Origin: Granulosicoccus sp.
Lineage (GTDB): Bacteria; Pseudomonadota; Gammaproteobacteria; Granulosicoccales; Granulosicoccaceae
Direction of reading: 5' to 3'
DNA length: 64,000 bases
Assembly: GCA_047634635.1 (NCBI GenBank)
Contig: JBLIIE010000003.1
Coordinates: 4,810-68,809 of the forward strand
In this document: positions 1-64,000 of the stretch, piece after piece
Layout of the letters: each line of letters opens with the position of its first letter
Position numbering within the stretch: the first letter of the stretch is position 1
Made by a program: the position numbers and the translations under genes
Notes under the pieces: generated by a model
Told to the model about the DNA's origin: nothing
What the model saw: the letters and a program-made list of their open reading frames with translations, nothing else
Databases searched by the model: none

Positions 1-287
1 AGTCCTTCTTCAGCAGCTTGTAGGTGCGGATCACCGGTACCACCCCACCAGATATCACCTTTGGGGTTACTTGATTCAGCTTTGATTTGGGCATAAGTCT
101 CACCAGAGCTCTTGCGAGTAAGGTTGACCTTTATGCCGGTGGCTTCTTCAAAGCCAGTGGCCATCAATTGGCACCAGTCTTCCTGAGCACTGCAATAATA
201 AGTCAGCTTTTCAGCTGCGTGTAACGGGGTAACAACACTACCGGCCAGTAGGACTGGGGCTAACAACAGTAGACGGGACCTTCTCAT
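1..287 (-). CDS. ABC transporter substrate-binding protein, AfuA/FbpA-like (Fe3+/sugar-phosphate) family; 3' part lies outside the window
   Basis: Manual translation from ATG at 287: MRRSRLLLLAPVLLAGSVVTPLHAAEKLTYYCSAQEDWCQLMATGFEEATGIKVNLTRKSSGETYAQIKAESSNPKGDIWWGGTGDPHLQAAEEG. Signal peptide plus typical family N-terminus. Absent from the ORF track because it has no stop in the window. Confidence 0.85.
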   Translation of the reverse strand, partial: MRRSRLLLLAPVLLAGSVVTPLHAAEKLTYYCSAQEDWCQLMATGFEEATGIKVNLTRKSSGETYAQIKAESSNPKGDIWWGGTGDPHLQAAEEG

Positions 288-530
288 GTTTCACACTCCA
301 AATTCGATGGTTGGTTGAATATTCTTATTTTTATGTCGCTGAGATTGCACGCATTTCTCGAACAAATCAAGGCTAGCAAGAAATTTCATCAGCAGTCATT
401 TAATCGACTCACCTTAAATGTATACCTTTGTACTGCGACAAATAACGTCTTAGAGGCTAATCAGCAAGAGAATTGGCCCTGAATCGGCAAGGTATTAGGC
501 GTTGTCTTAACACGGCCAGAAGTAACAGTC

Positions 531-1106
531 ATGCAAATCACATTTTATAAACTCACACTATTCACACTTCTCTTATTTGCGGTCGCAGCGTGCGGCTCAG
601 GGCAGTCAGCTAACACCACCTCTACTTTATTGGAGGACGAGGTAGTCGAGGTTGTAACAAAATATGACGGCGCATATCAGACATTCTGCGGTACTTCCGT
701 ATTTGCACCTATATCCAACACTGCCGTCACCGTTACCACTATTGACGGAGCCAAAGGACTAATCAATATTTACAACTATCTGGACAAAGGGTGCACCTTA
801 CCTGCGTATCCCAGCCAAACAATCATGGGTGTGTCAATTGCATACCCCGGTAAGACTATTGAGACAGATCGTGGAATTGCCGACTTCGTTGATATCACTG
901 TCGAGTCTGTTATTCTGGATGGCCAATCGCCATCACTAATTCAACAACAGCAATTAGCAAGTTCAAGTATTCTGGGGACTCGCTACGATATCATTCTACT
1001 TCAGGATAGCGCCTTGTATACCGGAGAAAGCACAGAGGTTTTGACTGGCACCACAGCGGCAACTAGAGCAACGACTCTAAGCTCACATCCTTCGATAGAA
1101 CAATAG
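531..1106 (+). CDS. Hypothetical lipoprotein
   Basis: 191 aa; hydrophobic leader ending in the lipobox-like VAAC-GSG; no recognisable domain. Confidence 0.65.
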   Translation: MQITFYKLTLFTLLLFAVAACGSGQSANTTSTLLEDEVVEVVTKYDGAYQTFCGTSVFAPISNTAVTVTTIDGAKGLINIYNYLDKGCTLPAYPSQTIMGVSIAYPGKTIETDRGIADFVDITVESVILDGQSPSLIQQQQLASSSILGTRYDIILLQDSALYTGESTEVLTGTTAATRATTLSSHPSIEQ

Positions 1107-1116
1107 AGTTGTATTA

Positions 1117-2372
1117 TCAGGCTGAAGGGAAATTCATGTAAACCTTGGCACCGCCAAGCGAGTCCCCATCTGACATTATTAGAGTGATATTGTGCCAAAG
1201 CGCTATACGAAGGACAATTGCCAAATCAAATCCGTGACCACGTGTTGCATTATCATCAGGTAAATTCAAACCTTTCTCGAAAGGCTTTATCAAGCGATCA
1301 GGATCTGCACCTTTAAACCCGGGTCCATCATCTTCAATACACACTCTGGTAGATGCGTGATCTGAATCAACAGTAATTTGTATCTCATTTCGTGCAAACT
1401 TAACTGCATTGTTCAGCACATTGTTGAACATCATCTTTAAATATCTTGACTCAGCTATCAGCTGTATCTGTACGGATGAGACATTGAGAACAACCCGGTG
1501 ATGCGTACCTGTTTGACAATCCTGAACACATTCTTCAAGCAACGCTATTAACGAAACATTTTCAAGAGGCATCTGATTAAGTCGCTGGTCCAGCTGGGCA
1601 AACTCAAGCAGCACTTCAACAAGCTCCTCCATCAGCGTTAAATCATGACTAATGCGAAGGATGTAGTCTTCCTGAACAGGCCCACTTACTTGCTCTGAAA
1701 GCGCCCTTAATCTGGCCAAAGGTGTCCTTAGATCGTGTGACACTGCACTACTAAGAAACTTGCTGTCACCCACAAGATCCTGAATTCGCTGAGCCATTCG
1801 ATTGAACTCGGATTCTATATCGTGGAGCTGGCTGTATCTATGCGTAGAAATTCGCTGATGAAGCTCTCTTTCACCAAACTGTTTTGCAGCTGTTGCGAGT
1901 CTATGCAGTCGCTGTACCAATGGATAAAGCCACAATAGAAGCAGAAATACTATCGCTGTATAAAATAGTAACGTCAGGATTAGCCCGAGTCTTGTATCTG
2001 CAGCACGAGGTAGGTCAACAGTCAGAACACGCTGCGTTTTCGGCAATATAAAATAGAATGATATTCCTTTTTCCGATTCGAGAATCCAGGGCTCCGATGA
2101 ATTTAATATTGGCTGCAAGGGTTCTGAAATCGCAATATCGTTGCGATCAATCAGCGCTAAATAGAAACCGTGGTCTCAGCAATGTCTGCGAATGAGGTTA
2201 TTCCTTGTCCCGAACGATCAATCTGGTTTGTCAGTTGATTTCCAAGAACTCGTGCAACAGCAAACGTGTTGTCTGGCGCTTTCAGCCTTGAAAACAAACC
2301 ATCGATTATCCATCCGGCACCTATGATGGAGATAATAACAACAACTAATAGAGATATTCCCAATCTACGCAT
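1117..2372 (-). pseudogene. Sensor histidine kinase (RstB/CpxA-like, HAMP-HisKA-HATPase), frameshifted
   Basis: The N-terminal TM segment (ORF 2157-2372) and the body (ORF 1117-2118) are in different frames. Adding one T at ATTTAG (about 2159-2161) joins them as ...VSILALIDRNDIAISEPLQPILNSS. H-box SHDLRTPLARLR, N-box NNVLNNAVKF and DDGPG are present; the G2 box reads GHGFDL. Confidence 0.8.
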
Positions 2373-2381
2373 TGAGCAACA

Positions 2382-3086
2382 CTACCAAGCATCAGCTGTG
2401 AGCATATACCCTACCCCACGCAACGTTTTTATACGTCGGCGTACATGCGCATCATCCTTGAACTTGCGACGCAATCGCGAAATACAGATATCCACTGAAC
2501 GATCAAAACCATCGTATTCAATGCCACGAATACGTTCAATTAATGACTCTCGTGACATCGTTTTCCCACCATTAGTGGCCAACACCTGCAGGACATCATA
2601 CTCATGTGTCGAAAGTGCAACGACCGTATTAAACAGCATGACTGTCCGCAAACGGGTGTCTATGCACAACCCACCAATACGGATAATGGGCACAACGGTT
2701 GTTTTTTGGCTGCGTCGCAACAGCGCCCGTAAACGTGCTAATAAAATGCTCGGCTTTACCGGTTTCGCCAGATAATCATCTGCACCTGTATCCAACCCCT
2801 CAACTTCATCACTATACGTATCGCGTGCGGTCAGCATGATTATCAGATTATCAAAAAACAGCCGAGCTTGACGACACACTTCCAACCCATCCATAACGGG
2901 TAGATTCAAATCCAGAATTACGGCGTCTGGCGAATCATTTTTAATTAATTCAAGAGCTGCATCCCCTCGAGTCGCAACCGTTACCAGAAAATCATGTGTC
3001 TCCAAATAATCAGCTATCCAACGAGCCAGGGATTCGTCATCCTCGACAACCATGATGTGTTGGGCGATTTCGGGTAAATCAAACAT
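2382..3086 (-). CDS. OmpR-family response regulator (RstA-like)
   Basis: Receiver motifs VVEDD, ILDLNLP, MLTA and DYLAKP; winged-helix C-terminus RSVDICISRLRRK...IKTLRGVGY. Confidence 0.93.
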   Translation of the reverse strand: MFDLPEIAQHIMVVEDDESLARWIADYLETHDFLVTVATRGDAALELIKNDSPDAVILDLNLPVMDGLEVCRQARLFFDNLIIMLTARDTYSDEVEGLDTGADDYLAKPVKPSILLARLRALLRRSQKTTVVPIIRIGGLCIDTRLRTVMLFNTVVALSTHEYDVLQVLATNGGKTMSRESLIERIRGIEYDGFDRSVDICISRLRRKFKDDAHVRRRIKTLRGVGYMLTADAW

Positions 3087-3089
3087 AGT

Positions 3090-3482
3090 TTAAAACAACC
3101 TCCAGCCACTGGAACTTCGCTTGCCCGTTCGGTACACCCAGGCGGTATTAGCAGTGATAGTTGCGACAATAAACCCAGTGGCACTCAGGCGTAATGAAAA
3201 CGACTCTGAGGTTTCTGATGCGTACTAATGAACGAATTCATCACTTTCACCGTTAGCAAAAAAAAGCAGTCTGCCATGAGTATCGCTGAAGAGGCAGTAG
3301 TCAAGTGCATCGTCAGTCTCCCAGAAAAATCGAATATCCTGGAAACATAGCTGTCCTTTATTCAGTGCAACACACGAAGCAGGCTTCACCTTAAGTCGCA
3401 TAGTGTTTTCAAACCCATTCGCTATTGTTGGACGCGTCGTCAACAGGCACACTCCTGTCAGGAGCAGCCAGATTGATTTTTT
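3090..3482 (-). pseudogene. DUF3019-like secreted protein with an internal stop codon
   Basis: ORF 3225-3452 (LKVKPASCVALNKGQLCFQDIRFFW...YCL) stops at TAG 3225-3227. The same frame continues YASETSESFSLRLSATGFIVATITANTAWVYRTGKRSSSGWRLF* to 3090, the typical WxLF end of this family. The 5' end is also damaged. Confidence 0.65.
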
Positions 3483-3713
3483 CTACAGATGTTCACGACG
3501 AATTAGACCCTGGAAAACATAGTGAATTCCCGAAGAAAGAATTACATCACTGCTGTTCACCACTAAAGGGCTATTTGTTACTGAGTTCGGATACTCGCGA
3601 TATCGCAATCGTGTGGTGTAAACCCAGTTTTCTCTAACGGGTAAGCTAGCGCCAAACTCTACCTCAGGAATCCATGCCTGATTGGCTGAATACTGAGGGA
3701 AACGTTTTCGTGT
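3483..3713 (-). pseudogene. 3' remnant of a MipA/OmpV-family outer-membrane protein
   Basis: Start-less frame: TRKRFPQYSANQAWIPEVEFGASLPVRENWVYTTRLRYREYPNSVTNSPLVVNSSDVILSSGIHYVF (F at 3513-3515). This resembles the MipA C-terminus (SPLV...G-x-x-Y-x-F), and the position upstream of DUF3019-RR-HK is the usual one. Confidence 0.6.
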
Positions 3714-3720
3714 CTATCGA

Positions 3721-4656
3721 CTAAGTTTTGACTGGTAGATAAACTTCAGTTATTAGATCATTCTCATCCACTTCAGCAGGATTGTTCAAAAATCTTTCAA
3801 ACGGTGGTTGAGATTTTAAAATTTTGAGATTTCGCTCTTTTACTTCTGCCATGACCAATGACCATGCATTCCCAAGGTGGCGATAAGGGCCTGCATGTAT
3901 AACTTTAAAGGCTTTGCAAGCAGGCCTTATTGCAGCTACGAAGGGCGCCTCCACTGGCGTGGGATCATACGTTGGCACTGCTACGGTGTAATCGTAACGA
4001 TGTGTTTTAAAGTCAGTGGCATTATAAAAGCATATTGGCGACCCGCTAATGGAAAACGGTTCTGAGGTGGATGCGTCCATCAAACTTTTAAAACTGCCTC
4101 CCATTGAACTGAGTAATTCAGGCATCGGAACCTCTGCGCCAATACCCACATAATAGATTTGATCAACGTCTACGATGCCATCAATAGTTGTCGAGGAACG
4201 AATGCTGCCTGTCTCGATGTAGTCTTTCAGCAGTGAAAGCCCTCGGTTGTAGTCTGACTTGATCATTCCTAGCATCATCGGCTTCATCCACAACATGAAA
4301 AACGGCAAACTGCTTTTCATGTACCAAGTAACTCGTGATTGGCCATCTTCTAGCGGCTGAAGATCGAAGGCAACTTCTGCTTCCGACTTGAAAGGCTTCA
4401 AAAAATGCAAATCACAATCAACGCGACTGGCGGACGAATTTAATAATGTCATTCCACCGGAACCTGTTTTAGTACCTTGCCAATCGTAGCCATGCCCAGT
4501 CTTCCCCACCTCGCCGCGATAGGTTACTAATGTCTCAGGCTCCACATACAACCAGGGCGACCAAATAGGCCAGGTGTTGAAGTCCACCAAAACATCTAGA
4601 ATTCTTTCTGTAGGAGCAGCAATGTCAATAGTGGAGTCAACGTTAATTTTTGGCAC
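3721..4656 (-). CDS. SRPBCC (START-like) domain fused to a GyrI-like small-molecule-binding domain
   Basis: N-terminus IDIAAPTERILDVLVDFNTWPIWSPW; C-terminus HAGPYRHLGNAW...PPFERFLNNP...LITEVYLP. Start moved from 4779 to GTG 4656, which has an upstream AAGGA RBS. Confidence 0.8.
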   Translation of the reverse strand: MPKINVDSTIDIAAPTERILDVLVDFNTWPIWSPWLYVEPETLVTYRGEVGKTGHGYDWQGTKTGSGGMTLLNSSASRVDCDLHFLKPFKSEAEVAFDLQPLEDGQSRVTWYMKSSLPFFMLWMKPMMLGMIKSDYNRGLSLLKDYIETGSIRSSTTIDGIVDVDQIYYVGIGAEVPMPELLSSMGGSFKSLMDASTSEPFSISGSPICFYNATDFKTHRYDYTVAVPTYDPTPVEAPFVAAIRPACKAFKVIHAGPYRHLGNAWSLVMAEVKERNLKILKSQPPFERFLNNPAEVDENDLITEVYLPVKT

Positions 4657-4798
4657 GGATCTATCCTTTAGCTTCCAAAGGATGCAAGCGTAGCAACCTC
4701 GGACGGCTTTTCGAAATCTGGCTGGAATTTGAAACAGTCCACGCTTTCGGACCGACGACACCACAGTACCGAAAAGCAAGGCACTAATTACTAATCAT

Positions 4799-5641
4799 TT
4801 GCATGCAACGCGCCGATATCTAATTGTGGATAAGCTGCCTACCTATTACCAACTACTGCACGTGCAGTCCGATGCCCCTGCTCCCGTTATAAAGGCTAGC
4901 TACAGGGCAATGATGCAAAAAATGCGACTTCACCCTGATTTAGGAGGGGATGAACTGCTAGCTCAGCGACTCAACGAAGCAGTGGCTACTCTGTGCAAGG
5001 CCGATCGTCGACAACAATACGACCACTGGTTGGCTGCAAATATTCGAGCTACAGCCCCTTCATACGCTGCGCCTGTCAAAGAGCCCACTTCTAAAGACAC
5101 TAGGAGCGAGTCAGGCAGCCCTGGTAGCTCCAATGATGAAGCTACTGGCCATGAAGCTCCCTCCAGCGCAGATCAAGGCGACCGAATCCAACTACCCCGT
5201 CGCAAACAATGCCCATTTTGCCACGCTGCTTACCCGTCCACACGAACGGGTGCTTTTGGGTATCAGAAAAATAATCATTGTGCTCAATGCAAAGGAGCTA
5301 CCACACCCATCGAGAGCATTTCATTGGGATCAGCTGACGATATCCGTAAAATCTACCGGCTTAGTCACCACTCTCAAGTCTGGATGCATACAGAGTGGCC
5401 CATAAAAACTGCAATATCGGCCACCATGACTGACCTATCGATCGCAGGCTGTGCAATCCATTGCACCAGTGCGCTCACGTTGCAATCTGTGATCATGCTG
5501 AATACACCCATGCTCAACAGCATCTGCCAAGTCAGATATCAGAAGCCACTAGGGCCGACTGAGCTTTACAGCATCGGCCTGGAATTTCTCACATTGGATA
5601 TTTTCGCAGGCCCTGGCAGCGTCTTCTCGGCGACTGCCTGA
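4799..5641 (+). CDS. J-domain protein with a Cys4 zinc-ribbon-like segment and a C-terminal PilZ domain
   Basis: YYQLL...IKASYR...HPDLGG...LNEA...RRQQYD (J-domain); CPFC...CAQC; RKIYR (RxxxR) and DLSIAG (DxSxxG) PilZ motifs. True start may be the GTG a few codons downstream. Confidence 0.8.
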   Translation: MHATRRYLIVDKLPTYYQLLHVQSDAPAPVIKASYRAMMQKMRLHPDLGGDELLAQRLNEAVATLCKADRRQQYDHWLAANIRATAPSYAAPVKEPTSKDTRSESGSPGSSNDEATGHEAPSSADQGDRIQLPRRKQCPFCHAAYPSTRTGAFGYQKNNHCAQCKGATTPIESISLGSADDIRKIYRLSHHSQVWMHTEWPIKTAISATMTDLSIAGCAIHCTSALTLQSVIMLNTPMLNSICQVRYQKPLGPTELYSIGLEFLTLDIFAGPGSVFSATA

Positions 5642-5682
5642 CTCGAAAACCCAGGACTTCGGGGCCCAGGCTGGACAGAAAA

Positions 5683-6237
5683 CTACAAAGGGACCCAACC
5701 TAGCTGACGATTGCCACTGTCAAGTGCCACTGTGTGCGGGTCAGCTGACGTCTTTTCGCTAGTCAGATTCACCATGCCCCATAATCCGAAGCGGTTACAG
5801 ACGCAGGCATCAATAACCTGAAGAGTCGCGTTTAAGGCTGTCTCACCCAGGCGCTCTCCTCTGGGCGTTTGGTAAACAACACCATCCCAATCTGCAACCA
5901 GTTTTGTCATTGCGTTCATGACAAGAAAGGAATAAGGCTTGTAACTTAAACCATCGTGGTGCTCAACCCATTCCACAGACTCAGGTACAGACGTTTCACG
6001 GCCAATCAGCGCAACAGCATCTGATTCATTAATCTCATCTACATAAACTCGTTCATTAGGGTCGATCTGATAGTGGATCACATCGTCATTGGAATGACGG
6101 AATTCATAGACAGCAGTGCGAAACTCGCGTCCACCCTCGACTCCCATGAGCTGCCCAACAGCACGACGTGGCTGAACATGTCGCGCGTCCAGCTGAACGG
6201 GCGTAAAGGGTAATGTGCTGGAAAGTTGTATTTTCAT
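5683..6237 (-). CDS. Hypothetical protein
   Basis: 184 aa ORF with an ATG start and ordinary composition; no family recognised. Confidence 0.55.
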   Translation of the reverse strand: MKIQLSSTLPFTPVQLDARHVQPRRAVGQLMGVEGGREFRTAVYEFRHSNDDVIHYQIDPNERVYVDEINESDAVALIGRETSVPESVEWVEHHDGLSYKPYSFLVMNAMTKLVADWDGVVYQTPRGERLGETALNATLQVIDACVCNRFGLWGMVNLTSEKTSADPHTVALDSGNRQLGWVPL

Positions 6238-6639
6238 GTTTTAGTCAACGACGCCTGCATTCGGTGAAGATTCATTAAACGACATCGCCGCTTGTAGATG
6301 AGGGTGGGAAACCGGTTGAATTCTGATCAATTATGCCTTACGGGTTATCTTGCCAATCTGTAGGACCAATAATGATCATGAGTCACGAGTTTGAGTGCCA
6401 TACTCTCACCACACCCGATGGTACAAATGAACTGGCACTGCTCGCAAGCAACGACTGGCAAACACCAACCCACCAGATTAAAAGCAAGACCCAGTAAACT
6501 ATAGCCTAGGAATCTGGACTTTCATGCCTGAGATCTAGGTTACTGCCATGGATCTGGCGCACAACTTGCCAAACTACCCTTCATCAGCATTGGTTTATGC
6601 CAATGCAATTTCTGAAATCCTTTCTACAGACTCATTACA

Positions 6640-8493
6640 ATGAACGAAATCGTCACACTATCAGTGGAAATGGCCATCGTGCTGTTTCTGCTTGCCGTGA
6701 CGGTCTACATGTTTGCGTTTTCGAAAGTGCGCGTGGATGTTGTCGCCTTAATCGTAATGGTGACACTGGGATTGGTATCCAATCTGCCAGGCATTGACCC
6801 GATTCTCAATCTGAAGGAATTATTTTCCGGGTTCTCCAGTAATGCCGTAATCTCGATTATTGGGGTGATGATCATTGGACGTGGATTGGACAAAACGGGT
6901 CTGATGGCACGAATAGCCCAATTGATTCTCAGGATCGGAGGGAAATCCGAATCCCGCATCAGTCCTTTGATGTCAGGAATTGCAGCTCTGGCTTCCAGCT
7001 TCATGCAAAACATAGGCGTGGCAGCACTTTTTCTACCTGTCGTAAGCCGTGTTTCCGCACGCACAGGAATCCCCATGAGCCGCCTTCTCATGCCGGTGGG
7101 TTTTTGCATCATTCTGGGTGGAACCGCAACCATGATCGGATCCAGCCCGCTCATCCTGCTTAACGACCTGATCATGACATCCAATTTGCAGCTGCCAGCA
7201 CAATCGCAAATGAAAAGCTTCGGGTTGTTTGCTGTGCTCCCGATAGGGTTTGCACTGACTATTTCCGGACTACTCTATTTTATGATTGCGGGGCGTTTCA
7301 TGTTGCCCAAAGCAGATCCGGATTCCAATAGAACGTCACGAACTGATGATTACTTCCAGAGTCTTTATGGCATAAGCGGTGAATTACTCGAATCCCAAGT
7401 GACTGTTGACAGCCCAATGGTCGGTTTGAGTATTCATCAAATAGAAGAAACCTACCCGAAACTGCCCTTCATCCTTGCACTCTACAGTGGGGATGTCGTC
7501 AAAATTCCACCAGACCGGGAAGAGACGGTGTGGGTAAACACACGCCTTGGCTTGTTAGGTGACCGCAAAGAGGTGGAAGCCTTCTGTGCCGAATACCACT
7601 GGACGTTAAAAGGCGAGCCGGAGCGATTCTCCAAAGTGCTGAATGCACAATATAGTGGCATCGGTGAAATCGTAATTCCACCGGCTTCTTCCCTGGTTGG
7701 ACAAGCCATTGGCGATATCAAGCCTCGGCGCAGTTTTGGCATAAACATTATGCAGATCTATCGGGCAGATCAGGTTATAAAGACCGGTTTTCGCGACACA
7801 ATACTTCACTCCGGAGACACACTCGTCGTTCATTCCACCTGGAAGGATCTCAATAAGCTCAAGAACAATCGGGATGTTGTTGTAGCCACTGACGTTAAAT
7901 ATGAGGATCTGCGGGATGACAAATTAAAGCCTGCTCTTTTCTTCTTTTTTACATCGCTACTGCTCTTCATGTTAACTGACACGCTGTCCATATCTTTGCT
8001 GGCAGGTGCTTTGGGAATGATTCTTTCCGGTGTGCTAACAATCGACGAAGCGTACAACGCTGTAAGCTTGCAAACAGTTTTCCTGCTGGCCTGTCTAATT
8101 CCATTAGGCATAGCAGTTGACCAATCTGGTGCCGCTCTCTGGATCGCCGATCACTTATTAACGTTAATTGGCGATGTACCCATCTGGGTCATGCAAACCG
8201 TAATTGCAGGTCTGGCGACGTTTTTTACGCTTGTAATGTCCAACATCGGAGCGACGGTGTTGCTGGTACCCCTAGCCGTTAATATCGCGGTGAGTATTGA
8301 TGCCGATCCCGCCATGTTTGCGCTGACCGTTGCGATTTCCACGTCTAATGCCTTCCTGATACCCACAAATCAGGTCAACGCCTTAATTATGGGACCAGGC
8401 GGTTACAGCGTTGCTGATTTCATGCGGGTCGGTGGTGTGATGACCATTCTGTATCTGGCAGTCAGTCTATTGGTAATGAATTACTTCATGTAG
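6640..8493 (+). CDS. SLC13/CitMHS-family permease with two TrkA-C domains
   Basis: Motifs GFSSNAVISIIGVMIIGRGL, SSFMQNIG, LGGTATMIGSSP and SNAFLIPTNQVNALIMGPGGY; hydrophilic central TrkA-C repeats. Confidence 0.9.
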   Translation: MNEIVTLSVEMAIVLFLLAVTVYMFAFSKVRVDVVALIVMVTLGLVSNLPGIDPILNLKELFSGFSSNAVISIIGVMIIGRGLDKTGLMARIAQLILRIGGKSESRISPLMSGIAALASSFMQNIGVAALFLPVVSRVSARTGIPMSRLLMPVGFCIILGGTATMIGSSPLILLNDLIMTSNLQLPAQSQMKSFGLFAVLPIGFALTISGLLYFMIAGRFMLPKADPDSNRTSRTDDYFQSLYGISGELLESQVTVDSPMVGLSIHQIEETYPKLPFILALYSGDVVKIPPDREETVWVNTRLGLLGDRKEVEAFCAEYHWTLKGEPERFSKVLNAQYSGIGEIVIPPASSLVGQAIGDIKPRRSFGINIMQIYRADQVIKTGFRDTILHSGDTLVVHSTWKDLNKLKNNRDVVVATDVKYEDLRDDKLKPALFFFFTSLLLFMLTDTLSISLLAGALGMILSGVLTIDEAYNAVSLQTVFLLACLIPLGIAVDQSGAALWIADHLLTLIGDVPIWVMQTVIAGLATFFTLVMSNIGATVLLVPLAVNIAVSIDADPAMFALTVAISTSNAFLIPTNQVNALIMGPGGYSVADFMRVGGVMTILYLAVSLLVMNYFM

Positions 8494-8621
8494 GCATTAG
8501 CTTTTTCGCATTGTCAACAGCACGCGAGTCGCAGACAGAACAGTTCTTTTGCTGCCAGGAGCTTGACCCAGCTCATACCAAACGGCAACATCCGCCTCCA
8601 TCTCAATAGGAGCTTGTACTC

Positions 8622-9836
8622 ATGGATATGCCACGCCTTGTCGACTACACCGGGAACGGTGAACGCGCGGCCCCCACCTTCTCAGCACCCGAAATGCAAC
8701 GTCGCCAGGGCGCAGTTCACGCCTTGATGGCATCCCTGGATATAGATGCTGCCCTGTTCACGTCCTACCAAAACATCTGTTACCTGTCTGATTTTCTGTA
8801 TTGTCGATTTGGTCGTCGATATGGCTTGGTTTTAGACGGTAACAACGCAACATCCATCAGTGCGGGTATTGATGGTGGCCAACCCTGGCGCCGAACCTAC
8901 GGTCACAATGTGACCTATACCGATTGGCAACACGATAACTATTTCCATGCCGCGAAAAACTTGATTGGAAAAGCTCGACGCATTGGCATAGAGTTTGATC
9001 ACGTGGATATCGAATTTCGCGCACTTCTGGAACACCATTTTCCAGAAGCAGAATTTGTCGATATTGCAGCCCCCTCGATGCATTTGCGCATGATTAAATC
9101 TGACGAAGAAATTGCGCACATCACCCAAATGACACGCATTGCCGATTTGGGTGGTGCCGCCGTTGTAGATGCGATTGGAATCGGTGTCCCCGAGCACGAA
9201 GTAGCTCTGGCAAGTACGGCTGCCATGGTGCGCGAAATTGCCAACACCTGGCCAAACGGCGAATTGTTGGATACCTGGACTTGGTTCCAGTCAGGATTGA
9301 ATACCGACGGTGCTCATAATCCAGTGACCAGTAGACGAATCGAACAAGGCGATATCCTGAGCCTGAATTGTTTCCCGATGGTAGCCGGCTATTATGTCGC
9401 TTTGGAGCGCACCCTATTTGCGGGTGAAGTCGATGACGCTTCTCGCCGTATGTGGGAAATAAACTGCGAAGTACACGATCGGGGCAAAGAGCTTTTGGTA
9501 GAAGGCGCACGCTGCAGTGACGTAGCTAAGGAATTGAATGAACTCTACGCCAGCTACGACCTGCTTCAGTACCGCTCATTTGGCTATGGCCACTCATTTG
9601 GAGTTCTATGCCATTACTATGGACGTGAAGCGGGCCTGGAATTACGCGAAGATTGCGACACCGTGCTGGAACCCGGTATGGTAGTGTCAATGGAACCAAT
9701 GATTACCATACCCGAAGGATTACCGGGTGCAGGCGGCTATCGTGAGCATGACATACTGGTGATAGAGGCTGGCGCTAACCAACCTAAGAATATCACGGGC
9801 TTTGCCTATGGGCCTGATCATCTAATCGTTAAATAA
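8622..9836 (+). CDS. Creatinase (creatine amidinohydrolase, M24 fold)
   Basis: Creatinase signatures YCRFGRRYGLV, SAGIDGGQPWRR, TWTWFQSGLNTDGAHNPVT, SLNCFPM, GYGHSFG..HYYGREAGLELRED and GYREHDIL. Confidence 0.9.
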   Translation: MDMPRLVDYTGNGERAAPTFSAPEMQRRQGAVHALMASLDIDAALFTSYQNICYLSDFLYCRFGRRYGLVLDGNNATSISAGIDGGQPWRRTYGHNVTYTDWQHDNYFHAAKNLIGKARRIGIEFDHVDIEFRALLEHHFPEAEFVDIAAPSMHLRMIKSDEEIAHITQMTRIADLGGAAVVDAIGIGVPEHEVALASTAAMVREIANTWPNGELLDTWTWFQSGLNTDGAHNPVTSRRIEQGDILSLNCFPMVAGYYVALERTLFAGEVDDASRRMWEINCEVHDRGKELLVEGARCSDVAKELNELYASYDLLQYRSFGYGHSFGVLCHYYGREAGLELREDCDTVLEPGMVVSMEPMITIPEGLPGAGGYREHDILVIEAGANQPKNITGFAYGPDHLIVK

Positions 9837-9853
9837 AGGTGTAATTAAACGTT

Positions 9854-10975
9854 ATGAGTTCAACAATCAAAAGCAATGACTCCTCCACAATACGAGGTGC
9901 AGCCGTCCGTTTCGAGCATGTACAGAAAAGTTACGACGGCGTGGCTCTGGTTGTCAAAGATCTCAATCTGGACATCGCTCCCGGCGAGTTTGTCACCATG
10001 CTTGGGCCATCAGGCTCCGGTAAAACAACGTGTCTCATGATGCTTGCTGGTTTTGAGCCGGCCACTCACGGCGAGATATTCCTGAACGACAAGCCTATCA
10101 ATAACGTTCCACCACGAAAACGCGGTATCGGCATGGTTTTCCAGAACTACGCTTTGTTTCCGCATATGAGCGTGGCTGAAAACCTGGCTTTTCCATTGGA
10201 AATTCGCAAGATGGGGAAGAGTGAGCGTGATGAAAAGGTCAAGCGCGCGCTTGACATGGTCGAGCTCGGTCCATTTGGTAATCGACGGCCTGCACAATTA
10301 TCAGGTGGTCAACAACAGCGTGTTGCTGTAGCCCGCGCCCTAGTGTTTGACCCGGATCTCGTCCTTATGGACGAGCCTCTGGGCGCATTGGATAAACAGC
10401 TCCGTGAACAAATGCAGTACGAAATCAAACATATTCACGAAAGCCTGGGTGTCAGTGTTGTGTATGTGACTCACGATCAAACAGAAGCACTGACCATGTC
10501 AGATCGTGTTGCTGTTTTTGAGGATGGAGTTATTCAGCAGCTATCGTCTCCCGATGCACTTTACGAAAGCCCACAAAATTCCTTTGTTGCCCAATTTATT
10601 GGTGAAAATAACAAATTATCTGGAGTGGTTACCGCTATCAATGGAGATCTTTGTTCAATTAAGCTAGACGACGGCACTCAAACAGAAGCACAAGCCGTCA
10701 ACATTGAGGGCGTAGGCTCTCGATCAACACTGTCATTGCGTCCGGAGCGGGTGGAGCTAGAACCGTCTGACAATAGGGACAACCTTGTAAAAGGAACTGT
10801 CAGAGAGGTGTTATACCTCGGCGACCATCTGCGAATAGTTATGTCGGTTGCTGGTAACGATGAATTTATCGTGAAGGTTCCAAACGGTGGACGATCAGTC
10901 ATTCCAGTTGAAGGCCAATCCTACAACTTGGGCTGGAGTGCTGAAGATGCCAAGGCGCTAGATCCTGTCAGCTAG
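9854..10975 (+). CDS. ABC transporter ATP-binding protein, PotA family
   Basis: Walker A GPSGSGKT, LSGGQQQR signature, Walker B LMDEP, C-terminal TOBE-like region. Confidence 0.95.
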   Translation: MSSTIKSNDSSTIRGAAVRFEHVQKSYDGVALVVKDLNLDIAPGEFVTMLGPSGSGKTTCLMMLAGFEPATHGEIFLNDKPINNVPPRKRGIGMVFQNYALFPHMSVAENLAFPLEIRKMGKSERDEKVKRALDMVELGPFGNRRPAQLSGGQQQRVAVARALVFDPDLVLMDEPLGALDKQLREQMQYEIKHIHESLGVSVVYVTHDQTEALTMSDRVAVFEDGVIQQLSSPDALYESPQNSFVAQFIGENNKLSGVVTAINGDLCSIKLDDGTQTEAQAVNIEGVGSRSTLSLRPERVELEPSDNRDNLVKGTVREVLYLGDHLRIVMSVAGNDEFIVKVPNGGRSVIPVEGQSYNLGWSAEDAKALDPVS

Positions 10976-10982
10976 TGGTAAC

Positions 10983-11008
10983 TCCGCAGACACAATCAAG
11001 TCTGCGGA
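10983..11008 (+). terminator. Stem-loop after the ABC ATPase gene
   Basis: TCCGCAGAC-(8 nt)-GTCTGCGGA followed by ATCTTTTC. Confidence 0.55.
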
Positions 11009-11189
11009 ATCTTTTCACAATAGTTGAACGCTGGCGACACAGGATGCTGTCGTAATCAGTCGCATGCACCAGGAAGGAGCTATCAATTGTGACATGGATC
11101 CCTAATTCCCTGTATTGGTGCGGCTTTGGCAAGAGACTCATGCCGTCGGTATGTTACGCTTGTAGCGGAATCAACAAAGGAGTTCCTTA

Positions 11190-12320
11190 ATGAAGCTTAT
11201 CGCAGGACTGACTGGCGCATTTGCGCTTAGTGCAGTCGCCATGGTTGCATCTGCAGCCGATGAATTACCCGCCTGTGAAAATTGCGCAGACCAACTCACC
11301 GTTATTTCCTGGGGTGGCTCGTACTCGAATTCACAGCTCCAGGCGTACCACAACCCTTACAGTGACCTGACCGGTGTAGAGATCATTAATGACGAGTCTT
11401 CAGCAGAAGCTGTCGCAAAGTTACGCGCCATGAGCGAAGCCAACAATGTCACCTGGGATGTTGTTGACGTCGTTGCAGCGGATGCCATTCGCCTTTGTGA
11501 CGAAGGCCTCGCGATGGAAATCAATTTTGATGAGCAACTAGCTCCAGCACCAGATGGCACGCCTGCTTCTGAAGATTTCGGTGACCTGCTGGTTTCTGAT
11601 TGCTTCATTCCACAAATTGTCTACTCAACAACTGTAGGCTACAGAACAGACGTTGAAGCATGGAACGGTGCTGTACCTACAGACATCTGTGCAGTATTCG
11701 ATACAGCGACATTCCCGGGCAAGCGTTCACTGGAAAAGCGTCCTATCAACAATGTTGAATGGGCTCTACTTTGCGACGGTGTTGCTAAAGACGATGTGTA
11801 TGACGTTTTAAGCACTGACGAAGGTGTTACTCAGGCTTTGGCCAAGTTAGCCACTATTCGTAACGATGTTATCTGGTGGTCTGCCGGTGCTGAAACTCCT
11901 CAGCTGCTAGCTGATGCGGAAGTACTGATGGGTTCTACATACAACGGTCGTCTGTTTTCAGTTATCGAAGAGCAAAAGCAACCTGTTGCAATGTTGTGGG
12001 ACGCTCAGGTATTCGATCTTGACGGTTGGATTATCCCTACAGGTCTCGATGCGGACCGCACTGCACGTGCCCTTCACTACGTGAAATTTGCAACAGACAC
12101 TCAGCGCCTAGCTGATCAGTCCAAGTACATTTCTTATGGCCCAGCTCGTGCCTCCTCGGCTCCATTGGTTGGAAAGCATCATGAGTTAGGTATTGAGATG
12201 GCGCCACATATGCCTACTGACCCGAAAAACTCCATGAATACATTCCTTTACAACTACGAGTGGTGGGCTGACAACCGTGACGATCTGGATGCTAAATTCC
12301 AAACTTGGTTGGCACAGTAG
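11190..12320 (+). CDS. ABC substrate-binding protein, PotD/PotF family
   Basis: Signal peptide; motifs TVISWGGSY, WDVVDV, FPGKRSL, WWSAGAETPQLLADAEV and YNGRLF; AAGGAG RBS. Confidence 0.92.
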   Translation: MKLIAGLTGAFALSAVAMVASAADELPACENCADQLTVISWGGSYSNSQLQAYHNPYSDLTGVEIINDESSAEAVAKLRAMSEANNVTWDVVDVVAADAIRLCDEGLAMEINFDEQLAPAPDGTPASEDFGDLLVSDCFIPQIVYSTTVGYRTDVEAWNGAVPTDICAVFDTATFPGKRSLEKRPINNVEWALLCDGVAKDDVYDVLSTDEGVTQALAKLATIRNDVIWWSAGAETPQLLADAEVLMGSTYNGRLFSVIEEQKQPVAMLWDAQVFDLDGWIIPTGLDADRTARALHYVKFATDTQRLADQSKYISYGPARASSAPLVGKHHELGIEMAPHMPTDPKNSMNTFLYNYEWWADNRDDLDAKFQTWLAQ

Positions 12321-12381
12321 TAGTGTTTAGCTAGACTTTGATATCTCTTCCGCTATTCTGATATCGAAGATGCAAGACCCG

Positions 12382-12403
12382 CCGGAGCACTTTAGTGCTC
12401 CGG
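12382..12403 (+). terminator. Stem-loop after the substrate-binding gene
   Basis: CCGGAGCAC-TTTA-GTGCTCCGG followed by TTT. Confidence 0.65.
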
Positions 12404-12471
12404 TTTGCGTTAAAGACTGTTAATCTTAACTCAAGTCGATTTTATTACCGCAACTCGCTCGGAGCACATCT

Positions 12472-14088
12472 GTGAACGCATCAACAACGTTGGATACTAC
12501 GCACTCCGAATACAACGATGAGGGGCCCCTCACAAGAGACGGTCAGCCGCTAAAACAAAGTCTGGCCCGAGCGCTGCGTAGAGAAAAACTCCGTGCACTG
12601 GCACTAATCGCACCTCTACTGCTATTCGTCGTCATCACGTTTATTTTCCCCATTGGCGATATGTTGTACCGCTCTGTGGAGAACTCCATCGTTGAAGAAA
12701 CCATTCCTGGCACCCTCGTGGCCCTGAAAACTTGGGATTCGGAATCTGGTGTATTGCCAGATGAATCGGTATTTACTGCCCTGGCTGACGACATGATGCT
12801 TGCGCAGGAACTCAAAATTCATACGAAGCTCGGTAGTCGCATCAACTACGACCAACCCGGAATTTCCAGTGTGTTTCGAAAATCTGGCCGTCGGATTAAG
12901 AAACTAGAAAACGAAGCTGCAATGACAGCTTTTTCAAAATTAAACCCTAGCTGGAATACACCAGCAGCATGGTCAACTCTGACTACATCCAAGCACTGGC
13001 CGGCACAGTTTCCTGCCACGGTAATCTCATTAAATAACTGGACCTCTTGGCTAAGATCTGAAAAAGGTGACGACGTGGATCCATCGACGTCGGTACCTTA
13101 CGGCTTTACCTATGCAAGTCTCTATCAAGACATTGCCAAAATGGATTCGAGCAAATTAGAGGAACTAGCATCCAGCCCTAATGCTGGAGTTGCAGCGCTG
13201 TTTGCGGGCGTTCCTGCCGCCATTGAAAATTTTCCAACTGAAGACTTTACTGGTCAGTTTGTAAAAATTGAAGAAGGCTGGGCCAAGATTGAAAACTGGC
13301 AAGCTATCAAACGCTTGGCACCACGTATCACTGACGGCTATTTTCTCGCAGCTGTTGATTCAAAGCGCACCGAATCAGGCATCGAAAAAAAGCCTGAAAA
13401 CCAGCGGTTCTATGTGACACTGTTTACACGAACCATCTTTTTAAGCTTGGTGATAACAATCAGTTGCATATTACTTGGCTACCCAGTTGCATACCTTCTG
13501 GCAAACTTATCTGTTCGCGCATCTAACATGGTGCTTATACTAGTTCTTCTACCTTTCTGGACATCACTACTGGTAAGAACCAGTGCATGGAAAGTATTGT
13601 TGCAACAGCAAGGTGTAATAAACGACTTGCTAGTTTGGATAGGTCTTGTCGATGATACTGGCCGCCTCGTCATGATTAACAATATGACTGGTACCATCAT
13701 AGCCATGACGCATATATTGCTACCATTCATGATTCTGCCATTGTTCTCGGTTATGAAAACCGTGTCCCCTACTTATATGCGAGCCGCGAAGTCCATGGGA
13801 GCCAGCGACACTTTAGCGTTCTGGCGGATCTACTTCCCCAACACCATTCCTGGTATCGGCGCAGGCTCAATACTCGTGTTCATACTCGCCATTGGCTACT
13901 ACATCACCCCTGCGCTTGTGGGCGGAACCAAGGGTGTATTTATTTCAAATCAAATTGCGCACCACATCAGTTCCTCGCTGAACTGGGGGCTGGCTGCGGC
14001 CCTTGGAACTATCCTGCTCGTTATGGTGATAGCACTTTACTGGACTTACGATCGTCTGGTTGGTATCGACAATGTGAAGCTAGGGTAA
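12472..14088 (+). CDS. ABC permease, PotB family, with an enlarged and apparently duplicated extracytoplasmic domain
   Basis: C-terminal LLPFWTSLLVRT...EAA-loop (RAAKSMGA)...GYYITPALVGG; 538 aa, which is long for the family. Confidence 0.9.
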   Translation: MNASTTLDTTHSEYNDEGPLTRDGQPLKQSLARALRREKLRALALIAPLLLFVVITFIFPIGDMLYRSVENSIVEETIPGTLVALKTWDSESGVLPDESVFTALADDMMLAQELKIHTKLGSRINYDQPGISSVFRKSGRRIKKLENEAAMTAFSKLNPSWNTPAAWSTLTTSKHWPAQFPATVISLNNWTSWLRSEKGDDVDPSTSVPYGFTYASLYQDIAKMDSSKLEELASSPNAGVAALFAGVPAAIENFPTEDFTGQFVKIEEGWAKIENWQAIKRLAPRITDGYFLAAVDSKRTESGIEKKPENQRFYVTLFTRTIFLSLVITISCILLGYPVAYLLANLSVRASNMVLILVLLPFWTSLLVRTSAWKVLLQQQGVINDLLVWIGLVDDTGRLVMINNMTGTIIAMTHILLPFMILPLFSVMKTVSPTYMRAAKSMGASDTLAFWRIYFPNTIPGIGAGSILVFILAIGYYITPALVGGTKGVFISNQIAHHISSSLNWGLAAALGTILLVMVIALYWTYDRLVGIDNVKLG

Positions 14089-14155
14089 TAATTATGAAAA
14101 ACAGACTCGAATCAACATCCAATCTATCCCGATTCATTGTGAGCGAGGAACACTC

Positions 14156-15013
14156 ATGAGCGCACTTCCTCCTTACGCATCTTCCGGGCAACGAATCTGG
14201 TTTTATAGCTTCCGGTATCTGATTTGCGGTTTCATCCTGTTTTTTCTGATAGCCCCTATCCTTGTCATCATTCCACTATCTTTTAATGCTCAGGACTTTT
14301 TCACGTATACGCCAGAAATGCTGTCCTTAGACCCAGCTGGCTATTCGTTGAAGCACTATCAGGATTTCTTCGGCAGCTCTGATTGGCAGAAAGCTCTGAA
14401 GAACTCATTTATCATCGCACCCGCTGCAACCATTATTTCAACCAGCCTGGGAACACTAGCAGCCATTGGCCTTTCACAAAGCCATGTGCCTTTTCGTCGA
14501 ACCATAATGGCTGTTCTTATCTCGCCTATGATTGTGCCCTTGATTATATCTGCAGCCGGCATGTTCTTTTTTTATAGCCGTATCGGGTTGCAGGGTGAGT
14601 ATCTGGGAATCATACTGGCACACGCCGCACTAGGCACACCGTTTGTCATTATCACGGTCACTGCAACTCTAGTTGGTTTTGATCACTCTCTAACCCGCGC
14701 AGCAGCAAGTATGGGAGCCAACCCACTTACCACTTTCTTCAAGGTGCAAATGCCTCTGATTATTCCAGGCGTTGTATCTGGGGCTCTATTCGCATTTATT
14801 ACTTCGTTTGATGAGGTGGTTGTTGTGTTGTTCATGGGGTCAGCTGCACAGAAAACACTGCCATGGCAGATGTTTACCGGGCTGCGCGAGCAGATATCTC
14901 CCACTATTCTGGCAGTAGCCACAATAATGGTCGCGATATCAATCGTACTGCTTACTGTGCTCGAAATGCTGCGCAGGCGTTCTGAACGACTACGTGGACT
15001 CTCCGCTAGCTAG
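14156..15013 (+). CDS. ABC permease, PotC family
   Basis: SPMIVPLII, RAAASMGA, AFITSFDEVVV and TLPWQMF motifs. Confidence 0.93.
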   Translation: MSALPPYASSGQRIWFYSFRYLICGFILFFLIAPILVIIPLSFNAQDFFTYTPEMLSLDPAGYSLKHYQDFFGSSDWQKALKNSFIIAPAATIISTSLGTLAAIGLSQSHVPFRRTIMAVLISPMIVPLIISAAGMFFFYSRIGLQGEYLGIILAHAALGTPFVIITVTATLVGFDHSLTRAAASMGANPLTTFFKVQMPLIIPGVVSGALFAFITSFDEVVVVLFMGSAAQKTLPWQMFTGLREQISPTILAVATIMVAISIVLLTVLEMLRRRSERLRGLSAS

Positions 15014-15038
15014 TTCGTACGCAGGGAAGAATATTCAG

Positions 15039-16202
15039 ATGAACTTTACTCATGAAGAATATGCGACTCGTTTAACCAAAACCCGCGCACAAATGGATGC
15101 GCGCGGTATAGATCTGCTATTTGTCACCGATCCTTCCAATATGGCATGGCTCAGTGGCTACGACGGATGGTCGTTTTATACCCACCAATGCGTCATCGTA
15201 AGCCCGATAGGAGAACCTGTCTGGTGGGGACGTGGAATTGATGCTTTGGGTGCTTTGCGCACTGTCATCATGGCTGATGACAATGTAGTGGGTTATGCAG
15301 ATACTTACGTGCAAAACCCTGAACAACACCCCATGGAGACGCTAGCCTCACTGGTACTGGATCGTGGTTGGAAATCAAACACTATCGGTGTAGAGATGGA
15401 TAACTACTACTACTCCGCAGCAGCGCATGCCTGCCTTGTTGAGAGTTTACCGAATAGTCAATTCAAGGATGCAACAGGATTAGTTAACTGGCAGCGCGCG
15501 ATTAAAAGCGACGCTGAAATCGGCTACATGCGAAAAGCGGCACGTATAGTCGAGCACATGCACCGCACAATCATAGATCGCGCAGAGCCCGGTTTAAAGA
15601 AAAATGAACTGGTGGCCGCTATTTACGCCGCCAGTATTGAAGGCGTAGATGAATGCTGGGGCGACTACCCTGCGATCGTACCATTGACACCTTCAGGCAT
15701 GGATGCAACGGCACCACACTTGACGTGGGACGATAGCCCGATGAAATCCGGTGAGTGCACCTTTTTTGAAATCGCTGGTGTCCACAAACGATATCACTGC
15801 CCTCAGTCACGCACCCTGTTTTTAGGTGAACCGCCTGACAAATACCGACGTGCCGAAGCGGCGGTTCTAGAATCTGTTGATGCTGGCCTTGCACAAGCCA
15901 AACCGGGAAATCAATGTGCTGACATTGCAAATGCCTTCAACAGCACACTGAAAAAACACGGCTTCGAGAAAGACAACCGCTGCGGCTACGCTATTGGATT
16001 ATCGTACCCACCAGACTGGGGCGAGCGAACCATGTCGTTTCGCAGCAATGATCAAACGATTTTGCAAGCGGGTATGACATTCCATTTCATGCCAGCGTTA
16101 TGGCTCGATGACGGGGGGCTTGAGCTCACAGAACCCATTTTGATCACAGAAACAGGCGTTGAGTGCCTGTGCAACACTCCTCGGGTGTTGGCAGTTAAAT
16201 AA
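15039..16202 (+). CDS. doeA: Ectoine hydrolase DoeA/EutD-like M24 protein
   Basis: DPSNMAWLSGYDGWSFY, WWGRGIDA.GA, GLVNWQRAIKS, GDYPAIVPL.PSG.DA.APHLTW, HKRYHCP.SRT and YPPDWGERTMS.R. Start set at ATG 15039 rather than 14994. Confidence 0.8.
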   Translation: MNFTHEEYATRLTKTRAQMDARGIDLLFVTDPSNMAWLSGYDGWSFYTHQCVIVSPIGEPVWWGRGIDALGALRTVIMADDNVVGYADTYVQNPEQHPMETLASLVLDRGWKSNTIGVEMDNYYYSAAAHACLVESLPNSQFKDATGLVNWQRAIKSDAEIGYMRKAARIVEHMHRTIIDRAEPGLKKNELVAAIYAASIEGVDECWGDYPAIVPLTPSGMDATAPHLTWDDSPMKSGECTFFEIAGVHKRYHCPQSRTLFLGEPPDKYRRAEAAVLESVDAGLAQAKPGNQCADIANAFNSTLKKHGFEKDNRCGYAIGLSYPPDWGERTMSFRSNDQTILQAGMTFHFMPALWLDDGGLELTEPILITETGVECLCNTPRVLAVK

Positions 16203-16218
16203 ATTTTTCATCAACCAT

Positions 16219-16248
16219 AGCCTGTAGTGTTGTAAACATTATCAGGCT
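16219..16248. terminator. Imperfect hairpin after doeA, possibly a bidirectional terminator
   Basis: AGCCTG-TAGTGTT-gta-AACATTA-t-CAGGCT. Confidence 0.4.
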
Positions 16249-16693
16249 GTTCAGGATTTCTTTTGAACTAATGCTTCCATTCGATTGTTAATAGATCTAG
16301 CGATATCCATCCTCAGAAAAATCCTCGAAGTTGACCTAAAAGGTTTGAGAATTTGATAGCAGATGATTCGAAGGTGATTCCCTTGACAATGTTTTTGACA
16401 AGGATTTTGGCCTCTATCGCGAGCATTTTGCCAAAGCCAAATAGAGCCAATAATGAAACTCGTGATTTGGTGTTGGCTTTAGACACGTCGATTGTTGAAC
16501 GAGGCTTTAAGACGCACTGTCGCCCAAGGGTGAGGAGAGTTGTCATCCGGCAACCCAGTGCGTTGTCTTGCGGAAATGGCAATTGCTGTGCCTTACTTCC
16601 AGAAATTCATCCTTGGTGCGGCACTCGACCAACACTGGCTATTTACACCAATGCACTGCTCGTTAGACTTCGTATTAATTAATTCACTCCAAC

Positions 16694-17413
16694 TCAGAAC
16701 AAATGGTCAGTGGGATTGTTAAAGTCCCAGTATTCACGTGACTCCAATTGATCTTCAGTTGCATGTACCAAAATATCAGCAATATAGCGACCAATCAGTT
16801 CTGGTTCCACTATTTCGCCAACCGCATCCAGTTTTCTAAACGCGAGTGCTGTTGGTGAACTAGATTGAGAATTCAATACCGCTTCCACCAATGGTGTCCT
16901 GACGCCTCCGGGGAACACTCTGATGACACGAGCATGAGAGATCTCTGCAGCGGCAGATTTAGCAGCCATTTGAGCCGCCGCCTTTACAATTGAATAACCA
17001 GACCAGCCTAGGCGGGGTGCGTTAGCTGAATAGGAATCTATATAAATAATTCGCGCACCAGTTAACTGCTGAGCAAGTAAATTATTTATGGCGATAGGCG
17101 CTGATACATGAACCGACATATCTTGATTCATGTTGTCGATGTTCAGATGAGCATAACTTGCCAATGCTATGAGTGACCCGGCGGCGTGAACAACTCCTTG
17201 CACACGCCGACCTGCAAAGGCTGACTTAATAGTGTCTAGACCAATCCTGGTTGTGACATCTGTTTTGAGCGAAATAAGTTGATTACCATACTGGGATAAC
17301 ACCGCGCTGGCCATTGAACGCCTCGCAACTGCAACAACAGAAAAACCTCGCTCTAATAGTTCGCAGGCGGCAGCACAGCCAATACCTGAGGATGCACCCG
17401 TGACTAAATACAT
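16694..17413 (-). CDS. Short-chain dehydrogenase/reductase (benzil reductase/YueD-like)
   Basis: TGASSGIG Rossmann motif; YSIVK (YxxxK); PGGVRT. Confidence 0.85.
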   Translation of the reverse strand: MYLVTGASSGIGCAAACELLERGFSVVAVARRSMASAVLSQYGNQLISLKTDVTTRIGLDTIKSAFAGRRVQGVVHAAGSLIALASYAHLNIDNMNQDMSVHVSAPIAINNLLAQQLTGARIIYIDSYSANAPRLGWSGYSIVKAAAQMAAKSAAAEISHARVIRVFPGGVRTPLVEAVLNSQSSSPTALAFRKLDAVGEIVEPELIGRYIADILVHATEDQLESREYWDFNNPTDHLF

Positions 17414-17432
17414 ACTGCCTCACTTTAAAAGT

Positions 17433-19802
17433 TTATTTATAAACCCGCCTTGTAAAATTGCCCAGAAGCAAAACTAGCAAGCCCAAGTACCCGAATCCAC
17501 CTCCAGAACTGTCAGCTAAACCATCAGTACTTCCATCTTGTAGTCGGGAAGAATCTGCAGACGCCTCGCTAATCCAACTCAGCATGGAGTTGATCGACTC
17601 CGAAGTTAGAGCTGCGCTTGCAGGGGACCCGGAAAGGCATAGCTCTTCGGCAATACACAAATCTAGCGCATGCTCTCCTTCTGCTATCAAATGCAATTCG
17701 CTACCTGCAGACCCACAATTAACGACACTACGAAGCGCACCTGTTGAGACTTCTATTCGACTTGCTGGTCCGATCTCCGGATTTCCCGCCAGAGCGTTAC
17801 ACATACGAATAGATTGGCTTACAGGAAGAACGGTATCTTGCTGTCCGTGAAGAAGAAAAAACGGTGGCAGAGATAAAGGACCATTAACCACCCTTGCTGC
17901 GAGAGCATTCCTCTGAATAATCGGATCCTGAATATCCACGGTCTCTAAAGTCTGTCCAATAACCGCTTCAAGAATCCCCTTGCCTGTCTCGGTAGTTATC
18001 TCACCATCAATGAGTTGTCTGGCGAATTCAGCAAAATCTGTTGGCGCATAGAACAGGACTGCGTTGGCAATCTCGTCGGGACGCTCAACCGCAAGGACTG
18101 CCGCCAGATGTCCTCCAGCAGATTGACCGAAAACCACAGGCTTACCTTGGACGCCATAACGGGCACTATTGCTCTGCACCCAGCTCAGTGCATCGTGAGC
18201 ATCATCCAGCACTTCATTTAGCGTGGCATCGTTACAAGCTTCATTGCCTTCATCCGTTCCAATAAGGCGATAAAACGGGGCGAAAACTACGTACCCTTCG
18301 TTCACGAACTGAGTTGAAAAGGATTCGATACCGAGAGCCCCGGACGATCGCCTTTGCCAACTTCCCCCATGAAATGCTATTACCGCGCGTTGTGAACCAG
18401 GCATTGCAGCGAGTGCATCACTCGTTGGCAGGGCGCTATGTATTCTCATCTCAAGCGAGCACTCCCCCATTGCTGTAGTTACAGACTTGTAGCTGACGCG
18501 CTGTGTAAAGGGCTGTTGTTTGCCAACCAGCGGTACAGCGCCAATATCAAAACGTGTTCCAGGGGATAACGTCCAACGCTCTAGCTCATCCTGAAAGGAA
18601 TCAGCATTTCCAAGACGTTGGGTATCAAGAACCTGGGTACAGTAATTTACTGTCGATGTCTCGAAAAAATCCACCGCTCGCTGACACTGTGCATCAACAA
18701 ACAAAGGGCCAACAATTGCATCCAGGCCCATTACTGAGCTTGTTGGTATCTGAGTCAATTGACATCCCAGATCACCTAAACGGTAGATCGGCTCATGCCT
18801 CAGTGGAGTCTGCAGAAAACCCGCTGCTTCGCACTGCACGGCGTCACTTAAGATCTGCTCAATTCCAGCCGTATCATCCAAGATGAGTGCAGCAAGCAGG
18901 GCAACACGCTCCGTACGCATATAACCTAACGACAAAGAAAAATCCGCTTTAGGCGACAACAATGTGTATAGAGTATCGATCTGTCCGTCAGTCGGCGAAG
19001 GCAATTCAAGTGTAATCACACCATTTTCGAATTGCTCAGCTAGTGTATCCGACAGAATTTGCTCCAGTTCCTGCACCGCAGCCACTATCCGCGTGTTATC
19101 CAGGACATCATCAATTTCGTCTTCCAGAAAATCTTCCAGAACACTGCGTAGAAGTGAATCTCTGACATTGACAGTGATTCCCTGCTTAACTAGATTGCCA
19201 CTAAGCGCAACAACAGGTCGTATTATCAAAGAGCTGCCATCAGGATCAAGCGAGGGGTTAAGCTGTAGGCTCAATGAGAGGTTTAGTCTGGCCGATCCAC
19301 TGGCTGTAAACGAAAAATTATCATTAGCCACCTCTTGGCAGCTACCAAGACGAAAACCAACTGTCTGTTTTGCTCGTCCACTAACGGATATTCGGGTATC
19401 CAATTCAAGGGACAAGTTGATCGGCTGATAGAGTGAATCCAGACTTAAAGAGATATTTGATCCAGAAGCCAGCGCGACGGTTGTGTCCAGTGTTCGAATT
19501 TCAGTACTGGAACACCCAGATTCAACAATAAGATCAGTTTCAGAATCGCTGAAAAGAATTTCACCCGCCGCCAATGTCAGACCGGCTGCATTGATTTCTG
19601 ATTGTATTTTTTGCAGAGCCAAGCGAGAGATTGCATCCGGTTCGAATTCTAATTCGTATAAAGCCTGGTCAAGTTCCGCAACGGACACTGTGATTCGTTC
19701 GGCCTTAACTGGATTGCTGCCACTAAATGCTAAAACCATAATAGTAGTAGCAAGAATCCAGGTCTTTGGGGATTTTGGTCGATTCATACTGTCTTCTCTC
19801 AT
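17433..19802 (-). CDS. Secreted alpha/beta hydrolase (HSL-like esterase) with a large unknown N-terminal domain and a GlyGly-CTERM anchor
   Basis: Signal peptide; FHGGSW, GQSAGGH (GxSxG), HGQQD and EGEH catalytic motifs; C-terminus SSGGGFGYLGLLVLLLGNFTRRVYK. Confidence 0.8.
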   Translation of the reverse strand: MREDSMNRPKSPKTWILATTIMVLAFSGSNPVKAERITVSVAELDQALYELEFEPDAISRLALQKIQSEINAAGLTLAAGEILFSDSETDLIVESGCSSTEIRTLDTTVALASGSNISLSLDSLYQPINLSLELDTRISVSGRAKQTVGFRLGSCQEVANDNFSFTASGSARLNLSLSLQLNPSLDPDGSSLIIRPVVALSGNLVKQGITVNVRDSLLRSVLEDFLEDEIDDVLDNTRIVAAVQELEQILSDTLAEQFENGVITLELPSPTDGQIDTLYTLLSPKADFSLSLGYMRTERVALLAALILDDTAGIEQILSDAVQCEAAGFLQTPLRHEPIYRLGDLGCQLTQIPTSSVMGLDAIVGPLFVDAQCQRAVDFFETSTVNYCTQVLDTQRLGNADSFQDELERWTLSPGTRFDIGAVPLVGKQQPFTQRVSYKSVTTAMGECSLEMRIHSALPTSDALAAMPGSQRAVIAFHGGSWQRRSSGALGIESFSTQFVNEGYVVFAPFYRLIGTDEGNEACNDATLNEVLDDAHDALSWVQSNSARYGVQGKPVVFGQSAGGHLAAVLAVERPDEIANAVLFYAPTDFAEFARQLIDGEITTETGKGILEAVIGQTLETVDIQDPIIQRNALAARVVNGPLSLPPFFLLHGQQDTVLPVSQSIRMCNALAGNPEIGPASRIEVSTGALRSVVNCGSAGSELHLIAEGEHALDLCIAEELCLSGSPASAALTSESINSMLSWISEASADSSRLQDGSTDGLADSSGGGFGYLGLLVLLLGNFTRRVYK

Positions 19803-19898
19803 AAAGGACAGTGTACGTTTTTCGAATACAAGCGTATCAACACTGGGGTTGTTTTAGACAGCCATTCACTTTTTTACACAACCTGAAGTAAATCGGCT

Positions 19899-20195
19899 AT
19901 GACAAACGTTGCTCGTTGCACAGTATTAAAAGCAGGTATTAGCACTTTGGGCGGCTTATCTGCCGCAGCCGCATATAACTCGAATGCACTTGCCCAATCT
20001 TTGACTGATACCTATGAAACAGTCAATGGTGAGTTCTCAGTGCACCCTGTTTCACATGCTTCCAAGGCGTTGAATACCGTTAACGGTGTGATTTATGTCG
20101 ACCCAGTTGGTAGAGCTGATCTGGATGTCTTTGAAGCGCTATTAGCCGAACACAATAAAGATATCAAAGTCGTTCGTGACGCCCGGTACGCCTAG
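19899..20195 (+). pseudogene. Tat-exported MBL-fold metallo-hydrolase with an in-frame internal deletion
   Basis: Degenerate Tat leader (ARCTVLK) and family N-terminus (HPVSHAS...VIYVDPVG) are joined directly to a C-terminal-like tail (ADLDVFEALL...IKVV...Y). No HxHxDH core; only 98 aa. Confidence 0.6.
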
Positions 20196-20340
20196 AACGT
20201 CTCAATATCCAGGCTTATCTAAAATGCCAGGATACAAGTTTGTGAGAACTCTCTCAGCGTTAAAATAAATGTTGAATTCACTGAGAGGCGTTGCAAGTTT
20301 TAAGCGTACTCTCACGTCAGACTCACTAATACTGTAGAAG

Positions 20341-21576
20341 TTGAAAACTATGTGGAAGCTAGGTAGTTTGGCCTTGGTAGTAGGGTTGGCGGTATTTATG
20401 TGGTTTCGAATGAACCCCGCCCAACCAACAGACGCTCCACAAAGCCTTACGTTGCAAGCTGTGGCAAACACAGATAGTGCCAATCAGGCTGCCGGCGGCA
20501 GAACTAAACCTGCTCAGACTGGTGACGGCGAAGGTAGGCCTACTACTGGCAACGGCAGTGGTAAACCTGCTCAGACTACCGGAGGTTCTGGGCGCTCTTC
20601 GCCAGCAGGTAGCGGCAAACCGGGTGGTAGACCTCCGGCACTTGTCGTAACCAGCACTGTCACAACAGCATTAATCAATGATCGGTTAAAAGCCATAGGA
20701 AGCGGAACTGCCGTTGCGTCTGTCAGTGTAGTACCGCTATCGAGCGGTATACTTACCGAAGTATTGGTGACCGCCGGACAGCGCGTCCAAAGTGGTGACA
20801 TTCTCGCCCTTCTGGAGAACGAGTCTGAATTGATAGCACGCGACCGAGCGTCTAGGGCTGCAACTGACGCAGCCACAGATGCCGCCAGATTGACAAAACT
20901 CTACCAATCCAACACTAGCACTGAGGTAGAACTTAACAGAGCAAAAGCGTCGCTTGCAGATGCTGAACTCGGCTTGCGTGAGGCTGAATTGAAATTGACA
21001 AGACGAACCGTAACTGCACCTATATCCGGGATGGTCGGGTTAATACCTGTGGACAAAGGCAATTACGTGACAACTCAAACTGAGCTGATTACCATTGATG
21101 ACCGCTCAACGATTATCGTTGAATTTTGGATTCCAGAAACATTTGCCAACCAGATCAGTCTTAACCAACCTATTGATGCCATTGCGCTTGCTGATCCGGG
21201 CAAGACCTACAAAGGCACAGTCAGTGGAATCGGTAGCCGTATAGAAACAGACAGCCGCACGCTACCGGTACAAGCAAGGCTAGACAACAGCTCGGACAGA
21301 TTACGCCCCGGAATGTCGTTCGAGTTAACGCTGAAATTTGCAGGGCAAGAATACCCAGCCATAGATCCCCTCTCTGTGCAATGGGATTCGAACGGGTCAT
21401 ACATTTGGCGTGTCGTGGAAGGCAAAGTGCAACGCGTGTCTGTAACCATTATTCAACGCAATCCCGAGTCTGTTTTAGTCAATGCAGACATTGCAACTGG
21501 CGAGTCGATTGTCAGGGAAGGGTTAATTTCACTAAGACCTGGAGCATCAGTCCGAACAGGAAATGGTCGACCATGA
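20341..21576 (+). CDS. RND efflux membrane-fusion protein
   Basis: N-terminal TM; lipoyl-like VTAGQRVQSGDIL; APISGMVG; LRPGM. Start is TTG 20341 or ATG 20350. Confidence 0.93.
   Translation: MKTMWKLGSLALVVGLAVFMWFRMNPAQPTDAPQSLTLQAVANTDSANQAAGGRTKPAQTGDGEGRPTTGNGSGKPAQTTGGSGRSSPAGSGKPGGRPPALVVTSTVTTALINDRLKAIGSGTAVASVSVVPLSSGILTEVLVTAGQRVQSGDILALLENESELIARDRASRAATDAATDAARLTKLYQSNTSTEVELNRAKASLADAELGLREAELKLTRRTVTAPISGMVGLIPVDKGNYVTTQTELITIDDRSTIIVEFWIPETFANQISLNQPIDAIALADPGKTYKGTVSGIGSRIETDSRTLPVQARLDNSSDRLRPGMSFELTLKFAGQEYPAIDPLSVQWDSNGSYIWRVVEGKVQRVSVTIIQRNPESVLVNADIATGESIVREGLISLRPGASVRTGNGRP
20505..20577 (+). repeat. 16-nt direct repeat in the low-complexity linker of the MFP
   Basis: TAAACCTGCTCAGACT at 20505-20520 and 20562-20577, encoding KPAQT twice. 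Confidence 0.85.
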
Positions 21577-24500
21577 GCGGCATAAATTCCAACGCAAGCA
21601 CAACGGCCAATGTTGAGGGTGTCGGAGAAGGAATAACGGCGATTTTTGTGAGGCGCCCAGTGCTCGCAATGGTGTTGAGCCTGTTAATTGTCGTAGCAGG
21701 ATTGGCAGCGTTTTCTGGCGTCGAAGTGCGAGAACTTCCTGCTGTCGACAGCCCTGTCATCACTATAACAACGACCTTCAGCGGCGCGTCTCCAGAAACA
21801 ATTGATCGGGAAGTCACAGCAGTAATTGAGTCTGCTGCTGGTCGTGTTCCCGGGGTCAAATCCATTTCGTCATCTTCATCATTCGGAAGAAGCCGGGTAA
21901 CGGTCGATTTCCGTGAATCAGTGAATCTGGATTTTGCTGCCTCAGATATGAGAGACGCTATATCACGAGTCTCCAGAGACTTGCCAGACGATGTCGATGA
22001 CCCACGTATTGTGAAAGCTGACAGCGATGCACAGCCGATTATGCGCCTTGCTTTGACATCAGCAACAATGAGCGCTGAAGAGATGACTTTAGTTGTCGAG
22101 AACCAGGTACTCGATGACTTTACTGCCATCAACGGTGTAGCTGATCTTCAAGTATACGGGGATCGCGAACAGGTTTTCAGAATCGACGTAGACCAGACAA
22201 AGCTCGCCAGCAGAGGGTTGAGCGTAGCAGACTTGACGCGGGCATTGTCTAGCGCTGCTTTTGATACACCTGCGGGTTCACTGTCTAGCGACACTCAAAG
22301 CCTGTCCGTTCGAGCAAGTGCTACTATCGCATCAGCTGAAGAATTTCAGCAATTGCTCATCAACGACCGCACTCGTATTGGTGATGTCGCCTTCGTCACG
22401 CTGGGCCCAGATACTGGAGCAACGGCATTACGAGCCAACGGCCGAACCGGCATTGGCTTTGGCATCCTGAAACAAGCGGGATCAAACACACTGAGCATTT
22501 CGAAAGAAGTGCATGCAGCAGCCGATGCAATACGACCTACTCTTCCACCAGGAATGGACATTCAAGTGACGAGTGATGATGCCGTATTCATAAACGGCTC
22601 TATCAAGGAAGTTCTTTTTTCCCTGGCTTTAGCAGTCACCATTGTTATCTCCATAATATTTATCTTTCTCCTCAATTGGCGGGCCACACTCATTCCAGCG
22701 ATAACCATGCCGGTTGCGCTTATCGGCACGGTTGCTGGAATTTGGCTTGCCGGATTTTCTATAAACATATTGACCCTGTTGGCTTTGCTACTAGCAACTG
22801 GAATGGTTGTCGATGACGCGATTGTTGTTTTAGAGAATATTGTCAGTCGACGAAATGCCGGTTTGGGACCACGTGCTGCAGCAGTTATAGGCACACGCCA
22901 AGTTTTCTTCGCCGTTATAACCACTACCGCAGTTTTAGCCGCAGTATTTATTCCACTCTCATTCTTGCCTGGAAAAGCAGGTGGCTTATTTCGAGAATTC
23001 GGTTTCGTACTTGCCATATCAGTAACCATTTCATCAATCGTCGCGCTGTCACTGTGCCCCATGTTGGCTTCAAAAATACTGACAAACAAAACAACGGACG
23101 TATCTGCTGATCAGGCAAAAGGGATCACTGGAGTGGTTAGACGACTGGGTCATCGCAGTGCTCGGCTGTACACGAGAATTCTGCGTATGTGCCTGGATTT
23201 TCCTTTTGTCGTTGTCACTGCTGCCATCATTATTGCGGGATTGGCGTGGCAGACTCTATCAGCAGTGCCTGAAGAACTGACTCCTCGAGAAGACCGATCA
23301 GTGGCACTACTGAGGATCTCAGCGCCACAGGGTGTCAGCCTGGAATACACCACTTCACAGATGAAAAAAATTGAAGAGCTCATTCAGCCGTTTGTCGACA
23401 ACGGTGAAGCGAAAAACGTATTTTCTATATCTGGCCAAGGTGGTAGGACTAATGGCGGTTTTATGGTGGTGACCTTAAAACCTTGGGACGAACGTGAACG
23501 CAGTCAAGCAGAGATTGTTAGTGAGCTAAATCGAGGCCTATTTGGAATCCCGGGAGTCCGCGCCTTTGCAATTCAACCCAACAGCCTGGGAATACGGGGT
23601 GCTGGCTCAGGCTTGAAGGTCGCCATAGCGGGTAACAGCTACGATGTGCTGGCAAAGCGCGGTGATCAGCTCGTTGAAGCACTGGAGAGAAATCCCAAAT
23701 TTGGTCGAGTAGGCTTAAGCTACGAAAAGAATCAGGCTCAATTATCCATCAACATTAATAGAGAACGAGCCTCGGACTTGGGAATTGCCATCGATGGACT
23801 GGCAGCAGCAATGCAGTCTGTACTCGACGGTCGCACATTAGGCGATGTCTTTATCGAAGATAGAGCGGTGCCCGTAAAACTTGTTTCCAGTACCCAACCC
23901 ATCAACGACCCTACAGATTTGGCAAATCTGTTCTTGAAAACAGGCGATGGCAGGATTGTTCCTATGTCTTCAATCGCAACTCTCACTGAATCATCCATCG
24001 CTCCGTCCTTACCTCGGGAAGAAAGATTCAGAGCTGTCACTGTAACCGCAAGCCTGACACCAGAAATGTCTCTTAGAGAGGGCATGACCGAACTCGAGCG
24101 CCTTGCTGCTCCAATACTAGATGCGGATATGAGATTGATTCCACTTGCCGAGGCTGCAACACTCAATGAAACCTCTAGTGGCTTAGCGCTGACTTTCGGT
24201 TTCGCTCTGGTCATTGTGTTTCTGGTTTTAGCCGCTCAATTCGAAAGCTTTCTGAGCGCCTTGATTATCATGTTCACAGTACCTCTGGGACTAGCCAGTG
24301 CTGTGTTCGCACTGTATTTCTCAGGCACCAGTTTCAACATTTACAGCCAGATAGGCTTGGTGCTTCTCGTGGGAATCATGTCGAAGAACGGAATACTGAT
24401 TGTTGAGTTTGCTAATCAGCTTCGAGATGAAGGGCTGTCCGTGAAAGAGGCGGCTTTGCAGGCTGCAACAAGAAGACTCCGACCCGTCACAATGACCATG

Positions 24501-24725
24501 TTCTCCACAGTGCTGGGTGGAGTGCCTCTTGTTTTAGCATCAGGAGCTGGTGCAGAAGCACGGATCGCCTTGGGCTGGGTCATCGTTGGCGGGTTGGGTA
24601 TGGCGACTCTATTCACCCTATTCCTGACTCCTGTTGCTTATCAATTATTAGCTGGATTTTCTGCTCCCAAAGTTCAGAGCGATAAACGACTTGCCGACGA
24701 ACTTCAACAAGCCACAGCACTATAA
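21573..24725 (+). CDS. RND efflux permease (AcrB/AcrD/AcrF family)
   Basis: FVRRPVLA, GMVVDDAIVVLEN, SKNGILIVEFA and RLRPVTMT. Start ATG 21573 overlaps the MFP stop (ATGA). Confidence 0.95.
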   Translation: MSGINSNASTTANVEGVGEGITAIFVRRPVLAMVLSLLIVVAGLAAFSGVEVRELPAVDSPVITITTTFSGASPETIDREVTAVIESAAGRVPGVKSISSSSSFGRSRVTVDFRESVNLDFAASDMRDAISRVSRDLPDDVDDPRIVKADSDAQPIMRLALTSATMSAEEMTLVVENQVLDDFTAINGVADLQVYGDREQVFRIDVDQTKLASRGLSVADLTRALSSAAFDTPAGSLSSDTQSLSVRASATIASAEEFQQLLINDRTRIGDVAFVTLGPDTGATALRANGRTGIGFGILKQAGSNTLSISKEVHAAADAIRPTLPPGMDIQVTSDDAVFINGSIKEVLFSLALAVTIVISIIFIFLLNWRATLIPAITMPVALIGTVAGIWLAGFSINILTLLALLLATGMVVDDAIVVLENIVSRRNAGLGPRAAAVIGTRQVFFAVITTTAVLAAVFIPLSFLPGKAGGLFREFGFVLAISVTISSIVALSLCPMLASKILTNKTTDVSADQAKGITGVVRRLGHRSARLYTRILRMCLDFPFVVVTAAIIIAGLAWQTLSAVPEELTPREDRSVALLRISAPQGVSLEYTTSQMKKIEELIQPFVDNGEAKNVFSISGQGGRTNGGFMVVTLKPWDERERSQAEIVSELNRGLFGIPGVRAFAIQPNSLGIRGAGSGLKVAIAGNSYDVLAKRGDQLVEALERNPKFGRVGLSYEKNQAQLSININRERASDLGIAIDGLAAAMQSVLDGRTLGDVFIEDRAVPVKLVSSTQPINDPTDLANLFLKTGDGRIVPMSSIATLTESSIAPSLPREERFRAVTVTASLTPEMSLREGMTELERLAAPILDADMRLIPLAEAATLNETSSGLALTFGFALVIVFLVLAAQFESFLSALIIMFTVPLGLASAVFALYFSGTSFNIYSQIGLVLLVGIMSKNGILIVEFANQLRDEGLSVKEAALQAATRRLRPVTMTMFSTVLGGVPLVLASGAGAEARIALGWVIVGGLGMATLFTLFLTPVAYQLLAGFSAPKVQSDKRLADELQQATAL

Positions 24726-24765
24726 ACTACATTCGTCGGCACACGCTTAGCACCAACAAAGTCAA

Positions 24766-25827
24766 ATGGATTCACTATCTCAGATAGTTCTGGGCGCATC
24801 GGTTGCGCACCTGTCACTTGGCTCAAAGTTAGGACGAGGAGCCCTGCTAGTAGGGGCCGCCCTCGGAACACTGCCGGACTTGGATGTACTCATCCCGTAT
24901 GACGGAGCAATCGCCAACTTCACCTACCATCGAAGTTTTAGTCATTCATTATTTATATTGACACTTGTTAGTTTCCCCATAGCCTGGATGTGTCAAAACT
25001 TCTACATACGTTTCTGGCAGTCTAAGGTAATCCCCTATTCACAATGGTGGCTAGGATGCTGGTCGGTTTTAATCACCCATCCACTTCTGGATGGATTTAC
25101 GATATACGGCACACAACTACTTTGGCCGCTAACAACACCGCCCGTAGCATGGGGTTCGGCATTCATTATCGATCCCTTGTACACAGTGCCGCTACTCGTA
25201 GGCGTAGTGATTGCGTACAGAAAGTCCTGGGTGGTAGCAAAACCATTTGTTATTAGCGGCCTGGCAATAAGTAGTTGCTACTTAGCCTGGACACTATTCG
25301 CTCAAATGCATATCAGGCAATTGGTAGAGGATAATCTGAGAGACACACAGGTAAATGCAAGTCGTATCTTGATTGCACCCTTTCCCTTTTCCTTGTTGTG
25401 GCGCGTTGTCGTCATCACAGATTCACAGTACCTAGAAGGGTATAGCTCATTGCTTGATAACTCAAAAACGCTAAAACTCGACAGTTATAATAACGGTAAA
25501 GTTGAATGTGCCATATGGCTTACACACGCCCCTATTCAACGACTGGATTGGTTTACGGAAGGCGCATTTGCTCTCTCAGTACAGAACAATCAACTGATTG
25601 CCTCTGACTTGAGGATGGGAATAGAAGATGACTATGTTTTCGAGTTTGAAATTGCCGAATGGGAAGACGGAAACTGGCAAGCCATAAAGACTCGCCAGCG
25701 TCCTGTCGATATTAACGGCGCAAGAATGAAATTGCTGTTCAATCGTATTGTCGACTCGGAAATAGATCTGGCCCCGTTGGATAATAACTTACGAACCGTT
25801 ACCACCAACTGCGAGCCTGGCGGGTAA
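24766..25827 (+). CDS. Inner-membrane metal-dependent hydrolase (YdjM-like)
   Basis: MDSLSQ..LGA, LPDLD, HRSFSHS, THPLLDGFT.YGTQL and IIDPLYT. Confidence 0.88.
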   Translation: MDSLSQIVLGASVAHLSLGSKLGRGALLVGAALGTLPDLDVLIPYDGAIANFTYHRSFSHSLFILTLVSFPIAWMCQNFYIRFWQSKVIPYSQWWLGCWSVLITHPLLDGFTIYGTQLLWPLTTPPVAWGSAFIIDPLYTVPLLVGVVIAYRKSWVVAKPFVISGLAISSCYLAWTLFAQMHIRQLVEDNLRDTQVNASRILIAPFPFSLLWRVVVITDSQYLEGYSSLLDNSKTLKLDSYNNGKVECAIWLTHAPIQRLDWFTEGAFALSVQNNQLIASDLRMGIEDDYVFEFEIAEWEDGNWQAIKTRQRPVDINGARMKLLFNRIVDSEIDLAPLDNNLRTVTTNCEPGG

Positions 25828-25849
25828 TTCATTAACGCCTTTCGCCAGA

Positions 25850-27478
25850 TTACCTAAATGACCCACTAATACGACGACCTACCCGGGATAGGTGAATCTG
25901 TCTCAAGTAAAGCACAAAGGTCAATAACAAGAGCGCCCACCATACGAGTGCACCTCCACCTGACTTACCTTTCGCCGCAAAGTTAGTAGTCGCATCTTCG
26001 ACAGTCACAATTATTGAGCTTGTGACAGCGTCACCATTGAGGTTGGACGCGTCTGCCCAAATACCTACTGAGTATAAGCCAGTCGCTGCGGGGGTGATGC
26101 CAAAATCTAATGATATCTGAGCATCTGAAGCGATCATCTCATAGCTGCATTGAATTTCAGTGATGCCAATGCATTCGACTGGCAGACTGCTCATTATGAG
26201 CCCAGCGGGAATACTGATACTCAATTCAACATCAGTGGCAGCACCAGGACCGCTGTTGCGTGCTACAGCGACAACACGGGTTTCAATATTACTCTGCCAA
26301 GCAAGGTTAGAGTCTGACAACTGCAACGTCAGAGCACTTAAAGAACTCCCATCATCTGTCACATTGACACTTTGCTTTGCAGCGTCATTATTCTGAACCC
26401 CATCAACACTGCTCGTGTCTATGAATGCAGAAATTTCAAGCGTACCGCTTTGCAGAGGCTCCAATGTGAATTCATATTCTATATTGCCCTCTTCCCCAGC
26501 CCACGATGGAGAAACTGTACCCAATTCACAACTAATGGAAGTTCCACTGATTTCGCAGCCTTCATGAAGTTCCGTGACATTCCATTGAGTTCCGATTCCC
26601 TCTGCAACGCTTAACATGACATTAGAAGCGCTGTCATACCCATCATTATTGCGAACAATAATAGATACCATTACTGACGAGTCCAAGCCAATTTCAGCTT
26701 GACTGACAGCTGAACTCACCGCCATATCTACAACATCATCAACGTTCTCCAGACTACCATCGACACAAGTAATGTCATCACTGTCCGTCGGACTGCAGAT
26801 ACGCATGTTTTCAGAAAGATCCTTTATCAGCATGATCCTGTCCGCTTCAAAGCCATCTTCGCGAGGCGTTAGCTTGAAGGTGTTCTGACCCGCTTCAGGG
26901 ACCGTAATCCAGATGGTTTTTTTGGCACCACAGGCACCAGCGCCACCCGAATTACGTTGTCGACCTGACCACTGCCATCCTTGACCTGCAGTACAGAATT
27001 GCATTCGTCTTCCACTGTCAGGCCAACTGTCATTTATTCCTACATGTATACCGTTGTCTTCAGTGCCTGTCGAATAGGCTCGGATATGAACATAGTACCT
27101 ACCAGCTTCGGGGAAGTTCATCGTGTATTGGGCCTCTGGCCCATCACCTGGCTCATGCCAAATCGCAGTTGGCGGCCCAAATTCATCTTCATGGGTTACA
27201 CGCATGTCTGGTAACAGTTCAATATAAGCGCCCCCAACAGCACCATCTGAATGATTATCATCAGGATCATTTTCCTGCTCTGGTGTACTGGCATTCATCA
27301 ATACCCAACGTTCAGCGCGGCTATCATCAGATTCCGCCTCAAACACCAGTGCAATGTAATCTTCAGTGACTCGCTCATCTGCTGATACACCGGCAATCAG
27401 TACAACTTGTAACAGCGCACTCCACACAGCAAGGGACAAAAGCCTAGAGATTCCCAAAACCATCAACCGCAGCTCCAT
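25850..27478 (-). CDS. Secreted protein: jelly-roll/CBM-like domain, two DUF11-like Ig domains and a GlyGly-CTERM anchor
   Basis: Signal peptide; EAE...AGRYYVHIRA...EDNG...REDGFEADR domain; VRNN...ASNVMLS and ARNSGPGAATDVELS DUF11-like motifs; C-terminus KSGGGALVWWALLLL. Confidence 0.72.
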   Translation of the reverse strand: MELRLMVLGISRLLSLAVWSALLQVVLIAGVSADERVTEDYIALVFEAESDDSRAERWVLMNASTPEQENDPDDNHSDGAVGGAYIELLPDMRVTHEDEFGPPTAIWHEPGDGPEAQYTMNFPEAGRYYVHIRAYSTGTEDNGIHVGINDSWPDSGRRMQFCTAGQGWQWSGRQRNSGGAGACGAKKTIWITVPEAGQNTFKLTPREDGFEADRIMLIKDLSENMRICSPTDSDDITCVDGSLENVDDVVDMAVSSAVSQAEIGLDSSVMVSIIVRNNDGYDSASNVMLSVAEGIGTQWNVTELHEGCEISGTSISCELGTVSPSWAGEEGNIEYEFTLEPLQSGTLEISAFIDTSSVDGVQNNDAAKQSVNVTDDGSSLSALTLQLSDSNLAWQSNIETRVVAVARNSGPGAATDVELSISIPAGLIMSSLPVECIGITEIQCSYEMIASDAQISLDFGITPAATGLYSVGIWADASNLNGDAVTSSIIVTVEDATTNFAAKGKSGGGALVWWALLLLTFVLYLRQIHLSRVGRRISGSFR

Positions 27479-27665
27479 GTTTACCTAAATTGAAATAACG
27501 CCATATAGCTAAAAGATATCGGCAATTTCTTGAATTTTGAGAGTCGACTCGTTCAGGTTTCTAGCAGGTCAATACAGGCTAATCATTGCGGCTAGTTCAT
27601 TCGGCGAAGAGCCAGGATAATTGGCAGACCAAGAACAACCTAAACCACACACCTTTCCAGGCTCA

Positions 27666-28691
27666 CTACTTCCGCGGGTAACGACTAGTCAGCATAATCA
27701 CGGCAAACAGCCTTAGTCTGAATAGAAAACCCTTTCTAACCATATCCGATTCAAGTAGGTAGGAAAAACTGCGCAGACGTGATTGTTTGAAGCTCAGGTA
27801 GTGTCTAAATGATTCCATCTGCTTCCAATCGTCGACATCTAAATCAGGAAACTTTTCTGCGTTATCCAATAGATTGTTTAACGTGTGAAGTCGAGTATCT
27901 TCCTTAAACGGAAGTTTGAAATCCCGGCTCCACAGTTTTTTCCAAGTTGCATTAGACAATACAGCTTGGTAGCCCTTACGCATGGAACTGGCAGTGTTAC
28001 TCGCATTCTGCGTATGTAAACGGTAATTCACCATAGGTACATCTAGCATCGCTCGATGACCATACAACTCGGCCAACAGAGCTATCCAGTAATCGTGAAC
28101 ATGAAGCTGATCAGGGAAAGGCAAACACAACTTTGCCATCGCTTGATTCATCAGAACAGTGTTTCCCATTACTCCATTCTCACCTAGAATTATTCCTAGA
28201 TTCCGATGACTATTGATGCGGTAGTGTCTGAAAGCTAAAAACGACTGGTGAAGTAACCGTCCATCTGCATCGATAAGACGAAGGTCGGAATGAATTAATA
28301 GCGGTACATTCATACCGTGATTTCTCTCCAGTTCAGCCATCTTGCGCATACCACAAGCGACACGTCCTTTTTCCCAGATATCATCCTGATCAGACAATGC
28401 AATATAGGATGCCCCAGATTCTAAAGCCCGGTTAAGCGTTGCCTCAAAGTTACGGACATAGCCCTGGTTGCTTGCTTGTATTACTAGCGAATCTACCTCA
28501 GGACGCAGTAAATCAGACAGTCGCTTGGCGGTACCATCAGATGACAGATCATCAGATGCGAAAATGGAAACGGATTGTTCTTGCGCTAGAAGAGAATTAA
28601 TCTGCTCATCCAGATAGCAAGTCCCATTGTATGTGCACAGGACGACCGCGACTTCTGCGGCAGATGAGTGTTTAGGTACGGATTGGGACAT
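27666..28691 (-). CDS. Glycosyltransferase family 2 (rhamnosyltransferase-like)
   Basis: CTYNG..YL.EQINSL, DDLSSD, ALSDQDDIW, HSDL, HDYWI and YRLH..N. Confidence 0.92.
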   Translation of the reverse strand: MSQSVPKHSSAAEVAVVLCTYNGTCYLDEQINSLLAQEQSVSIFASDDLSSDGTAKRLSDLLRPEVDSLVIQASNQGYVRNFEATLNRALESGASYIALSDQDDIWEKGRVACGMRKMAELERNHGMNVPLLIHSDLRLIDADGRLLHQSFLAFRHYRINSHRNLGIILGENGVMGNTVLMNQAMAKLCLPFPDQLHVHDYWIALLAELYGHRAMLDVPMVNYRLHTQNASNTASSMRKGYQAVLSNATWKKLWSRDFKLPFKEDTRLHTLNNLLDNAEKFPDLDVDDWKQMESFRHYLSFKQSRLRSFSYLLESDMVRKGFLFRLRLFAVIMLTSRYPRK

Positions 28692-28766
28692 ATAAGTGAT
28701 TCAGCAATTAAAAGGCCATGATGGGTCATTCAATACGCGATGGCCCACTCCTTGCACCAAGTAACC

Positions 28767-28825
28767 CCATCAATGTGGTCTGATAAGTGATTGATGGCAC
28801 ATCATCAATTGGGTTTTTCATCAAT
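28767..28825. promoter_or_regulatory. Candidate operator: four copies of CATCAAT, including a 7-6-7 inverted repeat, between the divergent glycosyltransferase genes
   Basis: CATCAAT at 28768-28774, 28803-28809 and 28819-28825; its reverse complement ATTGATG at 28790-28796. Confidence 0.35.
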
Positions 28826-28865
28826 GGCACATATCACAATCAACAGTGGATCTTAGCTTGTAATA

Positions 28866-31349
28866 ATGTGGTCTCAACGCTTAAATTCTGGTTCCACTAT
28901 GAGCCCAACTAAAACCCTGACGTCTGCTAGAGTCAGACTACGTACTTGGGCCAAAATTTTCAGTAACAATAAGTTTTCTAAAAATCAAGCAATGAGAAAC
29001 TCTGGCAGCACAGATGCAAAATCTGGAGCGAGTGTTACTCCTGCCGATCACGCAAACAGTATTCGATACTTTGCCAATCCAGGCCCTAAATTCGAAAGTC
29101 GGTGTACACCTGACGCTCCGGCAAAAAACACCATAGCCAAGGCTGTTGCCTTCTATCTTCCCCAGTTTCACACCTTCGAACAGAACGACTCTTGGTGGGG
29201 AGACGGGTTCACCGAATGGAGGAACGTTTCAAGAGGCACTCCTCGCTTTCAGGGGCATTATCAACCTCGCATACCCAGAGATCTCGGATTCTATGATCTA
29301 ACCAACGTCGACACTCTCAGGGCGCAAGCTGCTCTAGCCCGGGCAGCAGGAATCGAGGCATTCTGTTTTTACTACTATTGGTTCAATGGCAAACGCCTGA
29401 TGGACAAACCTCTGGACCTTTTTGCAGAAAGCAATATAGATCAGGAATTCTGCATCATGTGGGCAAACGAGAATTGGACTCGTCGTTGGGATGGCAGAGA
29501 AAATGATGTCCTTATAGCGCAAGACTATTCGCTGGAAGATGAAGACGATTTCCTAGCAGATACCGCAAAATACATGACGCACCCTCGTTACATGAAAGTC
29601 CAGGGCAAACCCTTGTTCATTCTGTATCGAGCATCACTAATTCCTGACACTGCACAAACATTAACCCGGTGGCGAAAAAAATGGGTGACAGATCATGGGA
29701 TAAAACCCATCATCTACATGGTACAAAGCTACCTTGATAGAGATCCCTACGCTCTCGGTTGCGATGGTGCTATTGAATTTCCACCACACAAAGTTTCGCG
29801 TGACCTAAAACGCAGAAATCGCGAACATCTGACATTTGATAAAGACTATAACGGACAAATCCGAGCGTATAGCGATGTCGTGTCAAAATCCCTTAATGAA
29901 ACTGCCCCAGGCTATCCGCTAATTAAAACGGTATCTCCCTCCTGGGATAATGACGCTCGTCGAGAGGGTAGCGGTGTGACTCTTCAAGGTTCAACACCTA
30001 CGGCTTATGGAAAATGGTTATCAGGCGCAATCGAGTTCGCTAAAAATCATCCTGTAGACAAAGAACCGTTGGTGTTTATCAATGCTTGGAATGAATGGGC
30101 TGAAGCCGCATATCTGGAACCCGATGTCCACTACGGACACGCTTATCTGAATGCAACATACCGTGCTTTGAAAAAAACATCAGAAACAGGGATGACAACT
30201 GACCCAAGAAAGCTTCTGCTTATTGGCCATGACGCACACGCAAATGGTGCTCAAATGCTTCTTTTGGCGCTCGCTCGTTACTACCAGGAAGAAATGGGTC
30301 TAAATATCGAGATCCTGCTAAAAGCAGGTGGTGCCCTGCTGCCACAATATCAGGCAATCGCACAAACGACGGTACTGGAAGATGTGGTGGACAGAGATCT
30401 GGCTGACTGGTTTAGATCTACCGGTAGCCGGTGCGCCATATTTAACACCAGCGTTACCGGCGACTTACTATCCACTGCCAAAGAGGCAAACATTATCAGC
30501 CTTTCATTGGTTCATGAACTTCCAGAATTAATTAACGACTTCGAACTACAGCCCCATATTCATTCTATCGCCGACCTTGCAGATCACGTCGTGTTCCCAT
30601 CTACGCTAGTACGCTCTGGATTTGAATCCTTCGAACCGGTCATCAGAAACTCCATCTCCATTCAGCCACAGGGTCTCTACAAAAACATTAAGGCTAATAA
30701 CCAGGATAGAGATTCCATCAGAAAAAAACTAGGAATGCGGAGTACTGACACTCTCGTTCTCAATGCTGGATACGCTGATCATCGAAAAGGTTTCGATTGT
30801 TTTGCCTCAGCAGCAGCAAGAATTGTCGCAACTGATCAAAATGTTCATTTTTGCTGGGTGGGCAAGCGTTCGAAAAAAATGTCTAAATGGCTCAAAACTA
30901 ACATCAATAAAGAACTTAAAGGCAAACTGCATCTCATGGATTTCACCGATGAAATATCGCCTTGGTTCGCAGCAACCGATTGCCTGTATTTGAGCTCAAG
31001 GGAAGATCCGTTTCCAAGCGTAGCACTCGAAGCCATGAGCTTGGGCATCCCAGTGGTAGTGCACGCGGGCGCAACCGGATTCGATTCTGAACTTCTGGCA
31101 TTTATGGAAACTGTTGCAATAGAGAACCACACACAAATCGACAATGCCATTCTCAACACTCTGCTTTCTGATACTGATAGACAAAAAAAATCTCGCCAGC
31201 AATTTATTGAAAAGCACTATCGATTAGAGGACTATGCGAAAAAACTCGTAGGGTTGCTTGGCCTGACTTCGTCATCAGCTCACCCTTCGGTCTCTTCCGG
31301 AAAACCAATTACTAGGCCTCTCGATATTTCTCCTGACATTTTTTTGTGA
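28866..31349 (+). CDS. WbsX/GH99-like domain fused to a GT4-type glycosyltransferase
   Basis: AFYLPQFH...ND.WWG.GFTEW, FCFYYYWF, WANENW and INAWNEWAE (WbsX); then HDAHANGAQ, HELPE and SSREDPFPSVALEAM (GT4). Start could be ATG 28992. Confidence 0.88.
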   Translation: MWSQRLNSGSTMSPTKTLTSARVRLRTWAKIFSNNKFSKNQAMRNSGSTDAKSGASVTPADHANSIRYFANPGPKFESRCTPDAPAKNTIAKAVAFYLPQFHTFEQNDSWWGDGFTEWRNVSRGTPRFQGHYQPRIPRDLGFYDLTNVDTLRAQAALARAAGIEAFCFYYYWFNGKRLMDKPLDLFAESNIDQEFCIMWANENWTRRWDGRENDVLIAQDYSLEDEDDFLADTAKYMTHPRYMKVQGKPLFILYRASLIPDTAQTLTRWRKKWVTDHGIKPIIYMVQSYLDRDPYALGCDGAIEFPPHKVSRDLKRRNREHLTFDKDYNGQIRAYSDVVSKSLNETAPGYPLIKTVSPSWDNDARREGSGVTLQGSTPTAYGKWLSGAIEFAKNHPVDKEPLVFINAWNEWAEAAYLEPDVHYGHAYLNATYRALKKTSETGMTTDPRKLLLIGHDAHANGAQMLLLALARYYQEEMGLNIEILLKAGGALLPQYQAIAQTTVLEDVVDRDLADWFRSTGSRCAIFNTSVTGDLLSTAKEANIISLSLVHELPELINDFELQPHIHSIADLADHVVFPSTLVRSGFESFEPVIRNSISIQPQGLYKNIKANNQDRDSIRKKLGMRSTDTLVLNAGYADHRKGFDCFASAAARIVATDQNVHFCWVGKRSKKMSKWLKTNINKELKGKLHLMDFTDEISPWFAATDCLYLSSREDPFPSVALEAMSLGIPVVVHAGATGFDSELLAFMETVAIENHTQIDNAILNTLLSDTDRQKKSRQQFIEKHYRLEDYAKKLVGLLGLTSSSAHPSVSSGKPITRPLDISPDIFL

Positions 31350-31393
31350 ATCTGTAAACTGAACGGTTCCGCATTAAGATCTGTTCAGTATAA

Positions 31394-32224
31394 ATGACTC
31401 AACGTAGCGTTTTAATCACTGGCTGCTCCTCCGGAATCGGATTGGATGCTGCCAGGACCCTGTCATCTAGAGGTTGGCACGTTCTGGCCACCTGCCGTAA
31501 GGAGAGTGATTGCGAACTATTGCGTGCTGAAGGACTAGAATCGTTTCCTCTTGATTACGACGATTCACAAAGCATATCGCAAGGTGTTCTCCACGCCTTG
31601 GAGCTCACAAACGGCAAACTCGATGCCTTATTCAATAACGGTGCTTATGCTATCCCTGGGTTAGTCGAAGACTTACCACGAGGTGCTCTGCGTGCGATAT
31701 TCGAAACTAATCTGTTTGGCCAGTTCGAATTAATCAACGGAGTGTTACCTATCATGCGTAAGCAGGGGCACGGCCGGATTGTTAACTGTTCGTCTGTACT
31801 TGGTTTTGCAGCTCAACCTTTCAGAGGTGCCTACAACGCTAGCAAGTTTGCCATGGAAGGGTTAAGCGACACATTGCGATTAGAGCTTAGCGATTCGCCT
31901 ATACAAGTTATTCTGATAGAACCAGGCCCCATCAAAACATTAATTCGACAAAATTCAATTGCACCGTTTGAACGCTGGGTGAATTGGAAATCCTCTCATC
32001 AGCGCGAACGCTATGAAAACGAACTCTGCCCCCGATTGTACACGCCTGCTAATATAAAGAACAAGTTCGAACTGCTGCCAGATGCAGTTACAGAAAAACT
32101 GATTCATGCTCTTGAAAGTACACGGCCACGTCCACGATACTTCGTCACAACTCCTACGTATTTAGCTGGGTTTTTCAAACGAGTGTTGAGCACTCGGTGG
32201 TTCGACAGAGTGTTATCACGCTAG
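31394..32224 (+). CDS. SDR oxidoreductase (YbbO-like)
   Basis: TGCSSGIG, NNGAY, YNASK and IEPGPI. Confidence 0.92.
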   Translation: MTQRSVLITGCSSGIGLDAARTLSSRGWHVLATCRKESDCELLRAEGLESFPLDYDDSQSISQGVLHALELTNGKLDALFNNGAYAIPGLVEDLPRGALRAIFETNLFGQFELINGVLPIMRKQGHGRIVNCSSVLGFAAQPFRGAYNASKFAMEGLSDTLRLELSDSPIQVILIEPGPIKTLIRQNSIAPFERWVNWKSSHQRERYENELCPRLYTPANIKNKFELLPDAVTEKLIHALESTRPRPRYFVTTPTYLAGFFKRVLSTRWFDRVLSR

Positions 32225-32252
32225 CAGGCCACGCGGGTAATTCGATGATCCG

Positions 32253-33128
32253 CTACTGAGTTTTACCCTGCTCGTTTTGCCTCTCTCGATACCAAATAAA
32301 CAATCCACTTGAAACAATGATGGCCGTACCGATGATAGTTCGCTGATCAGGTGGTTGACCAAACACGACCCAGCTGAGGATTGCTATGTAGATAACCTGG
32401 GAATACACCGTCGGGGCAAGTACGGATGCCTCAGCCATTTGATGTGCACGTGTAAGCACGGAATGACCGATCATTCCAAGGGTGCCAATCATTGTCAGTA
32501 AAAACCAGGTATGAAAACTGTCAGGCCATTGCCAGACGTAAAACGCAAGAGGCGCGAGCAATACTGTCGCAATTCCTGAGACATAGAATTGTACTGTAGA
32601 GTTTTCATCGACACCGGCGATCACCCTGCTCATCACAAAGTAGCCGCTGGCACACAACATAGCTCCTATCGCCAAAAAGACATGAGGATCGAATCGCTGT
32701 CCCCAGGGTTCTAAAATAACAAGCACGCCCAGAAATCCAATAAAAACAGCAAGCAGTCGTTTCATACCCACCTTTTCTCCCAGAATGGGAACACTGAGCA
32801 AGCAAACCGTTAACGGTACTACAAAAAATATCGCTATCGTTGTAGTCAGTGGCAGGTATTGGAGTGCGTTGAAGTTCAATGCGGTCGAGCACAACAGGAA
32901 CATCGCCCTTACAACTTGCAAACCTGGCTTATTTGACTTTGCGATTCCAATTCCATGCTTGGGCATATATACAACAACCGTACACAGGAAGTGACCAAAG
33001 TAGCGTAGCCATACAACCTGAAATACAGGAACTGCCGCACTGACGAGCCACTTAGCAGTGGTGTCCATGCCAGCAAAGCACAGGAATGCCAGCAACATGA
33101 GTAAGTAGGCGAATGTAAGTTGCGACAC
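32253..33128 (-). CDS. DMT/EamA-family transporter
   Basis: Ten TM segments; LPLTTT.AIFF..PL, LGEKVG and AEAS.LAP..YSQ. Confidence 0.9.
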   Translation of the reverse strand: MSQLTFAYLLMLLAFLCFAGMDTTAKWLVSAAVPVFQVVWLRYFGHFLCTVVVYMPKHGIGIAKSNKPGLQVVRAMFLLCSTALNFNALQYLPLTTTIAIFFVVPLTVCLLSVPILGEKVGMKRLLAVFIGFLGVLVILEPWGQRFDPHVFLAIGAMLCASGYFVMSRVIAGVDENSTVQFYVSGIATVLLAPLAFYVWQWPDSFHTWFLLTMIGTLGMIGHSVLTRAHQMAEASVLAPTVYSQVIYIAILSWVVFGQPPDQRTIIGTAIIVSSGLFIWYRERQNEQGKTQ

Positions 33129-33170
33129 GAATTATGGGCTGTCCAGATTTAAAAAAAGAAACCACATAAA

Positions 33171-34358
33171 CTACAACCGCTTTGGCAGGAAGCTTGTGGA
33201 AATGGCGGATGAGAAATGCATGAGCGCAAGTACGAAAAAGAATACATGAAATGGGAACACCACGAGTACTGCACTAACTAACAAGGGCGTCAATAACTCT
33301 GACGCCTCTCGCCAAGTAGAGAATATCGTAGTCATCGCCACACGCTCATGAGTCTTGACGTTTCTCAGAAACGGAATATTACCCAAAACATCGAGCAATA
33401 CTCCACCCAGAGCACCCGTCACCCAAAACACCAACCCCCAAGGCGTAGGATCACCCAGAAATCCTAATCCAACCAGACTCAGACCCGTGATGGTAAGCCC
33501 CGTATATATCACCTGCCGTGTGCCGAAACGGTTTGAAGCGCGGCGTATAACCGGACTGAGAAATAATAAACCCGATACTCCTGAAAGAAGCACTCCAGCC
33601 GACCAAACCGGAAGGCCAGCTTCGATGACGTAGATCGGACCGTAGATGTACAAGGTTACCCAAAAACTCGACCGACTCAACGTTATGCCATAGGCGATCC
33701 GAAGCCGCTTTTGTCCCGAGTACCTTTTTATGGATTGCCACGGATTCTTGGCTTGCGACTTAGCTTTGACCACCACCTTGTTGTCGCCCAGGCGAAGCTT
33801 CCAAAAGTATCCCAACATCAGGGTTGCAGCGATAGCAGAAAAGACGAAAGGCAGATTAAAATGCCCATGCTCAACCAACCATGAACCGGCAAAAGGACCC
33901 ACTACCCAAGCAGCTCCAGCATATTGCATTCGACGGGACTCATTGAGTGTCAATTCCTTTTTTCCAATGTAATCCAAAATGTACAGCGACATACACACGG
34001 TATATATCGATGCTGCCGCAGAACGTAGCCCTATTCCCAATGGCAGAAGAACAGTTGAACGAGTAAACAGGAAAAATGCAGCCACAATCAGAATTCCACC
34101 ACCCAAGGTGACAAGCCAACGACGCCCTATCAGTCGCTCCAGCGTCCCCAGATTCAAGGTGATACACAGCGTCAATACACCCGCAATTAGATAGACCAAG
34201 GCTACATTTTCTTTGCTGCCGAGTGTTTCCAGCGCTGCCAGAGGCACGATACTAACAAGCACCGACCGGGAGAATCCTTCAATGGCGGACAATCGCGCCA
34301 GGTTAGTACTGGTGTTTCCATGTAGCTGCGTAAGCGCTAACGGTCGACGATGGAACAT
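33171..34358 (-). CDS. MFS transporter
   Basis: About 12 hydrophobic segments; motif-A-like LERLIGRR and ASNRFGTR. Confidence 0.85.
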   Translation of the reverse strand: MFHRRPLALTQLHGNTSTNLARLSAIEGFSRSVLVSIVPLAALETLGSKENVALVYLIAGVLTLCITLNLGTLERLIGRRWLVTLGGGILIVAAFFLFTRSTVLLPLGIGLRSAAASIYTVCMSLYILDYIGKKELTLNESRRMQYAGAAWVVGPFAGSWLVEHGHFNLPFVFSAIAATLMLGYFWKLRLGDNKVVVKAKSQAKNPWQSIKRYSGQKRLRIAYGITLSRSSFWVTLYIYGPIYVIEAGLPVWSAGVLLSGVSGLLFLSPVIRRASNRFGTRQVIYTGLTITGLSLVGLGFLGDPTPWGLVFWVTGALGGVLLDVLGNIPFLRNVKTHERVAMTTIFSTWREASELLTPLLVSAVLVVFPFHVFFFVLALMHFSSAISTSFLPKRL

Positions 34359-34575
34359 GAGTGATTTATTAAGAGGTAGTCAGAAAATTAAGTGGGATTT
34401 ATGGAGGGTATTTGCAACTCTCATGCAAGACGTATAGCAGCACGCTCATGCATGGCGCTAGTAAGTGTTCAGATTACGGCGTATTGCGTCATATTCTGAA
34501 TAGTCGAAGTCGCTCTTGCCAGCAGCGTCAAGGTGTCAGACAATCTCTGCAACGAAAACACTGAGGCCACCGAAT

Positions 34576-35250
34576 ATGTTTTCAAAAAAAACGGCCAAAT
34601 TTCTGAACGATCTGTCAAAAAACAATAACAGAGACTGGTTCAATACCAACAAGCATCGTTACGAAGACGATGTGCGGACACCGGCACTTGAATTCATTGA
34701 GTCAATGACACCGGCTTTACATCGAATATCGCCCTTCTTCGATGCCAGCCCTAAAAAGGTCGGTGGCTCATTAATGCGTGTCTATAGAGATACTCGTTTT
34801 GGCACAGATAAGACCCCCTATAAAACAAATATCGGAATTCACTTCAGGCATATCCGGGCCAAGGATGTACACGCCCCAGGTTTCTACCTTCACATAGAGC
34901 CAAAGGAAGTGTTTTTCGGGGCGGGAATATGGCGACCAGAAAGTAGCTCACTTAAAGGAATTCGAACTCTGATTGACGAGCATCCAAAGGAATGGCTAAG
35001 TCTCAAGAAAAAATTGACGACTAAAAGCGACTTTTCATTGCAGGGTAATTCTCTGAAAAGACCACCAAAAGGCTTTGCTACTGAACACCCCCTCATTGAC
35101 GATTTAAAGCGTAAAGACTTCATTGCAGTCTGTCCTCTGCCGATAGATTCTATTCGTGCTGATGATTTATCGAAGCAGATTGCAAAGCTTATGCGAAAGT
35201 CATCCAAACTCATGGAATTCTTGTGCACTGCAGATGATTTGATGTACTAA
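34576..35250 (+). CDS. DUF2461 family protein (TIGR02453)
   Basis: FL..L..NNNRDWF..NK..YE, R.YRDTRF..DKTPYKT, GFYLHI and L.R.PKGF...HP. Start ATG 34576. Confidence 0.9.
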   Translation: MFSKKTAKFLNDLSKNNNRDWFNTNKHRYEDDVRTPALEFIESMTPALHRISPFFDASPKKVGGSLMRVYRDTRFGTDKTPYKTNIGIHFRHIRAKDVHAPGFYLHIEPKEVFFGAGIWRPESSSLKGIRTLIDEHPKEWLSLKKKLTTKSDFSLQGNSLKRPPKGFATEHPLIDDLKRKDFIAVCPLPIDSIRADDLSKQIAKLMRKSSKLMEFLCTADDLMY

Positions 35251-35481
35251 CTGGGTTGCTCTTTTTTACCTCATTTTCCTACTACCCGCTGTGTCACAGA
35301 CCTGTATCCGTTTCACAGAATCAACTTTTGAATTTATCACGAAAACACCCGTAGATCATATGCCTTGGGGGTTTCCAGAATATGCACGGTATTTCCTGTT
35401 TTCAATCGATTGACACCCACTATAATTCAAGTATCGTTAGCTTTCCCCTTAGCCCGTCAATGTGCTCGAGTTCTCTATTTT

Positions 35482-36915
35482 ATGCGTCTCATTCAGTCCA
35501 GCTTTTTGATGATCCTTCTGTTGTCCTCAGGTTTTTATTCTGCAAACGCCGATGAGACCAATGCAAATTACTGCGCCGTCAGCACCGGGAAAACTGGTTC
35601 ATTAGGCGGTGCACGTGCCCTTTTTGAGACTAGTTGCACAAATTACGAACTGTTGGACTGTGACCCAATTCGTGGAGGTGGCTGGCAGTGTTCTTCAGTT
35701 GTAATTGGCGCAAACGCACCAGGGGGTGTGAGCGCAGGCAACCAGACACAACCCAACAACAATACAACTGCCAATGCTGACACTGAAGACAGCGCTACCA
35801 CCGATGAGGCGGTCACACAAATCACAGCAGCGGAGATCGTTTTACCGCCCCTTGAACCTGTCGCTCAATCCAGTGATTCTGGTGAGTGCTATGTGGTTGC
35901 AACAGGCCTTGATCAATCAAAAATAGTTTTCGCCCAGCAGTGCGTCAATTATCAGCGTAACGATTGCGATCCTTTGGGTCGCAATCGTTGGGTATGTAGC
36001 TCAGCGAATATAAGCAGTACGCAGCGCTATGCCGAAGCAGTCGATAGCACTCCAGCCGTCGCCGAAGACGATCAGAGTGAGAATTTCGATACAAACAATC
36101 AGCCAGATAACACGGCACCCAACAACACAGACACTCAAAGCCAGCCAGACAATGGCTCTCTAACTAATACCCAGATTGGTCGACTAGGCTCTAATGATCT
36201 ACTCGTGCTGCACTATGATAATTGTCCGGATAAAGACGATGGCCATGCAATTCCTGCTGGTAAATCAGTGGTCGAAAAATACGATATAAATAATATTCTT
36301 GCAGTGAACGGCACGTGCGGAAATAGTATTCGAAACCGGTTTAATAGTGACAGCAATGCGGTAATGAAAGCAGCGTGGGGAACTGAATATTTGGACGCTG
36401 ATAGCCAGCGTACAACAGCTACCCAAGTGTCTGCCACACGCTGGGCAAGCACACTCTCTAACGGCGCAGATGTCTGGGTTGCAGAAGGTGGACAATCAGA
36501 TTTCACCGCTGATGTGGTTCGACAAATAGAAACTCGCTACTCAAACATCGATTTGAAGCGCATACACGTGATCCAGCACAGTGCTGGAAGTACAGCCTAT
36601 AATGAAAAGTTTACCGATAACGCCAACCTGTCTTACTTAAAAAACAAAACTAGCTACCAGCCTGTCGCGAACGGCAACGTTGGCAGTAACGGAACAGCTG
36701 ATTTAAACCAGCAATCGTTCTACTTCGTCAGTACTGCCCGAGCCAGCCGTTTTAGCGCAGAATGGAACGCAGGATTTCAGTATCTTCAACCCGATTGCAG
36801 TGCCCGAACCGAGAATTGCAAACTGGATTTCAGCGATACTGTGGAGCTGCTTTACATTGTTGATGACAACCGCACTCAAAACGTCAACGATTTCGCCAAA
36901 AAATATCTCAATTGA
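35482..36915 (+). CDS. Secreted hypothetical protein with two Cys-rich repeats and a C-terminal domain carrying a D-rich motif
   Basis: Signal peptide from ATG 35482; two repeats C..F...C.NY...DCDP....W.CSS; acidic/Asn linkers; HYDNCPDKDD motif. Confidence 0.75.
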   Translation: MRLIQSSFLMILLLSSGFYSANADETNANYCAVSTGKTGSLGGARALFETSCTNYELLDCDPIRGGGWQCSSVVIGANAPGGVSAGNQTQPNNNTTANADTEDSATTDEAVTQITAAEIVLPPLEPVAQSSDSGECYVVATGLDQSKIVFAQQCVNYQRNDCDPLGRNRWVCSSANISSTQRYAEAVDSTPAVAEDDQSENFDTNNQPDNTAPNNTDTQSQPDNGSLTNTQIGRLGSNDLLVLHYDNCPDKDDGHAIPAGKSVVEKYDINNILAVNGTCGNSIRNRFNSDSNAVMKAAWGTEYLDADSQRTTATQVSATRWASTLSNGADVWVAEGGQSDFTADVVRQIETRYSNIDLKRIHVIQHSAGSTAYNEKFTDNANLSYLKNKTSYQPVANGNVGSNGTADLNQQSFYFVSTARASRFSAEWNAGFQYLQPDCSARTENCKLDFSDTVELLYIVDDNRTQNVNDFAKKYLN

Positions 36916-37325
36916 ATCCTTTGAACCTTCATCCAAGACTCGAAGCAGACACAAGCCCGGTATGTGCAACGAGCAGTGCGCAAATCAGGCTAATGAACGA
37001 TTGTCGATGGCCCTGGATAATTCTGGTACCCGTTCAGGCAGATATTGAAGAACTTCACGATTTAACACATTCACAACGAGAGAGCTTTATCTCGGACGTA
37101 AATCAAGTCAGTAGAGTTGTACAGATCTGCACAGGATGCCAAAGCGTCAATATTGCAATGCTAGGCAATGTCGTCTCTCAACTGCACTGTCATGTTATTG
37201 CAAGAAATCCGGGAGATCCTAACTGGCCAAATCCTGTTTGGGGGTTCAATTCAGTCGTACCCTATGATGAGAGTGAACATAAGATTCAAATGCTCATAAA
37301 CGCCATCCAGAAATCATTTTCTTAG
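36912..37325 (+). CDS. HIT family protein
   Basis: LHPRLEAD, WIILVP and LGNVVSQLHCHV (degenerate HIT motif); TTG start overlaps the upstream stop. Confidence 0.88.
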   Translation: MNPLNLHPRLEADTSPVCATSSAQIRLMNDCRWPWIILVPVQADIEELHDLTHSQRESFISDVNQVSRVVQICTGCQSVNIAMLGNVVSQLHCHVIARNPGDPNWPNPVWGFNSVVPYDESEHKIQMLINAIQKSFS

Positions 37326-37477
37326 AAAACTCAGAGGGCAAGGTGAATCGCCTCCAAAGTTAGATAACGCACCAAACAGTGGATTCATCAGGCTGAACTC
37401 TCCAGCCGATTAGACAGAAGAGGTAATACACTGCCCAGTTACACTACCCTTCAACCGGTGTAAACGGTAGAGTAGTC

Positions 37478-38122
37478 ATGTCCCCGACAGCCACCAACCG
37501 TTTGATGAGTGCTCCCAATCTAGACACAACACTAGTCAGCCATCTTCTTGACGCGATAGCAGCCGATATTCTCCCAATGACTGAGAAATCAGTGATGCTT
37601 GGGAATAAAATATTCGGGGCAGCCTTACTAAAAAAATCTGACCATAGCACCTATCTGGCTGAAACCAATAACGAGATGGAAAGCCCGCTTCACCATGGGG
37701 AGATGCATCTGCTGAAGCGCTATTTCGAATTGCCTGCAAATAAGCGTATGGCGCCTTCAGAATTGCTTTTTCTAACCACTCATGAACCGTGCAGCCTCTG
37801 CCTATCCGCGATTACCTGGAGCGGCTTCGATAATTTCTACTATTTTTTCAGCCATGAAGATTCTCGTGATAAGTTCGATATTCCACATGATCTGAAAATT
37901 CTTAAAGAGGTGTTTGACGTGGAGCCTGGTCAATATTGCAAAAGCAATGCGTTCTGGAACAGTCACGGAATCCAGTCCTGGTTCAAGGGCAATGAAAATA
38001 CGCTGTCTGTGGAGACACGCAGCTTGATAAATGAGAAAATCCTACGGCTGAAGGACAGCTACGCCGTTCTTTCCAGTCAGTATCAGTCCGGAAAATCTGA
38101 AAATCAGATCCCGCTTAATTGA
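37478..38122 (+). CDS. Nucleoside/nucleobase deaminase (CDA superfamily)
   Basis: GNKIFGAA, HGE and EPCSLC zinc motifs. Confidence 0.88.
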   Translation: MSPTATNRLMSAPNLDTTLVSHLLDAIAADILPMTEKSVMLGNKIFGAALLKKSDHSTYLAETNNEMESPLHHGEMHLLKRYFELPANKRMAPSELLFLTTHEPCSLCLSAITWSGFDNFYYFFSHEDSRDKFDIPHDLKILKEVFDVEPGQYCKSNAFWNSHGIQSWFKGNENTLSVETRSLINEKILRLKDSYAVLSSQYQSGKSENQIPLN

Positions 38123-38229
38123 ATGTGTGTAAACCGTGGAGCCATTGACCGTCAACATTAAGCCCTCACAGCGACACCTACGCCATTTGACATGGCTCGG
38201 TTGTATGTGCGGGCTGAGGAACAATTAGC

Positions 38230-38841
38230 GTGTCTACACCTCTTCCAGCAATCATAGGTGTATGCCTACTTGCAATAATGGCAATTCAATCTGCAGGAAC
38301 CAGTAGTGCAGAGACGTCAATTACCGTTGCCGACGCGTCTCTGGGTGCCGCATTCTACCCAGACGGATCCTGCTTATTGACCGTGGATGTGCTGGTCCAG
38401 TCTGGCAAAACCATCATTGACGCTGACGTCGACGATGTAGGGTCTCGCATGCTCATCCATTGCGATACTAAAGAGGGTCGCAGGCTAACCCTACTAGCCC
38501 GTGGTGATGCGCTCAACGTATCCCAACGGGTCCCACTGTTGACTCGAGAACAAATTCAAGAAGGCAAATTCGGAATGATCGCTTGGCTCACGCGAAGTGG
38601 CGTGCATTATGCCGATGACAGTGCTCCCAGACGATACGTCATCGCCGGTAGCGTCATTTTACGCAAATCACCACCAGTTGCAGCAGCTGGCTTTGCACTG
38701 CACGCGCAGCGCAGACCATTTGCGCAGGTAAACGGTGTTCTCGAACCCATCGTCAAGTCGGATAGCCTAATTCAGCAAAAACCAGCACCTTTGGAAAATC
38801 TGGTAGAGCCTACTGAGGGCTCCGGCTCAACCAGCGACTAA
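38230..38841 (+). CDS. Hypothetical exported protein
   Basis: 203 aa with an N-terminal hydrophobic leader; no family recognised. Confidence 0.5.
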   Translation: MSTPLPAIIGVCLLAIMAIQSAGTSSAETSITVADASLGAAFYPDGSCLLTVDVLVQSGKTIIDADVDDVGSRMLIHCDTKEGRRLTLLARGDALNVSQRVPLLTREQIQEGKFGMIAWLTRSGVHYADDSAPRRYVIAGSVILRKSPPVAAAGFALHAQRRPFAQVNGVLEPIVKSDSLIQQKPAPLENLVEPTEGSGSTSD

Positions 38842-38879
38842 AGATAGCCTTATTCAAGCACTACCTTTGTCATTGCAAA

Positions 38880-41180
38880 TTAATTTCTGACAGCCCCACC
38901 CTCGTGTAGCAAGCCATTAATACGAGCCCGGCTTTCGGGAGTTTTCGCAAGTCTGACAAAAGCCTCCCGCTCACGCCTATACAAATCCTGCTCACTGGCA
39001 GACTGCTCAGATCCATCCTCACTACAAATAATTGACGCAATTTGCATGGCAACTGTCTTATCGTGTGGATAAAAATCTTTTCTGGCAATGCCCTCGTCCA
39101 TGAACACACTCATGCGCTCCAGTATGTCACCACCTGCCAACATGAATTCCGGCACTGGTTTGGCAATGTAATCCTCTGCAAGGTCAGATAGCTCCTTGAT
39201 GGATCGCGTATAGAGTCGATCTCGATTCATTAGCTCAACATCGTTATCAGGTTTGTAGTACTTCAGTCGTTCTGCAGTTTTAGGAGAAGAGGCTGTAGCG
39301 CCGTATCCAAGATTCAGCCAGGCTTTCCAGGCTGCGGTATTCCAGTCACCAGTGGCTTCATACCATCGCAAGTAAGTTTCTTTGACACCACCACCCGATG
39401 GGATTAATCCGACTGAACTTTCCACCAGTCCAACCACACTATTGCTATGCATAACCAAACGATCACAGTGCAATAGCACTTCAAACCCACCACCAAGAGC
39501 TAGTCCCGAAGGTGCTCCTACAACAGGTACGTTGACGTATTTAAGGGCAGCTACAGCTTGTTGAAATCTGGCTAGAAATTGATCCATCCCGTGCCAATCA
39601 GATGCATCAATTTGTGCAAGAAATGCGTTTAGATCGACACCTGCCGAGTAATGTTGGGAATCATTGTGAACCAGAATGCCACGACCCGGATTCTCTGTAG
39701 CCTTGAGAACCATTTCCATTGATTCGTCGGTGAGTGCGTTGGCCTTGGAATGAAATTCAATAAGCCGAAAGTCATCCTCAATAGCATAAACACTGGCTGC
39801 ACGATTTTTATAAAGTGGCTCTAACGTTTGCCTGGCAAGATGGAATCGAACAACGCCTTCAGGCAGATCAATAGGTTGATTAACACCATTAGCATGCTGT
39901 ACTTGAAGCTCACCCGCAACGACTGAATAAAAAGCCTGGTCTCGCCGCAATGCGTCCGGCACATCAGCACCCGTCGCACTTAATAAATTGGCAACAGTCT
40001 CCGCACCGAGCGCATCAATCATCTCGAAAGGACCCCGAAGCCAATTGAACCCTAGCTTCATCGCATCATCAATGTCCTGAGCAGAATCACAAACATCACC
40101 TAACAAGCTTGCTGCGTAACCAAGAACTCTACCCAATACGTTTTGGCAAAACTGGGCTTCTAAATCATCTCCGAGTATCAGCTCTGAGAGCGGCTCCTGT
40201 CGATCGGCGGTTCGTTGCGCAGCAACCAATGCACGCATTGGAAGAGCTTCATTGGCTGGCGCATAACTACCCGCATGAAGTTGCCGCGCTAACCGTTCAC
40301 CACTGTCACCAACTTTATAAAAACCTCCCAGACCTTTGTTTCCAGTTAAGCCTTCTGACACCATCGAATTGATCATGTCACTCTCAGCACCGACAGCATG
40401 AAATGCATCGTCGGGAGGCAGAATGCTGCGCAATGAACGCACAACATCGGACATAAGATCTATGCCTATCAAGTCATATAAACCGAAGACACCTGTTTTG
40501 GGTATGCCCATGGGCCTGCCCATCAAAGCATCAGCAGTCTCCACGGGTAAATTGAGCCTGAGTGCCTCATCAATGCCCACTTGCAACGCAAAAACACCAA
40601 CACGGTTGCCCAGAAAGCCAGGTGTGTCGTTGCAGATCACGACGCCTTTCCCCAGCTCCCGATCATTAAAATCAGCGAGTGTTTGCATAACATCGTCGCG
40701 GGTATTTGTGCCACGGACCAGCTCCAGCAAGCGCATGTAACGAACTGGATTGAAATAGTGTGTAATAGCAAAGCGCTGACGAAAATCCTCAGGCATGGTT
40801 TCCACCAACAAACTGATGGGGATAGTCGACGTATTGGAGGTCACAATGCAATGAGCTGGAACAACATCATTTAGCCGCTGATACAGATCACGCTTAATGT
40901 CCAACCGTTCAACAATAGCCTCGACCACCCAATCAGCATTCGCCAATTTTTCGAAATCGTCGCGAATATTGCCAACCGTGATTAAATCCGCAGCGCTTTT
41001 ATGCATCAACGCGGGGGGATCTGATCGCAAAAGTCGCTGCACAGCAGCTTCGCTGACCGAATTATCAGATTCTTCACCCGGCAGATCCAGCAGCAGAACC
41101 GAATGTCCTGCGTTGGCAATTTGGCCGGCGATGCCAGCGCCCATGGTGCCGGAACCAATAACAGCGATTTGCTTAAACAT
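38880..41180 (-). CDS. 3-hydroxyacyl-CoA dehydrogenase / enoyl-CoA hydratase fusion (FadN-like)
   Basis: GSGTMGAGIA, EAIVE, SNTS, HYFNP.RYM.LLE, DTPGF.GNR; C-terminal crotonase ALGGGFE and VGL..SGGG. Confidence 0.92.
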   Translation of the reverse strand: MFKQIAVIGSGTMGAGIAGQIANAGHSVLLLDLPGEESDNSVSEAAVQRLLRSDPPALMHKSAADLITVGNIRDDFEKLANADWVVEAIVERLDIKRDLYQRLNDVVPAHCIVTSNTSTIPISLLVETMPEDFRQRFAITHYFNPVRYMRLLELVRGTNTRDDVMQTLADFNDRELGKGVVICNDTPGFLGNRVGVFALQVGIDEALRLNLPVETADALMGRPMGIPKTGVFGLYDLIGIDLMSDVVRSLRSILPPDDAFHAVGAESDMINSMVSEGLTGNKGLGGFYKVGDSGERLARQLHAGSYAPANEALPMRALVAAQRTADRQEPLSELILGDDLEAQFCQNVLGRVLGYAASLLGDVCDSAQDIDDAMKLGFNWLRGPFEMIDALGAETVANLLSATGADVPDALRRDQAFYSVVAGELQVQHANGVNQPIDLPEGVVRFHLARQTLEPLYKNRAASVYAIEDDFRLIEFHSKANALTDESMEMVLKATENPGRGILVHNDSQHYSAGVDLNAFLAQIDASDWHGMDQFLARFQQAVAALKYVNVPVVGAPSGLALGGGFEVLLHCDRLVMHSNSVVGLVESSVGLIPSGGGVKETYLRWYEATGDWNTAAWKAWLNLGYGATASSPKTAERLKYYKPDNDVELMNRDRLYTRSIKELSDLAEDYIAKPVPEFMLAGGDILERMSVFMDEGIARKDFYPHDKTVAMQIASIICSEDGSEQSASEQDLYRREREAFVRLAKTPESRARINGLLHEGGAVRN

Positions 41181-41211
41181 GATGTGACAGTCGTCTATTT
41201 GTGTAGGGCGA

Positions 41212-42408
41212 TTATACCGCTGGTATCAAGTCTAACTGTTCAAAATCAAACGGTAGAGTAGATACTCGAGCAGTGGATACAGATCCATCAGCCATCAACA
41301 CCTCTATAGTTTCCTGACTGGCAAACGGCTCCTCAAGCATGGCTGTCGCCAGCTGTACTCGGTATCGAACCGAATAACATTGGGACCCAAGACAGCTTGT
41401 CAAATCACCTTGGCATGTAATGGCTTCTTCAGATGAGTATTTAGAGGCGTTTCGTTCGGCGTCTGAAACAAGGAATGGCCGCTCAGCCAAGGGCTTAGCT
41501 ACCTCTGAGCGTGGAAGAATTATGCCCATCAGACGCCTAGCGGGACCAGCCACCTGTTCAGCTCGCAACGCTTCATGCGAAAGTGAATCTAGATCTTTGT
41601 CGAGTGACACAAAACCACCCAGGCCCGCTTCGAGCACTGAATGCCGTCCATCCATATCATTGCCAAAAGCCAGGAGTCCGTTTTCAATCCGTTCGATGAT
41701 ATTGGGACAACCGGGCCGGACATTCAGATCCTCACCTTTTGCAAATAATTCATCGTACAAAGATTGACCCAAATCGATGTCATCGACATAGATTTCAAAT
41801 CCGCCCTGCTTACTCCAGCCAGAACGCGCCACAATAAACTTATGACCGCGATAGTTCATTCGAACATACCGAAAGAAACGAATATTCTTGACCTCATCTC
41901 CAAAGACGCGAGCCATAAGCTCTTCAGCCAATGGTCCCTGAACCGCCAACGGCCACACATCCGGTTCGTCAATCTGGACATCCAAGTTAGCCCCACGAGC
42001 TAACCCCTTCGCCCAAAGAATCACATCGGAATCTGAAATGGATAACCACCAATGATCATCAGCTAATCGTATGCCAACCGGGTCGTTTATCAATTTGCCT
42101 TTCTCATCAGCCAGTGGCAAGTAGACACAGCGGTCTAGTGCAACGCCTTCGACTGCCCTGGGAGTCATCCATTGAACGAGCCGAGTGGCATCAGGACCCT
42201 TGATACTGACTTGACGCTCAACAGCAACATCCCAAACCTGAACAGCTTCACTCAGATGCCAATAGTCCCGCTCAAAAGAATCAAATTCTGTTGCCAGCAG
42301 CATATGATTGTAAACGGTAAACGCTCTCGCTCCTTTCTCAATTGAGCGAGAGAAAAAAGGCGACTTTCTCAAGCGCCTGGACAATGCTAGATTGGGAGCG
42401 ATATACAT
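41212..42408 (-). CDS. dmdA: DMSP demethylase DmdA (GcvT family)
   Basis: SRRLRKSPF, TVYNHMLL, VQVWDVA.ERQVSI.GPDA, NDPV, LAVQGP, IRFFRY, ARSGWSKQGGFEIY and GCPN.IER.E.GLL..GNDM all match recalled DmdA sequences; the C-terminal domain is more divergent. Confidence 0.8.
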   Translation of the reverse strand: MYIAPNLALSRRLRKSPFFSRSIEKGARAFTVYNHMLLATEFDSFERDYWHLSEAVQVWDVAVERQVSIKGPDATRLVQWMTPRAVEGVALDRCVYLPLADEKGKLINDPVGIRLADDHWWLSISDSDVILWAKGLARGANLDVQIDEPDVWPLAVQGPLAEELMARVFGDEVKNIRFFRYVRMNYRGHKFIVARSGWSKQGGFEIYVDDIDLGQSLYDELFAKGEDLNVRPGCPNIIERIENGLLAFGNDMDGRHSVLEAGLGGFVSLDKDLDSLSHEALRAEQVAGPARRLMGIILPRSEVAKPLAERPFLVSDAERNASKYSSEEAITCQGDLTSCLGSQCYSVRYRVQLATAMLEEPFASQETIEVLMADGSVSTARVSTLPFDFEQLDLIPAV

Positions 42409-42477
42409 AGCTATGCACTTTGGTTAATTCGTGCGCGATGGTAACCAAAGTCGTGAAGGTAAACTATTCCAGACTCG

Positions 42478-43299
42478 TCAGGTTCTTTCCTTTTCGAGAC
42501 TAATTTCCATTTGTGGGAAAGGAATCTCAATTCCCTCATCATCAAATCTCTGTTTTATCTTCTCGTGAAGATCAAAATGAAGGGGCCAGTAATCCAAAGA
42601 TCTGACCCAGGGCCTAACTGCCAGATTGACCGATGAATCAGCGAGCGCTAAAACACCGATCTGGATGGGTTTCTTGGCATCCAACACACGCTCATCGCCT
42701 TCCACAATTTCACGCAATATCTGCTTAACATGTTGTATGTCACTGCTGTAGGCAACACTGATTACCATGTCAAGGCGACGCGAATTCGATGTAGAGTAAT
42801 TGACGATAGCGCCACCCATAATATTAGAATTGGGAACCGTTATAGTTCGCTGATCGGGCGTCACAAGGGTGGTACTGAAAACGGTAATTTTATCAACTGT
42901 GCCTGAAACACCACCTGCTTCAATGTAGTCACCGACTTTGCAAGGCCTGAAGGAAACCAGCAACACACCTGACGCAAAATTCGACAACGATCCTTGCAAC
43001 GCCAATCCGATGGCCAGACCCGCAGCGGCAATGACAGCGACAAATTGTGCAGTTGGGATCCCCAACTGCGTTAGCGCTGCAATAGAAATTAGCAGCAACA
43101 AGACCACGTAAAGAATATTGGTGACGAAACCACCCACTGTGGGGTCAATTTCCCGCTGCTGCATCATTGAGCCAGCAATATTGACCACGCGCCTTGCAAT
43201 CCATTTACCGATAAAAAAAATAGTGAATGCAGCGAGTATTTTCAGCCCGTACTCAACCGCCAACATCGGCCAACTCTCAAAATATTCCAGCCAATTCAT
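42478..43299 (-). CDS. mscS: Small-conductance mechanosensitive channel
   Basis: GLAIGLALQGSLSNFASG, GDYIE, TVPNS, VAYSSDI and IPFPQ. Confidence 0.93.
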   Translation of the reverse strand: MNWLEYFESWPMLAVEYGLKILAAFTIFFIGKWIARRVVNIAGSMMQQREIDPTVGGFVTNILYVVLLLLISIAALTQLGIPTAQFVAVIAAAGLAIGLALQGSLSNFASGVLLVSFRPCKVGDYIEAGGVSGTVDKITVFSTTLVTPDQRTITVPNSNIMGGAIVNYSTSNSRRLDMVISVAYSSDIQHVKQILREIVEGDERVLDAKKPIQIGVLALADSSVNLAVRPWVRSLDYWPLHFDLHEKIKQRFDDEGIEIPFPQMEISLEKERT

Positions 43300-43326
43300 G
43301 GGTACATCACCTCAAACTACAAAACG

Positions 43327-43764
43327 TTAATCCACTACTGTACTCATAGCTACGAAAGTGGATGTGTGAGCCACGAACGGCAAAGCCGAGAGCTTCTCAC
43401 CTAATACTAGTCGAAATGCATTGATATCGGAGGTCCGCACCTTAACCAGGTAGTCAAACGGACCAGCTATAAGATGCATTTGCTCTATTTCTGCAATTTG
43501 CCGGGCCGCATCAGAAAACGAATCTAGCGCCGAGAGCTTGGTGTCTGTAAGCTTCACCTCAACAAACGCGACATGACCCAGGCCAAGTTTCTCACTGTCG
43601 ACTATGGCTTTGTATCCAAGAATATACCCATCGGATTCGAGTTTCTTAACCCGTGCAGCACACGGAGTTTTCGTCAAGCCCACTCTCGAGGCCAACTCTG
43701 TAAGTGTAATTCGGCCTTCAGTCTGTAGGATTGAAATGATGGAACGATCGAATTGGTCGAGCAT
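43327..43764 (-). CDS. Lrp/AsnC-family transcriptional regulator
   Basis: DQFDRSII..LQ.EGRIT..ELA..VGL..TPC..RVKKLE..GYI.GY; G.FDYL.KV. Start ATG 43764. Confidence 0.92.
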   Translation of the reverse strand: MLDQFDRSIISILQTEGRITLTELASRVGLTKTPCAARVKKLESDGYILGYKAIVDSEKLGLGHVAFVEVKLTDTKLSALDSFSDAARQIAEIEQMHLIAGPFDYLVKVRTSDINAFRLVLGEKLSALPFVAHTSTFVAMSTVVD

Positions 43765-43861
43765 GCTGATCCCCGTTGGTACTCCATAGTCAGCATACCT
43801 AATAATCAACATATTTTAGTGCTTCTTAGCGTTACTTAACCAAATACTGGACTAATGGACT

Positions 43862-44797
43862 ATGAATCCGGCAATTGCCACGACAAATCGTATGCTCGTT
43901 ATCGGTGCTGTGCACCTGGATGACATCGCACAACCGGATTGCCCTCTGGTACCCGAAGCATCCAACCCTGTCACCTGGACACAAAGAATTGGCGGGGTGG
44001 CTGCAAACGCAGCCTGCGCGGCAGCTAGAATTCTGAATACCCCTACGAATAATCAAGTAGAAATAGTTGCAGCTGTTGGCGACGATGCTATCGCCTTGCA
44101 GCTAAAGCAAGCGCTTCATACCGCCGGTGTTGGAACACGATTATTTGAATTCCCAGGCGCACACACTGGTCGATACACGGCCATCATGACTAACGATGGT
44201 GAATTGCATATTGGCCTGGCTGACGTGTCTTTGGCCGAGCGTCTGGGAGAGTCCAATGATCACAAGATTGCAGAGTTAGACGCGTATCACGCAGTTTTAG
44301 TAGATGCAAACCTTTCAGAAAGTTACCTCAGGACAATTGCCACACAAACAAACCAGCTAGACGTATTGCTGACCGCAATGAGCGTCTCACCCATAAAGTC
44401 TCTGCGCCTACTTGGCATAGCTAAGCAGATAGACGTGCTATTTTGTAATCGCCGCGAAGCCCTATTCATGAATCCTCAATTACCCGCAAGTGCCAGTCTT
44501 AGCGAGTTAGCTGATGGTCTTTGTCAAGCCGGATTCACACAGCTCGTTCTCACAGACGGAGGCTCGCCACTTCTCGTACAAGACAAAATACAAAGAGTTC
44601 GCCTTAACGTCCCAGACGTGGAATCAACACAGAACGTTAACGGTGCAGGCGACGCCTTGGCAGGCGCCAGCTTCGCAGCCTGGAGCAACGGAATGAACCT
44701 GGTACAGGCAGTCCAGGAAGTTGGCCTTGCACAAGCTGCAATGGTCGTGAAAGGAGATCACACAGCTCTACAGATCAACTCTGCAGTTTCACAATAA
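43862..44797 (+). CDS. psuK: PfkB-family kinase, probable pseudouridine kinase
   Basis: GGVAAN, LFCNRREA and NVNGAGDA PfkB motifs; directly upstream of psuG. Confidence 0.7.
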   Translation: MNPAIATTNRMLVIGAVHLDDIAQPDCPLVPEASNPVTWTQRIGGVAANAACAAARILNTPTNNQVEIVAAVGDDAIALQLKQALHTAGVGTRLFEFPGAHTGRYTAIMTNDGELHIGLADVSLAERLGESNDHKIAELDAYHAVLVDANLSESYLRTIATQTNQLDVLLTAMSVSPIKSLRLLGIAKQIDVLFCNRREALFMNPQLPASASLSELADGLCQAGFTQLVLTDGGSPLLVQDKIQRVRLNVPDVESTQNVNGAGDALAGASFAAWSNGMNLVQAVQEVGLAQAAMVVKGDHTALQINSAVSQ

Positions 44798-44851
44798 TCC
44801 TGTGTAGACTTACCCTTAGCGTTAACTATAACTAGCCCCAGACTTGAACTC

Positions 44852-45769
44852 ATGAACTCATCAATTTTGCATATCAGCCCGGAAATCAAACTGGCTCTAG
44901 ATGAAGGGCGCGGTGTGGTTGCGCTGGAAAGCACCATCATTACACACGGTATGCCGTTCCCTCAAAATCGTGACACCGCGCTACTAGTTGAACATGCCGT
45001 TAGGGCCAGTGGCGCCGTACCCGCCACCATAGCAGTATTGTCCGGGAAAATTGTGGTAGGCCTTGACGATCAACAACTTGAAGAGCTGGCAAAAACGTCC
45101 ACTGCTATGAAACTGTCTCGGGCAGATTTAGCCATGGCAGTATCCACAAAAGCGGTTGGTTCAACCACTGTCGCAGCTACCATGATCATTGCAGCGCTTG
45201 CCGGCATAAGAGTCTTCGCCACAGGCGGCATTGGCGGTGTTCATCAGGGAGCCGAAAACAGCTTTGACATTTCTGCAGATTTACAGGAACTATCGCGTAC
45301 CGCTGTCACGGTAATCTGTGCTGGCGCAAAAGCCATTCTCGACTTGCCCAAAACCCTTGAAGTACTGGAAACGTTAGGAGTTCCAGTGCTGGCCTACCAA
45401 CAGGATGAGCTGCCTGCATTCTGGTCTCGAAATAGCGGATTGCAGGCTCCGTTGCGTGCTGATTCTGTCAGTGATATCGTCGCTTTTATACAGGCTCGCC
45501 AGTTATTGAATATTACAGGTGGCGTCCTGATTGCGAATCCGGTTCCTGTAGAACACGAAATTCCCCGCGAAGAAATGGACACGTTGATCAAACGTGCAAT
45601 CGAAGAATCACATCAGGCAGGTATCACTGGTAAAGAGGTTACTCCATGGCTTCTGGGACGCATCGTTGAACTAAGTGATGGTAGAAGCCTGATCACAAAT
45701 CAGGCCCTGATCACCAACAATGCAAGTCTTTCAGGCGAGCTTGCCAATCAGCTTGCAAATTCATTGTAA
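44852..45769 (+). CDS. psuG: Pseudouridine-5'-phosphate glycosidase
   Basis: VALESTIITHGMP.P.N, KLSRAD, TTVAATM, FATGGIGGVH, DISADL.EL, GKEVTP.LL and N.ALI.NNA. Confidence 0.95.
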   Translation: MNSSILHISPEIKLALDEGRGVVALESTIITHGMPFPQNRDTALLVEHAVRASGAVPATIAVLSGKIVVGLDDQQLEELAKTSTAMKLSRADLAMAVSTKAVGSTTVAATMIIAALAGIRVFATGGIGGVHQGAENSFDISADLQELSRTAVTVICAGAKAILDLPKTLEVLETLGVPVLAYQQDELPAFWSRNSGLQAPLRADSVSDIVAFIQARQLLNITGGVLIANPVPVEHEIPREEMDTLIKRAIEESHQAGITGKEVTPWLLGRIVELSDGRSLITNQALITNNASLSGELANQLANSL

Positions 45770-45799
45770 TGAAAACCAGCGCGGATACATTGGCCTGAC

Positions 45800-46084
45800 G
45801 TATCCGTTTTGCAAGGCAGGACCATAGAATACTTCCGCCTTGCGTTTCCAGGCTGTGTCCAGAGGTGCCGCACCGAAAGAGACATAGCGTATGTCTGCCG
45901 CCTTGAAGTTTATTCAACCCCTTCTGTTCGGCGTACTCCATCAACAGGGCATGCAAACGCTTGCCTGATAGGCATTCCAACTTATCTCAACACCTTGAGC
46001 ATCCACCAAAGCAATTTTTTCTGGGTGTTGCAGAGCCTGAAACTCAACTAGCTGACAAATTCGTTGAATATCAGTAGCCTTCAC
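45800..46084 (-). pseudogene. Remnant of an AMP-dependent acyl-CoA ligase (PimA-like), internally deleted and truncated
   Basis: From GTG 46084: KATDIQRICQLVEFQALQHPEKIALVDAQGVEISWNAYQASV (ANL N-terminus). Then in shifted frames LHALLMEYAEQKGLNKL and ADIRYVSFGAAPLDTAWKRKAEVFYGPALQNGY, which is the region before the A5 motif (NGYG.TE). Confidence 0.75.
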
Positions 46085-46092
46085 TGCAAATG

Positions 46093-46542
46093 CTACTTGG
46101 GCTGCGCTTTATCAGTAAGCCTACGCTTTGGCACACGCTTGAAAACACCCGTTGCCGTGGCAATGATTCTGCCTTGTGCAGTCAGGAGCTGCCCCTCGAC
46201 AAATTTGATCGACATACCACCACCAACTATTCTTCCAGTAGCTGTAAGCACATCACCTTTCTTCGCCGGTGCTAGAAATTGAGTATTAAGTGATACGGTC
46301 ATGAACGGCACCCGGCCTGTTTCATCGGCAGTGAGACTTGCCGTAGCCCCCATCGCATTATCCAATACTGCACTGGCAATGCCACCGTGCAAGGAATCGT
46401 GACGGTTCAGGTGATGATCAGTCACTGTTAGTAAGCAGCGTGCCTTCTTATCATTCTGACTAACATCAAGCACATATCCTAATAGTGTCTGCGCACCCGT
46501 TTCATTGACAATGATGCCATCAGATTGAGTTGGAATCGTCAT
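46093..46542 (-). CDS. PaaI-family thioesterase
   Basis: HLNRHDSLHGGIASAVLDNAMG and TVSLNTQFLAP hotdog-fold motifs. Confidence 0.9.
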   Translation of the reverse strand: MTIPTQSDGIIVNETGAQTLLGYVLDVSQNDKKARCLLTVTDHHLNRHDSLHGGIASAVLDNAMGATASLTADETGRVPFMTVSLNTQFLAPAKKGDVLTATGRIVGGGMSIKFVEGQLLTAQGRIIATATGVFKRVPKRRLTDKAQPK

Positions 46543-46545
46543 GAT

Positions 46546-47682
46546 TTATGCCACTGCCAGATCAATGAAGCGTTCGAGATGATAATTGCAATCGCCAAAC
46601 CGATGATCCATCATGACTAAGCGACGCACCAGGTGCGCGAGTTCATATTCCATGGTGATGCCAATGCCACCGTGCATCTGAATACTTTCTTCAGCCACCA
46701 GCTTTGCGACAGTGCCAATAAGATTTTTGCTTGCACTGACATGTTTTTCACGCATTGCCACATCACTAGCATCAAGATGCCCTGCAAGATTAATCAGTGC
46801 AGATTTTGCCTGCTCAATCTCTATCAGCATATCTGCCATTCGATGCTGCAGTACCTGAAACTTGCCAAGAGGCTGACCAAACTGTGTTCTGACTTTGAGA
46901 TAATTAATGGTCAACTGACTGATACTATCCATCAATCCTACAGCTTCTGCGCATATAGCAAGAGTGGCAGTTGCTTGGACACGCTCAAGTTCAGGGTATG
47001 CGCAGCCTTCACGGCCAAGTAATAACGTCGCAGGGACGCAAACATTATCCAGTAGTATTTCAGCCGCGCGTCCACCAGAACTTAAAGCGTAATAACGCAG
47101 TTCCATACCTTGCATATTCTGAGGTAATAAAAATAGGCTAACACCATCCGTGTCTGCGTCACCACCAGATGTTCTTGCGCTAACAATTATATTATCAGCC
47201 ACCTCTGCATTGACGACGACAGCTTTCTGCCCATTAATCAGGTAATGATCACCCTGACGTTTTGCTGTGGTCTGAACTCGCGACAGTTCATAACGGCTTC
47301 CAGGCTCACTGTGAGCCAACGCCATATGGAGTGTTCCTGCAATGATTGCATCGATTTTTGCAGTCTGCTGATGATCCCCCAGACCGACCAATAAGCCACC
47401 ACCTAGAATAGCTGTATCGAGGAGCGGATCCAATGCACCGACGCGGCCTAACTCTTCGAAGACCAGTGCTATATCAAAACCACTACCACCATAACCACCG
47501 TGCGCTTCTGAAAACAAGGCACCCAGTATTCCTAGATCGGCCAAGGCTGTCCAGATTTCATCAGAGTAACCTTGCGTTGTTTTGCCAAGCTCACTGATCA
47601 CTGTACTCGAATAATGAGACTGCAGAAACCGTCTCAGCGAATCCTGCAGCATCTTTCGTTCATCAGTTAAATCAAAATTCAC
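46546..47682 (-). CDS. Acyl-CoA dehydrogenase, PimD-like subunit
   Basis: ALAHSEP.SRY, YLKVR.QFG.PLGKFQVLQHR.ADM and QMHGGIG.T.EY. Confidence 0.9.
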   Translation of the reverse strand: MNFDLTDERKMLQDSLRRFLQSHYSSTVISELGKTTQGYSDEIWTALADLGILGALFSEAHGGYGGSGFDIALVFEELGRVGALDPLLDTAILGGGLLVGLGDHQQTAKIDAIIAGTLHMALAHSEPGSRYELSRVQTTAKRQGDHYLINGQKAVVVNAEVADNIIVSARTSGGDADTDGVSLFLLPQNMQGMELRYYALSSGGRAAEILLDNVCVPATLLLGREGCAYPELERVQATATLAICAEAVGLMDSISQLTINYLKVRTQFGQPLGKFQVLQHRMADMLIEIEQAKSALINLAGHLDASDVAMREKHVSASKNLIGTVAKLVAEESIQMHGGIGITMEYELAHLVRRLVMMDHRFGDCNYHLERFIDLAVA

Positions 47683-47734
47683 AACATTTCCTCACAAGAA
47701 ATTTGGATAACCAGTTCACGTGCGTTAGTCAACA

Positions 47735-48931
47735 CTACAGTTTCAACAGGGATTTGCTGATTATGCTGCGTTGTATCTCGTTTGATCCACCGTAGATGGA
47801 TAGCTTCCTGTTATTCAAGTAAGTCCCAGTCACTTTCCTCGCGTAGTCGGGTCCGATGGGTAGCTCATTACTCCCAGGCTCTAGTTCTTCTGACATGAAA
47901 GGCATCGCATAGACACCAACAGCTGAGCGAGTCAGAGCGTTTATTTCCTGGCGAATTACTGAACCTTTGATTTTAAGCATGGAACTTTCTGCGCCTGGAG
48001 CCTCACCAGCGTTAGCCGCTGAGATAACGCGTAGGTTGGTCGTAGATATCGCCATAAGATCAATCTCTATACGAGCAATCTGTGCTGCGAAGTGTGGATT
48101 CTCAATCAGCGGTTTTCCTTTGCATTGCTCTACTCGCGCAATGCGCTTAAGACTTTCGAGCCCGGCTACTGCAAACCCAACACCTGCGATATTGGTTCGC
48201 TCATGCGTCAGTAGATACTTTGCGTAAGTCCAACCTTTGTTCTCATCTCCCACCAAATTCTCAATGGGCACCCGAACATTATCAAAAAACACTTCATTCA
48301 CTTCAGGCTCACCATCGATTAGAACAATGGGACGAACGCTCACCCCTTCAGCATTCATATCGATCAACAGAAAGGATATGCCTTCCTGAGGCTTTCCTTC
48401 TGTTGATGTTCTAACCAGACAAAATATTCTATCTGCGTGCTGCCCCATGGTAGTCCAGGTTTTTTGACCATTCACGACGTAATGATCACCATCACGCTCT
48501 GCACGCATTTTCAACGATGCGAGATCAGAGCCTGCTCCAGGCTCCGAATAGCCCTGACACCACCAGTGTTCACCGTTTAGAATTCTGGGTAGGTAGTAGT
48601 CCTTTTGTGCCTTAGAACCGAATGCCTGCAACAGTGGCGCGAGCATGGCCACACCGAATGGCACTATGCGAGGTGCATGCGCACGTGCCATCTCATCTTC
48701 AAAAATATGTCGTTGGACCGCATCCCAAGCAGCACCGCCATACTCTTTGGGCCAACTACCTGCCAACCAACCCTGAGTATTAAGAATGTGATGCCACAGT
48801 TCATAATCAGCCTTAACTAACGATTTTCGTAGTCTGACTTTTTCAGCAAGCGTTGTCGGCAATTTGTCGGCAAGAAATTCCCGAACTTTATCGCGAAATG
48901 CAATCTGCTCTTCCGTGTAATTTAAATTCAT
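47735..48931 (-). CDS. Acyl-CoA dehydrogenase, PimC-like subunit
   Basis: WWCQGYSEPGAGSDLASL, NGQKTWTT, EVNEVFFDNV, YLLTHER and SIYGGSNEIQR. Confidence 0.92.
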   Translation of the reverse strand: MNLNYTEEQIAFRDKVREFLADKLPTTLAEKVRLRKSLVKADYELWHHILNTQGWLAGSWPKEYGGAAWDAVQRHIFEDEMARAHAPRIVPFGVAMLAPLLQAFGSKAQKDYYLPRILNGEHWWCQGYSEPGAGSDLASLKMRAERDGDHYVVNGQKTWTTMGQHADRIFCLVRTSTEGKPQEGISFLLIDMNAEGVSVRPIVLIDGEPEVNEVFFDNVRVPIENLVGDENKGWTYAKYLLTHERTNIAGVGFAVAGLESLKRIARVEQCKGKPLIENPHFAAQIARIEIDLMAISTTNLRVISAANAGEAPGAESSMLKIKGSVIRQEINALTRSAVGVYAMPFMSEELEPGSNELPIGPDYARKVTGTYLNNRKLSIYGGSNEIQRSIISKSLLKL

Positions 48932-48932
48932 A

Positions 48933-51071
48933 TCACTGTTGATGTAAGGTTCGTGCCGTGTTGAGGCTATTAAAGTCTAGGCTTTCCTCGACCAACCGAG
49001 TCAGCAAGGGTGCCGCTTGCCAGAAATAATCATCCTCCAGAGCGAAAGATTGAATATCACTTAATATTCCGGGAAGACCTATTTGATCAGCGGTGTGCAT
49101 CGGACCACCTCTCCATCGCGGAAAACCATAGCCGTACAACAAAACGACATCGATATCCAATGGGCGCAATGCGATACCTTCTTCAAGCACCCTTGCAGCT
49201 TCATTGATCATAGCGGCCATGTAACGACGAACAATTTCGTCATCGCAAAAAATTCTCGGTTTGATACCCGCGTCTGCTCTTGCTTGCACAATGATTGCCT
49301 CAACCACTGGATCTTCCAAACCTTTCCGACTGCCCTCCTGATACAAGTAGTAGCCTTGTCCGGTTTTCTGACCCAATCGACCCAGCGAATGGATTTCGTC
49401 AGCAAAGATGGGGTACCTCTCGCGTGGATGTGCAGTAGGCGCCCTACGCTGTCTGGACGCATAACCAATGTCGAGACCTGCTAAATCTGCCACGGCGTAA
49501 GGGCCCATGGCAAATCCATAATCAGTAAGTGCTCTATCAATTTGATAAGGACTGGCACCATCAAGCACCATGTGATCTGCAGCTGTGCGATAGTTCGTGA
49601 GAATACGATTTCCTATGAATCCATCGCATACGCCAGCCTTTACTGCAGTTTTTCCTAAACGCTTGGCGAATTCAAAGGACGTTGCTACCAGTTCTGGATG
49701 CGTCTTTTTAGCAACGACAACCTCTAACAATTTCATGACATGGGCTGGTGAGAAGAAATGCAATCCAATCACTGATTCAGGACGATTGGTGACCATAGCG
49801 ATCTCATCTATATCCAGATAGGACGTATTCGTTGCCAGGATGGCACCCGGTTTGGCAATGGCATCCAGCTTTTCGAAAACCTCTTTCTTGACCTCTATGC
49901 TTTCAAAGACAGCTTCAATAATCAGATCTGCTTGGGACAACGAGCTGTAGGTAGTGACGGTTTGCAGGTTATTGGACAGTATTTCTTGACACTCTGCCTT
50001 ACTAAGTTTTCCACGCTTAACTGCCCCTTCAAGATTATTTTCAATGGTGGTACGGGCTCTATCCACTGACTCTGCATCACGTTCTATCAAGACCACACTG
50101 AAACCGCTTAACAAAGCCGAAGTTGCAATGCCCGCGCCCATAGTGCCACCCCCTATGACACCGATCTGCGACACTGATCGCCCTTTTACGCCTTCAATTT
50201 CCGGAAGCTTGCCGACTCTACGCTCAGCAAAAAAAGCATGAATGAGGCCTGCTCGTTGCGGTGTTTCCATCAACTCACTGAAAATACGCCGCTCTTGTGC
50301 AATGCCCTTGTGAAGTTCAAGCTGGGTACTTAGTTCCACCGCATCTAAGGCTTTCAATGCTGCCACTTCACCGCGGGCCTTTGACTCGAGTCTTCTACGC
50401 CATTGCAACATGCCCTCATTACCAACACCTAAGACTTGACGGTCACCGGTTCGACGCACCATAGATGCATCTGCATGTGTATCTACAAAATCACCAGCCA
50501 GAATTTGTTTCGCGAATTCAACACCTGCCGTGTGAACATCAGACATCGACACGAGCTTGTCTATAAGCCCGGATTGCAACGCATCGTCACACGTTGCTGG
50601 TTGACCGCTGGTAATCATTTTTAAAGCAAAATCAACACCCACTAGCCGAGGTAATCTTTGCGTACCCGTCGCCCCCGGAATCAAACCAATTTTGACTTCA
50701 GGCATACCAAGCTGGGTGCCCATAGTCGCTAGGCGATAATGGGCGCCCATAGCAATCTCCAACCCCCCCCCCAGTGCCGCTCCATGCATTGCCGCAATAA
50801 CAGGCTTATTACAAGCTTCTATATGGTTAACGACGTCCGGCAAACCCGGAGCCTGGGGAGGCTTTCCGAATTCTGATATATCTGCACCACCCAAGAACAA
50901 CCTACCACTGCCATGCAGTACAACAATACTAGCAGCCACATCACCAGAGAACTGGTCGATACAATCCACTATTCCCTTGCGCACTGCTTGCGACAGCGCA
51001 TTCACAGGTGGATTGTTGATGGTAATTTGCGCGATACTATCGTTGCACTGGTATGTGACCAGATTACTCAC
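48933..51071 (-). CDS. Enoyl-CoA hydratase / 3-hydroxyacyl-CoA dehydrogenase fusion (PimF-like)
   Basis: NPPVNALS, ALGGGLE, PEV..G..PGA.GTQRLPR; GGGTMGAGI, EAVFE, TNTS and HFFSPA. Confidence 0.93.
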   Translation of the reverse strand: MSNLVTYQCNDSIAQITINNPPVNALSQAVRKGIVDCIDQFSGDVAASIVVLHGSGRLFLGGADISEFGKPPQAPGLPDVVNHIEACNKPVIAAMHGAALGGGLEIAMGAHYRLATMGTQLGMPEVKIGLIPGATGTQRLPRLVGVDFALKMITSGQPATCDDALQSGLIDKLVSMSDVHTAGVEFAKQILAGDFVDTHADASMVRRTGDRQVLGVGNEGMLQWRRRLESKARGEVAALKALDAVELSTQLELHKGIAQERRIFSELMETPQRAGLIHAFFAERRVGKLPEIEGVKGRSVSQIGVIGGGTMGAGIATSALLSGFSVVLIERDAESVDRARTTIENNLEGAVKRGKLSKAECQEILSNNLQTVTTYSSLSQADLIIEAVFESIEVKKEVFEKLDAIAKPGAILATNTSYLDIDEIAMVTNRPESVIGLHFFSPAHVMKLLEVVVAKKTHPELVATSFEFAKRLGKTAVKAGVCDGFIGNRILTNYRTAADHMVLDGASPYQIDRALTDYGFAMGPYAVADLAGLDIGYASRQRRAPTAHPRERYPIFADEIHSLGRLGQKTGQGYYLYQEGSRKGLEDPVVEAIIVQARADAGIKPRIFCDDEIVRRYMAAMINEAARVLEEGIALRPLDIDVVLLYGYGFPRWRGGPMHTADQIGLPGILSDIQSFALEDDYFWQAAPLLTRLVEESLDFNSLNTARTLHQQ

Positions 51072-51229
51072 TAATTGACCTCCATTAAAGTGATTCGAAA
51101 AGGCTTCGTAAATGCCCTGTTTCTGGACACACTACCAGATCCGAGTATACGATCCGCCACCTTATCTAAACGTATGACGAAGCCTAGCCCACAAATGGAT
51201 TCCAGCAGCTTGCTACGATTTCATGACCA

Positions 51230-51466
51230 TCCGGCTGCGAGTTAGCGATGAACCCTATGTGTGCACCGTTGCTAACCGATCATCGTAGAGAATCACTACC
51301 CAGAAATCAGGATCCTGTTTTCCATAGGCAAACGCTTCCCCTGCAATAGTTTCCACACGAGAAATACCCAGTGTTGCTAGAACCTTGTCATAAAATAACG
51401 ATGACTGTTCAAAATCATTGGTTCCAATCGAAACCTGAGAAAAATAACTGGATAGTTGTCAGACAT
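51230..51466 (-). pseudogene. VOC/glyoxalase-family remnant
   Basis: ATG 51466 with an early frameshift into SSYFSQVSIGTNDFEQSSLFYDKVLATLGI...YGKQDPDFWV; a second shift gives NGAHIGF.A; the C-terminal DPDGN region is not found. The 3' limit is approximate. Confidence 0.7.
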
Positions 51467-51485
51467 GTTTCGCTCCAACATTAGC

Positions 51486-51531
51486 GACACTGGCGGCTGA
51501 CCTACGCCCTAGCGTGGCAGAGGCCAGTGTC
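51486..51531. other. 46-nt imperfect stem-loop of unknown role
   Basis: GACACTGGC / GCCAGTGTC outer stem; CTG / CAG; CTACGC-ccta-GCGTGG inner stem. Confidence 0.5.
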
Positions 51532-51694
51532 AGATGTATTCAGCAATACGGGCCACCTGCTCGAAATGATCAGTTATCATTGTATGCAGCTAAGTCACAA
51601 TGACACTATAGGCACGCACAACCTCTCACGGTTTTGCAGCTTATGGTGCGCCACCTCACTCCCTGGCAAATAGGGCGAATACAGAAAATACTTT

Positions 51695-52501
51695 ATGAAA
51701 ATTCTCTTTCACGATGTCGACGGTTGCCTTAATACTCCCGACGGACTGGAAATCCCACGTGGCGATAAGCATTTTTCAACGCAACTATCCCAGATTTTAC
51801 GGGCACTCGGTCAAGCGCTAGATGCGAGCACGATTGATCTCATGGTCATCAATACCGGGCGCTCACTGGAAGACACCATGATGTTGGCAAATGCCATACA
51901 GAGTACCAAATTACAATATCTTATCGCAGAACACGGCGCAGTCATTTTCGATGTTGACAATAACCAACCTCTGAATTGGAAGTCCACTAGACATACTAAA
52001 GATAATAAAGATCCTCTCGAGCAGATATTGGACTTTATGCAATGGTACAAAGAAACAGGCTTCTCAGTGCTCGCTGACAGACTCGGCACCAGTCTTATCG
52101 TTGACAACAAAATTGCTAATCTGACTTTAGGAATTCCGCCCTCAATCGACTGTCACCACGTTTTTGAGCAGTTGCAGCAACTGGTCCGTGATGACTCTCC
52201 TTTTGAACACGAAGACTTTGTATTTCACAATAGCGTTGCGGATGGTTTTATTGATGTCATGTCTAACATTGATAAAGGAGATGGCATCGATATCATTTGC
52301 AATCACCTCGGCAAGCCGCAGGCGACAACTATTGCAATTGGCAATGGCCTGAACGACTTACCGATGTTTGAAAAAGCGCATCTTTGCCTATGCCCGGCAA
52401 ACTCGGAACAGGAGGTCAAGGATTTTTGTCAAAAAGCGGCAGGAATAAATTCTGAATACAGCTTTGTTGAAGCAACCCTGAATTGGCTCTCAAAAAACTG
52501 A
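51695..52501 (+). CDS. HAD-IIB family phosphatase
   Basis: FHDVDGCL (DxD), NTGR, AEHGA, DKGDG and GNGLNDLPM. Confidence 0.88.
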   Translation: MKILFHDVDGCLNTPDGLEIPRGDKHFSTQLSQILRALGQALDASTIDLMVINTGRSLEDTMMLANAIQSTKLQYLIAEHGAVIFDVDNNQPLNWKSTRHTKDNKDPLEQILDFMQWYKETGFSVLADRLGTSLIVDNKIANLTLGIPPSIDCHHVFEQLQQLVRDDSPFEHEDFVFHNSVADGFIDVMSNIDKGDGIDIICNHLGKPQATTIAIGNGLNDLPMFEKAHLCLCPANSEQEVKDFCQKAAGINSEYSFVEATLNWLSKN

Positions 52502-52599
52502 AACGATACCTAGAGGAAAAGCCACCTCCGACTGGAACCTTCACTTTATTCAGGGTCACCCAGCACTCGATCAGCTGGAGGGTCTAACACCCGGTAGAG

Positions 52600-54741
52600 T
52601 CACAACAGATTTAAAACCTTAAGCGCAAAGGCCTGCTCAATAGCAACATCAACCAAGCTGGCATAGCGACCCGTCTCTCCAAAATGCCCCGAACTCATAT
52701 TAGTTTTCAATAAGAGTATTTGTTCATCACAGCGCATATGTCGGTGGCGTGCAACCCACTTGGCTGGTTCCCAATACGTGACTCTGGGATCAGACACCCC
52801 TGCTGTTACAAGCATTGGCGGATATTCGCGTGCCTGTACATTATCGTACGGTGAATACGACTTGATATCCAGATAAGCCTGCACGTCTTCTTTCGGGTTT
52901 CCCCATTGAGACCACTCACCCGGAGTCAATGGCAATGTGTCATCCAGCATGGTGTTCAGGACATCAACAAAGGGCACGTCTGCAACCGCACCACCCCATA
53001 AATCGCAAATCCGGTTTAGTGCCGCACCCACGAGCAATCCACCCGCAGAGCCACCCGCTATTACGATATTACCAGCCTTGGTATATTGCTCTTCCACCAA
53101 ATATTCACCCACAGCGATTAGGTCATCCATACTTTTCGGTTTCCCCCCGAATCGCGCAGCCTCATACCACGCGCGCCCCTTCTCCTGGCCACCGCGGACA
53201 TGCGCTATGACGTAGACAAATCCCCGATCAACTAGAGACAAGCGTGTTGTTCCAAATGAAGCAGGCGATGACGAACCGTAAGCGCCGTAAGCGCTCAACC
53301 AGCAAGGTGCAGAACCATCAATGGGTGTGTTTTTGTGATGCAAGATGGTTAACGGCACCATTTCACCATCAGATGATTTTGCGTAGCGACGAGCTACCTC
53401 ATAGTGTTCAGAATCATGACCACTGGGAATGTGATCTTCCTTGAGCAATTGCCGAGCAGCGGTAGGCATATGATACTTAAACGTCTGAGAAGGAGTTGCA
53501 GGTGACTCGTACTCAAATTGAAAGGTATCTTCATCAAATTCTACTAATGGATCGAGACTCAGAGCGAAAGCTTCTTCGGTGAACTCAATACGGTGGGTTT
53601 GCTTTTCTTCATTATGTCGATAACAAATACACGGCAGGGCGTTTTCTCTCTCCATCCACATCACCCAGTTTTTGTAGGCGTAATGATCAAGCACCATACG
53701 ACCAGGCTGATAAGGTAACCAATCTTGCCAGTGCTCTCTAGATGGTGTTTCGCAACTAGTCTCCATGATTTTGAAGTCTACAGCCTCGTCCGCATTAGTT
53801 CGAATCAGGAAGCGGCTACCCTGATGATCAACGCTGTACTCGATACCCTCAGCTCTAGGTTCAATGATTTGAGGAGCGCTGGTTATATCGCCTACCGGAA
53901 TAAACCAGACTTCACTTTCATCATTCATGTCGGATGATATAAATACGAAGTCTGCTGACACACTTGTCCAAACCGAACAGAAAAAACGTGAATCTGTCTC
54001 TTCGTAGACCAGAACATCACTTTGTGTTTCTGTTCCAAGTTCGTGTCGAAAAACCTGGCTGGGCCGATGATCATCGTCCACCCGCGTGTAAAACAAATAG
54101 CTCTCATTCCCCCAAGCTGCCGATTCTACATCGCAAATGGTGTCCTTATCTTCACCGTTGGCTAAATCGCGAATGAAGACGGTATACCGTTCTGAGCCCG
54201 TTGTATCTGCGCTCCAGGCAAGATGCGTATGTGCTGGACTGTATTCAACATCACCCGGATCAAAGTAGTCATGATCTGTTGCCTCTATATTAAAATCAAT
54301 AAGAAGCTGCAGCTCACTTTCATCAATGTGCGCATCTTCCATGGAACGGCTACTTCCATCGGTCGGGCTTGTCGTATCACCCAGAGAAACTTCGTATGAC
54401 ATACGTGGGCACCTCCAATAGCTCGGATGTTCTTCGTCACCCTGATAGCGTTCTACATAACTCCAAGGGCCATCGTGATCAGGAAGCGAGGTATCGTCCG
54501 CCTGAATACGTCCTTTCATTTCGGCAACCAATGAATCCTGCAAATCTTTAGTATCAGCCATGACAGACTCAAACCAGTCGTTCTCACTGTCAAGATAGTG
54601 CTTGATATCAGCAGGCAATCGAGATGGATCATCCACGCACTCCTGCCAGTTATCGGCTCGTAGCCAACCGTAATCATCACAGGTTTCAACGCCATGAATT
54701 TGCGATTCAACAGGTATGCGTTTGGCTATGGGTGGATTCAT
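52600..54741 (-). CDS. ptrB: Oligopeptidase B (S9A)
   Basis: DDYGWLR, beta-propeller region, AHVRGG, GGSAGG, DVPFVDV, DPRV.YWEPAKW.A and SGHFG. Confidence 0.92.
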   Translation of the reverse strand: MNPPIAKRIPVESQIHGVETCDDYGWLRADNWQECVDDPSRLPADIKHYLDSENDWFESVMADTKDLQDSLVAEMKGRIQADDTSLPDHDGPWSYVERYQGDEEHPSYWRCPRMSYEVSLGDTTSPTDGSSRSMEDAHIDESELQLLIDFNIEATDHDYFDPGDVEYSPAHTHLAWSADTTGSERYTVFIRDLANGEDKDTICDVESAAWGNESYLFYTRVDDDHRPSQVFRHELGTETQSDVLVYEETDSRFFCSVWTSVSADFVFISSDMNDESEVWFIPVGDITSAPQIIEPRAEGIEYSVDHQGSRFLIRTNADEAVDFKIMETSCETPSREHWQDWLPYQPGRMVLDHYAYKNWVMWMERENALPCICYRHNEEKQTHRIEFTEEAFALSLDPLVEFDEDTFQFEYESPATPSQTFKYHMPTAARQLLKEDHIPSGHDSEHYEVARRYAKSSDGEMVPLTILHHKNTPIDGSAPCWLSAYGAYGSSSPASFGTTRLSLVDRGFVYVIAHVRGGQEKGRAWYEAARFGGKPKSMDDLIAVGEYLVEEQYTKAGNIVIAGGSAGGLLVGAALNRICDLWGGAVADVPFVDVLNTMLDDTLPLTPGEWSQWGNPKEDVQAYLDIKSYSPYDNVQAREYPPMLVTAGVSDPRVTYWEPAKWVARHRHMRCDEQILLLKTNMSSGHFGETGRYASLVDVAIEQAFALKVLNLL

Positions 54742-56243
54742 GTAAGGACCAGTGCGTTGCCAACCAGATGATGCAAACTGGTGACGTGCACGCTAGAGAG
54801 ATTATGGTGCGGTAATACGGAGGACAACTGCGTTTTGCAAATTGCACAAATAGCCACAAGATGGGTGACCTGGTCGGAAGTGACAACAGCTTGTAGCGCT
54901 TGTGCACGCGGAAGCGCCCCTTTTACTCGAAGGTCTATTAGATCGTCTGTTAACAGACCACCACCACCACCACAACAAAAAGTAGCCTGCCCGATAGTAT
55001 CTTTGCTCATATCCACAAGTTTGGGCACACTGGCCGCTAATAGTGCACGCGGTATCGTGAATTGTCCGCCAGGATCATCACCCATTCCAGCGCCACGCGC
55101 CACATTACACGAATCATGGTACGTCACCACAATGCCCTTGTTAGCTGAAGGATCAAGTTTGATGACACCTTGTGTCAATAGTTGATGAGTGACTTCACAG
55201 ATATGTTCTGCTCGAGGATGAGCTTTATCGAGAAATTCCAATGGCCCAATTAGTTCATCCAGAAAGCTGTAAGCCACTCGCCAGGCATGACCACATTCTC
55301 CAATAACAATTCTGTTTACACCGAGCCCCATGGCCGCGTGCTTGATGCGTAATGCTATCTCGCGCATGTGATCGTGCTGCCCTGTGAAGAGACCGAAATT
55401 CGCCGCCTCTGAAGCTTCAGAACTGAAGGTCCAGCGAATACCCGCCATGTGCAACACCTTTGCATAGCCGATCAATCCATCAACATGCGGCTCTGCAAAG
55501 AAATCTGCAGAAGGTGTAACCACCAACATATCTGCTGACTCATCGTCCAGTGGTAGCCGGACGTGGATACCGGTGTCTTCAAGGATGTCCTCTTCCAGAT
55601 TTTCAAGAACATCTGCAAGTGCGCGTGGTTTCATTCCCAGGTTGTTACCAATAGTCTTAACTTTAGTGATGATTTCCTGAGAGTATTGTTGTCCAAGACC
55701 GACACTTGCCAATATTTCCCTACCAGCCATAGTGACCTCGGACGTATCGATACCCTTCGGGCAGTAGACGGTGCATCGGCGACATTCTGAACATTGATGA
55801 AAATAGGTATACCAGTCTTGCAGTAACTGCTTATCCAGTTTCCGTGCACCTACTAACCAGGGAAACACTCTCCCCACGAGGGTAAAGTAGCGCCGGTAGA
55901 CCGAACGCATTAAATCCTGACGAGCAACAGGCATGTTTTTAGGATCATGTGTTCCCAGAAAATAATGGCACTTGTCAGTACAGGCTCCACACTTGGTGCA
56001 TGTGTCGAGAAATACCCGTAAGCCACGACGTTCCTTTACCAACTGACCCAGGCGCTCAATTGCCTTGTCATGCCAATCTTCAACCAACGTGCCAGGAAGT
56101 CCCAGCGATTCTTGCACAACAGGTTCAGCCACCGCCGTATGACTCGTGGCCATGGCTCCTTCCTGTATCAAAGGAATAACACGATAGCGTCCGACGACGC
56201 TGGGCAGTTTCGAAAAGTCAGTACCAGAGGGAGTGTCACTCAC
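54738..56243 (-). CDS. dsrK: DsrK Fe-S/CCG protein, sulfur-oxidiser type
   Basis: CTKCGACTDKCHYFLGT.DPKNMPVARQDLMR, FHQCSECRRC..YCP.GIDT, TPSADFFAEPHVDGLIGYAKV, GECGHAWR, HDSCNVAR, FCCGGGGG and AICAICK; closely resembles recalled Allochromatium-type DsrK. Confidence 0.92.
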   Translation of the reverse strand: MSDTPSGTDFSKLPSVVGRYRVIPLIQEGAMATSHTAVAEPVVQESLGLPGTLVEDWHDKAIERLGQLVKERRGLRVFLDTCTKCGACTDKCHYFLGTHDPKNMPVARQDLMRSVYRRYFTLVGRVFPWLVGARKLDKQLLQDWYTYFHQCSECRRCTVYCPKGIDTSEVTMAGREILASVGLGQQYSQEIITKVKTIGNNLGMKPRALADVLENLEEDILEDTGIHVRLPLDDESADMLVVTPSADFFAEPHVDGLIGYAKVLHMAGIRWTFSSEASEAANFGLFTGQHDHMREIALRIKHAAMGLGVNRIVIGECGHAWRVAYSFLDELIGPLEFLDKAHPRAEHICEVTHQLLTQGVIKLDPSANKGIVVTYHDSCNVARGAGMGDDPGGQFTIPRALLAASVPKLVDMSKDTIGQATFCCGGGGGLLTDDLIDLRVKGALPRAQALQAVVTSDQVTHLVAICAICKTQLSSVLPHHNLSSVHVTSLHHLVGNALVLT

Positions 56244-56959
56244 GATGATGACGACTCATCGTTTGAACCTGTTCGGATTTTAGCGGCTGTATCGCGTTGA
56301 TTAAGTGTAGGACTGAAAAGAATCCCAAGTCCATGTAGCAATTTGCTAACAGGGAACACTATGATAAGTACAAGAACAAGTAGTAAATGAATCAACAGAA
56401 CGGCGCTGTCAGGAAGAGGCTGCCAATGGAATGTCATTGCACCTCGAAAAAACTGACCAACCGCAAAGGTATCCACTGGCCAGAGACGTTTTAAACATAA
56501 ACCTGAAACCGCAATAGCGATAAGTAATAACAAATGTAGGTAATCACTTGGGGCTGATATGTACCGCAGTCTGTCTACAAGAACTCTGCGAGCGAGCAAT
56601 ATGCTCAACCCAAAAACCATAGCGCCTGCAGCCCAGCCGCTCCATATTATAAAGGGTATAATTACAGGTGGAAGCTGCTCAAAAATAAAGCGCGCGTGCA
56701 TGATTAAAACAAACAACAACCCATAGTGAAACAATATACTCGCCAGCCAGGTTGTTTTACTCGCCCGCAAAAGAGCACGAAATGCGAATAACTCAAGCGT
56801 CAGTCTGCCGATAACACCCAAATGTGTTTTGGGTGCAGGTGTTAACGGAATTGGCAAAGGTGATGGCGTTTTGGCCCACTGTAACAATCTGTAGCTGGTA
56901 GCCACGAGAGCCCAAAGCAACGCAACAGTAAAACCAATGCCCAGAAGCACGTCAGACAC
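56240..56959 (-). CDS. dsrM: DsrM di-heme b membrane protein, sulfur-oxidiser type
   Basis: TPSPL.IP.TPAP, LFH...HARF, RR...DR.RYIS.PSD, H.LLV..L...FP.SKLLH..G..FSPT.NQ.D. Start set at GTG 56959, which overlaps the dsrC stop, rather than 57061. Confidence 0.88.
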   Translation of the reverse strand: MSDVLLGIGFTVALLWALVATSYRLLQWAKTPSPLPIPLTPAPKTHLGVIGRLTLELFAFRALLRASKTTWLASILFHYGLLFVLIMHARFIFEQLPPVIIPFIIWSGWAAGAMVFGLSILLARRVLVDRLRYISAPSDYLHLLLLIAIAVSGLCLKRLWPVDTFAVGQFFRGAMTFHWQPLPDSAVLLIHLLLVLVLIIVFPVSKLLHGLGILFSPTLNQRDTAAKIRTGSNDESSSS

Positions 56960-57311
56960 AGCCAGTGGGTTTGGGAAGCCCTGCATATCGACAGGCCTGC
57001 TTGGCAGGACCTCTTGGAAACAGTTCGTACAGGTACTTACTATTCCCTTTTTCTTGACCAAACCGTTTGCCGATCTGTTTGGTCAGAATTCGGATCGCTG
57101 GTGCTATTTCGTAATTCTCGTAGTATTCCTGCAGAAAACCAATGACTTCCCAGTGGGCCTCACTTAATTCGATGGAGTCAGCCTTTGCCAGCTCGATAGC
57201 AAGCTCACGCGTCCAGTCAGATCGACTCTTCAAATAGCCTTCGTGATCTTTGTCCAGAGAATCGATCAGTTCACTCATAGAAAAATCAGACACCGGTAGT
57301 GAAAAAGTCAT
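56952..57311 (-). CDS. dsrC: DsrC sulfur-carrier protein with both conserved cysteines
   Basis: D.EGYL, HWEVI.FL.EYY, APAIR.LTK and EKGNSKYLY.LFP.GPAKQACRYAGLPKPTGCV (Cys-X10-Cys). Start is 57311 or 57278. Confidence 0.9.
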   Translation of the reverse strand: MTFSLPVSDFSMSELIDSLDKDHEGYLKSRSDWTRELAIELAKADSIELSEAHWEVIGFLQEYYENYEIAPAIRILTKQIGKRFGQEKGNSKYLYELFPRGPAKQACRYAGLPKPTGCV

Positions 57312-57326
57312 TTCTTGGAACCTATT

Positions 57327-57686
57327 CTAAAGGGCAAGCTTGAGCAAAACATCAACCAACTCATCAGATGTACCCAGGTAATCGGTAATGTGAATATCCA
57401 TATTCGGGTATTCGACTTGTTTAATTGCCACCTGCTCGGGTATGTCGTCAGCCACATGGGCCCCGCGTGCCAGAAAGTACGGTACAACACTTACACTGGT
57501 CGCCCCTTTCTCTACACAAGTTTGAATCCCATTGGGTATCAAAGGATCGCAAAGTTCCAGAAACGCATATTCAACTATATCGAATCGAGACTTGGCTTTC
57601 GTCGCCAAACGCTCGGTTAAGCGTGCAATTTCAGCATTGGATTCAGCACGACGGCTGCCGTGCGCGACTAGCAGAATAGCTTTCAT
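57327..57686 (-). CDS. cbiX: Short CbiX/SirB sirohydrochlorin chelatase
   Basis: LLVAHGSRR..SN, AFLEL..P and VPYFL..G.HV..DIP. Confidence 0.88.
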   Translation of the reverse strand: MKAILLVAHGSRRAESNAEIARLTERLATKAKSRFDIVEYAFLELCDPLIPNGIQTCVEKGATSVSVVPYFLARGAHVADDIPEQVAIKQVEYPNMDIHITDYLGTSDELVDVLLKLAL

Positions 57687-59045
57687 TTACGACTCTTCAG
57701 CTTTCATTTGATTTATAGCCTCGTCTCGCAGTTCTGACACTGCATTAGCATGACCATCAAAACCTTCATACGTAGCAAAACGATGTGTGTGCGGAGCCAT
57801 TTCAGCGTAACCAGTTGCGGTCATGTGGCCCACTGAGCACGTTTTCATGAAATCGTGCACTCCTAGCGGTGAATGAGTACGAGCAGCCGCAGATGTTGGC
57901 AACACACAGTTAGGGCCCATCATGTAGTTGGCGATGGAACCCGCAGCATGCTCTCCCAACAGAATTTCGCTGGCATTGCGAATATGCGCTAAATGCTCAT
58001 AGGGAGTTTTCGATAACACCTGACAATGTTCCGGCGCATAGTCGTTGATGAACGCATAGGCCTCTGCTACGTTTGACGCTAACACTATTCCTCCACGCTG
58101 ACCACTTAGTACGGTGGATGAATAACCGGCAAGCGTTTCATTTTGCCGGTCCCAGTACTGCGGAATTGCCTTGCGAACAGCTTCTGCCAATTGCCGATCC
58201 CAAGTGACCAGAAATGAGCTGCTATCCGGACCATGTTCGGATTCAATAGTCATATCCAGTGCCGCTATGAGCGGATTGGCAGACTCATCAGCAAGAATAA
58301 TGGTTTCGCTGGGCCCAGCGGGCAAACCCGGATCAATACGACCTGCGAGTACACGCTTAGCAGCGACTAGCCAAGGGCTACCCGGGCCCACAATCTTAAA
58401 ACAGCGAGGAACGCTGGCCGTTCCGTAAGCAGCGGCTGCAACAGCCTGCGCGCCACCCGCCTTGAAAACCTGTTCAACACCCGCAAGCCTAGCAGCGACT
58501 AATGTTGCTGGATCGACGTGACCATCAGGACCCGGAGGGGTGAGAATAATAGGCTGCGGTACGCCCGCTACTGATGCCGGAATGGCTGTCATAAGAGTAA
58601 CTGAAGGGAAAGATCCCTTCCCTCTAGGTGAATAACACGCCACCGAATCAATAGGTGTGGCTCTCTCGCCCACCAAAACACCCGGGCGAATTTCCTTCAT
58701 CCACATTTCTGGAGGTCGCTGAGCCTCATGGAAGCGACGAATATTGTCCGCCGAATATTCCAGCGTCTCAATCATTGCCCGGTCTATTTTGTCGAAGGCC
58801 TTGTCGATATCGGACTTTGAAGCCGCAATAAATTCAGCTCTTAGGCTGGCAGCACCGTCAAATTCGCGCCCAAAACGTGCAAGCGCTTCATCACCATCAT
58901 TACGAACAGCTTCAATAATAGGACGGACACCGTTTATAAAGGTATCCAGATCGTCCTCAGCCCGGCTCAGGAGCTGTTCTCGCTCTGTAACGGTGAGTTG
59001 GGCCAGATCGTGTAAAGCCACCTCAGGATATTGCCGAACAGTCAT
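57687..59045 (-). CDS. Histidinol dehydrogenase homologue (HisD family) with an atypical active site
   Basis: GGAQAVAA..YGT, KIVGPG, AGPSE, EHGPDS and APEH are present; variant motifs are IESEH, IANY and GPNCVLPT. Confidence 0.88.
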   Translation of the reverse strand: MTVRQYPEVALHDLAQLTVTEREQLLSRAEDDLDTFINGVRPIIEAVRNDGDEALARFGREFDGAASLRAEFIAASKSDIDKAFDKIDRAMIETLEYSADNIRRFHEAQRPPEMWMKEIRPGVLVGERATPIDSVACYSPRGKGSFPSVTLMTAIPASVAGVPQPIILTPPGPDGHVDPATLVAARLAGVEQVFKAGGAQAVAAAAYGTASVPRCFKIVGPGSPWLVAAKRVLAGRIDPGLPAGPSETIILADESANPLIAALDMTIESEHGPDSSSFLVTWDRQLAEAVRKAIPQYWDRQNETLAGYSSTVLSGQRGGIVLASNVAEAYAFINDYAPEHCQVLSKTPYEHLAHIRNASEILLGEHAAGSIANYMMGPNCVLPTSAAARTHSPLGVHDFMKTCSVGHMTATGYAEMAPHTHRFATYEGFDGHANAVSELRDEAINQMKAEES

Positions 59046-59253
59046 AGATAACCATTTAAAAACGGTGGTTGATTAACATCCACCCGTACCTCCAGTATAC
59101 CTTTTCGCTATGGCCAATATTCCCGATTCGCTTAGGCATTAGCGAGAAGACAGTTGCAACGTTATTTCACCATATATTCGCGTGCTAACATCCGAATGAA
59201 CTGACTATCACTCCATAAACCGCACAACAGATCTCATTTCCGACACCTGATCC

Positions 59254-60582
59254 ATGCCCACTGACATAAACACCTCTGCCTCGATACCCACTTCTACAGA
59301 TAAGGTCGAGCACACCACAAGCTACTATGCAGCTTCAGCCAATAAGAGCCCAGAGCGAGAATGGCTAAATGATTCGATTGATGTCGATGTCTGCGTGATT
59401 GGTGGGGGATTCAGCGGGTTATCCGCTGCCTTGCATCTAACCGCTCAAGGTAGACATGTCACCCTCCTGGAGGGCGCCAAAATCGGCTGGGGGGCATCTG
59501 GTAGAAATGGCGGCCAACTGATACACGGACTGAATGCAAGTTTAAACACCGTCGGCAAACGCTACGGGCAGGAAGCAGCCAATTTTATGGGCAGCCTCGT
59601 TCAGGAAGGTGCTAGCGTCATTCGTCAGTTCGTTAAAGACCACAGCATTGAATGTGATCTAAAACAGGGGAGTATTTTTGCCGCATTCAACGCTCGCCAA
59701 ATGCGCGAGCTTGAAGCTAAGCAAGTCTTGTGGCGAAAGCACGGCATGGACGAACATGAAATGTTGGACAAAAACAGCATAAAAAATCACGTTGGCACCG
59801 ATCAATACCTGGGTGGCATGCTGGATCACTCCGGTGGACATATTCACCCTCTTAATCTGGCACTGGGTGAGGCAGCTGCACTCGAAAAGCTTGGAGGCAA
59901 GATCTACGAGCAATCGAGGGTGACTCGCGTAGATTCCATTGAAGACAAACCTGTGGTAATCACTGCCAACGGTTCTGTCCGGTGCGAAACATTGGTGGTC
60001 TGTGGCAATGCTTATTTGGGCAAAAGCGTTCCAACCCTTAAATCTCGGGTAATGCCTGTGTCAACTCAGATGATGGCAACAGAGCCACTGTCCGACGAAT
60101 TAGCGAATGCGTTGCTGCCCACTGACAACTCAGTCGAAGATGTTCGCTACATTCTGGACTACTATCGTTTATCAGCCGATAAGCGCTTATTGTGGGGCGG
60201 TGGCACCGTTTACGGCGGCACTGATCCCAGCGACGTCGTCACCAAATTACGCCCTAATATGGAAAAAGTGTTTCCAGAATTGTGCGGGGTAAAAATCTCC
60301 CATGCCTGGAGTGGAAATTTTGCGTTGACCTTCACCCGCGTTCCGTTACTAGGCAAACTCGGCCCAGACACTTTCTATGCAATGGGCTATAGCGGTCATG
60401 GCGTAACTGGCAGCCACCTATTCGGCAAATTACTTGCAGAAGCGATAGACGGAAAAACAGATCGATTTGATCGCTTCGCTGCTCTGCCCTGGTATCCATT
60501 CCCGGGTGGACAACGATTTAGAGCGCCTTATTCGACAGTAGGCTCTTGGTGGTATGGCATGCGCGACGCGCTTGGAGTATGA
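59254..60582 (+). CDS. FAD-dependent oxidoreductase, PuuB/OrdL (gamma-glutamylputrescine oxidase) family
   Basis: SYYAASAN, GGGFSGL, GWGASGRNGGQ, HPLNLALGEA, DYYRLS.D and GYSGHGV. Confidence 0.9.
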   Translation: MPTDINTSASIPTSTDKVEHTTSYYAASANKSPEREWLNDSIDVDVCVIGGGFSGLSAALHLTAQGRHVTLLEGAKIGWGASGRNGGQLIHGLNASLNTVGKRYGQEAANFMGSLVQEGASVIRQFVKDHSIECDLKQGSIFAAFNARQMRELEAKQVLWRKHGMDEHEMLDKNSIKNHVGTDQYLGGMLDHSGGHIHPLNLALGEAAALEKLGGKIYEQSRVTRVDSIEDKPVVITANGSVRCETLVVCGNAYLGKSVPTLKSRVMPVSTQMMATEPLSDELANALLPTDNSVEDVRYILDYYRLSADKRLLWGGGTVYGGTDPSDVVTKLRPNMEKVFPELCGVKISHAWSGNFALTFTRVPLLGKLGPDTFYAMGYSGHGVTGSHLFGKLLAEAIDGKTDRFDRFAALPWYPFPGGQRFRAPYSTVGSWWYGMRDALGV

Positions 60583-60591
60583 GAATTACCT

Positions 60592-61332
60592 ATGATTTCT
60601 TCTGAAGACACACCGAAAGCTCGCATTCGGCTAGGCGTACTACAAGCCGGAAGAGTTCCGGATGAAATGGCGGATCAACACGCCGACTATGATCAACTTT
60701 TCGTCGATCTACTCGGCGCCAACGCGTTTGATTATCGTCATTGGGCAGTACTTGACGGGAAATTTCCAAGCAGCACGGCCGACGCCGATGCGTGGTTAAT
60801 TACTGGCTCACGATTTGGCACTTATGAGGATCACGATTGGATTCCACCCCTGGAGAAATTTATCCGTGAAGTCTTTGCTGCAGATCAGCCCATGGTTGGT
60901 ATTTGTTTTGGCCACCAGATTATTGCCCAAGCTATGGGTGGACGCGTCGAAAAATTCTCAGACGGTTGGTCTGTAGGGCGTGTTGAGTACAACCTTGATA
61001 AATCTGTTTTCGGCACTGGATCCTCATCAACCTCTGATCAAACCGCCTTACTGGCTTTCCATCAGGATCAGGTCGTTCAAGCACCCGAATCATCAATCAC
61101 CGTGGGCAGTACGGATTTCTGCCAACACGCAGCGCTCCTTTATGGGAATCGTGCATTGACCCTACAGCCCCATCCCGAATTCTATTCTGATTTTATCGAC
61201 GGTCTGCTGGTTGCGCGTCGCGCTATACTGCCCCCAGCAATCATTGACAACGCGGCCGAAACACTTGCGCTACCCATTGTTCGCGAATCTATCGCAAATA
61301 CGATCCGTAAATTTCTCAAGCGAGACTTATGA
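60592..61332 (+). CDS. Class I glutamine amidotransferase
   Basis: ITGS, GICFGHQ (nucleophile Cys), HQDQV and QPHPEF. Confidence 0.9.
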   Translation: MISSEDTPKARIRLGVLQAGRVPDEMADQHADYDQLFVDLLGANAFDYRHWAVLDGKFPSSTADADAWLITGSRFGTYEDHDWIPPLEKFIREVFAADQPMVGICFGHQIIAQAMGGRVEKFSDGWSVGRVEYNLDKSVFGTGSSSTSDQTALLAFHQDQVVQAPESSITVGSTDFCQHAALLYGNRALTLQPHPEFYSDFIDGLLVARRAILPPAIIDNAAETLALPIVRESIANTIRKFLKRDL

Positions 61333-62699
61333 GTAATCAATCGAAGTGGATGGAACAACTTCCAAATGCTTTCCATACTTGGCTTAATGGTCGACGAGTT
61401 GATGACGTAGAATGTGTCATTGCAGACATTGCAGGCACAGCACGCGGCAAAGCCATGCCGGCACGCAAATTTGCGAAAGCAGATGCCATGTATTTACCCA
61501 CGTCCATTTTCTATCAAACCATAACAGGTGAATACGTCGATCTGGACGACATGGAAGATCAATGGACAGAATCTGATCTAATCCTCACTCCCGACTACTC
61601 AGCTGCTACTGCAGTTCCGTGGTCCGATGACGTGACTCTGCAAGTTGTACACGACATAACGCATCAGGACGGAAGTCCTGTTGGCATGGCGCCAAGAAAC
61701 GTATTAAAGCGCGTTGTCGATCTTTACCATGCCAGCGGGTGGCAACCCGTAGTTGCACCAGAGTTGGAATTTTATCTAACCAAGCCAAACATCGATCCAA
61801 ACCTGCCGATAGAACCGCCTATTGGACGCACAGGTCGGCAGGGTATAGCAAAGCAGGCATATTCCATGAGCGCTGTGGAAGAATATGGACCTGTCATTGA
61901 TGACATCTACGACTTTGCTGAAGCTCAAGGGTTTGAAATAGACACGATCATTCAAGAAGGCGGTGCCGGACAGATTGAAATCAATTTGCAGCACGGCGAC
62001 CCAGTGCATTTAGCGGATCAAGTATTCTTCTACAAAAGACTAATACGTGAGGCAGCACTACGAAACAAATGTTTTGCCACCTTCATGGCAAAGCCAATGG
62101 AAGAACAACCCGGCAGTGCCATGCATATCCATCAAAGCGTTATTCGCACCTCTGATGGTCGCAACCTGTTCAATACTGAAGACGATAAACCCACTGATTT
62201 GTTTTACGGCTTTATTGCTGGCCAACAAACGCTGATTCCAGATATTCTTTGCATACTGGCTCCCTACGTAAACTCCTACAGACGTTTTCGGCGTGATGAC
62301 TCCGCTCCCATTAATCTTGAGTGGGGCTTTGATAATCGTACAACAGGCATACGTGTACCCTTGTCCAGCCCTGAAAGTCGACGCGTAGAAAATCGTGTTG
62401 TCGGTATGGATTGCAACCCTTACCTTGCCATCGCGGCAAGCCTTGCTTGCGGGTTGATCGGCATGAAAAACAAAATGCAACCAAGGGATGCCGTTACCAG
62501 TGACGCTTATTCACTACCTCATGATCTTCCGATAGATCTAAGCAGAGCGCTCGATTTATTCAACGACAGCCCTAATATCACTGACGTCTTAGGCAAAGAT
62601 TTCTGCACCCTGTATAGCGCCATTAAACGACAGGAGTCTGATGCGTTCTTACAGGTTATAAGCCCTTGGGAACGAGAACATTTACTGCTGAACGTCTAG
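61329..62699 (+). CDS. Glutamine synthetase-like gamma-glutamyl-amine ligase (PuuA/SpuI-like)
   Basis: DIAG.ARGK, APELEFYL, EGG.GQIEIN, FMAKP...PGSAMH.H.S, WG.DNRT and R.ENR..G.D.NPYL; ATGA overlap with the upstream gene. Confidence 0.9.
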   Translation: MSNQSKWMEQLPNAFHTWLNGRRVDDVECVIADIAGTARGKAMPARKFAKADAMYLPTSIFYQTITGEYVDLDDMEDQWTESDLILTPDYSAATAVPWSDDVTLQVVHDITHQDGSPVGMAPRNVLKRVVDLYHASGWQPVVAPELEFYLTKPNIDPNLPIEPPIGRTGRQGIAKQAYSMSAVEEYGPVIDDIYDFAEAQGFEIDTIIQEGGAGQIEINLQHGDPVHLADQVFFYKRLIREAALRNKCFATFMAKPMEEQPGSAMHIHQSVIRTSDGRNLFNTEDDKPTDLFYGFIAGQQTLIPDILCILAPYVNSYRRFRRDDSAPINLEWGFDNRTTGIRVPLSSPESRRVENRVVGMDCNPYLAIAASLACGLIGMKNKMQPRDAVTSDAYSLPHDLPIDLSRALDLFNDSPNITDVLGKDFCTLYSAIKRQESDAFLQVISPWEREHLLLNV

Positions 62700-62717
62700 A
62701 GTGATTTTACTGCAAGT

Positions 62718-64000
62718 ATGAAGCTACTTCACGCGAATGACCATCTGGGAAAACACGCACCTTCGTGGTACAAAGCCACTTGCCCGATAGAGGACCGCAC
62801 CACACTTAGCCGCAACGCTACTTTTGATGTATGCGTGATTGGTGCTGGTTTCACCGGTCTATCCACAGCCTTACATCTCGCTGAGAATAGACGCTCAGTT
62901 GCTGTTCTGGATGCTCATCGAGTGGGCTGGGGCGCCTCAGGACGCAATGGTGGGCAACTTGGCACGGGCTTCAATCAGGATCAAATTGAGTTGACGGCAC
63001 TTTTAGGTGAACACCGTGCTCACCAATTATGGAAAATAGCTGAAGATGCCAAAGCGTTAATACACACACGCTGCAAGCAATACGATATCAATATTGACTA
63101 TGAGCCTGGCATAGTCACGGCTTTGCACAAACCCAGGTTCGTTCGCCCAGCCCATGAGTACTGTGAATATTTAGCGACTAATTATCAGTACCATGAATTG
63201 CAGCCACTGACAAAACAGACGATTCGACATCGCATTGCTAGTGACGACTATTTCGGTGGAGCCGTCGATCATGGCGCAGGCCACATACACCCTTTGAAAC
63301 TAGCAAGTGGGTTAGCAAACGCTTGCGAAAAAAACGGTGCCATTATCCACGAAAGAAGCGAAGTTATCCGTATAGATACACTTCCACGTGCCGGTGGCTA
63401 TCGGGTTGTAACAACGCAAGGTAGCGTTGTATGTGAAAAAATTGTTATCGCGACCAATGGCTACATAGACAATCTAAAACCAGTAGTTAACCGATGGATC
63501 ATGCCCATCAATAATTTTATTGTAGTCACTGAACCATTGGGATCCCTGGCGGATGAGATTTTACCGTGTAACGATGCTGTTGCAGATTCGCGATTTGTTG
63601 TTAACTATTATCGCCGCGTAGATGGCGATCGATTGTTATTCGGTGGAGGGGAAAACTACTCCTACCGCTTCCCTAAATCAATAAACAAGATAGTGCAGAG
63701 AGCCATGCTGGGTGTATACCCACAACTAAACAACGTTGCAATCGACTATGCTTGGGGTGGCACACTTGCAATAACACGCAGTAGGCTGCCATATACCTGT
63801 CAATTCGCCGACGGCATTTATGCCGCAGGAGGATTTTCTGGACATGGAGTCGCACTTGCAGGACTCTATGGTCAAGTTATTGCCGAGCATATTTGCGAAC
63901 ACTCAGATAGATTCAATTTACTCAGCGGACTTCCAGGAAAGCCTTTTCCAGGAGGTCGATCGGCCAGACCGGCACTGCTTGCTTTAGCCATGACTGGATA
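62718..64000 (+). CDS. Second PuuB/OrdL-family FAD oxidoreductase; runs off the window end
   Basis: Manual translation from ATG 62718: MKLLHANDHLGKHAPSWYKAT...DVCVIGAGFTGLSTALHLAE...GWGASGRNGGQ...HPLKL...GFSGHGVA. No stop before 64000. Confidence 0.9.
   Translation, partial: MKLLHANDHLGKHAPSWYKATCPIEDRTTLSRNATFDVCVIGAGFTGLSTALHLAENRRSVAVLDAHRVGWGASGRNGGQLGTGFNQDQIELTALLGEHRAHQLWKIAEDAKALIHTRCKQYDINIDYEPGIVTALHKPRFVRPAHEYCEYLATNYQYHELQPLTKQTIRHRIASDDYFGGAVDHGAGHIHPLKLASGLANACEKNGAIIHERSEVIRIDTLPRAGGYRVVTTQGSVVCEKIVIATNGYIDNLKPVVNRWIMPINNFIVVTEPLGSLADEILPCNDAVADSRFVVNYYRRVDGDRLLFGGGENYSYRFPKSINKIVQRAMLGVYPQLNNVAIDYAWGGTLAITRSRLPYTCQFADGIYAAGGFSGHGVALAGLYGQVIAEHICEHSDRFNLLSGLPGKPFPGGRSARPALLALAMTG

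Follow-up and report, generated by a model that had tools for sequence, protein, structure and literature searches.

A genus-wide dsrCMK module without dsrAB at its locus in Granulosicoccus, a probable DsrC-linked quinone oxidoreductase of oxidative Dsr origin

The genes of the reverse Dsr system of Allochromatium are arranged as dsrABEFHCMKLJOPN(RS). The membrane-bound heterodisulfide reductase HdrDE of Methanosarcina consists of a b-type cytochrome anchor and a CCG-domain iron-sulfur subunit. The genus Granulosicoccus is described as aerobic, heterotrophic and marine. DsrC is an established carrier of S0 and of trisulfide that is reduced by DsrMK(JOP), and within the basal clade possessing only DsrMK, DsrAB occurs in 67 of 74 bacterial assemblies (PMC10504309). 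Halomonas titanicae SOB56 has been described as carrying genes of the Dsr membrane complex without DsrAB (PMC9237845). Among the genes listed in a pangenome study that covered G. antarcticus and eight MAGs from kelp are those for DMSP metabolism, sox, the oxidation of sulfide and the assimilatory reduction of sulfate.

The locus described here was read from a stretch of 64 kb (hereafter the window) of a sea-ice Granulosicoccus sp., in which the following features were located. Loci of other genomes are cited by number (L014 and so on).

57687..59045, minus strand: hisD, histidinol dehydrogenase, first gene of the string (TIGR00069, 419 bits, cutoff 244)
57327..57686, minus strand: cbiX, small class II sirohydrochlorin chelatase (PF01903, E=2.3e-29)
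56952..57311, minus strand: dsrC, sulfur-carrier protein with two redox-active cysteines, Cys107 and Cys118 (PF04358, TIGR03342, PDB 1YX3)
56240..56986, minus strand: dsrM, NarI-type dihaem cytochrome b membrane subunit, predicted quinone-interacting part (PF02665, E=1.6e-12)
54738..56243, minus strand: dsrK, cytoplasmic iron-sulfur catalytic subunit of HdrD type (NF045796)
52600..54741, minus strand: ptrB, oligopeptidase B (PF02897, PF00326; PDB 7YWP, E=2.3e-120)
51235..51449, minus strand: remnant of a VOC-family glyoxalase gene, frameshifted and truncated (tblastn)
41212..42408, minus strand: dmdA, DMSP demethylase (NF009133, 437.9 bits, cutoff 410)

The genes hisD-cbiX-dsrC-dsrM-dsrK-ptrB form a tightly packed string. 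The hisD TAA immediately abuts the cbiX ATG, cbiX and dsrC are separated by 15 nt, and the first 35 nt of dsrM lie within dsrC, or else dsrM starts from a second possible codon, the GTG at 56950, 1 nt past the dsrC stop. A GTGA overlap joins dsrM and dsrK and an ATGA overlap joins dsrK and ptrB, so that ptrB is probably co-transcribed with dsrK. When the 64 kb window was searched by tblastn with Allochromatium palmeri queries, no dsrA, B, E, F, H, L, J, O, P, N or S could be detected, even at E<0.1. Coordinates and family matches are in agreement with the initial annotation, which had placed intact dsrC, dsrM and dsrK in this order with overlapping junctions, a chelatase upstream and ptrB downstream, and had described dsrCMK as standing alone, without dsrAB, dsrEFH or dsrLJOP. 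Its mention of decayed neighbours holds for one case, the glyoxalase remnant, in which tblastn aligns residues 7-68 and 67-81 in two different frames, with no ORF of at least 60 aa; an intact glyoxalase gene follows ptrB in four relatives (L097, L098, L101 and L102).

The DsrC protein was recognized by PF04358 (E=1.8e-41) and TIGR03342 (150.6 bits, cutoff 53.5), and among PDB entries it matches Allochromatium vinosum DsrC best (1YX3, E=1.5e-44). The Cys-X10-Cys tail consists of Cys107 and Cys118 (...QACRYAGLPKPTGCV), and the C-terminal 19 residues agree with 17 aligned sequences, with conservative changes at three positions only. In relatives, dsrC begins at the internal ATG 57278, which gives a protein of 108 aa. 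DsrM contains five hydrophobic segments, and its four heme ligands (His87, His97, His200 and His218) are unchanged in 17 sequences; it scores 118 bits with NF038037, under the cutoff of 300, and canonical A. palmeri DsrM itself reaches only 169. DsrK exceeds the cutoff of the NCBIfam equivalog NF045796 (521 bits, cutoff 400; E=1.6e-156) and carries two CxxCxxCxxxC ([4Fe-4S]) motifs and the CCG-type cysteines. All 14 cysteines invariant among 76 canonical DsrK are present in it, and 162 of the 211 near-invariant columns are kept in the Granulosicoccus-type clade. The GTG start of dsrK overlaps the dsrM stop; a shorter call of 471 aa starts from ATG 56153, and homology to A. palmeri DsrK and L096 continues upstream of this codon. 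The tail of DsrC, the heme-type histidines of DsrM and the iron-sulfur motifs of DsrK were thus found as initially annotated, and the assignment to the sulfur-oxidiser type is borne out by identities of 66, 45 and 61% to Allochromatium DsrC, DsrM and DsrK. In a neighbour-joining, midpoint-rooted tree computed without a reductive outgroup, the Granulosicoccus-type DsrK group together as a single long-branched clade to which no canonical oxidative DsrK belongs, not even those of other Granulosicoccaceae.

The module is not peculiar to this genome. It is genus-wide in Granulosicoccus: every Granulosicoccus-type locus that carries DsrK has dsrCMK without dsrAB at the locus (L014-L017, L097, L098, L099, L101-L103 and, with a frameshifted dsrM, L096), L098 being the complete genome of G. 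antarcticus IMCC3135 (CP018632), and the same holds for 13 independent metagenome contigs of the species of the window. Similar dsr(EFH)CMK loci without dsrAB are found in other Gammaproteobacteria (L061, L074, L100 and L104), with cysG, tusA or a YbiB/TrpD2-like gene nearby. The 76 genome loci are, almost without exception, of the canonical dsrABEFHCMKLJOPN form, and among the 30 canonical-type metagenome loci that extend far enough upstream, 28 have dsrAB in cis. The 1-nt frameshift in L096 dsrM is likely an assembly indel, since the frame stays conserved past the frameshift and L096 comes from an assembly made of a single 4.5 Mb contig.

The chelatase gene had been named together with the module, but it is no obligatory part. 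It lies upstream of dsrC or soxY in L014, L015, L094, L097-L099, L102 and L103, and is missing from L016, L017 and L101, which show hisD-dsrCMK-ptrB; given these three lineages, cbiX is a frequent upstream neighbour but dispensable. The linkage of hisD is loose, genes intervening between hisD and cbiX in L015, L094, L096 and L099. Downstream of dsrK, ptrB is found in the window, L015-L017, L097, L098, L101 and L102. In the deep-branching relatives L099 and L103, its place is taken by SBP56, a methanethiol-oxidase-like gene, in the order cbiX-soxY-soxZ(like)-dsrC-dsrM-dsrK-SBP56 with overlapping or short junctions, and a fer2 gene follows SBP56 in L103. At the same site L094 shows cbiX-soxYZ-ptrB, where soxYZ replaces dsrCMK and ptrB follows soxZ; this loss indicates that at least one lineage can do without the module. 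The soxYZ-like carriers, the SBP56 gene and dmdA had been missed in the earlier reading of the context. The dmdA gene lies 12 kb from the module in the window and 8 kb from it in L099, whose homologue scores 429.8 bits (NF009133, cutoff 410). Neither SBP56 nor soxYZ is present in the operon of the window species, and the link to organosulfur compounds therefore rests on the relatives and on dmdA 12 kb away. The cysG gene adjoins the module or lies about 2-5 kb from its last gene in L015, L016, L061, L099, L102, L103 and L104. As cysG is likewise found beside canonical dsr operons (L037, L039 and L180), its adjacency may be a vestige, and descent from a complete Dsr locus is plausible.

Measured against the sister species L101 (dS 0.66-0.93), the dN/dS values of dsrC, dsrM and dsrK are 0.048, 0.106 and 0.034, and those of hisD, ptrB, fadB and a glnA-like gene are 0.044, 0.062, 0.086 and 0.018. 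Purifying selection thus acts on the three genes as strongly as on hisD and the other genes flanking them. In more distant relatives dS is saturated and DsrC and DsrK still share 77-85% amino-acid identity. Traces of transcription were found in sea-ice and seawater metatranscriptomes, as few short contigs of low depth, with DNA carry-over possible, which match dsrK (one across the dsrK/ptrB junction), cbiX and hisD. The initial annotation had argued for selection and had left the choice between a trimmed remnant and a minimal redox module. Decay of an ancestral rDsr operon, with dsrCMK as a remnant that has no function today, would account for the missing partner genes, the loss in L094, the frameshift in L096 and the decay of the neighbouring glyoxalase gene. 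It is effectively refuted by dN/dS values of 0.03-0.11, equal to those of housekeeping neighbours, and by the conservation of all catalytic residues in at least eight species with saturated synonymous sites, the L096 frameshift being a likely indel; hardly any weight is left to it, and a minimal DsrC/quinone module serving another pathway is favoured. It is very improbable, if marginally less so, that the DsrC homologue is a TusE-type relay for tRNA 2-thiouridine synthesis with DsrMK as unrelated passengers. DsrC and TusE do belong to one family (TIGR03342), and the TusE equivalog NF008562 gives 127 bits, but this is below its cutoff of 191, Cys107 and the full DsrC arm are kept, A. vinosum DsrC stands far ahead of the sulfurtransferase 7SYB (E=5.9e-13) among the PDB matches, and dsrC overlaps dsrM and always occurs with dsrMK, which keep their cofactor ligands under purifying selection.

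More weight has to be given to operon fragmentation, in which dsrAB, dsrEFH, dsrL and dsrJOP would lie elsewhere and dsrCMK would serve ordinary reverse-Dsr sulfur oxidation. Complete rDsr operons are carried by the Granulosicoccaceae members L031, L042, L049 and L050, a passage of PMC9238374 cites a described sulfur oxidiser of the family, siroheme genes (cbiX, cysG) adjoin the module, and the scan for dsr genes covered the 64 kb window. However, proteobacterial sulfur oxidisers keep their dsr genes consecutive in one cluster (PMC10504309; 28 of 30 loci here), the pangenome study cited above makes no mention of Dsr, and Granulosicoccus DsrK and above all DsrM diverge from all canonical proteins (45% identity of DsrM to the Allochromatium protein, versus 51-95% for the canonical loci). 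In a search with a Granulosicoccaceae DsrA as query, none of the best 120 matches (at least 83% identity) is named Granulosicoccus or lies on the 7.78 Mb G. antarcticus chromosome, which argues weakly in the same direction. Fragmentation is therefore judged unlikely, and the genome as a whole would be without dsrAB. Still somewhat less likely is a supply of S0 to DsrC by a sirohaem enzyme, be it a sulfite reductase of the assimilatory type or some other, the trisulfide being reduced by DsrMK with quinol and the sulfide assimilated. The release of S0 by assimilatory sulfite reductase has been reported, in a paper which also states that no evidence ties DsrC to assimilatory reduction (PMC13188885). 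Such a use would fit the position of cbiX directly upstream in most relatives, the proximity of cysG and the presence of cysI and cysJ in Granulosicoccus genomes; against it, dsrCMK remain under selection in the three lineages without cbiX, cysG flanks canonical operons too, and none of the loci has a sulfite reductase gene within 10 kb. Reduction of the trisulfide by ubiquinol is, furthermore, energetically unfavourable.

On balance, the module is probably a working DsrC thiol/(tri)sulfide:quinone oxidoreductase that acts independently of DsrAB, is of oxidative Dsr origin and would process sulfane sulfur derived from organosulfur compounds. Granulosicoccus would have inherited dsrCMK from an oxidative-type Dsr system, with dsrAB, dsrEFH, dsrL, dsrJOP and dsrN lost from the locus. 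If the module works like its homologues DsrMK and HdrDE, DsrC would hold sulfur or a disulfide at Cys118/Cys107 on its flexible C-terminal arm, and this arm would dock at the CCG-domain iron-sulfur site of cytoplasmic DsrK, from which electrons may pass through two [4Fe-4S] clusters and the two b haems of DsrM to or from the quinone pool. In the oxidative direction, DsrC dithiol or persulfide would be converted to disulfide or trisulfide and the electrons delivered to quinone. Oxidation appears slightly more likely than reduction, because the proteins are of oxidative lineage, the genus is described as aerobic and genes of oxidative sulfur catabolism are co-located; this direction does not explain what would become of a DsrC trisulfide where DsrAB is lacking. 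As no sulfite reductase is present at the locus, it is probably a different sulfur pathway that the module serves, possibly the handling of sulfur from DMSP and methanethiol. The gene neighbourhood suggests that cytoplasmic sulfane sulfur or sulfide from organosulfur compounds is the donor, and a possible route would lead from DMSP via DmdA to methanethiol and via the SBP56-type methanethiol oxidase to sulfane sulfur (S0). Methanethiol oxidases have been reported to yield sulfane sulfur and not H2S (PMC10936201).

Compared with the reverse Dsr system, the module shares the identities to A. palmeri proteins given above, the C-M-K order and the cysteine and histidine ligands, and differs by the lack of dsrAB, EFH, L, JOP and N at the Granulosicoccus loci examined, by its neighbours (cbiX, soxYZ-like genes, SBP56 or ptrB), by the separate long branch of DsrK and by a host described as an aerobic heterotroph. 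The loci L061, L074, L100 and L104 of marine Gammaproteobacteria/Pseudomonadota, with which the case of Halomonas titanicae SOB56 may be grouped, also combine DsrC and DsrMK without DsrAB in cis, but the DsrK of these loci nest in canonical clades and they mostly keep dsrE and dsrF (L100 and L104 dsrH as well), whereas the Granulosicoccus clade has lost dsrEF(H), is monophyletic and extends through the genus. With the complexes that consist of DsrMK only, known from Gram-positive and archaeal reducers of sulfite and sulfate and from Desulfurellales and Acidulodesulfobacterales (PMC10504309), the Granulosicoccus module has in common a two-subunit membrane complex with DsrC as partner and without DsrJOP; those organisms are anaerobic reducers or disproportionators that nearly always possess DsrAB, unlike the Granulosicoccus locus. 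TusBCD-TusE of E. coli also employs a carrier of the DsrC family, but TusE contains a single cysteine and lacks a DsrMK partner, and the DsrC of the window scores under the TusE cutoff. Finally, HdrDE resembles DsrMK in its architecture and in linking a disulfide/thiol couple to a membrane electron carrier, but its substrate is the small CoM-S-S-CoB, whereas that of DsrMK is the protein DsrC.

Six tightly packed genes were found on the minus strand around the dsr genes:

57687-59045, minus strand: hisD, the first of the six
57327-57686, minus strand: cbiX (PF01903)
56952-57311, minus strand: dsrC (PF04358, TIGR03342)
56240-56986, minus strand: dsrM (PF02665)
54738-56243, minus strand: dsrK (NF045796)
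52600-54741, minus strand: ptrB (PF02897, PF00326, PDB 7YWP)

The initial annotation had described intact dsrC, dsrM and dsrK with overlapping junctions at this place, which was confirmed by family scans and by reading of the junctions; cbiX upstream and ptrB downstream were both identified by domain scans. In the window, the cbiX ATG comes immediately after the hisD stop codon, cbiX and dsrC are separated by 15 nt, dsrC runs into dsrM with a 35-nt overlap (also seen in the gene calls of relatives), dsrM and dsrK share GTGA, and dsrK and ptrB share ATGA. A consensus scan of the locus for promoter- and terminator-like sites gave none above the shuffled expectation. A single hisD-cbiX-dsrC-dsrM-dsrK-ptrB operon is therefore plausible, not proven.

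DsrC scored E=1.8e-41 with PF04358 and 150.6 bits with TIGR03342 (cutoff 53.5). Its closest solved structure was the DsrC of the sulfur oxidiser A. vinosum (1YX3, E=1.5e-44), far ahead of reducer DsrCs and of the sulfurtransferase 7SYB in the PDB search. The Cys-X10-Cys tail was present, the penultimate Cys118 and Cys107 (ten residues between them) lying in GPAKQACRYAGLPKPTGCV, where comparison with 17 aligned sequences revealed only conservative changes at three positions. On the basis of its domain and these two arm cysteines, the protein is assigned to DsrC proper and not to TusE or RspA. DsrK reached 521.4 bits with the NF045796 equivalog (cutoff 400; 619.7 for the canonical DsrK of Allochromatium palmeri). 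All 14 canonical cysteines were found in it, in agreement with the two ferredoxin motifs and CCG cysteines reported earlier: Cys82/85/88/92 and Cys151/154/157/161 for the [4Fe-4S] motifs and Cys317, 379, 423, 424, 466 and 469 for the CCG domain. The cysteines invariant in 76 canonical oxidative DsrK were kept (14/14) in all eight members of the Granulosicoccus-type clade. The Pfam CCG model (PF02754), on record for three homologues, gave no score in the window DsrK, and a PDB sequence search with this protein returned 0 matches. DsrM belongs to the NarI family (PF02665, E=1.6e-12), aligns to NarI 1Q16_C and possesses five hydrophobic segments; its haem-type histidines are indeed kept, as four invariant residues (His87/97/200/218). 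With the DsrM equivalog NF038037 (cutoff 300), the window protein scored 118 bits, but A. palmeri DsrM, a bona fide oxidative-type protein, is also below the cutoff (169), so that this model misses oxidative-type DsrM and the window score is uninformative.

The absence of dsrAB, dsrEFH and dsrLJOP beside dsrCMK also held: a tblastn search of the 64 kb window with A. palmeri proteins detected no homologue of DsrA, B, E, F, H, L, J, O, P, N or S, even at E<0.1. No DsrA or DsrB was detected within ~10 kb in 11 related loci either; rDsrAB, DsrEFH and DsrL were missing from the window and the related loci, and no DsrJ, DsrO or DsrP homologue was found in any Granulosicoccus-type locus. Regarding the role of DsrC as co-substrate of DsrAB, the features of DsrC itself were recovered, and co-occurrence with DsrAB was not, neither in the window nor in the 11 related loci.

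The same arrangement, dsrC-dsrM-dsrK without dsrAB, was observed in relatives (L014-L017, L096, L097, L098, L099 and L101-L103), including the isolate 3-233 (L097) and the type strain G. antarcticus IMCC3135 (L098), whose chromosome is complete (7.78 Mb). Every Granulosicoccus-type locus examined that carries DsrK has dsrCMK without dsrAB at the locus. A protein search yielded ~65 clusters of Granulosicoccus-type DsrK (68-96% identity), the type strain among them. In a scan with one genome per species, the nearest DsrK came from four Granulosicoccus MAGs (77-81% identity), and the rest of the best 80 matches were 58-67% identical to the window protein. The exact window proteins recurred in independent assemblies, on 13 contigs that came mainly from sea ice and marine sediment and had at least 99.86% identity to the window and the same synteny. 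As a baseline, nearly all the genome DsrK loci (n=76) were dsrABEFHCMKLJOPN, and a metagenome scan with DsrK gave canonical-type loci only, with dsrAB in cis in 28 of the 30 having more than 5.5 kb upstream. No Granulosicoccus DsrA figured among the best 120 matches listed in a DsrA homologue search, which is weak evidence since all of these have at least 83% identity. For 52000-60000 of the window (runs X1-X20), the species occurred mainly in sea-ice and marine-sediment metagenomes and was almost clonal between samples (at least 99.86% nucleotide identity across the operon).

Two relatives deviate in gene content or reading frame. In L094, dsrCMK is missing from the locus. In L096, dsrM is frameshifted, and a gene call at L096:19658-21386 proposes a DsrM-DsrK-PtrB fusion of 1389 aa (NarI, ferredoxin, peptidase S9). 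The dsrM-dsrK join of this candidate was rejected: it results from the loss of frame by 1 nt near 20200, past which the dsrM C-terminus is still conserved in the shifted frame; the frameshift is probably an assembly indel. The L096 sequence analysed covers the dsrM-dsrK join and ends before the dsrK/ptrB junction.

No published description of the Granulosicoccus dsrCMK module was found in a literature search. Dsr is not mentioned among the sulfur functions given in a pangenome of kelp MAGs and G. antarcticus (PMC9238374), and the supplementary data of PMC11406059 and PMC10504309 contain no mention of Granulosicoccaceae. In Halomonas titanicae, genes for the Dsr membrane complex have been noted in the absence of DsrAB (PMC9237845).

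The initial annotation had left two possibilities for such a module, a trimmed remnant of the reverse Dsr (rDsr) operon or a minimal DsrC/quinone redox module of another pathway. Selection was estimated by the Nei-Gojobori method between the window and the sister species L101 (DsrK 96% identical; dS 0.66-0.93, unsaturated). The dN/dS values were 0.048 for dsrC, 0.106 for dsrM and 0.034 for dsrK, far from 1, and 0.044 for hisD, 0.062 for ptrB, 0.086 for the fadB-like gene, 0.076 for DAO and 0.018 for the glnA-like gene. Genus-wide, DsrC and DsrK are still 77-85% identical (hisD ~84%) despite saturated synonymous sites. The low dN/dS and this persisting identity exclude a decaying remnant: dsrCMK is maintained by selection, as the annotation had argued. 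The population pN/pS was uninformative, the 13 same-species contigs being at least 99.86% identical. Short contigs matching dsrK, cbiX and hisD were detected in two metatranscriptomes (one from sea ice, one from seawater), one contig crossing the dsrK/ptrB junction; owing to the low depth and possible DNA carry-over, this is weak evidence for expression of these genes. The locus is thus a real, intact and selected DsrAB-less DsrC-DsrMK module wherever a Granulosicoccus-type DsrK was examined.

A selected module could still descend from a trimmed rDsr cluster. In a midpoint-rooted neighbour-joining tree with 84 DsrK sequences, those of Granulosicoccus type grouped in a single long-branched clade that excludes every canonical oxidative DsrK, also those of other Granulosicoccaceae with complete rDsr operons (L042, L049, L050). 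Between the flanks of the canonical operon of L049 and the Granulosicoccus locus, nothing was shared except a weak Rieske match at the locus edge, so that trimming in place is not demonstrable by synteny. Other dsrAB-less loci were found elsewhere, in other Gammaproteobacteria or Pseudomonadota:

L061: Rieske(-), GT3(-), dsrCMK, cysG(-); DsrK nested among canonical Granulosicoccaceae
L074: GT3-dsrEF-dsrCMK
L100: dsrEFHCMK with tusA
L104: dsrEFHCMK with cysG

These four represent either independent origins or second copies. Their modules neighbour cysG, tusA or a YbiB/TrpD2-like (Glycos_trans_3) gene. Since cysG is found beside some canonical operons too (L037, L039, L180), the simplest explanation for sirohaem genes next to dsrAB-less modules is that they are left over from complete loci. 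These data fit descent from an rDsr cluster that was trimmed and later gained its own role. A conserved trio of a small Rieske ferredoxin, cysG and the YbiB/TrpD2-like gene was seen by the module in L015, L016, L099, L102 and L103 (downstream), Rieske and cysG lying on one strand and the YbiB/TrpD2-like gene divergent. The trio is missing from the window, and L061 carries all three around dsrCMK.

The CbiX protein matched PF01903 (E=2.3e-29) over residues 9-115 of ~120 and scored 77 bits with the nickelochelatase CfbA model, below the cutoff of 120; its sequence identifies it as a predicted small class II sirohydrochlorin chelatase. The initial annotation described the module with cbiX; three Granulosicoccus lineages, the sister species included, lack the gene and have hisD-dsrC-dsrM-dsrK-ptrB (L101:7611-9292, L016:5691-7441 and L017), with hisD and dsrC overlapping by 4 nt in L101 (DsrK 96% identical to the window). 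cbiX is a frequent, dispensable neighbour of dsrCMK. PtrB, with a beta-propeller and an S9 catalytic domain (PF02897, E=4.7e-72; PF00326, E=1.3e-56), the GGSAGG serine motif and a match to oligopeptidase B 7YWP (E=2.3e-120), is identified as a genuine oligopeptidase B (S9A); it scored 441 bits with the E. coli PtrB equivalog, below the cutoff of 1313. In a same-species metagenome contig (L006:5258-7374), ptrB contains a 25-nt gap and is called as genes of 586 and 125 aa, reflecting either an assembly error or dispensability of ptrB in some of the population. The hisD-like gene was considered as HpsN (DHPS dehydrogenase, HisD family), which would tie the module to sulfonates, and this was rejected: the gene scores above the hisD equivalog cutoff, in relatives it is loosely linked to the module, and every named homologue is annotated as histidinol dehydrogenase.

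L099 and L103, which branch deepest in the clade, show another gene content, cbiX-soxY-soxZ-dsrC-dsrM-dsrK-SBP56, with overlapping or short junctions (L103:7751-13369, where fer2 follows SBP56; L099:7596-13029). Beyond SBP56/fer2 come Rieske(-), cysG(-) and the YbiB/TrpD2-like gene. This arrangement may be the ancestral operon. The SoxYZ-like proteins carry Tat-type leaders and a C-terminal cysteine and score below the true-SoxY and true-SoxZ cutoffs. The SBP56 protein lacks a signal peptide, resembles the selenium-binding protein/methanethiol oxidase group, matches the selenium-binding protein 2ECE (E=2e-119) and scores below the MtoX cutoff. In the Granulosicoccus MAG L094 (contig of 4.9 Mb), genes resembling soxY and soxZ stand between cbiX and ptrB (L094:12473-15716; also in L095), exactly at the site of dsrCMK in the window, one sulfur-carrier module replacing the other. 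The window operon contains neither SBP56 nor soxYZ. A DMSP demethylase gene lies nearby, 12 kb from dsrK in the window and 8 kb in L099:

41212-42408, minus strand: dmdA, DMSP demethylase (NF009133, 438 bits; cutoff 410)

A FadB-like gene follows dmdA in both. Other features were observed in the window:

51235-51449, minus strand: glyoxalase (VOC) remnant, frameshifted and truncated, between the fadB-like and HAD/S6PP-like genes
59254-64000, plus strand, divergent from hisD: FAD oxidase, class I glutamine amidotransferase, glutamine-synthetase-like ligase and second FAD oxidase
8622-16202, plus strand: ABC transporter between two M24 hydrolases

The glyoxalase gene is intact directly 3' of ptrB in L097, L098, L101 and L102. 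The conserved cluster at 59254-64000 resembles a gamma-glutamylation pathway for amine catabolism, and one of the M24 hydrolases is the ectoine hydrolase DoeA (650 bits; cutoff 613).

By homology with DsrMK/HdrDE, the Cys107/Cys118 arm of DsrC would react at the CCG-domain cluster of DsrK, and electrons would flow to quinone or away from it by way of the two [4Fe-4S] clusters and the two b haems. In the oxidative direction, DsrC dithiol or persulfide would be converted to the disulfide or trisulfide with delivery of electrons to quinone. This direction is slightly favoured over the reductive one, given the oxidative-type lineage, the description of the genus as aerobic and the associated genes of oxidative sulfur catabolism. 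Methanethiol oxidases have been reported to yield sulfane sulfur, not H2S (PMC10936201), and DsrC is an established S0/trisulfide carrier served by DsrMK(JOP) (PMC10504309). The gene neighbourhood suggests a link from DMSP through methanethiol and S0 to DsrC. A putative ancestral operon cbiX-soxYZ(like)-dsrCMK-SBP56-fer2 with dmdA nearby could then encode an undescribed DsrAB-independent cytoplasmic pathway, in which a SELENBP1-type (SBP56) methanethiol oxidase would release the sulfane sulfur of DMSP-derived methanethiol, to be loaded on DsrC and processed by DsrMK as the quinone-linked end; we regard this complete scheme as rather unlikely. The recurring association with soxYZ-like carriers, the methanethiol-oxidase-like SBP56 gene and dmdA offers a testable route that could link sulfur from DMSP and methanethiol with the handling of sulfane sulfur and with the quinone pool.

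The genus Granulosicoccus comprises marine heterotrophs with an aerobic lifestyle that are common both on kelp and in the sea ice of polar regions; an SBP56-DsrC-DsrMK pathway, if true, would directly couple the breakdown of organosulfur compounds to the respiratory chain in abundant aerobic heterotrophs associated with algae and ice. The dsr genes are widely used to mark dissimilatory sulfur metabolism, and marker-gene surveys can misread those described here if DsrAB is missing genome-wide. In kelp Granulosicoccus MAGs, NarI (K00374) was marked as present and NarG/NarH as missing (PMC9238374, Table S7). This NarI is probably DsrM, which belongs to the same family and was wrongly annotated as the gamma subunit of nitrate reductase. 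As G. antarcticus IMCC3135 is cultured and its genome complete, the question is directly testable. In the textbook view, DsrC and DsrMK act together with the dissimilatory sulfite reductase, DsrAB; here, they are under strong selection genus-wide with DsrAB missing at the locus. If it is missing from the whole genome, DsrC/DsrMK should have a DsrAB-independent function, which would bear on the mechanism of DsrMK in the oxidative direction.

Follow-up and report, generated by a model that had tools for sequence, protein, structure and literature searches.

An apparently orphan dsrC-dsrM-dsrK-ptrB core with variable hisD and cbiX neighbours: a probable composite locus in Granulosicoccus

Introduction

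DsrC and the membrane complex DsrMK(JOP) are known from sulfur oxidisers, where their genes lie in large clusters such as dsrABEFHCMKLJOPNRS of Allochromatium. A minimal DsrMK, with two subunits, no DsrJOP and dsrC adjoining, is found in some sulfite/sulfate reducers and archaea and is a menaquinol:DsrC-trisulfide reductase (PMC10861901, PMC10504309); these hosts make the DsrC trisulfide with DsrAB and have a reductive-type DsrMK. The HisD family includes the canonical histidinol dehydrogenases (Escherichia coli, PDB 1K75; Brucella, PDB 4G07) as well as HpsN, the DHPS-3-dehydrogenase of Cupriavidus pinatubonensis (PDB 8V35). In HpsN the zinc ion is bound by Gln248, His251, Asp352 and His411′, Lys353 contacts the sulfonate, and an HpsN-specific loop, G-R-Y-A/S-H, carries the sulfonate-binding His126 (PMC11382572). 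SirB and the small CbiX(S)/CfbA proteins, finally, are class II chelatases.

Granulosicoccus is a seaweed-associated genus. Its isolates are obligately aerobic chemoheterotrophs, and the sulfur genes named in a survey of Granulosicoccus genomes and MAGs are limited to those of assimilatory sulfate reduction, sox and dmdA (PMC9238374). Here we describe a locus within a 64-kb stretch of Granulosicoccus DNA (the window) in which dsrC, dsrM and dsrK stand in line with a hisD-family gene, a small cbiX and a peptidase gene. We consider it probable, at roughly 0.6, that this six-gene block is a composite, formed by lineage-specific deletions, of an orphan dsrC-dsrM-dsrK-ptrB core and the neighbouring hisD and cbiX. 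On the best reading, what is new about it is that an aerobic heterotroph carries a DsrC/DsrMK module of the oxidative type as an orphan.

Organization of the Locus

Six minus-strand open reading frames follow one another in tight series: hisD-family, small cbiX, two-cysteine dsrC, dsrM, dsrK and a ptrB-like gene for an S9 oligopeptidase. The initial annotation had described this packing, and the strand, the coordinates and the abutting or overlapping junctions all proved correct. Read from the sequence, the hisD stop codon (TAA, 57689-57687) lies directly against the cbiX start (ATG 57686), leaving a gap of 0 nt. The distance of 15 nt given for cbiX and dsrC holds from the cbiX stop (TAG, 57329-57327) to the earliest in-frame ATG of dsrC (57311), but the conserved dsrC start of the relatives aligns to Met12 of the window (ATG 57278), so that the real spacer is probably 48 nt. 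The dsrC stop (TGA, 56954-56952) and the dsrM start (GTG 56959) overlap by 8 nt, as had been claimed, and a GTG at -8 recurs in 16 of the 17 relatives, whereas an alternative dsrM ATG at 56986, which would overlap dsrC by 35 nt, is found in just 8/17. GTGA (56243-56240) is shared by dsrM and dsrK, and ATGA (54741-54738) by dsrK and ptrB, the latter overlap (-4) being present in 13 of the 14 loci that have both genes called. Operons commonly show junctions as tight as these, and the packing is not a statistical anomaly.

Within the six-gene block there is no excess of promoter-like matches (5, with 9.1 expected from shuffles) or of terminator-like matches (6, with 7.1 expected). Upstream of hisD, the ORF map and the Pfam matches of the neighbouring genes place a divergent intergenic region of 208 bp (59046-59253, no strand) between hisD and a Puu-like DAO/GATase/GlnS-like/DAO cluster. 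Transcription of the six-gene unit in its present form presumably starts from this region; a search for the sigma-70 consensus reported no match in it, and a contig from run X25, whose library type is not on record, spans positions 59072-59241.

The last gene of the series (52600-54741, minus strand) encodes a ptrB-like S9A serine oligopeptidase of 713 amino acids (PF02897, PF00326), with motifs GGSAGG, GVSDPRV and SGHFG that fit a Ser/Asp/His triad. It had been labelled oligopeptidase B; the S9 peptidase family stands, while the oligopeptidase B equivalog is not reached (NF007511, 441 bits against a cutoff of 1313).

DsrM and DsrK

The dsrM gene (56240-56959, minus strand) encodes a NarI-fold di-haem cytochrome b membrane subunit that matches PF02665 and, well under its cutoff, the DsrM equivalog model NF038037 (score 119, cutoff 300). 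The four histidines that are invariant in sulfur oxidisers, the haem ligands, are kept in 16/17 copies. The product of dsrK (54738-56243, minus strand) is an HdrD-like catalytic iron-sulfur subunit that scores 521 bits with NF045796 (cutoff 400) and contains two CX2CX2CX3C motifs as well as the cysteines of the CCG domain. All 15 conserved cysteines are retained in the 16 copies aligned (16/16). Of the 185 columns that are invariant or nearly so in sulfur oxidisers, 173 are kept, and overall identity to sulfur-oxidiser DsrK is 59-64%. The DsrK clade of Granulosicoccus has a long stem branch, of 0.39 substitutions per site, which could point to a changed function instead of the classical one.

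Conservation of the Core Across Granulosicoccus

We compared 17 dsrK-bearing Granulosicoccus loci with 66 non-Granulosicoccus loci of the same scan. The series dsrC-dsrM-dsrK is present in 17/17 Granulosicoccus loci, with ptrB next wherever the contig extends, and this four-gene series is the only conserved unit across the genus. In its gene order, its iron-sulfur and CCG-domain cysteines, its four haem histidines and both DsrC cysteines, the core resembles the DsrC and DsrMK(JOP) of sulfur oxidisers. It differs from their clusters in the overlapping start of an S9 peptidase gene after dsrK, and in the contig sequence around the 17 dsrCMK loci, which holds no dsrAB, dsrEFH, dsrL, dsrJOP or dsrN. 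The full cluster dsrABEFHCMKL(J)OPN is found in all 66 of the other loci, with DsrO and DsrP present in sulfur-oxidiser loci as far as the contigs extend. One relative has soxYZ in the place of dsrCMK.

These genes might also not be orphans: dsrAB, with dsrEFH, dsrL and dsrN, could lie elsewhere in the genome and serve an ordinary reverse-Dsr sulfur oxidation from a split gene set. In favour of this, DsrC, DsrM and DsrK are fully intact and of the sulfur-oxidiser type, and the Granulosicoccaceae include the sulfur oxidiser Sulfuriflexus (cited in PMC9238374). We nevertheless regard this arrangement as unlikely. None of the 66 sulfur-oxidiser loci is split, the contigs around the 17 Granulosicoccus loci carry no further dsr gene, and in the paper library searched, none names both Granulosicoccus and dsrC. 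The published gene inventory and the growth of the isolates also speak against it, the genus being described as aerobic and chemoheterotrophic or photoheterotrophic, unlike the sulfur oxidisers, and the long DsrK stem branch suggests an altered selective regime. From the local context and the published Granulosicoccus surveys (PMC9238374), we infer a genome without dsrAB.

The HisD-Family Gene

The first gene of the series (57687-59045, minus strand) encodes a HisD-family protein of 452 amino acids that matches PF00815 (440 bits) and TIGR00069 (419 bits against a cutoff of 244) over its full length, above the cutoffs of both. Residue positions were assigned by comparison with solved HisD structures and with 150 cluster representatives. 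In E. coli numbering, the catalytic Glu326 and His327, the zinc ligands His262 and His419′, and Glu414 are all retained, while Gln259 is replaced by Glu268, Asp360 by Asn373 and His367 by Cys380. Glu, Asn and Cys occupy these positions in 121/121 Granulosicoccus-type sequences; homologues are found at 74-95% identity, and those with a name are all Granulosicoccus. The protein shares the fold family of the E. coli and Brucella enzymes and differs from them at the three swapped positions, in overall sequence (~36-45% identity) and in its location outside a his operon, with no adjoining histidine-biosynthesis genes. The signature of its clade, E-H-E-H-N-[A/C/S]-E-H, is broadly distributed, and in other phyla members with the same Glu/Asn pair either form fusions with IGPD or have genes for HAD-IGPD and a HisC-like aminotransferase no more than a few kb away. 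Judged from sequence, the gene most likely encodes a true histidinol dehydrogenase, from a variant clade whose Gln/Asp zinc ligands have become Glu/Asn. The change from Gln to Glu together with that from Asp to Asn leaves one carboxylate and one amide ligand, and the swap may be compensating. With these altered ligands and a cysteine in place of His367, another substrate is also conceivable.

The initial annotation had suggested that this gene could belong to an organosulfur system with DsrC and DsrMK, and in its general form the proposal would make HisD an HpsN-like or other four-electron dehydrogenase, acting on an organosulfur or amino-alcohol substrate, in a single catabolic or redox system with DsrC and DsrMK. 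The 0-nt gap to cbiX, the changed metal and substrate residues (Glu268, Asn373, Cys380), the dmdA gene 10 kb from the locus and a gene for SBP56 (methanethiol-oxidase family) between hisD and cbiX in the relative L003 are all in its favour, as is the position of hisD upstream of dsrCMK in all Granulosicoccus loci that are long enough to show it. We regard it as very unlikely. The protein resembles HpsN in its HisD-family fold and, by family, in NAD-dependent four-electron oxidation, but an identification as HpsN was rejected: the GRY[A/S]H motif with His126 is missing, and R-G-K-G-S-F stands there (aligned loop G142-K-G-S-F146). The Asp-Lys pair is missing too, since Asn373 replaces Asp and is followed by Tyr instead of Lys, and Glu268 replaces the Gln ligand that HpsN keeps. 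Solved histidinol dehydrogenases score higher against the protein (219-264 bits) than do solved DHPS dehydrogenases (170-203 bits), and the links of the clade to IGPD, HisC-like and HAD genes point the same way. No hpsO/hpsP, suyAB or other DHPS/sulfolactate gene was found among the larger ORFs of the window by Pfam/NCBIfam search, or in the loci of the relatives.

The genomic neighbourhood also argues against hisD as a partner in such a system. The distance from hisD to the next gene varies between 0 and 7553 nt among the relatives, and in some of them GGT, BenE, SBP56 or opposite-strand phosphatase genes stand between hisD and cbiX or dsrC. Beyond the set of Granulosicoccus listed, the closest relatives, with HisD homologues of 71% and 57% identity, have no dsr gene in the few kb flanking hisD, and in deeper lineages hisD is coupled instead to a gamma-glutamyltranspeptidase gene. 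As to whether the juxtaposition is unique to this genome, a loose hisD ... dsrCMK synteny extends across the genus, but a conserved operon that includes hisD does not. On synteny alone, the presence of hisD within 7.5 kb upstream of dsrCMK throughout the genus makes a loose functional link possible.

The cbiX Gene

The small cbiX (57327-57686, minus strand) encodes a class II chelatase of 119 amino acids (PF01903, 102 bits). Its best solved match is sirohydrochlorin ferrochelatase (6jv6/5zt7), which is also the probable activity of the product, and the AHGS and HV..DIP motifs are kept in 13/13 copies. Like SirB and the small CbiX(S)/CfbA chelatases, the product has the PF01903 domain and conserved His-containing motifs; it is a single-domain protein, presumably a homodimer. 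At this locus cbiX is an optional member, dispensable in four relatives: the gene is absent from L004, L014 and L039 and is a decayed remnant of 44 residues in L015. Three other relatives have an opposite-strand phosphatase gene directly upstream of cbiX that is missing in the window. The alternative suggestion, that deletions may have produced the packing, is supported by these losses, as cbiX is gone in the closest relative, reduced to a remnant in another, and the phosphatase gene is missing here.

DsrC

The dsrC gene (56952-57311, minus strand; PF04358, TIGR03342) encodes a two-cysteine protein that ends in the C-terminal arm ...QACRYAGLPKPTGCV. Alignment with the relatives makes ATG 57278 the probable true start, which would give a product of 108 amino acids. 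CysB is followed, ten residues on, by CysA as the penultimate residue, and both cysteines (C107 and C118) are kept in 17/17 Granulosicoccus copies, in an arm that closely resembles that of sulfur-oxidiser DsrC. CysB, ten residues before CysA, marks a true DsrC, while TusE shares the fold and the penultimate cysteine. Given this common fold and cysteine, and a match of 127 bits to the TusE model NF008562, DsrC might serve mainly as a TusE-type sulfur relay for tRNA 2-thiouridine, with DsrMK merely recycling it. This role appears highly improbable: the match is under the cutoff of 191, CysB is invariant, identity to the in-cluster DsrC of sulfur oxidisers is 55-70%, and tusBCD are absent nearby.

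Selection and Expression

For all six genes dN/dS is 0.02-0.14 where dS is unsaturated, synonymous sites often being saturated; for dsrK it is 0.025-0.08. Exact or near-exact matches to hisD, cbiX and dsrK occur among metatranscriptome contigs, one of which spans the dsrK/ptrB junction, although the contigs come from low-depth, environmental runs in which DNA carry-over is possible. With the cofactor and redox residues kept, the low dN/dS and the transcript fragments, dsrCMK looks functional. That it is instead a functionless remnant of an ancestral dsr cluster in the course of being lost, as the disappearance of both flanks of the classical cluster, the decay of cbiX in some lineages, the replacement of dsrCMK by soxYZ in one relative and a frameshift in the dsrM of L003 might suggest, is extremely unlikely, being contradicted by the dN/dS values, by cofactor ligands that are all kept in 16 species-level genomes, by the conserved geometry of the start/stop overlaps and by the matching metatranscriptome fragments, while the L003 frameshift is possibly an indel error of a high-GC assembly.

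Proposed Function of the Core

In the composite that we favour, the core would consist of a sulfur-oxidiser-type DsrC carrier and its membrane partner DsrMK, kept without DsrAB, DsrEFH, DsrL, DsrJOP and DsrN. By analogy with DsrMK(JOP), the non-cubane iron-sulfur site of DsrK would make or break a CysA-CysB (tri)sulfide or disulfide on the DsrC arm (PMC10861901, PMC10504309), and electrons would travel between this site and the quinone pool, in one direction or the other, by way of the two haems b of DsrM. DsrC would then be a quinone-linked cytoplasmic carrier of sulfane sulfur received from sulfurtransferases. The same chemistry on the DsrC arm is presumed for the minimal DsrMK, which the core resembles in its two subunits, in the lack of DsrJOP and in the adjoining dsrC; unlike those of the hosts named above, the Granulosicoccus proteins belong to the oxidative type, and the sequence around their genes shows no DsrAB.

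The other genes would have come to the block by separate routes. ptrB is predicted to be co-transcribed and translationally coupled with dsrK, probably as a passenger. The small siroheme ferrochelatase gene cbiX would have headed the ancestral operon, and its repeated loss appears to be under way. hisD would originally have been a separate upstream unit, which joined the operon here once the intervening gene or genes had been deleted. hisD and cbiX thus look like housekeeping genes pushed against the dsr unit by deletions.

More tentatively, and with considerable doubt, we propose that Granulosicoccus, as an aerobic heterotroph of algae and ice that lacks DsrAB, operates an independent DsrC/DsrMK cycle. 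The two-cysteine DsrC may be loaded with sulfane sulfur, which sulfurtransferases could supply, for instance, from sulfide of DMSP or methanethiol origin; DsrMK may then process it against the quinone pool, with a SoxYZ-type carrier swapped in at the same site in one lineage. Such a cycle, if it exists, would employ the Dsr terminal module independently of DsrAB and in a manner compatible with oxygen.

Gene Content and Junctions of the Block

The block on the minus strand consists of a hisD-family gene (57687–59045, 452 aa), cbiX (57327–57686, 119 aa), dsrC (56952–57311, 119 aa from the first ATG), dsrM (56240–57061, 273 aa counted from the TTG that is its most upstream start codon; 56240–56959 in the GTG-started form), dsrK (54738–56243, 501 aa) and a ptrB-like gene (52600–54741, 713 aa). 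Read directly, the sequence has the tight junctions described in the initial annotation: the hisD stop abuts the cbiX start (TAA-ATG, gap of 0 nt), the dsrM GTG overlaps dsrC by 8 nt, and the dsrM/dsrK and dsrK/ptrB pairs overlap as GTGA and ATGA, respectively. The 15 nt described between the cbiX stop and the first dsrC ATG are also present, but the dsrC start kept among relatives is Met12 of the window ORF (ATG 57278), and going by that start the spacer is probably 48 nt. For dsrM, the GTG is the start codon that relatives share (16 of 17 loci), whereas only 8 of the 17 have the alternative ATG at 56986.

The gene identities are upheld with one exception. The hisD product matches Histidinol_dh (Pfam) and TIGR00069 (NCBIfam; 419 bits, cutoff 244), the cbiX and dsrC products belong to the CbiX and DsrC/TusE families (Pfam/NCBIfam), the dsrM product has a NarI fold and matches the DsrM model under its cutoff (Pfam/NCBIfam), and the dsrK product matches NF045796 (521 bits, cutoff 400). 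The last gene had been named oligopeptidase B, but its match to that model is weak (441 bits, cutoff 1313); it is an S9 peptidase. Promoter-like and terminator-like motifs within the block occur at or below shuffle expectation, and neither split nor confirm a transcript. No RNA family reaches its Rfam gathering score anywhere in the 64-kb window.

The dsrCMK Module as a Conserved Unit

Besides the HisD clade described below, what remains of interest in the block is a predicted genus-wide, oxidative-type dsrCMK(-ptrB) operon that is an orphan at this locus. A single scan of species-representative genomes with DsrK gave 80 loci, which were mapped by tblastn with the window proteins and the Allochromatium dsr cluster as references. 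Outside Granulosicoccus, all loci (66 of 66) show the classical cluster dsrABEFHCMKL(J)OPN(R), with DsrK 59–64% identical. The Granulosicoccus loci with dsrK, 17 counting the deeper-branching L003, have DsrK 67–97% identical, and all 17 hold dsrC-dsrM-dsrK only, with ptrB directly next wherever the contig reaches. None of DsrA, B, E, F, H, L, J, O, P or N is found in the available sequence around these 17 loci.

The 15 DsrK cysteines conserved in sulfur oxidizers are present in all 16 aligned Granulosicoccus sequences, and 173 of the 185 columns that are invariant or nearly so in sulfur oxidizers are kept. The four histidines of DsrM and both cysteines of DsrC are conserved across Granulosicoccus, the exception being L003, where dsrM is frameshifted. 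For pairs with unsaturated dS, dN/dS is 0.02–0.14 for every block gene; in more distant pairs dS is saturated and dN is 0.08–0.4. Judged by its residues and by this purifying selection, the dsrCMK module looks fully functional. It is also apparently expressed, with thin transcript support: there are exact or near-exact matches to hisD, cbiX and dsrK among metatranscriptome contigs, and one contig spans the dsrK/ptrB junction. These are fragments, drawn from two low-share metatranscriptomes plus a single run of unspecified type, and do not amount to a transcript map.

In the DsrK tree the Granulosicoccus clade is monophyletic on a stem of 0.39 substitutions per site, a length that fits a changed selective regime after loss of the partner genes. 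Under midpoint rooting the clade falls outside all sulfur oxidizers because of this long stem. We found no publication naming both Granulosicoccus and dsrC, and a large Dsr survey was restricted to genomes with DsrABCMK.

The peptidase gene is coupled to whichever gene precedes it, dsrK or soxZ, in every case, and the compared loci give no sign of a functional link beyond co-expression. A 1389-aa “DsrM-DsrK-PtrB fusion” in L003, considered as a Rosetta stone, is an artifact of the frameshift inside dsrM (L003 19658–21386), itself either an assembly indel or a pseudogene. In another relative, L039, a stop codon is present between dsrM and dsrK, hence there is no fusion.

Proposed Working of the Module

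Overlapping junctions join the genes for an intact DsrC, a di-heme DsrM and a CCG-type DsrK, which are under purifying selection and have no Dsr partners nearby. By analogy with DsrMK(JOP), DsrK would act on the (tri)sulfide or disulfide of DsrC CysA/CysB, and DsrM would link this reaction to the quinone pool (PMC10861901; PMC10504309). In the absence of DsrAB, sulfurtransferases would have to load DsrC with sulfur. The reaction could run either way, with quinol driving sulfide release or with quinone taking up the electrons. The cbiX product is most simply predicted to be a small siroheme ferrochelatase, and we speculate that its repeated loss fits a lower siroheme need at the locus after loss of DsrAB.

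Variable Neighbors: hisD and cbiX

Wherever a locus reaches far enough, hisD is found upstream of the module, at a distance that varies. A loose hisD-dsrCMK neighborhood therefore stands as a genus-wide feature, but the constant tight coupling suggested by the window does not, as the distance ranges from 0 nt to 7.5 kb. The next block gene follows within 0–4 nt in the window, in its close relatives L004–L007 and in L014 and L039, after ∼120 nt in L012 and L013, and after ∼500–840 nt in L015, L008 and L009. Wider gaps hold other genes: a phosphatase-family gene in the 1.4 kb of L016, a GGT gene in the 2.4 kb of L011, and GGT, BenE, AbrB, FMN reductase, SBP56 and other genes in the 7.5 kb of L003.

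An opposite-strand phosphatase-family gene lies immediately upstream of cbiX in L001, L003 and L010, which indicates that an upstream region of its own preceded the ancestral cbiX-dsrCMK-ptrB unit. L004, the closest relative, shows a clean deletion of cbiX, with the dsrC ATG almost directly after the hisD stop (L004 8500–8540). The gene is also absent in L014 and L039, and a remnant of 44 residues is left of it in L015, between hisD and dsrC (8768–8899); repeated loss of cbiX is under way at this locus. The L001 locus, on a 4.9 Mb contig of a Granulosicoccus MAG, has cbiX-soxY-soxZ-ptrB in this slot and lacks dsrCMK (12473–15716). Its SoxY carries a Tat-type signal and ends in ...SGCGSE, and the soxZ stop abuts the ptrB start.

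Of the nearest HisD relatives beyond the listed Granulosicoccus loci, one at 71% identity has GGT next and one at 57% has unrelated neighbors, with no dsr gene in the few kb of available flank of either. In deeper lineages and in the 71%-identity relative, hisD is followed by a gamma-glutamyltranspeptidase gene (L003 11383–12978; L011 6911–8500; L091 6216–7805), with an overlap of 4 nt in L003. This linkage is older than that of hisD with dsrCMK. The initial annotation had offered, as its fallback, that the packing is a by-product of deletions, and this is the explanation that survives: with variable hisD spacing, intervening genes in relatives, and cbiX losses and a remnant, the six-gene arrangement of the window is an end product of deletions.

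Several other features of these loci were observed. L003 carries an SBP56-family (methanethiol-oxidase-type) gene (15715–17073) with ferredoxin and lipocalin genes between hisD and cbiX. Divergent from the block, window positions 59254–63998 (plus strand) encode an FAD oxidase, a class-I glutamine amidotransferase, a glutamine-synthetase-like protein and a second FAD oxidase, a cluster resembling those for Puu/Ipu-type catabolism of gamma-glutamyl amines; its synteny with hisD holds genus-wide, sometimes with sucrose-phosphate synthase and phosphatase genes between. Titled Halioglobus sp., the L004 contig (JBLHWG010000047.1) encodes locus proteins that share 81–97% identity with their window counterparts, and is probably mis-binned Granulosicoccus.

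The HisD Protein and Its Zinc Ligands

Mapped against solved HisD structures (E. coli numbering), the window HisD keeps His262, Glu326, His327, Glu414 and His419, and has Gln259 changed to Glu, Asp360 to Asn and His367 to Cys. All 121 Granulosicoccus-type HisD sequences share these three changes. Among the best 150 HisD representatives of 50%-identity clusters, 103 are canonical (Q..D..H), and ∼25–30, which are 36–71% identical to the query, read E..N..(A/C/S/H). Glu and Asn together keep one carboxylate and one amide ligand, so that the change may be read as a compensated swap.

Two of the E/N representatives are HisD-IGPD fusions, with further fusions in KSB3 and Alicyclobacillus, and a search with one fusion protein returned 119 other proteins, of which 115 have the E/N signature. 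In a Desulfobacterales contig (L087, 5052–9299) the E/N hisD follows genes for a HAD-IGPD protein and a HisC-like aminotransferase, and in Magnetococcus (L094, 4183–11484) such genes lie 3.5 kb from it; these may be second “lower histidine pathway” sets. The HAD-IGPD proteins of both contigs are unusually long (620–640 aa), and the L087 set is beside a giant PKS/NRPS gene. The neighbors of five other E/N-clade HisDs (P0122, P0129, P0131, P0295 and P0354) are uninformative. From the links to preceding steps of histidine biosynthesis, we argue that the E/N clade probably oxidizes histidinol.

The initial annotation pointed to HpsN as a member of the HisD family. HpsN keeps Gln and Asp and has a G-R-Y-A/S-H motif with His126 (PMC11382572), whereas the window HisD reads G-K-G-S-F at this loop and scores 170–203 bits against solved DHPS dehydrogenases versus 219–264 bits against solved HisDs. 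An HpsN-type reading fails on these features, and an organosulfonate system of HisD with DsrCMK is not supported, as the HpsN features are absent, hisD is a variable neighbor and the clade is tied to histidine genes.

Host and Implications

HisD relatives 74–95% identical that carry organism names are all Granulosicoccus, and most of the runs containing the locus are metagenomes of sea ice and marine sediment. Isolates of the genus are described as obligately aerobic chemoheterotrophs, to which kelp MAGs add phototrophy genes, and its published sulfur genes comprise assimilatory sulfate reduction, sox and dmdA (PMC9238374). The window itself encodes a DMSP demethylase equivalog, DmdA (41212–42408, minus strand; NF009133, 437.9 bits, cutoff 410), which adjoins FadB-like and acyl-CoA dehydrogenase genes ∼10 kb from ptrB. 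Its proximity was dropped as a link to the block because the intervening gene order differs in L001, and it is context only.

The block does not open a new organosulfonate pathway. The analysis does delimit a broad E/N HisD clade, in which the Gln/Asp zinc ligands have become Glu/Asn, a result of use for annotating the family and for its enzymology. In a supplementary table of a kelp-microbiome study (PMC9238374), several Granulosicoccus MAGs have an entry for NarI (K00374) but none for NarG or NarY. This “narI” is probably the DsrM of the dsrCMK module; if so, the dissimilatory nitrate reduction inferred for these MAGs may be an annotation artifact. The presence of DsrC and DsrMK is taken to mark dissimilatory sulfur metabolism of the Dsr-dependent kind. 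The set described here is conserved, under selection and apparently expressed, and has no sulfite reductase genes nearby; its host genus is aerobic and abundant, and inhabits kelp, seagrass and sea ice. Such an orphan set in an aerobic host may work independently of DsrAB and may be mis-assigned in surveys of marker genes.
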